Assembly: GCA_048938295.1 (NCBI GenBank)
Contig: JBHLMI010000032.1
Coordinates: forward strand, 1 to 24,885
DNA length: 24,885 nt
Source: Promethearchaeota archaeon
GTDB taxonomy: Archaea; Asgardarchaeota; Hermodarchaeia; Hermodarchaeales; Hermodarchaeaceae
Direction of reading: 5' to 3'
Positions 1 through 24,885 of this stretch are shown one piece after another. Below the pieces are notes generated by a model. That model made no database searches. It was not told the origin of the DNA and saw only the letters and a list, made by a program, of their open reading frames with translations. The translations under genes and the position numbers were made by a program. Positions within the stretch are counted from its first letter, which is position 1. Every line of letters starts with the position of its first letter.

Positions 1-794
1 TCTTCCTCTCGAGCTGTGGTAATTTGTATAGCACTGTCAAGACCTCCACGGAGAATGTTTGCTCCCAAAGTGAAATGCTTTGGGAGCCCACCGCCAAGAA
101 TAATGGCACTTACGCGTTTTGCATTATGCACCACGTCGTAAAGAATCTCCATGTCTTTTAACCCATTGAGTTTCAAGGGCTGAAGCTGGCTGAAAAGGGC
201 AATATGTAATCCCAGCATTGAGTCTAATATTCCAGGGCAAAAAATAGGAACCTTATTGAGATAGGCCTGGTGCACGATGGATTTTGGGTCCTTTATATAT
301 TCGCCAATTGTTGCGATGAGTTCTGAAGGTGAGAGACCCTCTCTACGCTTCTCTTCAGGAATTTTGCTCAAAATTAACCGAATCTCGTCTTCGAATTTTG
401 TAAAACCTTCGGTTTCTACATAGACATCTCCTGCTCGACCCAGTTGCTGTTCCGCTAACTCGCGGTCATCGGCGCGCAGGTCGCCCATAACGTGGTGTCC
501 TCCGATTGCTTCGAGTACGTCATGAACGATGTTAGCCCCACTGGTTACGATGGCGTGGATGCAGTTGGCCTTTATTAACTGGGCGATAATGTCGCGTAAT
601 CCTCCGGGAACCATTGGGCCCGCCATTGCTAAGAAGACGACATTTTCGGAGGTTGTAAAGATGTTTCGGACAATACGTGTAGCTCTCGCTACTCGTCCCG
701 CACCTAATACGCCTGCCTGTCCATATTGCTCAACTAACTCGCGTAGGGATATTCCCTTTCTGAGTTTCATTTGCTTGACATAGCGACGCGACAT
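1..794 (-). CDS. dys: Deoxyhypusine synthase (3' end runs off the window; absent from the ORF track)
   Basis: Manual translation from ATG at 794 gives MSRRYVKQMKL...FLAMAGPMVPGGLRDII...IVTSGANIVHDVLEAIGG...ILGGGLPKHF...AIQITTAREE with the frame open to the edge. These are DHS family motifs, and the gene lies directly downstream of aIF5A. Confidence 0.93.
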   Translation of the reverse strand, partial: MSRRYVKQMKLRKGISLRELVEQYGQAGVLGAGRVARATRIVRNIFTTSENVVFLAMAGPMVPGGLRDIIAQLIKANCIHAIVTSGANIVHDVLEAIGGHHVMGDLRADDRELAEQQLGRAGDVYVETEGFTKFEDEIRLILSKIPEEKRREGLSPSELIATIGEYIKDPKSIVHQAYLNKVPIFCPGILDSMLGLHIALFSQLQPLKLNGLKDMEILYDVVHNAKRVSAIILGGGLPKHFTLGANILRGGLDSAIQITTAREE

Positions 795-841
795 TGTGCA
801 AAATCCGGGTTAAGTGATTTCAAGTGGTTGAAGAAACCCCT

Positions 842-1246
842 TCATCGTCGGCGAATGAGCTTTCTTCGACCTAACACGATCCAGTATTCGATTTGGATGC
901 CTTGCTCAATTTCACCTTCGAAGCTCTCTGGAGCTGGCATCGGGGCCTCAAAGCTCTCATAGCTTTCCATGTCCATTAACCCCAATTGGGGGGGAGTGGC
1001 ATCGGTAATGTAGTTGACTTGAGCAACCCGCTTATCAATCACAGGAGAATCAACCTTGGTATCTGTAGGCAATACAATGCTTTTCTTTGACCCATCAAAG
1101 ATACTCACTGCTGTAATTCGGGCCTTGGCATGCCCGTGTTTGCCTGACTTACTCTTCTCAATACTGACTACTTTGTAGACGTCCTCCTCGATTACGAGGT
1201 GTCGTCCGACTTTCAGGCTACCAGCTTCGACTACTTTATGTGACAA
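842..1246 (-). CDS. eif5a: Translation factor aIF5A (eIF5A homolog)
   Basis: Hypusine loop KSKSGKHGHAKAR, then SVLPT..VDSPVIDKR-type C-terminal domain sequence. Start placed at TTG 1246 (LSHKVVEAGSLKVG), with GGTGG SD-like sequence upstream and a TATA box at 1283-1288. The ORF-track extension to 1315 runs through the promoter. Confidence 0.95.
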   Translation of the reverse strand: MSHKVVEAGSLKVGRHLVIEEDVYKVVSIEKSKSGKHGHAKARITAVSIFDGSKKSIVLPTDTKVDSPVIDKRVAQVNYITDATPPQLGLMDMESYESFEAPMPAPESFEGEIEQGIQIEYWIVLGRRKLIRRR

Positions 1247-1282
1247 CTTCTGCCACCGTTCCGGATAGAAATCAGGCGCTCT

Positions 1283-1295
1283 CTTAAACCTTTTT
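1283..1295 (-). promoter_or_regulatory. BRE/TATA promoter of aIF5A-dys
   Basis: Minus strand AAAAAGG-TTTAAG about 37 nt upstream of the TTG start. The same TTTAAG recurs upstream of three other genes in the window. Confidence 0.6.
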
Positions 1296-1336
1296 GCTAC
1301 TTCGCAAAAGCCCAAATATGAGGGAATCGTGACCAG

Positions 1337-1345
1337 TTTTTAAAG
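1337..1345 (+). promoter_or_regulatory. Candidate TATA box of nob1 (divergent from aIF5A)
   Basis: TTTTTAAAG about 40 nt upstream of GTG 1385, with GAGGCG SD-like sequence at 1373-1378. Confidence 0.45.
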
Positions 1346-1384
1346 TATATCTAATAAGCACTTCTAAATTTAGAGGCGTTAATA

Positions 1385-1915
1385 GTGCAACCACAACGAC
1401 CTACCATTTTTATCATTGATACCTCTGCACTCTACCATCAACAACAATTCGCGGCAGAAGATATTCAACTAGCAACCACACCACTTGTTGAAAAAGAAAT
1501 GCATCACAAAGGACTCAAGGAAAGCCTCGACCTCTTGATTGTAACCAACAAACTCCGCATCATCGAACCCACATCTCACTCGATTAAGAAGGTAAAAACC
1601 ACTGCGCAGAAGCTGGGGGATTTGCCCACTCTCTCTGAACCAGATCAAGAACTCCTCGCACTCGCTGTCGACCTCACAACCCAAGATTACCGAGTTATCC
1701 TGGTAACCGACGATTACGCAATCCAAAACGTTGCCCAACAACTTGGTGTAGAATTCAAATCAGTCTCAACATCCGGCATCCGTGAAATCATCAACTGGGA
1801 AACTTACTGCAAAGCTTGTGGCCACAAAGAACCAGGATCAACAACTGAAACCACCTGTCCTGTGTGTGGGACTGCTCTCAAACGTCGCGCGATCCGCAAA
1901 CAACATATCGAGTGA
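1385..1915 (+). CDS. nob1: Nob1-like PIN-domain endonuclease with C-terminal zinc ribbon (SSU rRNA maturation)
   Basis: PIN acidic motifs IIDTSAL, LSEPDQELLALA and VTDDYAIQNVA, plus C-terminal CKACG...CPVCG. GTG start. Confidence 0.9.
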   Translation: MQPQRPTIFIIDTSALYHQQQFAAEDIQLATTPLVEKEMHHKGLKESLDLLIVTNKLRIIEPTSHSIKKVKTTAQKLGDLPTLSEPDQELLALAVDLTTQDYRVILVTDDYAIQNVAQQLGVEFKSVSTSGIREIINWETYCKACGHKEPGSTTETTCPVCGTALKRRAIRKQHIE

Positions 1916-1939
1916 TCCTGGGTGTGCTAGTCAACAAAA

Positions 1940-1945
1940 TTTAAG
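1940..1945 (+). promoter_or_regulatory. Candidate TATA box of the Zn-finger/aEF-1beta unit
   Basis: CAAAA-TTTAAG in the nob1/Zn-finger intergenic gap. Confidence 0.5.
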
Positions 1946-1995
1946 AAGTCTTCGTGTATCCATCAGAATCACGCTAAACTAGAAAGGCGAACACG

Positions 1996-2172
1996 ATGAG
2001 TGAAAACAAAACATCATTCTGCTCCTGTTGTGGTGGCCTCATAACACCCCGTGAAAACTCGGTCCAGTTCACATGCCCTGCATGCGCAAACTATACAATT
2101 CGCCGGTGTCAAAAGTGCCGGGAATTCGCAAATACTTACACTTGCCCGGCCTGTAATTTCGAGGGGCCTTAA
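1996..2172 (+). CDS. Small double zinc-ribbon protein (DUF1610/COG2888-type), 58 aa; absent from the ORF track
   Basis: Manual translation MSENKTSFCSCCGGLITPRENSVQFTCPACANYTIRRCQKCREFANTYTCPACNFEGP*. It has four CxxC motifs and the family's terminal (C)GF.GP-type motif, and sits upstream of aEF-1beta as usual in archaea. Confidence 0.9.
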   Translation: MSENKTSFCSCCGGLITPRENSVQFTCPACANYTIRRCQKCREFANTYTCPACNFEGP

Positions 2173-2205
2173 CTCGTTTTAAACCAGTAAGTAAAGGTTA
2201 TTCAT

Positions 2206-2472
2206 ATGGGAAAGGTTCTTGCTATAATGAAAATTATGCCTGAAGACGCGAATGATCCAATTGGCGAATTACGCCAGCGGATTGACCAAGCCCTTGAAGG
2301 AGAAGTGCACATCGAAGCCTGGGAGGAGATTCCCATATTTGGACCACTCTATGCACTTCGTTTGCGCTTCATTGTCGATGACGAAGTGGGAGGCACTGCC
2401 TTCGTTGAGGAACGCATTAAGAAAGTCACTGGTGTTGGTGAAATCGAAGTCGAAGCGGTCAGCCTCATATAG
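2206..2472 (+). CDS. ef1b: Elongation factor aEF-1beta
   Basis: 88 aa: KVLAIMKIMPED...EVGGTAFVEERIKKVTGVGEIEVEAVSLI. Synteny with the Zn-finger gene matches. Confidence 0.88.
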   Translation: MGKVLAIMKIMPEDANDPIGELRQRIDQALEGEVHIEAWEEIPIFGPLYALRLRFIVDDEVGGTAFVEERIKKVTGVGEIEVEAVSLI

Positions 2473-2536
2473 ACGCAATCTAGCCTCGTTCCTCTTGACT
2501 TTCTGACAGTTTTTTATGTGTTAGTGCTGTTGCATA

Positions 2537-4744
2537 ATGTGGAGAATAACCGTGGAAGAAGATCAACCTCCGAAAGGAAAAAGCATCAACTTGCGTGTGA
2601 AAAAAGCTCACGAACGTGATGCAGGCCGCTTCATCATCCGCATAGATTCCTCAACGATGGAAAAACTTGGTGTCCAAACAGGAGACATCATCGGAATTAA
2701 GGGACGAAAAGAAACGGCCGGTATCGTGTGGCCAGCATATCCGCAGGATGAAGGACAAAGCATCATCCGAATGGATGGACGGATGCGCCGCAACGCTGGA
2801 ATTAGCTTAGAAGAACCCGTCACGGTGTATCCAGTTCAAGAACGCCAGGCCCTCTCCGTTGTCCTAGCTCCGCTAGAAATGCGATTCCCGGTGAAAGATT
2901 TTGATGATTTTGTCAAACAGAAACTCCTCAACTGCCCCGTCTGCAAAGACGATGTGGTTCATGTGTCCATTCTTGGACGCCCTGTACGATTTAGTGTGCG
3001 CCGCTCGCGCCCCACAGGCGTAGTGGTCATCGCATTAAACTCACAGCTTACAATCCTGAGCGAACCGCCAAAGGAACTAGAAATCGGCGTTCCCCTTATC
3101 ACCTATGAGGAAATTGGTGGCCTTAGCCACGAAATTCAACGGATTCGAGAAATGGTTGAGCTACCTCTGAAACACCCCGAGCTCTTCGCTCGTCTAGGAA
3201 TCACCCCTCCCAAAGGAGTCTTACTCTTTGGTCCCCCTGGCTGTGGGAAAACCCTGTTGGCGCAAGCCGTGGCCAACGAGTCAGAGGCCCATTTCATCTC
3301 CATCAATGGCCCTGAAATCATGAGCAAATTCTATGGTGAATCCGAAAAACGCCTGCGTCAAATCTTCGAAGATGCAGAAAAGAACGCACCCAGTATTGTA
3401 TTCATCGATGAACTGGACGCCATTGCACCAAAACGCGAAGAGGTTATCGGAGAAGTTGAACGCCGAGTGGTCGCTCAACTCCTCGCTGTCATGGATGGGC
3501 TCCAGAAGCGCGGACAGGTGATTGTCGTCGGGGCTTCTAATCGACCGAACGCTATCGATCCTGCTCTCCGACGACCAGGTCGGTTTGATCGCGAAATCGA
3601 GATTCGGGTTCCTGATAAAGAGGGCCGGCTTCAAATCATTCATATTCACTCTCGGGGTATGCCACTGGAATCTGTCAAACCTGAAGCCATTGCCGACATC
3701 ACCCACGGCTTCGTTGGTGCCGATCTAGCGGCCCTCTGTCGCGAAGCAGCCATGAACGCACTACGCCGCTACCTTCCACGAATTAACCTCGAAGAAGATG
3801 AGATTCCCCCCGAAGTTCTCGCCGATTTACGCGTCACCAACAACGACTTCGTCGAAGCCCTCCGAGAAATTCAACCTACCGCCATGCGCGAGGTAACCAT
3901 TGAAGTACCGAACGTGCGCTGGGACGATATTGGTGGGCTTGAGGGCATCAAGCATAAACTGCAACAGGCCGTTCAATGGCCAATACGACACCCCGACTCC
4001 TTTACACGGCTTGGTGTTGAACCACCCCGCGGGGTGCTCCTCTATGGGCCCCCAGGATGTGGCAAGACCATGCTTGCCCGAGCCGTGGCCACCGAAAGCG
4101 AAGCGAACTTCATTAGCATCAAAGGCCCAGAAATTCTTAGCAAATGGGTGGGTGAATCGGAGAAGGCTATCCGTGAAGTATTCCGCCGGGCCCGCCACGC
4201 TGCTCCCGCGATCATCTTCTTCGACGAAATCGATGCCATCGCCCCCTCAAGAGGAACAGGTGCCGGGGACTCACATGTCACAGAACGAGTAATTAGCCAA
4301 TTCCTCACAGAAATTGATGGCATTCAATCTCTGAAAGACATCGTTGTTCTGGCTGCAACCAATCGTCCTGATCTCTTGGATCCTGCAATGCTAAGACCAG
4401 GGCGCTTTGATCGACATATCATTGTGCCTGCTCCCGATGAAGCCGCACGTAGGCAAATCTTCGAAATCTATACCAAGAATATGCCCATTGCCAAAGATGT
4501 AGATCTGGATGAGTTAGTGAAGAAATCTCAAAACTTCGCGGGAAGTGATATCGCCGCATGCTGCCGTGAAGCAGCACTTGCATCCCTTGAGGAAAACATG
4601 AAATCCACGAAAGTTACGCGAAGCCACTTCCTGAAAGCGATTGGCGAAGTACCTCCAACAATAACTCCGGAAATGGAAAAAGCCTACCAGTCCTGGGGGA
4701 AGCGAGCGAAGCAAACTCGTCCAGAAACCTCCCCCTTCGCTTAG
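2537..4744 (+). CDS. cdc48: Cdc48/VAT (p97-like) double AAA+ ATPase
   Basis: N-domain followed by two AAA modules, each with Walker A GPPGCGKT. Walker B FIDELD and FFDEID, pore loops KFYG and [15 protein letters not shown] and LRPGRFD. The start could alternatively be GTG 2552, which has GGAGA upstream. Confidence 0.97.
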
Positions 4745-4773
4745 GTAACAGTGACTCAAAGATTGAAGACGCT

Positions 4774-5025
4774 CTAGTCCTCGGCAATGGCCAGATACCG
4801 GCGTTCACCAAGCAACTCGATTTTTCGTTTGGTTTTGGTAATCTGTTGAACATGGATCTTCCCGCTTATCTCCAACTCCATTAACGTTCGGTCCAATTCA
4901 TGGGCATCCACGTTCACTCGGTTGGTCTTCAGCAACCGCGTTAACTCCCTGTCGATGAGGACTCCTTGACGCTTTTCAAGAATTGAGAGAATGACATTAC
5001 GAAGAGGAATTGTTCTCCACGTCAT
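4774..5025 (-). CDS. Small (83 aa) conserved-looking protein, probable winged-helix fold, function unknown
   Basis: ATG 5025 with GGGAGG SD 9 nt upstream. MTWRTIPLRNVILSILEKRQG...ELDRTLMELEISGKIHVQQITKTKRKIEL has a helix-helix-helix then beta-hairpin pattern typical of wH proteins. Fold assignment is by eye. Confidence 0.7.
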   Translation of the reverse strand: MTWRTIPLRNVILSILEKRQGVLIDRELTRLLKTNRVNVDAHELDRTLMELEISGKIHVQQITKTKRKIELLGERRYLAIAED

Positions 5026-5123
5026 AGCATTCAACCTCCCTATACAAATTAGCAGAAAATATTCTGAACTGACTAGTAAGGTGCATCTCATCGAGATGCT
5101 AGGTCAAGACTTACATGGGGGCA

Positions 5124-5135
5124 TTTTAAAGTTTC
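5124..5135 (-). promoter_or_regulatory. Candidate BRE/TATA of the wH-like gene
   Basis: Minus strand GAAAC-TTTAAAA. Confidence 0.45.
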
Positions 5136-5168
5136 TCCTTCCTCGGGAAGTCGACGAAACCATACAAC

Positions 5169-5174
5169 TTTAAG
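5169..5174 (+). promoter_or_regulatory. Candidate TATA of the RPA-PCNA-primase-GINS-ribosomal cluster
   Basis: TTTAAG about 48 nt upstream of ATG 5222. Confidence 0.5.
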
Positions 5175-5221
5175 AAACATAGTGAGACATCCTATGAAAG
5201 AGCAACTGGCGGAAGCTTTCA

Positions 5222-5566
5222 ATGTCAACTGATCCCTTCGTCCGAACACCAGCCGTGTACACTAATATCGGGAATATCACCTCCGATTCTGCAGGTCAAC
5301 GCGTTCGTATAATGGGGTTTGTCGTCGACATCCAGGAGAATACAGGCTTTACCATTAGTGATGATACGGGGCGAATTTCTGTAATCGCTGATCAGCCACC
5401 GGAACTGCAAACTTTTGTAAGAGTATTTGGTACAGTCGCAGTATCTCAGGAGGGTGTTCCTCTACTTCGAGCCGAAATAACACAAGATCTCACCGCACTT
5501 GATAAACAGTTATTTAAGCGTGTATTGAAAATAGTCCAAACCGCCCCCAGCGGGAGGAGTTCCTAG
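5222..5566 (+). CDS. Single OB-fold protein, RPA small subunit (RPA14/RPA3-like)
   Basis: R.PAV...I...RVRIMGFVV...ISDDTGRISV...FVRVFGTV...LRAEITQDL..LD..LF matches the archaeal small RPA pattern. It lies directly upstream of PCNA. Confidence 0.75.
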   Translation: MSTDPFVRTPAVYTNIGNITSDSAGQRVRIMGFVVDIQENTGFTISDDTGRISVIADQPPELQTFVRVFGTVAVSQEGVPLLRAEITQDLTALDKQLFKRVLKIVQTAPSGRSS

Positions 5567-6322
5567 TTGTTTGTAGTAAAATTTGATGATGCAAAAACCT
5601 GGCAATCTCTTATTGGTGCCATTTCAGCCCTGGTCGATGAAGCGAACTTCGAGATTTCACCTAAAGGTATGACGCTCCGAGCCATGGATCCCTCACGGAT
5701 TGCGATGGTCGATTTCGAATTACCGAAGAGCGCATTTAGCCATTATGAATGTGACGAGGAAGGACGAATCGGAATAAATCTGGACGAAATGGACAAAATT
5801 GTGAAACGAGCCGGAGCAGGAAATAGCCTAGAATTAGGGCTTAATCGGGAAAAGAATCAGTTACGAATCACACTTCAGGGTCGTACGAAACGGAGTTTCA
5901 ACATTTCTCTCATTGATCTTGGAGCAGAGCGCCCCCCAAGCTTAAATGTAGATTTTGACATCAATGTCAAAATTACCGCCGAAACACTCAAGGAAATCAT
6001 ACAGGATGCAAACATCATCAGTGACTTCATCGCCATTGATGCTGCCTCTGACAGCCTGCTAATCTCAGCCCGAGGTGATACAGGCAACTTAGAGGTCAAG
6101 ATCGGAAAATCCGAGGAGGCGCTCTTAGAGTATACTGTAAAACAACCTGCCAAATCCCTTTACGCCCTTGAATATCTCAACGACATGATGAAAGCCGTTG
6201 CAGCCTCAGATACCGTGCAATTAGAATTCGGTAAGGGTACTCCCATTAAACTAGTCTTTGCCGTCAGTAGTGGAGGACACATCACCTACTTCCTTGCTCC
6301 ACGAGTCGAAGACGACTTCTAA
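5567..6322 (+). CDS. pcn: DNA polymerase sliding clamp PCNA
   Basis: LRAMDPSRIAMVDF, YALEYL and C-terminal YFLAPRVE; 251 aa. TTG start immediately after the upstream TAG, with GGAGG SD. Confidence 0.97.
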   Translation: MFVVKFDDAKTWQSLIGAISALVDEANFEISPKGMTLRAMDPSRIAMVDFELPKSAFSHYECDEEGRIGINLDEMDKIVKRAGAGNSLELGLNREKNQLRITLQGRTKRSFNISLIDLGAERPPSLNVDFDINVKITAETLKEIIQDANIISDFIAIDAASDSLLISARGDTGNLEVKIGKSEEALLEYTVKQPAKSLYALEYLNDMMKAVAASDTVQLEFGKGTPIKLVFAVSSGGHITYFLAPRVEDDF

Positions 6323-6360
6323 ATTCCTAAATACCAAGTTCGCAATATTAGGCAACGAAA

Positions 6361-7395
6361 ATGCAAGAGGATATTTCAATACATGAAGCAGCCAAATACC
6401 CCTGGTCAGTGATGGCTAGGTCCTTACTCAAAGAATACAACGTTTTGCTTGCTGAAGTGGATACCAATCCTCGGGTCATTAAGCGTGCAGAGCTGCGATT
6501 AATCGATGCCCTAGAAACTAAGGTTCCACGAAAAAGCATGGATTCAAATGATGATCCTTACGTCGAACTGACCAGCTTCTTTGTGGCAAAAGCGTTAGTA
6601 GACGCCATCGCTAGTATGTACTTGCGGCGTCGATGGGCGACAGCAGAAGCAAAATTGACAGAAGCGTTCCTCATCAAAGAAACTGATTTGAAACTCGCTC
6701 GAATCGCAAACCGTGAATTCAACTGGCAAGTGAAAACGGTGAAATCACAGATTGCAGGCCGATCTTTCACCCACAGCATTCACTTCACTAATTATTTAGC
6801 TGCGACCGAAGGGCTCCGTGACCTCAAATGGAAACTCGTGAATAAGCGACTGTCTAATGGGTTTGTCTTGCTCCGAAAAACTGAGACAACTCGGGTTATT
6901 CGAGCCGCAGTGGAACAACTCCTCGTACGTGATATCAAAAAAGTCGATGCCGAGTTTCCGCCGAATATTCAACAGGTATATGATGAAATTGATGCTAAGG
7001 TTCGAAAGCGAGTGGACCGCCACAGACAGGAAATCGAGGGGGAAATCATTCCTGAGGCGTTCCCTCCTTGTATGCAGGCAATTCTCTCAGATCTGAAGGA
7101 GGGTCGACCTCTATCTCATATTGCTCGGTTCGCCATAACGGCGTTTTTGTTGAATGTCGGTATGGAAGTTGATTCAATAATTGAGCTATTCATGAAGGCT
7201 CCTGATTTCCGTGAGGATTTAGCCCGTTATCAGATTGAACATATTGCTGGAAAACGGGGGGCTACAGTGTATACGCCTCCAAGCTGTGCCTACATGTTAT
7301 CTGTACGACTGTGTGTTAATCCTGACCAAGTGGGCGTTCGACGACACCCTCTGAATTACTACCGATATAGGAGGAAAAGAACATCCAAACCATGA
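6361..7395 (+). CDS. priL: DNA primase large subunit
   Basis: AKYPW, FPPCM...LSHIARFAITAFL, PDFREDLARYQIEHI, YTPPSC, HPLNYY. Confidence 0.95.
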   Translation: MQEDISIHEAAKYPWSVMARSLLKEYNVLLAEVDTNPRVIKRAELRLIDALETKVPRKSMDSNDDPYVELTSFFVAKALVDAIASMYLRRRWATAEAKLTEAFLIKETDLKLARIANREFNWQVKTVKSQIAGRSFTHSIHFTNYLAATEGLRDLKWKLVNKRLSNGFVLLRKTETTRVIRAAVEQLLVRDIKKVDAEFPPNIQQVYDEIDAKVRKRVDRHRQEIEGEIIPEAFPPCMQAILSDLKEGRPLSHIARFAITAFLLNVGMEVDSIIELFMKAPDFREDLARYQIEHIAGKRGATVYTPPSCAYMLSVRLCVNPDQVGVRRHPLNYYRYRRKRTSKP

Positions 7396-8612
7396 CCTTT
7401 CTTATCAAGCACTTTGCAGACTACTACCGCAATCCAACAACACCCTTCACTCCTCCCCGTCAATTCGAAAGTCGGGAGTTTGCATTCTTTTGGTTTGATC
7501 GAGAAGGGGTGTTCCGTCATACTAATTTTGTCAACCCTAAGGAACTTGTCGAGTTCATCAGTAAGGAAGGGCCCGCGCACATATTCCACTCTGCAGCTTA
7601 TTATGATATTCCAGATGCCCCCCAAATGCCACTAAAGGGTTGGCGTGGTGCGGATTTAGTCTTTGACATTGATGCAGATCATTTTGATTTACCATGCCAA
7701 CAACAACATGACTCATGGTCTTGCTTAGATTGTGACCACCGCGGTCATGGAAATCGACCTGAGCAATGTCCTAGGTGTAACAGCACCCGAGTTAAAGCCT
7801 TCAAATGGATGTGCGAAGAATGCCTATCACACGCCAAAGCCGAAGCGATTAAGATCATTGAAAATTTCCTCATTCCCGACATGGGACTCTCAACAAAGGA
7901 TATCATGGTTGTTTTCTCAGGTCACCGGGGGTATCATATCCACAGCATCGCTCCAGAGTTACATACCCTTGGTTCCCAAGAACGGCGTGAAATCGTCGAC
8001 TACATCTCGGGTACTGGTATTGAATATAGGTATCATGGCTTTGTCGAAAAGAGCTATGGCGTTCCTAAGGGGCCAGATTCGAATTCTCCTGGATGGGAAG
8101 GAAAAATCGCAGAGGGCATTCAGCGCCTGTTTCGGAATCCACAACAACTGGGCTATATTCCTGGGCTCCGGGCTAATCAGATTCGACTCCTGCAAGATGA
8201 TGCTCCCGCTATATACAAACAACTCACTGAAACGCCTCCACGCTATATTACACCCAAAGGAGTTGGACAAAAGGCCTGGTACACCATCACACAGTATGTC
8301 GTCGAATCCTTAGCGGCTGTAGTCGATGAACCCGTAACCACTGACATTCACCGGCTAATTCGTCTTCCCGGATCCTTACATGGAAAAACAGGATTTCTGG
8401 TAAAGAAACTTGAATTATCTGATCTTGACAATTTTGACCCGTTCAAAGATGCCCAGGTCTTCTCGGGCACTACCACAGTTCACGTCTTAAACGCTCCTGC
8501 ATTTACATTGAACGGGAAACACTATCCTCCCATGCGCGAAATTAAAAAGGAGCTTCCACTCTCCGCTGCTATGCTACTCCTCTGCAAAGGAGTAGCTGAA
8601 CTTGTGAACTAA
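7392..8612 (+). CDS. priS: DNA primase small (catalytic) subunit
   Basis: REFAF, catalytic LVFDIDAD, FSGHRGYHIH, DEPVTTDIHRLIRLPGSLHGKTG. ATGA overlap with priL. Confidence 0.96.
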   Translation: MTFLIKHFADYYRNPTTPFTPPRQFESREFAFFWFDREGVFRHTNFVNPKELVEFISKEGPAHIFHSAAYYDIPDAPQMPLKGWRGADLVFDIDADHFDLPCQQQHDSWSCLDCDHRGHGNRPEQCPRCNSTRVKAFKWMCEECLSHAKAEAIKIIENFLIPDMGLSTKDIMVVFSGHRGYHIHSIAPELHTLGSQERREIVDYISGTGIEYRYHGFVEKSYGVPKGPDSNSPGWEGKIAEGIQRLFRNPQQLGYIPGLRANQIRLLQDDAPAIYKQLTETPPRYITPKGVGQKAWYTITQYVVESLAAVVDEPVTTDIHRLIRLPGSLHGKTGFLVKKLELSDLDNFDPFKDAQVFSGTTTVHVLNAPAFTLNGKHYPPMREIKKELPLSAAMLLLCKGVAELVN

Positions 8613-8626
8613 AGAAGGGTTCCACA

Positions 8627-9181
8627 ATGTATGCTACACTCCTCGAGCGATGGCAAGCAGAACGTGACTCATCAGACCTGCTTCCTCTTCGTGATTCTTT
8701 CTTCCAGAACCTACGGGACTATGTTGTGCAAGTGCTTGAACGAAGTCAGGCACAAAATACTTCAGAAATTCAACGGCGATTGTTTGAAACTGAGTTAATG
8801 AATCTGCGATTTATGATGAGAAGTCTGCTTACCATGCGGGTGGAAAAGATACTTGCCAAACTCATTGAGCAGGATATCGATTACGATCTCCTAACAGGAA
8901 ACGAGCGTCGGTTTGCTGACCAAATGACTCGCAACCTCCGTTCAGCGCTCATGCCTGCAGAAGATTTATTTGCTTCTTTAGATGCCAACGGCACGTCAAG
9001 GTTGTTGGTTGTGCGTTTTCTCGATGAACACCCACAGCTCGTTGGAGTAGATTTAAAAACCTACGGACCTTTCAAAGCGGATGACCTCGCGGCGCTTCCT
9101 GCTGAAAACGCCCGGCTAATCATTAGAAAAAATCAAGCAGAACCTGTTGAACTAGGTGATATTCACCATGAAGGCTCCTAA
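8627..9181 (+). CDS. GINS subunit (Gins15/Psf1-Sld5 type)
   Basis: Helical A-domain (WQAER...L.PLRDSFF...MRVEKI) followed by B-domain VRFL..HPQLVGVDLKTYGPFKADDLAALPAENARLII. Synteny between priS and rpl44e. Confidence 0.9.
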   Translation: MYATLLERWQAERDSSDLLPLRDSFFQNLRDYVVQVLERSQAQNTSEIQRRLFETELMNLRFMMRSLLTMRVEKILAKLIEQDIDYDLLTGNERRFADQMTRNLRSALMPAEDLFASLDANGTSRLLVVRFLDEHPQLVGVDLKTYGPFKADDLAALPAENARLIIRKNQAEPVELGDIHHEGS

Positions 9182-9443
9182 AACCATGAGAACCTACTGT
9201 GCGCGGTGTAAAAAGCACACAGAACACACCGTTAGTCTGTACAAGAAAGGTCGTGAACGAACCCTTTCGGCTGGTCGACGCCGCTACGATCGAAAAGTAG
9301 CCGGATATGGTTCCCAACCCAAACAAATCCAAAAACGCTTCTCAAAGGTAACCAAAAAGCAGTGCCTCCGATTGAAGTGTAAAGAGTGTGAGCATGTCAC
9401 TGTGCGTGAGGGTATTCGGTTGAAAAAACTGGAATTGGTCTAG
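9168..9443 (+). CDS. rpl44e: 50S ribosomal protein L44e (eL42)
   Basis: MKAPK..RTYC.RCKKHT.H...GYGSQPK...KVTKK..LRLKC.EC. ATG 9168 with AGGTGAT SD. Confidence 0.96.
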   Translation: MKAPKTMRTYCARCKKHTEHTVSLYKKGRERTLSAGRRRYDRKVAGYGSQPKQIQKRFSKVTKKQCLRLKCKECEHVTVREGIRLKKLELV

Positions 9444-9460
9444 CCTTGGAGGGAATAGAT

Positions 9461-9658
9461 GTGACAAGAAAGAAAAAAGCCATTGACGAACCCCGGTCAC
9501 GCTTCCTTTTAGTAAAATGCAAAGAATGTGACAACGAACAAACAGTGTTTGGACGGGCTACTCAAAAGGTCGTCTGTAACGTGTGCGGAAAACCCCTAAC
9601 ACAACCCACTGGGGGAAAAGCACAAATCCTTGGCGAAGTTATCCAAGAACTAAGCTAA
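9461..9658 (+). CDS. rps27e: 30S ribosomal protein S27e (eS27)
   Basis: PRSRFLLVKCKECDNEQTVF...CNVCG..LTQPTGGKA. GTG 9461 with GGAGGG SD. Confidence 0.95.
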   Translation: MTRKKKAIDEPRSRFLLVKCKECDNEQTVFGRATQKVVCNVCGKPLTQPTGGKAQILGEVIQELS

Positions 9659-9701
9659 CCCTTCCTACCATCACCGGTACTGCTACCCAGAGGTGCTTCC
9701 C

Positions 9702-10508
9702 ATGTCCCAAGAAGGCAAGAAATCATCAGGAGAATCGAAGCTTCCAGAAGTCGGAGATTTGGTTCTGGCAACAGTTAGTCGAATTACCTCCCATGGGGCC
9801 TATTGCCAAATGGATGAATTCAAGGAACAAGAATGCTTCATTCACATTTCAGAGATTGCCTCAACATGGGTTCGCAATATCCGAAACTATGTCCGTGAAA
9901 ATCAAAAGGTAGTTGTTAAGGTTCTTCGAGTCGATGCTGATCGACATCAAGTTGATACTTCCTTGCGTCGTGTTACCAGAGAGCAAGGCCGTATGAAGAT
10001 TCAAGAGTGGAAACGCGCTCAACGCGGAAGCAAATTACTGGCTTTAGCCGCTGAACGGATGAAAAAGACACCCGATGAAGCTTATGAAATCGCTGGAAAA
10101 GCCATGGAAGCTCACTACTCAGATATCTTAGAAGCCTTGGAAGAAACCAAGGAAAAGGGTCCAAAAGTCCTAACTGATATGGGCGTTCCGACAAAATGGG
10201 CTGATATATTATATGAACTCGCCCAAGCACATGTGATTATCCGGGATGTCAGCGTGGAAAAAACCATTGAGCTGATCTGTCGGGGGCCTGAGGGGGTGGA
10301 AGGAATCCGCAAAGCCTTACTCGAAGCAGAAGCCATAGTTGAACCATCAGGAGGAAGTGTATTCATTGAAGGAGCGCCTCGATACCGAATTCAGGTAAGT
10401 GGAAAAGATTACAAACAGGCTGATCAACTGCTGAAAGAGGCCATTGAAAAGAGCCTGAAAATCATTAAAGAATGTGGTGGCGAAGGGAAGGTCACTGCCC
10501 AATCTTAG
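9702..10508 (+). CDS. eif2a: Translation initiation factor aIF2 alpha
   Basis: S1 domain LPEVGDLV...FIHISEIASTWVRNIR...VKVLRVD..RHQVDTSLRRV, and C-terminal GAPRYRI. ATG 9702 with GAGGTG SD. Confidence 0.96.
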   Translation: MSQEGKKSSGESKLPEVGDLVLATVSRITSHGAYCQMDEFKEQECFIHISEIASTWVRNIRNYVRENQKVVVKVLRVDADRHQVDTSLRRVTREQGRMKIQEWKRAQRGSKLLALAAERMKKTPDEAYEIAGKAMEAHYSDILEALEETKEKGPKVLTDMGVPTKWADILYELAQAHVIIRDVSVEKTIELICRGPEGVEGIRKALLEAEAIVEPSGGSVFIEGAPRYRIQVSGKDYKQADQLLKEAIEKSLKIIKECGGEGKVTAQS

Positions 10509-10542
10509 TTCAATAGCCAACCATGATATGAGGGAAAAATAA

Positions 10543-10743
10543 CTGCCCAAACTTTTGAAAAAATGTCAGCAGTGTAATACCTATACGCTTAACTCTACAC
10601 AATGTCCTAAGTGTAAAGGACCGGTTGAAAGTGCCCATCCAGCAAGATTCTCCATTGAAGACCGTTACGGTGTATATCGGCGAAAGATGAAGAAAGAGTT
10701 ACTCATGAAGCACGGCACCGAGAACGAAATGGGCTCTAAATAA
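10543..10743 (+). CDS. nop10: H/ACA RNP protein Nop10
   Basis: KKCQQCNTYTL...CPKC...HPARFSIEDRYGVYRR. Start placed at CTG 10543 (M-PKLLKKC; SD GAGGG 8 nt upstream; in-frame TAA directly before). TTG 10555 is the alternative. Confidence 0.92.
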   Translation: MPKLLKKCQQCNTYTLNSTQCPKCKGPVESAHPARFSIEDRYGVYRRKMKKELLMKHGTENEMGSK

Positions 10744-13715
10744 GTCTGTTCAAAAATATTGGTCACCGAAAAAGGTGGCGGGTCATTAATCGATGAACTA
10801 GCCGGTGCAGCCTTGGAGGGACTCGGAGGAGACGGTGCCGCCTGTATCGTGATGGGGATTGTTACATTCAAGCCGGCATATAAGGGTTGGTCGCTCATAT
10901 AGTGCAACTGCACATTTACTACTTCTCCAGCGACCAAATCAACATGCCAATAGTCAGCGTCGATGGTGATTCCCAGAATCTCGCCAGTGAATAGTACGCG
11001 CCCACGGGTAAGAATCGCATTTTCGATGGAAAAGTCCTCGTCATTCAGGAGACCTTCCTCGTCAACCTCGATGAAACCTTCTCCAGTATTTTGAACCTCT
11101 ACGTAGATGGTGCCGTTATCATAGGCCCACGAATTGGCAACAAGACCTGTCAACTCATAAGCTGGCGCCTGTCTGACTGGCACTGTAATACTTGCTTCTA
11201 GTGGGGGCCAAAATCCAGCTACACTAATTGTGACGTTGATCTCAGTATCCACAGTGAAGTAGCGTTGCGTTCGAATGTGTAACATAACAGTTTCATCAGG
11301 TAAAATCGTCATATTACCTGTATCCGTTTCTAGGAAGAAATCAAGGGGCTGATATACCCTATTTTGTCCCTGTCGCGCATCCCAGTACTCAACTGTTGCA
11401 TTAGCGATGGTAAGGGGATGAATACCTGTGTTATGTACTTTTACTACAATCTGGGAGAGATCTTCAGCCTCAGTACTGCCCTTGTACACAGGAAAAGCAC
11501 TGGCACCTGTAATTTCCATGCCACTCTCAATGTAGGTGTAATTACACTGGTAAACCTTCATTAGCTGTGTTTGGCTGAAATAGGCAGGGACAAAGAGGCT
11601 GAATATCGTTTTCCCTGGTTCGGACGTCAAACTCGGTGCTGGTCCAGCTGTATCAGTTGAATTCAACGTTGGTGGGTCAATCCCGAAGAGGCTCGCGTTA
11701 AGCCAGAGCATATTGTACAGGATTGTATCGAAGAACGGTTCAAGGTAATTTTGTGTTTGTGGATCCCAGAAGGAGGTCTCGTTGGGAACCTCATTGCCAA
11801 AGACTTCTCCAGCGATACGGATCATCCACTGCCACTTGCCCTCATCGCCACTTAATCCGGGGTTATTTAACCCGAAATGTGCAAAGACATAGTCTATGTC
11901 GTACATCTGACATATTTTCAGCGCCGCTATTGGGTCGGTTTCCATAAACATCCGACCCACCCATGCTATCTGGGTTTTGTTATTCGTCGCGTTATCGACT
12001 ACGGTGAATCGATCACCCACCCGTCGGGTCCAATAACCGTAATCCCACCAGGACACCATAATGCTTCCTTGAGGGGTATGGTGCTGCATCCACGAGAAAG
12101 TCTCGAGATAATCTCGGAGGTAGGTCGGATCTCCAGTAACGTCATCGCGTGTTCCGGGGGTAATTTCTGGAGGTCCCATGCCGTTAACAGCGTAAATGGC
12201 ATTGACCGTCGTGGCCAGGAGTAAGATAATGATAAACAGATATGCGAGGCTAGCAAATCCTCGTCCAACCGGAGGCGTGATGCGACGCCGGCGTCGAGTG
12301 AGAATAGGGCGTTGCCAAAAGATGGGACGGAAGGGGCGGATCGCCATTAACAGTCCATATGCGCCGAGGATGGAGGCGGCAGGAGCGAGAATGAGGGTCA
12401 GTCGAATCATTGATCCTGTGAAATACAGTGCAGTAAGGGCGAAGATGATGAGCAAGATGTCCGTTTCGCGTTCACGTTGAAATGCAATGTAGAATCCAAA
12501 GGGCATAAGCAGGATTAAGAAGCTCAAGTTGTACCAGAAAGTAGCCCAGGGGGAAGGCAGGTGTTCACCAACGGATGCAAGGAGAAACGCGTTTTGTCGT
12601 ATCAACGGATCAATTACGGTATAAAACTTACTTCCGAGGTCTCCAAGAATTCCTGGGGCTTGTCCTGAAGCGAGCGTAAGTATCAAACCAGACTGGTACA
12701 GATAACCTAGTCCTACTACAATCAGGGCACACATTGCCCCGAAGATATACGCGAAATAGGGGCGAATCCGTGTAGCTAGACCTGCCAAACGATCGGGAAA
12801 ACTGAGTTCAGATAATCGAAAGGTACGGCTAAATTCAATTAATAATAGAAGGCCGAAAATGCCTAATGGTATCATACCTGTGGTGCTGGTCGGCCAGTCT
12901 GGTCCGATACGTGGGACACAAACGGCGATAATCATGCCTACAATGACGACACCGGAATATGCCACTAGGAGTCGACGAGAATACCGTCGAAGTAACACCA
13001 TGATAAGGGCAAAGATAGCAAAAATCTGGAACACGTAAAGATATACACTCCAGCTCGCAGAAAGATAACCTAACGACAAACCACCCAAGATCGCTGAGGC
13101 GACTGAACCTTTCCGCATAGCGCGGATGAAGAAGAAAAAGGTAAGAAGGATAGCGAGAATACCAACAGCTTCATTGTCAAAGAATCCCGCAATAGTCCGT
13201 TGGGTATAGGCAGGGAGAACGGCCATAAAGAAAGCTGCAAGAAGACCTACCTCTTTGGAGCTTACTTCAACACCCAGCGCGTAGATGGCTAGGACACCAA
13301 GCACACCCATTATTGCTGGGAACAGAACCACTACGGTCATGACATCGACGTTAATCCCCACAGCGTGAAGTGCTAGGTACATAAACGCAGCAGTGAACGG
13401 GATACCAGGATACGAGGTTAGGGGAATATTCCGACCATAGGGAACCCATGTGGTCCAATCATACCAACCAAACCACGCACCGAACCCGTTCTGTAAAATG
13501 AATTCAACTTCTCGGATGTTGTACCAGGGATCGAATGCGCGTATTAAAATCTCGAATCCAATCATCGGGAGAAGACGAAGCATTAGAGTGATGAGGCAGA
13601 TGATGATGAGTGCGGTGGCTGCTATGACATTTGATTTGGAAATCTCCATTCTTGGTCCATGTATGTATCGACGAAGGAAAGACCATATGGACCGTAGCGC
13701 GCCGCGTACAGACAT
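10665..13715 (-). CDS. aglB: Oligosaccharyltransferase AglB/STT3 with long C-terminal extension
   Basis: Multi-pass TM N-terminal half with FDPWYN, GFFDNE and SVGEH. WWDYGYW, DNATNN and DEGKWQWMIRI (DK-type motif) follow, then about 290 extra aa. Confidence 0.96.
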   Translation of the reverse strand: MSVRGALRSIWSFLRRYIHGPRMEISKSNVIAATALIIICLITLMLRLLPMIGFEILIRAFDPWYNIREVEFILQNGFGAWFGWYDWTTWVPYGRNIPLTSYPGIPFTAAFMYLALHAVGINVDVMTVVVLFPAIMGVLGVLAIYALGVEVSSKEVGLLAAFFMAVLPAYTQRTIAGFFDNEAVGILAILLTFFFFIRAMRKGSVASAILGGLSLGYLSASWSVYLYVFQIFAIFALIMVLLRRYSRRLLVAYSGVVIVGMIIAVCVPRIGPDWPTSTTGMIPLGIFGLLLLIEFSRTFRLSELSFPDRLAGLATRIRPYFAYIFGAMCALIVVGLGYLYQSGLILTLASGQAPGILGDLGSKFYTVIDPLIRQNAFLLASVGEHLPSPWATFWYNLSFLILLMPFGFYIAFQRERETDILLIIFALTALYFTGSMIRLTLILAPAASILGAYGLLMAIRPFRPIFWQRPILTRRRRRITPPVGRGFASLAYLFIIILLLATTVNAIYAVNGMGPPEITPGTRDDVTGDPTYLRDYLETFSWMQHHTPQGSIMVSWWDYGYWTRRVGDRFTVVDNATNNKTQIAWVGRMFMETDPIAALKICQMYDIDYVFAHFGLNNPGLSGDEGKWQWMIRIAGEVFGNEVPNETSFWDPQTQNYLEPFFDTILYNMLWLNASLFGIDPPTLNSTDTAGPAPSLTSEPGKTIFSLFVPAYFSQTQLMKVYQCNYTYIESGMEITGASAFPVYKGSTEAEDLSQIVVKVHNTGIHPLTIANATVEYWDARQGQNRVYQPLDFFLETDTGNMTILPDETVMLHIRTQRYFTVDTEINVTISVAGFWPPLEASITVPVRQAPAYELTGLVANSWAYDNGTIYVEVQNTGEGFIEVDEEGLLNDEDFSIENAILTRGRVLFTGEILGITIDADYWHVDLVAGEVVNVQLHYMSDQPLYAGLNVTIPITIQAAPSPPSPSKAAPASSSINDPPPFSVTNIFEQTYLEPISFSVPCFMSNSFFIFRRYTP

Positions 13716-13762
13716 TCAGTCACCAATAGGTATGTGAAGTGGTGCCATGATAATTACGTGTA

Positions 13763-13777
13763 CTTAAAAAATTTCTT
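13763..13777 (-). promoter_or_regulatory. Candidate BRE/TATA of aglB
   Basis: Minus strand AGAAATTT-TTTAAG about 48 nt upstream of ATG 13715. Confidence 0.5.
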
Positions 13778-13805
13778 GTACCAACCACACCAGACTCTAA
13801 AAGAA

Positions 13806-14198
13806 TTATTTTGCCAGTCCTTCAAGGAAACTTTTGTAAGTTTCCGCGTTCATGAGGTTCTTAACCTCATTAGGATTTGCCATCTTAATGGCTATCATCC
13901 ATCCGTCCCCATATGGATCATTGTTCACCAGTTCTGGCGCTTCCTCAAGCTTTTCATTCATCTCCACTACTTCACCCGAGACCGGTGAGAACAGTTCTGA
14001 AGTGGCTTTTACCGAATCAACGGTGCCAAACACCTCATTGGCCTTAACTGCAGTGCCAACCGAAGGCAGTTCCACCATGACAATCTCGTGCAGCTCTTCT
14101 TGGGCATAATCACTGATACCCACGCGCACAATACCGTCCTCTTGGCGAACCCATTCATGTTCTTTCGTATACAGTAAATCAGTAGGAATCTTGCTCAT
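13806..14198 (-). CDS. gcvH: Glycine cleavage system H protein (lipoyl carrier)
   Basis: YTKEHEWV, RVGISDYAQEEL, lipoyl-Lys motif DSVKA.S, SPVSGEVVE.N, NNDPYGDGW. Confidence 0.95.
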   Translation of the reverse strand: MSKIPTDLLYTKEHEWVRQEDGIVRVGISDYAQEELHEIVMVELPSVGTAVKANEVFGTVDSVKATSELFSPVSGEVVEMNEKLEEAPELVNNDPYGDGWMIAIKMANPNEVKNLMNAETYKSFLEGLAK

Positions 14199-14328
14199 TT
14201 TGCAAAACCTCGGTTCATTAGATGAATTCGCGTTTTAACCCTCTAACTATATAGCTCTTTAGTTGAAGCACTAATCTTCTCGCCGACAAAGTTAAAACAC
14301 ATAGAAATAATCCTTTGCCATAACTCTC

Positions 14329-14559
14329 GTGCGGGGGACCCTTCCGAAGGGGTCTTTGCCGCCATACCGGTGGCGGGGGTATCTCTCTTGGTGGAGACCC
14401 CACAGCCAAGCCTGGTTAAAGGCGCAGGAGTCACCTGCAACAGCAGGTAGACGGCGTTACTCAAGATCTAACCAGGTGCATGAGACATCCTGTCCGGCAG
14501 CGGTTCGAGGGTTCGAAGGAATAGCGCACTGCGAGCTCCGAAAATCCCTCCCCCCGCAC
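14329..14559 (+). ncRNA. Putative structured non-coding RNA of unrecognised family (~231 nt)
   Basis: GC-rich island in AT-rich flanks. Ends pair (GTGCGGGG 14329-14336 / CCCCGCAC 14552-14559) and enclose at least six further helices. GTTAAAAC TATA-like element at 14291-14298 and a T-run at 14577-14581. No credible protein. Strand is inferred from G-U pairs and promoter position. Confidence 0.6.
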
Positions 14560-14636
14560 CAATTTCTATCGTTACCTTTTTGACTACGATTTCCCTAGCT
14601 TCTACTACGGATTTCCTCTCCCACGGGGCCTTACGC

Positions 14637-15230
14637 ATGCTACACGTGGTTTATCTGATGCATCCCAGCGGGGTCTGTCTCCTTGACCAAAAATTTGGAG
14701 AATTAGAACTTGACTCGACACTAGTAGCCGGCTTCTTTTCTGCGATTCGTGAGTTTGCCCGGATGATTTCAAAGGGAAAAGGTGAAGCACGTGTCGTTGA
14801 GATGGGTGAATTCTATATCACCTATGCTGCTGGTGATTACATCGTTATAGCTGCTGTTGTTGACAAAGACGACAATCGACTCCAAGTCCTTCAGGCCCTT
14901 GACCAAGTCATTGATCGGTTTTCAAACCTTTATGAAGACACACTCAAATCGTGGGATGGAAAACTCGTCTTCTTCTCCTTTACGCCTGAACTGAATCAAA
15001 TGCTTAATAACGGCTTCATCGGTGAAGAGGATGCACCCCAACCGAAACTAAAACGGGGTCTACCCAAACTTATGGTCAAATTGGGACAAATCAGCGAAAT
15101 CGAATATTGTGTCGCCAAACAGTGTAACGGCGAGAAAACTCCTAAGGATATCGCTGAAAACTTAGAGATGACCCAAGACGATGTGGAAGTTCTCTTGTAT
15201 CGACTCAATAAACTCGACCTAATCGAGTAG
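14637..15230 (+). CDS. Longin-like domain protein with C-terminal winged-helix-like domain
   Basis: N-terminal LHVVYLMHPSGVCLL...LVAGFFSAIREFA...LDQVIDRFSNLYEDTLKSWDG...F.F has the longin pattern. C-terminal VAKQCNGEKTPKDIAENLEMTQDDVEVLLYRLNKLDLI has an HTH/wH pattern. Start placed at ATG 14637. Confidence 0.75.
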   Translation: MLHVVYLMHPSGVCLLDQKFGELELDSTLVAGFFSAIREFARMISKGKGEARVVEMGEFYITYAAGDYIVIAAVVDKDDNRLQVLQALDQVIDRFSNLYEDTLKSWDGKLVFFSFTPELNQMLNNGFIGEEDAPQPKLKRGLPKLMVKLGQISEIEYCVAKQCNGEKTPKDIAENLEMTQDDVEVLLYRLNKLDLIE

Positions 15231-15249
15231 GCGTTCCCTTTGTTAGCTT

Positions 15250-15909
15250 TTATTCACTAGCTTCTAGCAATACTCCCATCGCGATTATTCCAAGTGCAAT
15301 CAGGACCAGGACAGGTGCCACGATTATTCCAAGATCGGGAAGCACAGCTTGAAGAACTCGGCCACCATAATAGACCAGTAACCCTGAACCCAGCAGGAAA
15401 TTACTGGTCCGAAGTTGGCCCATAAGCTGGAATCCAATAAAGAAGAACAGCGCAGGCAGCACAATGACGTATAGCGGAAGGATTGCGTAGTTCGAGATGA
15501 TATACCCGACGGTCAAAAAGCCACCAGTGAGGGTTGGTGGCCAAAACAGAACGGGTACCACCAAGATGAGTAACGCTATGATGAGTGGCGGAGATGAAAT
15601 CAGGATAATTTGCCATAATTTCCTCTCCAAAATCTGGTAGGCTAGCGCGATGAAGACAGTGAAAATTGCTAGCCACGATGTCACGGTGGCCAGGCGCCAC
15701 CAAATTTCGATGTGTGCATAGAAGTCCCAAATGAGATAAAAAATCCGTCCCACACCAAGTAAAAGAAAGAAAAACCCGAATCCTAAGTGGAAGGGGTTAC
15801 GCTTCTCACGAAAACGAAAAGCAAGGAAATACACGAACAAGAGAAAGAAGTAGCCAATGATAACATACCATAAACCAATAATAAATGTGTCCGCGGGAGA
15901 AAATTGCAT
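15250..15909 (-). CDS. Integral membrane protein with about 7 TM helices, function unknown
   Basis: 219 aa with seven hydrophobic segments and short loops. ATG 15909 has GAGGT SD; promoter at 15966-15980. Confidence 0.8.
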   Translation of the reverse strand: MQFSPADTFIIGLWYVIIGYFFLLFVYFLAFRFREKRNPFHLGFGFFFLLLGVGRIFYLIWDFYAHIEIWWRLATVTSWLAIFTVFIALAYQILERKLWQIILISSPPLIIALLILVVPVLFWPPTLTGGFLTVGYIISNYAILPLYVIVLPALFFFIGFQLMGQLRTSNFLLGSGLLVYYGGRVLQAVLPDLGIIVAPVLVLIALGIIAMGVLLEASE

Positions 15910-15965
15910 TATAATAACCTCTTTCCGCATGCAACTGTTTCATTACTGAGTCTCCTTGTCTCCCC

Positions 15966-15980
15966 ATATAAGCCTTTTTT
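15966..15980 (-). promoter_or_regulatory. Candidate BRE/TATA of the 7-TM gene
   Basis: Minus strand AAAAAAGGC-TTATAT. Confidence 0.5.
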
Positions 15981-16095
15981 CTGAAAGGCGTTCATCTTTT
16001 CCTGCTCACAATTCACAAATTAGTTGCAAGGAACACGGTAAGAGGAAAATGTTTTTACCTTTACAAATGTCAAGGGGGCTGGCAACCTCCTTGGG

Positions 16096-16656
16096 GTGAC
16101 CTTCGTGATCGATCGCCGGATAATTGATGGGTCCAAAATTGATAGTGAGCTAGCTGACGACATGACAAAGGCGGGACTTGATCGTATTCGGTCATGTATT
16201 CAATGTGGAACCTGCACAGGATCCTGCCCCTCGGGTCGTCGAACCGCCCTTAGAACACGCCAACTCATTCGAAAGGCGATTCTTGGATTCAGAGAAGAGG
16301 TAATATCAGATCCCGATCTATGGTTATGCACAACATGTGGCACCTGTACTGAACGCTGTCCTCGGAAAATTGATGTAACGGAAGCAATACTCTATCTACG
16401 GAATCTTTCTTGCCAAGCTGGATATATGAAGCCTGAACACAAGGGCGTTTCCCACAAGCTTATAGAAACTGGACATGCTGTTCCTATTGATGATAAGAAG
16501 TGGAGCGATCTGCGTGAAGAACTTGGGCTTCCTCGGCTACCACCGACTGTCCATTCCTACCCCAAGGCCGTAAAAGAAATCCAACAAATCATAAAGAAAA
16601 CTGGCTTCGACAAACTAGTCAATTTCAAGGAGGACAAAAAGGATGGCAAAACATAG
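16096..16656 (+). CDS. hdrC: Heterodisulfide reductase subunit C
   Basis: CIQCGTCTGSCPSG and WLCTTCGTCTERCPR, then GHAVPI...R.ELGL. Start is GTG 16096 or GTG 16105 (the latter has a GGGGTGA SD). Confidence 0.93.
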   Translation: MTFVIDRRIIDGSKIDSELADDMTKAGLDRIRSCIQCGTCTGSCPSGRRTALRTRQLIRKAILGFREEVISDPDLWLCTTCGTCTERCPRKIDVTEAILYLRNLSCQAGYMKPEHKGVSHKLIETGHAVPIDDKKWSDLREELGLPRLPPTVHSYPKAVKEIQQIIKKTGFDKLVNFKEDKKDGKT

Positions 16657-17536
16657 ATACAGTTTCTTTCTTGGATGTGTTATCCCAAATCGCTTACCAC
16701 AAATCGAAGCAGCAACACGTCTTGTAGCGCCTAAACTTGATATCGAACTCGTGGAAATGAAAGGCGCATCCTGCTGTCCTGCACCTGGTGTTATCAAGTC
16801 CTTTGATAAAGACACGTGGCTTGCTATCACTGCACGGAATATTGCGCTTGCAGAAGAAAATGGTTTGGATATCCTTGTATTGTGTAACGGCTGTTATGGT
16901 ACATTAATTGCAGGGGTACATGATCTAAAAGATCCCGAAACTCGGAAACGTATTAATAAAATACTGAAATCAACCGGGCATCAAATCAAGGGCACAGTTA
17001 CAGCAAAACACCTCGTTGAGGTTCTTTGGAACGATGTGGGAAGAGATGCCATCGAAGAAACTGTAATTAATCCCATCGATGCCCGATTTGCGATTCATGT
17101 TGGGTGCCATCTTCTGAAACCCAGTGATATCCGTCCATGGGGTGTTGTGGAAGACTTTACCTTAGTTGATGAGCTCGTTGAACTCGTAGGAGGAACACCA
17201 GTCGATTACAAATTAAAAGACATGTGTTGTGGAGCTGGTGGTGGTTTACGTTCTGCTGAACTAGAAGTCTCTCTTGATATGGCGCGAGAGAAATTTGAAG
17301 CTATGAGACAAGCAAAAGTTGACGCTCTCATCAATGTCTGCAACTTCTGTCATTTACAATTTGATCTTGGACAAGTGCAAGTGAATAAACAATTTGGTAC
17401 AGACTATCAAATTCCAGTTCTCTACTATACCCAACTTCTTGGGCTTGCACAAGGTTTCACCCCCAAACAGATGGGTCTCGACAAGCACTACATACCCGTT
17501 ACACCCTTCCTAGAAAAAATTGGGATGAGCCTGTGA
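16643..17536 (+). CDS. hdrB: Heterodisulfide reductase subunit B
   Basis: Two CCG domains: FLGC, SCCPAPG, CNGC, HVGCH, CCGAGGG, CNFCHLQFD. Confidence 0.95.
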   Translation: MAKHRYSFFLGCVIPNRLPQIEAATRLVAPKLDIELVEMKGASCCPAPGVIKSFDKDTWLAITARNIALAEENGLDILVLCNGCYGTLIAGVHDLKDPETRKRINKILKSTGHQIKGTVTAKHLVEVLWNDVGRDAIEETVINPIDARFAIHVGCHLLKPSDIRPWGVVEDFTLVDELVELVGGTPVDYKLKDMCCGAGGGLRSAELEVSLDMAREKFEAMRQAKVDALINVCNFCHLQFDLGQVQVNKQFGTDYQIPVLYYTQLLGLAQGFTPKQMGLDKHYIPVTPFLEKIGMSL

Positions 17537-17829
17537 TGTTGACAAGGCAAGAACGAACCCCAATTATACCCGAGGAGGAGCAACCCACGAAGTACCAAAT
17601 TGTTGTCAATGAAGATTGGTGTAAGGGATGTGGGTTCTGTTACACATTTTGCCCACGTGAAGTGCTGGAGAAGTCAACTAGATTTAACAGCAAAGGCTAC
17701 TATCCCCCCGAAGCAGTCAATATCGATCGCTGCGTTGGATGCGGGCTTTGTGAGGCTTTGTGCCCTGATTTTGCTATTCACGTTGAAGAAAAAAAGGTCA
17801 AAACTAGGACCAAAAAGAGTGAGAAATAA
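17533..17829 (+). CDS. korD: 2-oxoacid:ferredoxin oxidoreductase delta subunit (2x[4Fe-4S] ferredoxin)
   Basis: CKGCGFCYTFCP and CVGCGLCEALCPDFAI with N.KGYYP between them. Overlaps the hdrB stop and the korA start. Confidence 0.88.
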   Translation: MMLTRQERTPIIPEEEQPTKYQIVVNEDWCKGCGFCYTFCPREVLEKSTRFNSKGYYPPEAVNIDRCVGCGLCEALCPDFAIHVEEKKVKTRTKKSEK

Positions 17830-18977
17830 TGCAAAAGGCAGTGCTGACTGGAGAAATGTTCACTCAAGGGGATATCGCTGCTGCTGAAGGCGCACTCGCT
17901 GCCGGTTGCCGTTTCTTTGCGGGGTACCCCATTACCCCGGCCACCGAAATCGCTGAACGTATGGCCTATCGACTTCCACGAATCGGTGGACGCTACATCC
18001 AAATGGAAGACGAGATCGCCTCCTGCACAGCAGTGGTTGGCGCTTCTTATGCTGGCGTTAAATCCATGACAGCTACTTCAGGACCCGGTGTCAGTCTCAT
18101 GAATGAAACCATCGGGCTAGCAGCGATGACCGAAACACCCATGGTCTTGGTCAATGTCATGCGTGGTGGACCATCAACGGGACAACCCACCGAAGCCAGT
18201 CAAAGCGATATCATGCAAGCTAAATGGGGAAGCCATGGCGACTATGAAATCATCGCCCTCATACCCTCTTCAGTCCAAGAGATGTTTGATTTAACCATTC
18301 ACGCTTTTAATTTATCCGAAAGATTCCGCGTCCCAGTCTTTGTTCTTGCCGATGAAATCATAGGCCATATGCGCGAGCGTCTAGTTATCCCACCTGAGGA
18401 CGAAATCGAAATCGTGAACCGCAAAAAACCCACCGTTCCTCCAGAAGAATATCTGCCTTTCAAAGCAGAAGACGACCTCGTCCCTCCTATGGCTACCTTC
18501 GGCGAAGGCTATCACTTCTATGCCACAGGACTCACGCACGACGAACGGGGCTACCCTGTCATGGACGAGGAAGCCCAACTCACCTTAGTTCCACGCCTCT
18601 GTGATAAAATCCGAAAAAACGCCGACAATATCACTCAAGCAGAGAATATAGAAACGGAAGACGCCGAAGTCCTCCTCGTCGCCTACGGTGGCGAATCTCG
18701 GACGGCTCTACGAGCAGTCAAGGATGCCCGGGCTAACGGCATGAAAATCGGGCTCTTCCGACCCATCACCGTCTGGCCTTTTCCCAAGGAACAGCTGAAA
18801 GAAGCTGCTGCCAAGGCTCAACATGTGGTTGTCGCTGAACTCAATTACGGTCAGTTAGTAGGTGAAGTAGAACGGGTAATTCGGAGTGAAATCCCTGTTC
18901 ATTTTATCCCACGCGTCTGTGGAAGTCCACATACCCCAGATGAACTCATGAACGAAATTAGGAGGCGTATCAACTGA
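17829..18977 (+). CDS. korA: 2-oxoacid:ferredoxin oxidoreductase alpha subunit (Kor-like)
   Basis: FFAGYPITPATEI, QMEDEI, ATSGPG.SLM.E, MRGGPSTG.PT, TGLTHDERG. Exact substrate cannot be established from sequence. Confidence 0.9.
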   Translation: MQKAVLTGEMFTQGDIAAAEGALAAGCRFFAGYPITPATEIAERMAYRLPRIGGRYIQMEDEIASCTAVVGASYAGVKSMTATSGPGVSLMNETIGLAAMTETPMVLVNVMRGGPSTGQPTEASQSDIMQAKWGSHGDYEIIALIPSSVQEMFDLTIHAFNLSERFRVPVFVLADEIIGHMRERLVIPPEDEIEIVNRKKPTVPPEEYLPFKAEDDLVPPMATFGEGYHFYATGLTHDERGYPVMDEEAQLTLVPRLCDKIRKNADNITQAENIETEDAEVLLVAYGGESRTALRAVKDARANGMKIGLFRPITVWPFPKEQLKEAAAKAQHVVVAELNYGQLVGEVERVIRSEIPVHFIPRVCGSPHTPDELMNEIRRRIN

Positions 18978-19822
18978 CGCAAACAACACGTACAACAACT
19001 GAAGGGGAACACCCCATTCTTGACTACATTCGCCGCGACCGGCTTCCCCACATCTTCTGTAGCGCCTGTGGCATCGGCACTGTACTCCAAGCTTTCGCCA
19101 ATGCCCTTCGGAGCCTTAACTTCGATATGGATCGCTTAGTTGTCATTAGTGGTATTGGTTGCACTGGGCGCGCTAGCGGTTATTTTGCGGCGGATAGCTA
19201 CCACACTACACACGGACGCGCTATTGCCTTTGCGTCAGGAGTAAAGGTGGCAAACCCTGACTTGAAGCCCGTGGTTATCAGTGGTGATGGTGACCTCTTT
19301 GCCATCGGTGGTAACCACTTCATCCACGCCGCACGTCGAAACGTCGATATGCTGGTATTGTGCGTCAACAACTTCAACTATGGCATGACTGGCGGACAAA
19401 TGGGACCCACCACACCCGACTCTGCCATCACTGTGACCTCTCCAGACGGGAATATCGAACATCCATTCAACTTGGTGAGTGTAGCCGCGGCCTCGGGCGC
19501 TGTCTTCGTTGCCCGTTGGACAGCACTCCATGCTCGCCGCCTTACCAAATCCATCGAAAAAGCGCTCCAAAAGAAGGGCTTTAAATTCATCGAAGTCATC
19601 TCGCCCTGCCCCACGCTTTATGACCGCTATAATCGACATGGAACCGGTCTTGATGTTATGAAAAAGTACCGGGAAATATCTGTTATCCGCAACTTTACAG
19701 ATCCCATGAAGGCAGAAATCGATTATCGCACGCGAATCGTTTGTGGCGAGTTCGTGGACCTAGAAAAACCCGAGTTTACAGACCTATTAGGTCAACAAGC
19801 GGAAAAGCTGCAAAAGAGGTGA
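18974..19822 (+). CDS. korB: 2-oxoacid:ferredoxin oxidoreductase beta subunit (TPP-binding)
   Basis: The frame extends 5' of the ORF-track ATG 19127 through the conserved HPILDYIRRDRLPHIFCSACGIG. It also has SGIGCTGR, HGRA, GDGD...N TPP motif, YGMTGGQ and SPCPT. The only plausible start is CTG 18974 (CTGA overlap with the korA stop, AGGAGG SD). Confidence 0.9.
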   Translation: MTQTTRTTTEGEHPILDYIRRDRLPHIFCSACGIGTVLQAFANALRSLNFDMDRLVVISGIGCTGRASGYFAADSYHTTHGRAIAFASGVKVANPDLKPVVISGDGDLFAIGGNHFIHAARRNVDMLVLCVNNFNYGMTGGQMGPTTPDSAITVTSPDGNIEHPFNLVSVAAASGAVFVARWTALHARRLTKSIEKALQKKGFKFIEVISPCPTLYDRYNRHGTGLDVMKKYREISVIRNFTDPMKAEIDYRTRIVCGEFVDLEKPEFTDLLGQQAEKLQKR

Positions 19823-19832
19823 AGATGAACCA

Positions 19833-20396
19833 ATGGCACGTACAGAAATTCGGCTTGGCGGGTTAGGCGGTCAGGGCGTCATCAAGGCAGCCGTCATCAT
19901 TGGCGAAGCCGCCTCTATTCACGATGGCAAAGAAGCCGTCCAAACAGCCTCCTATGGTCCGGAATCCCGTGGCAGCGCCTGCAAAGCTGAAGTCATCATT
20001 TCCGACACACCCATTGATTATCCCCTCGTTCTTACACCCAACGTCATGGTGGCCTTATCCAATGATGCCTTCCACAAATACAAAGAGGATCTCAACAAAG
20101 GAGCTATAGTAATTATTGACTCAGACTTGGTGAAAGCGGGAAAAATTAAGGCTGGTGTACGCCTGTACCAAGTACCAGCAGCTTCCACGGCTCACCAAGT
20201 TCTCAAAAATCCCCTGGTGACAAACGTTGTGATGCTCGGTGCCTTCACCGCCATCAGTAAAGCAGTCACCCCCGAGGCAATGCGCAAAGCCATTGCTAAA
20301 GCCTTTCCCAAATATAAGGAACTCAACCTCCGTGCCTTCGACGAGGGCATGCAACTCGGACACAAAGCTATGGAACAATCAACCACGAAGAAGTGA
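19833..20396 (+). CDS. korC: 2-oxoacid:ferredoxin oxidoreductase gamma subunit
   Basis: IRLGGLGGQGVI, YGPESRGS, NVVMLGA, LNLRAFDEG. GAGGTGA SD. Confidence 0.9.
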   Translation: MARTEIRLGGLGGQGVIKAAVIIGEAASIHDGKEAVQTASYGPESRGSACKAEVIISDTPIDYPLVLTPNVMVALSNDAFHKYKEDLNKGAIVIIDSDLVKAGKIKAGVRLYQVPAASTAHQVLKNPLVTNVVMLGAFTAISKAVTPEAMRKAIAKAFPKYKELNLRAFDEGMQLGHKAMEQSTTKK

Positions 20397-20404
20397 GAAA
20401 ACCT

Positions 20405-22375
20405 ATGTCAACAGAACAACCCAAAATCGGTGTCTTCATCTGCCACTGCGGCTCCAACATCGCTGGTGTTATTGATATCCCCAAACTAGTCGAGTACGCC
20501 GCAACGCTTCCCAATGTTGTAGTAGCCGAAGACTACCGCTACATGTGCTCAGACCCAGGTCAAGACCTCATCAAAGAACGCGCCCGAGAAAAGGGGCTCA
20601 ACCGCATCGTCGTCGCCGCATGCAGCCCAACCCTCCACGAACCCACCTTCCGCCGCGTCCTCGAAAGCATCGGATTAAACCCCTTCTTCTTTGACATGTC
20701 CAACATCCGCGAACACTGCTCCTGGGTCCATACCCACGAAGAAGCAGCAGCCCTCGAAAAAGCCAAAGACCTCGTCAAAATGGCCGTCGCCCGCGCTGCA
20801 GAACTCAAACCCCTCGAACAAAAACAAGTCGACGTTGAAGCCAGTGTCCTCGTCATCGGCGCCGGCATCACCGGCATCCAAGCCGCCCTCGATATCGCCG
20901 ACGCAGGCTACAAAGTCTACCTCGTCGAAAAAGAAGCCAGCATCGGTGGCCACATGGCCCAACTCGATAAAACCTTCCCAACTTTGGATTGCAGCAGCTG
21001 TATCTTGACTCCGAAGATGAGTTTGGTGGGTCAGCATCCGAACATTGAGTTACTGACCTATAGTGAGGTTCGTGAGGTGAACGGGTATGTGGGTAATTTC
21101 AAGGTGAAAGTTGAACGGAAGCCCCGGTACGTCATCGAAGACAAATGCACTGCATGTGCAGATTGCCTTGAAGTCTGCCCAGTGAATGTGCCTGACGAGT
21201 TTAATGCTGGGCTCGGCTGGCGGAAGGCTATTCACATTCCGTTTGCGCAAGCGGTGCCCAACGCCTATGTCATCGACACTGAGCACTGCCTTGGTATGAC
21301 TCCCATCGCCTGTGGCAAGTGTAAAGATGCCTGTGAAGCGGAAGCCATTGATTATGAGATGAAACCTGAAATGCTCGAGCTGGACGTTGGCGCCATCATC
21401 GTCGCTACAGGTTTTGAGCTCTTCGATGCGATGCGACAGCTCGAATATGGCTATGGAAAGTATCCTGATGTCATGACTAACCTTGAAATGGAACGCATGC
21501 TTAGCGCTGCTGGACCTACCGATGGTAAAATTCTTCGCCCCTCGACTATGAAGAAACCCAAACACATCGCCTATATCCAATGTGTGGGTTCACGGAACGA
21601 ACGCTATAACGCGTACTGCTCACGAGTATGCTGTATGGCTGCGCTAAAACAAGCCCGGCAGATCCGCGAAAAATACCCCGATATTGCTGTCTCCATCTTC
21701 TACATTGACATGCGCGCCTTTGGGAAAGGTTATGAAGAATTCTATGAAACGACCGCTCGAGAATACGGCGTTAACTTCGTGCGCGGCCGCGTCTCTGAAG
21801 TGCGCGGATCCTTTGATTCCGATAAACTCGTCATCCGGGCTGAAGACACCTTCTTTGGTCAACCGGTGGAAGCCGAAGTTGACATCATCGTCTTATCTTG
21901 TGGCATTGAAGCCCCGAAAGATTTACCCGAGGTTGCCCGCGTTCTGGGTCTTCAACGTAGTGCTGATGGTTTCCTCTTAGAAGCCCATCCCAAGCTGCGA
22001 CCCGTCGAAACCAACACTGATGGTATCTTCATCGCTGGAGCCGCCCAAGGGCCAAAGGATATCCCTGATTCCGTAGCCCAAGCCAAAGGGGCTGCGGCCA
22101 GTGCACTTGCCATGCTCGCTGCTGGCGAAGTAAAAGTTCAACCCTATACCGCGGTGGTCAACGAAGACCTCTGTGCCGGCTGCGGCATCTGTGAGGCTTC
22201 ATGCCCCTATGGAGCGGTCAAAGTAGTCGATAATCGCGCCCAGGTCACCGAAGCCCAATGCAAAGGCTGTGGCACCTGCGCTGCCGCCTGCCCCAACCAA
22301 GCTATTGCACCTCAACACTTCACCATGGAACAAATCATCGCCCAACTCGACGCCCTCTTCCAGGAAGCGAAATAA
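20405..22375 (+). CDS. hdrA: Heterodisulfide reductase subunit A (FAD, electron-bifurcating)
   Basis: IGVFICHCG, VAACSP.LHE, NIREHCSWVH, VIGAGITG, GGHMAQLDKTFPTLDC, inserted ferredoxin domain, CVGSR...CSRVCC, AQGPKDI, C-terminal ferredoxin domain. ATG 20405. Confidence 0.97.
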   Translation: MSTEQPKIGVFICHCGSNIAGVIDIPKLVEYAATLPNVVVAEDYRYMCSDPGQDLIKERAREKGLNRIVVAACSPTLHEPTFRRVLESIGLNPFFFDMSNIREHCSWVHTHEEAAALEKAKDLVKMAVARAAELKPLEQKQVDVEASVLVIGAGITGIQAALDIADAGYKVYLVEKEASIGGHMAQLDKTFPTLDCSSCILTPKMSLVGQHPNIELLTYSEVREVNGYVGNFKVKVERKPRYVIEDKCTACADCLEVCPVNVPDEFNAGLGWRKAIHIPFAQAVPNAYVIDTEHCLGMTPIACGKCKDACEAEAIDYEMKPEMLELDVGAIIVATGFELFDAMRQLEYGYGKYPDVMTNLEMERMLSAAGPTDGKILRPSTMKKPKHIAYIQCVGSRNERYNAYCSRVCCMAALKQARQIREKYPDIAVSIFYIDMRAFGKGYEEFYETTAREYGVNFVRGRVSEVRGSFDSDKLVIRAEDTFFGQPVEAEVDIIVLSCGIEAPKDLPEVARVLGLQRSADGFLLEAHPKLRPVETNTDGIFIAGAAQGPKDIPDSVAQAKGAAASALAMLAAGEVKVQPYTAVVNEDLCAGCGICEASCPYGAVKVVDNRAQVTEAQCKGCGTCAAACPNQAIAPQHFTMEQIIAQLDALFQEAK

Positions 22376-22377
22376 CC

Positions 22378-22809
22378 ATGACTAACAAGAACTGGGAACC
22401 CAAAATCGTCTGCTTCGCCTGTCGCTGGTGCAGCTACGCCGGAGCAGATATGGCCGGGACTTCCCGCATCCAATACCCCCCCAACGCCCGGGTTATCCGC
22501 GTCAATTGCAGTGGACGCGTCGACCCCCAATTCATTCTCCGCGCCCTTAAGCTGAAAGCCGATGGTGTTCTCATCGCTGGCTGCCACTTTGGCGACTGTC
22601 ACTACGTCTCGGGCAACTATCAGACCTCACGGCGCGTCGCGCTCCTTAAAGAGTACCTCAAGGAAATCGGCATCGAACCTGGAAGACTTCGCCTCGAATG
22701 GATCTCAGCTGCAGAAGGCAACAAATTCGCTGACACCATGAAGTCATTCGTAAATGAGATTAAGCTTTTAGGACCCAATCCGCTAGCCAACGGAGGACCC
22801 GATAAATGA
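22378..22809 (+). CDS. mvhD: MvhD [2Fe-2S] subunit of the Mvh hydrogenase/Hdr complex
   Basis: WEPKIVCFACRWCSYAGAD.AG..R, RVNCSGRVDP, GCHFGDCHY..GN, WISAAEG. ATG 22378. Confidence 0.95.
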   Translation: MTNKNWEPKIVCFACRWCSYAGADMAGTSRIQYPPNARVIRVNCSGRVDPQFILRALKLKADGVLIAGCHFGDCHYVSGNYQTSRRVALLKEYLKEIGIEPGRLRLEWISAAEGNKFADTMKSFVNEIKLLGPNPLANGGPDK

Positions 22810-23747
22810 CCAAACCCAGTCTAGCAGTGGAAACCCTCAGCATCTGTTCCGGCTGCGAAATCGCCATCCTCGACTTACACCTGGCACTCGCAGACGTGCT
22901 CGAGGCCATCGACCTCAAATACATCCAGGTCCTCATGGATTACCGCGAACCCCCCAAAGAAGGGGTCACCGTCGGCTTCGTCTCTGGTGGCGTCCGCAAC
23001 GAAGAACACCTCGAACGCCTCAAAATGCTCCGCGAACGCTCACAAATCCTCGTCGCCTTCGGAGCCTGCTCCGCTTTCGGCGGCGTTCCAGGACTAGCGA
23101 ATTTGCATACTAAGGACGAAATCATGGAAGAAGTCTACATCAACACCAAATCCACCGTCAACCCCAAGAAAATCATCCCCCACAAAATCGTCCCCCCTCT
23201 GCTCGAAGAGCTACACCCCGTCGATGACTTCGTCAAAGTCGACTATGTCCTCCCTGGATGTCCACCCCCACCCAAACTCATTGCCGAACTGGTCACCTGT
23301 CTACTCGAAGGCCGAGAATTCCATCTCGAACCGAAAACTGTCTGCGATCAATGCCCCCTCATCAAAGAAGAAAAAGCCGTCACCGAATTCAAACGCTGGG
23401 GCACTGACAAAGTCTTCACCGAGCGCTGTCTCCTCGAACAAGGCTACCAATGCCTCGGACCCAGCACCCAAGGTGGCTGCGAAGCCCGCTGCCCAACAGC
23501 CCTCGCACCCTGCCGAGGCTGTTTTGGACCAACCGAAAGCGTCGAAGACCAAGCCGCAAAAATGATCGGTGCTCTTGGCAGCATCGTGGTGCAAGATCCC
23601 ACCAAAGCTCCCGCCCCTGAGCAGATCGTCAAAGAGGTCCCCGATCTTGTCGGCACCTATCTCCGATTCACCTTTGCCCATTCCACCTTCAAGAAAGCCG
23701 TCCACACCTCCACCATCAAAACCAAACCCATGGAGGCAAAAACATGA
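22806..23747 (+). CDS. mvhG: [NiFe] hydrogenase small subunit, MvhG type
   Basis: CSGCE, GACSAFGGVPGL, PGCPP, VCDQC, CLLEQG..CLGP.T..GC...CP.....CRGCFGP. ATGA overlap with mvhD. Confidence 0.92.
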   Translation: MTKPSLAVETLSICSGCEIAILDLHLALADVLEAIDLKYIQVLMDYREPPKEGVTVGFVSGGVRNEEHLERLKMLRERSQILVAFGACSAFGGVPGLANLHTKDEIMEEVYINTKSTVNPKKIIPHKIVPPLLEELHPVDDFVKVDYVLPGCPPPPKLIAELVTCLLEGREFHLEPKTVCDQCPLIKEEKAVTEFKRWGTDKVFTERCLLEQGYQCLGPSTQGGCEARCPTALAPCRGCFGPTESVEDQAAKMIGALGSIVVQDPTKAPAPEQIVKEVPDLVGTYLRFTFAHSTFKKAVHTSTIKTKPMEAKT

Positions 23748-24885
23748 CCACCCAAAACAAAACAATCAAAATCGCCCCTGTGTCACGCGTCGAAGGGCAC
23801 GGAGCCATCACGATAAATTTAGACGAAAAAGGCAACGTCGCCAAAGCTCATTTTTCCGTCATGGACGTCCGTGGCTATGAAAAGTTCATGCAAAACCGCC
23901 CCGTCGAAGAAGCCAACCGCATCGCCACCCGGATGTGTGGCATCTGCCCGGTCAGCCACCACCTGACCTCTTCGAAAGCCGCCGACGCACTCTACGGTGT
24001 CGACCCACCACGAACTGCAAAACTGCTCCGAGAATTAATGCATCAAAATCAGATGGTCCACTCACACGTGCTCCACTTCTTCTATCTTGCCGCTCCTGAC
24101 CTCCTCATTCCCGACGGTGATCCTTCCACTCGACATGTCGTCACACTACTCAAACAAAATCCCGACTTGGTGAAAAAGATTATTCGCCTCCGCCAAATCG
24201 GACAAGATGGGATTAAAATCACTGGTGGACGATCAATTCACCCCGTCACGTCCCAAGCTGGAGGCATATCGAAACCTCTTAGCGAAGAGGAACGCGACGA
24301 GATGCTCAAATGGAACGACGAAGCCTTCACCCTCTTCCACGAGCTTTACCCCGTTGTTCGCCCCTTACTCGACAAGGTAGAACTTCTCGACCAACAAGAC
24401 ACCGCCTACGTCGGGCTCGTCAAGAACGGCAACCTCGAATTCTACGACGGCCCCATCCGCATCGTCGACCATGATGGCAAGCGCCTCGCTGAATTCCCCG
24501 TCAAAGACTACCTCAAATACATCGGCGAACACGTCGAAGACTACTCCTACCTCAAATTCCCCTTCTACCTCCCCAAAGGCTGGCCCAAAGGCATCTACCG
24601 CGTCGGCCCACTCGGCCGCATCAACGTCTGTGACAAAATCTCCACCCCCCAAGCCAACACCGAACTCGACACCCTCCGCGCCCAATTCGGCAACACCCCC
24701 GACCACAACTTCCTCTACCACTGGGCCCGACTCATCGAACTCCTCCACGCCATCGAACGCACCCACGAACTCCTCACCGACCCCGCCATCACCAACACCG
24801 ACATCATGACCACCTTCACCATCAAAGGCGGACGCGGCGTCGGCGTCCTCGAAGCCCCCCGCGGCCTCCTCATCCACGACTACAC
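23744..24885 (+). CDS. mvhA: [NiFe] hydrogenase large subunit, MvhA type (group 3c by context); truncated at the window edge and absent from the ORF track
   Basis: Manual translation from ATG 23744 (ATGA overlap) gives I.PVSRVEGHG...RGYEKF...L1 motif RMCGICPVSH...HFFYLAAPD...GGRSIHP...YRVGPLGR...EAPRGLLIHDY, open to the edge. Confidence 0.95.
   Translation, partial: MTTQNKTIKIAPVSRVEGHGAITINLDEKGNVAKAHFSVMDVRGYEKFMQNRPVEEANRIATRMCGICPVSHHLTSSKAADALYGVDPPRTAKLLRELMHQNQMVHSHVLHFFYLAAPDLLIPDGDPSTRHVVTLLKQNPDLVKKIIRLRQIGQDGIKITGGRSIHPVTSQAGGISKPLSEEERDEMLKWNDEAFTLFHELYPVVRPLLDKVELLDQQDTAYVGLVKNGNLEFYDGPIRIVDHDGKRLAEFPVKDYLKYIGEHVEDYSYLKFPFYLPKGWPKGIYRVGPLGRINVCDKISTPQANTELDTLRAQFGNTPDHNFLYHWARLIELLHAIERTHELLTDPAITNTDIMTTFTIKGGRGVGVLEAPRGLLIHDY

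Follow-up and report, generated by a model that had tools for sequence, protein, structure and literature searches.

The ten co-oriented genes that end the window (the whole stretch of DNA analysed, 24,885 nt) are best explained as a single operon, predicted to be co-transcribed, from a Thorarchaeial (Asgard) genome; within it, a complete MvhADG-HdrABC set (group 3c [NiFe]-hydrogenase and heterodisulfide reductase, six subunits encoded together) encloses a four-subunit 2-oxoacid:ferredoxin oxidoreductase, KorDABC. As predicted from its gene content, this operon is an H2-fed archaeal variant of the Kor-Hdr module proposed for tubeworm symbionts. The arrangement is not specific to the Thorarchaeia: judged by gene neighbourhoods, the Kor-Hdr module is widespread in anaerobes.

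All ten genes lie on the plus strand in the order hdrC-hdrB-korD-korA-korB-korC-hdrA-mvhD-mvhG-mvhA, each identified with Pfam and NCBIfam models, which bears out an earlier, sequence-only reading of this DNA in which the kor genes split the hdr genes. The same reading held that the genes overlap or lie within about 10 bp, and the junctions indeed span -14 to +10 nt. Start and stop codons overlap at six of the nine, including the three already described as coupled, hdrB/korD (-4, GTGA), korD/korA (-1) and korA/korB (-4), together with korC/hdrA (-4, GTGA), mvhD/mvhG (-4, ATGA) and mvhG/mvhA (-4, ATGA); the others are a 14-nt overlap (hdrC/hdrB) and gaps of 2 nt (hdrA/mvhD) and 10 nt (korB/korC). 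The sole space available for the predicted operon promoter is the 165-nt stretch separating hdrC from the divergent orf226 (15931..16095), with T-rich, TATA-like stretches at ~16052-16068. The 8.8 kb of the operon contain a single T5 run, and a terminator-like hairpin followed by T6 comes after the mvhA stop codon, on contig C37. Third-position C rises along the operon from 0.21-0.23 in hdrCB to 0.34-0.38 in the kor genes and 0.43-0.60 from hdrA to mvhA, the last being the top of the distribution in this genome; these steps hint at unequal expression or separate histories of the three parts. Gene-by-gene identification revealed neither a separate ferredoxin nor an MvhB polyferredoxin gene in the operon, so KorD is the only ferredoxin-like partner encoded there.

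The Hdr and Mvh subunits keep their cofactor ligands throughout. HdrC (16096..16656, 186 aa; TIGR03290, 209 bits, cut-off 160) carries two Cx2Cx2Cx3C motifs for [4Fe-4S] clusters, at residues 34 and 78, and HdrB (16643..17536, 297 aa; TIGR03288, 396 bits, cut-off 345; PF02754 twice) has both Cx(n)CCx(n)CxxC motifs, which provide the two CCG motifs of non-cubane clusters. HdrA (20393..22375, 660 aa) is full length, with the GxGxxG FAD site and both the inserted and the C-terminal ferredoxin domains; its CSSC at residue 200 holds Cys and not Sec. It scores 983 and 709 bits with the HdrA2 and HdrA models and 841-855 bits, over its own full length, with the solved methanogen proteins (855 bits for 8rvu, residues 4-658), and the motif check agrees with its predicted role as a bifurcating flavoprotein. 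MvhD (22378..22809, 143 aa; PF02662, FlpD, 185 bits) most likely starts at ATG 22378 and not at 22258, the longest-ORF start. MvhG (22806..23747, 313 aa; PF01058, Oxidored_q6) is a [NiFe]-hydrogenase small subunit, and MvhA (23744..24885 in the window; NiFeSe_Hases) the large one, the VhuG and VhuA models scoring below their cut-offs (261 bits against 450, and 401 bits against 800). The contig of the window ends inside mvhA, of which the first 380 aa are present; the remainder lies on C37, joined by an exact 77-nt overlap, giving a total of 473 aa with the motifs RMCGIC and DPCLSCAVH (RxCGxC and DPCxxCxxH). The whole MvhADG-HdrABC set is thus predicted to be H2-linked and electron-bifurcating.

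The enclosed Kor, a member of the "2-oxoglutarate" family, is likewise complete, with delta, alpha, beta and gamma subunits and intact YPITP motif, TPP motif and Fe-S cysteines. KorD (17533..17829, 98 aa) is a 2x[4Fe-4S] delta subunit whose best match, OGOR_delta, reaches 71 bits (cut-off 125); when the N-terminal stretch was compared across loci, it was found to have 29 residues ahead of the first cluster motif, and it ends in a Lys-rich tail. KorA (17829..18977, 382 aa; alpha; POR_N and PFOR_II; YPITP) exceeds the cut-off of NF006412 (586 bits, cut-off 411) and resembles the PDB chains 1yd7 (407 bits), 8ys5 (308) and 6n2n (236), the nearest solved chains being a P. furiosus 2-keto-acid enzyme and 2-oxoglutarate synthases. 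KorB (beta; PF02775, TPP_enzyme_C), with the TPP motif (GDG..NN) and the cluster cysteines, occupies 18974..19822 (282 aa) on the assumption of a start at CTG 18974. The korA/korB coupling described earlier is right in position, but no ATG, GTG or TTG stands there: the codon is this CTG, 8 nt after an AGGAGG at 18960. In relatives the equivalent codon is TTG, ATG or CTG, and the NCBIfam beta models align from KorB residue 17, upstream of the first ATG (19127). KorC (19833..20396, 187 aa; gamma; PF01558, POR) scores 206 bits with NF006323, below the cut-off of 235. Family and neighbours, sucC(D) adjoining kor in the Methanobacteriota sister clade and at locus L041, point to 2-oxoglutarate/succinyl-CoA as the putative substrate. 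Only the generic alpha model passes its curated cut-off; the OGOR beta and delta models, those for 2-oxoglutarate specificity, remain below theirs, an observation that speaks against the mechanism described below.

The gene order is not unique to this assembly, as the survey of relatives suggested by the sequence-only reading made clear. All 19 genomes of the class carry the arrangement: 14 are fully collinear, three are cut by contig ends but consistent, and two have internal kor deletions. The window belongs to a MAG contig that breaks inside mvhA, and an assembly or binning artefact, or chance juxtaposition, might therefore be invoked. Such an origin is nevertheless practically inconceivable, since the identical order and flanking synteny recur in 13 other species-level assemblies, which are independent, and the contig break is bridged by the exact overlap with C37. 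As regards the deletions, one genome (G014) has lost korD, korA and most of korB with hdrCB, korC, hdrA and mvhDGA intact, and another (G007) has also lost korA and korB while keeping the operon, so that Hdr-Mvh would be useful without Kor.

Beyond the class, the survey took in the 80 KorA homologues closest to this one across GTDB species, 56 of which had enough flanking sequence; hdrA or mvhD lies on the same strand within 8 kb of kor at 38 of these 56 loci. In the KorA tree, a single 70-row clade (SH-aLRT 90), drawn from many bacterial and archaeal phyla, has 51 of 52 Kor sets linked to hdrA/mvhD; the KorA of the operon falls inside it, as does a 21-row subclade with Bathyarchaeia (support 97). 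The Methanobacteriota and the Bacillota-dominated sister clades are unlinked, except for one Gemmatimonadota row. The functional part of the previously suggested Kor-HdrA coupling is well supported by comparative genomics. Moreover, the linked HdrAs form two strongly supported clades, with the Thorarchaeial HdrA as a third, methanogen-like lineage; since three HdrA lineages are paired with Kor, the adjacency has been put together more than once. The Kor clade is paired with at least three HdrA lineages and at least three electron-input modules, which vary as in other HdrA systems: MvhGA, FlxABC (verified in L043) or a GltD/NfnB-like protein. Some sister clusters also hold soluble fumarate-reductase-like genes (FAD_binding_2, Fe-S and CCG proteins), which are accompanied by mvhGA in Acetothermia (L090) and Heimdall (L040) clusters, and the hdr-embedded korDABC order occurs in uncultured Eubacteriales, Alphaproteobacteria and Gallionella, within the same KorA clade as the window.

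These data bear on the reading in which Kor and Hdr-Mvh are separate enzymes sharing a free ferredoxin pool, the nesting serving merely to co-express a ferredoxin producer and a ferredoxin consumer, with no dedicated wiring or stoichiometric coupling. The uneven codon bias and the kor deletion in G014 fit this reading, as does the absence of Kor-Hdr fusion proteins among 100 loci, which deprives physical contact of Rosetta-stone support. In methanogens, furthermore, Kor, Tfr and Hdr-Mvh cooperate from unlinked genes. Co-expression by itself is nevertheless quite unlikely as the full explanation: the linkage is confined to one Kor clade and persists there through extensive horizontal spread and rearrangement and across three HdrA lineages, the junctions are as tight as described, and KorD is the sole ferredoxin-like partner in the operon.

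The closest described counterpart is the hdrCB-korDABC-hdrA-flxDCBA (+tfrAB) cluster of tubeworm symbionts (Ca. Endoriftia, Escarpia symbiont) and Thioflavicoccus mobilis, part of an rTCA gene cluster (Rubin-Blum 2019, PMC6315080; Mitchell 2024, PMC11636981). It is co-expressed as an operon (PMC11636981), and its authors hypothesize that bifurcated electrons pass straight to OGOR and Tfr, with NADH/Flx input (PMC6315080, PMC11636981). The proviso in the sequence-only reading that the operon might already be well described thus applies to the nesting, published with Flx, but the complex and the coupling put forward there are hypothetical. Both types share a four-subunit Kor between hdrBC and hdrA, as well as a thiol:fumarate reductase in the organism. 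In contrast with the symbiont type, mvhD-mvhG-mvhA, a [NiFe]-hydrogenase input, follows hdrA in place of the FlxABCD NADH module, the operon belongs to an Asgard archaeon, tfrAB lies elsewhere (contig C7), the HdrA is of a different, methanogen-like lineage, and no citrate synthase was found in the genome, which suggests a branch rather than the complete rTCA cycle.

Outside the family, the KorA sequences closest to this one (61-65% identity) come from operons with the make-up GltD/NfnB-like - HdrA::MvhD - korDABC in Bathyarchaeia and in other Asgard archaea (L021, L024, L033-L037), where Kor directly adjoins HdrA/MvhD, as here, but hydrogenase and canonical HdrBC are absent, HdrA and MvhD form a single fused protein and NAD(P)H is probably the partner. 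With methanogen MvhADG-HdrABC (PDB 5ODC, 8RVU) the set shares six subunits, intact motifs and HdrB and HdrC scores above the equivalog cut-offs; it differs from it in having kor genes inside the operon and no mvhB polyferredoxin gene there, in a genome in which mcrA and comA were not found. The "succinate operon" of Pseudoclostridium thermosuccinogenes combines Flx-Hdr with a soluble fumarate reductase (PMC7282089 and the preprint cited there); there too, fumarate reduction would be the exergonic branch of an HdrA-based bifurcation yielding low-potential electrons, but that operon lacks Kor, and its donor is NADH and not H2.

The rest of the genome offers candidates for the other reactions. 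A check for mcr and CoM genes, proposed in the earlier reading, detected neither McrA nor ComA in this 91.6%-complete genome; the disulfide would therefore not be CoM-S-S-CoB. TfrB (501 bits, cut-off 385) and TfrA (692 bits, below the cut-off of 718) are encoded in the same genome, with tfrAB and fumAB together on contig C7; the position of tfrAB outside the operon is a point against the mechanism proposed here. Among Asgard relatives, TfrB was found only in those that also have the Kor orthologue. SucC and two glutamate dehydrogenases (Gdh) are encoded as well. A second, stand-alone korDABC on contig C4 would leave the copy in the operon free for a specialised role.

Every electron path below is inferred, as are substrate, direction and whatever physical contact there may be, and the mechanism that follows is given about an even chance. 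MvhAG would oxidise H2, and MvhD would relay the electrons to HdrA, whose FAD would bifurcate each pair. The high-potential electrons would pass through HdrC to HdrB and reduce a disulfide other than CoM-S-S-CoB, TfrAB using the resulting thiols to convert fumarate to succinate and thereby recycling the disulfide. The low-potential electrons would exit by HdrA's ferredoxin domains and reach KorD, handed over directly or carried by a small ferredoxin, and Kor would reductively carboxylate succinyl-CoA to 2-oxoglutarate, and from there glutamate would be formed. One bifurcation would in this way pay for both reductive steps of the sequence fumarate, succinate, succinyl-CoA, 2-oxoglutarate, in a 1:1 ratio. 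In principle the system can probably run both ways, and the sequence-only reading left the direction undecided, but the genomic context leans towards the reductive, H2-consuming direction, given the presence of TfrAB and fumarase, the failure to find a citrate synthase and the fumarate-reductase genes of sister clusters. Since a couple at about -500 mV is out of reach, without bifurcation, for NADH and for H2 at environmental partial pressure, HdrA beside Kor would make most sense reductively.

Conversely, Kor could oxidise 2-oxoglutarate in glutamate or peptide fermentation, its low-potential electrons and the thiol electrons from HdrBC being confurcated at HdrA and MvhAG releasing H2 for a syntrophic partner, a reading regarded as rather unlikely. 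Methanogen Mvh-Hdr chemistry is reversible in principle, and the two glutamate dehydrogenases and SucC make a route from glutamate to succinate and ATP feasible. This is exactly the flow that Imachi et al. proposed for Asgard archaea, from 2-oxoacid:ferredoxin oxidoreductase via ferredoxin to a "confurcating MvhADG-HdrABC", and H2 evolution fed by the oxidation of 2-oxoacids is the view preferred in the Asgard literature (PMC7015854). The reverse direction requires, however, a steady supply of reduced thiols for which no source was identified. TfrAB is excluded as such a source, since succinate oxidation with a disulfide is strongly uphill. Furthermore, the fumarate-reductase-like genes and the NAD(P)H input modules of the sister clusters fit mainly the reductive direction, and the stand-alone Kor is available for ordinary catabolism.

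A stronger version of the H2-driven reductive mechanism, regarded as rather unlikely, is that in Thorarchaeia MvhADG-HdrABC and KorDABC are joined into a single physical machine, which would carboxylate succinyl-CoA reductively with H2 and without ferredoxin, thiol-mediated fumarate reduction covering the cost. The conceptual analogue is provided by the Hdr-Mvh/Fdh-Fmd(Fwd) super-assemblies of methanogens (PDB 7BKB; PMC13518236), in which the exit of HdrA on the ferredoxin side feeds a low-potential CO2-fixing enzyme and the bifurcated electrons bypass the free ferredoxin pool. Their partner enzyme is formylmethanofuran dehydrogenase, reached via a polyferredoxin, and the candidate in the present operon is Kor, which would be reached via the two-cluster KorD. 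If the single machine exists, it would join Hdr-Fmd/Fwd as a second type of supercomplex for bifurcation-to-CO2-fixation, and the main group 3c hydrogenase of these Asgard archaea would consume, not evolve, H2.

The window forms the whole of a 24.9-kb contig (C51) in an archaeal MAG of 2.5 Mb and 91.6% completeness; nearly identical KorA proteins in databases bear names from Thorarchaeota/Promethearchaeota, within the Asgard group. Ten genes, all in one orientation, run from position 16096 to the contig end and are assigned unambiguously by Pfam and NCBIfam: hdrC, hdrB, korD, korA, korB, korC, hdrA, mvhD, mvhG and mvhA, encoding a heterodisulfide reductase (Hdr), a four-subunit 2-oxoacid:ferredoxin oxidoreductase, probably of the 2-oxoglutarate type (Kor), and a [NiFe] hydrogenase module (Mvh). 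Against the curated equivalog models for CoB-CoM heterodisulfide reductase, both HdrB and HdrC score above cut-off; HdrA matches the solved methanogen HdrA along its whole length (855 bits), and every expected cofactor motif was found across the operon. The nine junctions measure, in order, -14, -4, -1, -4, +10, -4, +2, -4 and -4 nt, and T5 occurs just once in the 8.8 kb. A 77-nt exact overlap carries the mvhA reading frame onto contig C37, where the protein ends in DPCLSCAVH and the gene is followed by a hairpin with T6 and then by a convergent gene. The tight junctions and this hairpin delimit a unit from hdrC to mvhA, with no intergenic space for internal promoters.

The ten-gene order of the sequence-only reading, with kor between hdrB and hdrA, is borne out by the domain assignments and junction lengths; mvhD most probably starts at 22378. 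The stop-start coupling it proposed for korA and korB stands as a 4-nt overlap, but the start codon is not a canonical one: the apparent korB start is a CTG overlapping the korA stop (CTGA), 8 nt past AGGAGG (window 18960-18979). The same CTG is found in two close relatives, with TTG or ATG in others, and 51 conserved residues would be missing if translation began at the first canonical start codon.

The first 16 kb of the window carry archaeal information-processing genes, including those for deoxyhypusine synthase, aIF5A, Cdc48, PCNA, primase, GINS and eIF2-alpha, as well as AglB. Positions 1-10508 form a dense cluster of eukaryote-like character, which also holds a PIN nuclease, EF-1-beta, an RPA3-like OB protein, both primase subunits, GINS51 and L44e. 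Between 13806 and 15930 lie gcvH and two conserved ORFs without a Pfam family, in a synteny kept across the family; orf216 gives weak language-model leads to HTH/TrmB-type regulators, and orf226, divergent from hdrC, resembles archaeal multipass membrane proteins.

The GTDB class of this genome comprises 19 species genomes in one family. Collinear hdrB-korDABC-hdrA is present in 14 of them, and the full ten-gene order with its upstream synteny (aglB, gcvH, two ORFs) wherever the locus extends far enough; in three more the operon is cut by contig ends and the remainder is consistent with the nested order. The other two carry internal kor deletions. In one genome (G014, locus L131 on contig C15, 6363-7242) korD, korA and two thirds of korB are gone, leaving the last 97 korB residues, korC, hdrCB, hdrA and mvhDGA, all these genes intact; in the other (G007, locus L132 on contig C50, 600-1234) korA, korB and part of korC are gone, a diverged korD and half of korC are retained, and hdrA aligns in pieces. 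Taken together, these counts indicate that the nested order is ancestral to the class; it recurs well beyond a single assembly. The deletions also indicate that Kor can be lost while Hdr-Mvh stays, which is in line with a reading by mere co-regulation, with Kor and Hdr-Mvh drawing on a free ferredoxin pool; we regard this as distinctly unlikely.

Beyond the class, a KorA profile scan was made with one genome per GTDB species and the best 80 homologues (52-65% identity) were taken, a locus counting as linked if hdrA, mvhD or both lay no more than 8 kb from kor on its strand. Flanking DNA was sufficient in 56 loci, of which 38 are linked. The archaeal ones belong to Bathyarchaeia, Heimdallarchaeota and Thermoplasmatota, and the bacterial ones, among others, to Chloroflexota, Thermodesulfobacteriota, Bacillota, Cloacimonadota, Planctomycetota, Spirochaetota, Bipolaricaulota, Gemmatimonadota, Elusimicrobiota and Pseudomonadota. 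In a KorA tree built from 102 sequences, 51 of the 52 linked sets fall in a single 70-row clade (SH-aLRT 90) that includes the KorA of the window; the Methanobacteriota clade, where kor adjoins sucC, is unlinked, as is a Bacillota-dominated clade except for one Gemmatimonadota row. Judged from these sequence comparisons, the operon belongs to a far more widespread Kor-HdrA module.

The exact order hdrC-hdrB-korDABC-hdrA is also present in several Eubacteriales, one alphaproteobacterial and one Gallionella locus; in locus L043 it is followed downstream by flxDCBA, encoding an NADH module, and by an SdhA-like flavoprotein. Bathyarchaeia and two complete Asgard genomes have korDABC together with a GltD/NfnB-like flavoprotein and an HdrA::MvhD fusion. 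In one Heimdall and one Acetothermia locus, a single cluster holds kor, hdrA and mvhDGA along with HdrCB-like proteins, a maturation protease and a soluble pair resembling fumarate reductase. In locus L023 of another Asgard family (G023, contig C24, 10051-12385), korA and korB orthologues lie about 2.3 kb apart; hdrC-hdrB pairs precede korD by 1.7 kb, and hdrA is absent from the vicinity.

A Rosetta-stone search of 100 loci found no ORF fusing a Kor subunit to Hdr or Mvh, a result that is again in line with co-regulation. The fusions present are limited to hdrA::mvhD (17 Kor-linked loci, L021, L024, L034, L035 and 13 others, with a protein of about 810 aa), mvhD with an hdrC-like gene (four Kor-linked loci) and korD::korA (one). 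The N-terminal stretch of KorD measures 26-30 aa in the linked clade versus 8-17 aa in the unlinked clades; the longer stretch may simply characterise the clade without serving in docking, and is not used as evidence.

In the HdrA tree, Kor-linked proteins split into two clades with strong support (99 and 98). The Thorarchaeial HdrA, that of the present class, is a third lineage, nearest to the canonical Methanobacterium HdrA and to an HdrA without Kor linkage from another Asgard genome. The KorA clade and this HdrA lineage together place a Kor of the Hdr-associated clade within a methanogen-type hdr/mvh gene set. The operon is not uniform in codon usage: third-position C is 0.21-0.23 in hdrCB, equal to the genome average, 0.34-0.38 in kor and 0.43-0.60 from hdrA to mvhA (hdrA 0.43, mvhG 0.54, mvhA 0.60). 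The pattern fits either a composite origin or unequal expression. Genome-wide, mvhG ranks sixth of 1291 long ORFs; the hdrA of C36 and two alpha subunits of Por/Vor type (C2, C47) are also among the top ranks, so the gradient is probably an expression-linked codon bias; it too is in line with co-regulation. Over the final 150 nt of the window, third-position C climbs to 0.84, and in the mvhA part on C37 (1-360) it falls to 0.41, a change that coincides with the contig break.

The operon is the sole locus in the genome uniting a hydrogenase with HdrA, HdrB and HdrC. At least four more hdrA-mvhD sets were observed: at C36:2229-8334, where hdrA is present twice in tandem along with a second Mvh-like hydrogenase; at C23:22332-26274, as hdrA-mvhD-hdrC-hdrB without hydrogenase; at C25:21920-24268, near CODH/ACS; and at C66:57017-60608. 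A second korDABC stands alone. The check for mcr and CoM genes put forward in the sequence-only reading found neither McrA nor ComA in the 91.6%-complete genome, nor was DsrC found, so the HdrBC substrate would be a disulfide other than CoM-S-S-CoB. DsrC was accordingly dropped as a candidate. Lipoyl-GcvH, encoded 2 kb upstream at a syntenically conserved position, is a very improbable disulfide carrier: this gcvH is the only one in the genome and GcvP is encoded elsewhere, so that the simplest role for the protein is in glycine cleavage, as its H protein.

Thiol:fumarate reductase is encoded directly beside fumarase, TfrB scoring over its curated cut-off and TfrA just under, together with SucC, two glutamate dehydrogenases and CODH/ACS; citrate synthase was not found in the genome. 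Among Asgard relatives, TfrB was found only in genomes that also carry the Kor orthologue, which is pathway-level evidence only, as relatives are not independent samples. H2-driven bifurcation would best fit the family-wide pattern, and we give it an even chance of being correct. In the exergonic branch, electrons would pass via HdrCB to the disulfide and then via TfrAB to fumarate; in the endergonic branch they would pass via KorD, allowing succinyl-CoA and CO2 to form 2-oxoglutarate. Methanogens use Tfr, Kor and Mvh-Hdr together, a physiology which the proposed bifurcation parallels, although there the genes are unlinked. From standard potentials, 2 H2 + fumarate + succinyl-CoA + CO2 is exergonic even at about 10 Pa H2, a pressure too low for H2 by itself to reduce a couple near -500 mV.

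The opposite flow, in which 2-oxoglutarate oxidation would be confurcated with thiol oxidation to yield H2, follows a proposal by Imachi et al. for H2 evolution in Asgard archaea (PMC7015854), but no thiol source has been identified for it, and we hold it to be somewhat unlikely. The bifurcation favoured here has a published NADH/Flx version in tubeworm symbionts (PMC6315080, PMC11636981), from which the window system differs in having a hydrogenase as electron input. That the operon might already be well described is true in part: KorABCD nested between HdrA and HdrBC has been published with Flx, but only as a hypothesis (PMC6315080, PMC11636981), and no description of the Mvh-fed nested operon in Thorarchaeota or other Asgard archaea was found in the literature consulted, which is not proof of absence.

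The Kor-HdrA module is among the most widespread HdrA partnerships never studied biochemically, and its H2-fed version, with canonical methanogen-like subunits closest to solved structures, is the most tractable for modelling and reconstitution. Asgard metabolic models, and the eukaryogenesis scenarios built on them, hinge on whether MvhADG-HdrABC makes or consumes H2. A single complete Mvh-HdrABC set was found in this genome; it is conserved in the class, is tied genetically to Kor and supplies a concrete partner reaction. The operon is relevant to which way H2 metabolism runs in Asgard archaea. If the reductive model is true, one bifurcation event would pay for both reductive steps from fumarate to 2-oxoglutarate, an economical form of CO2 assimilation.
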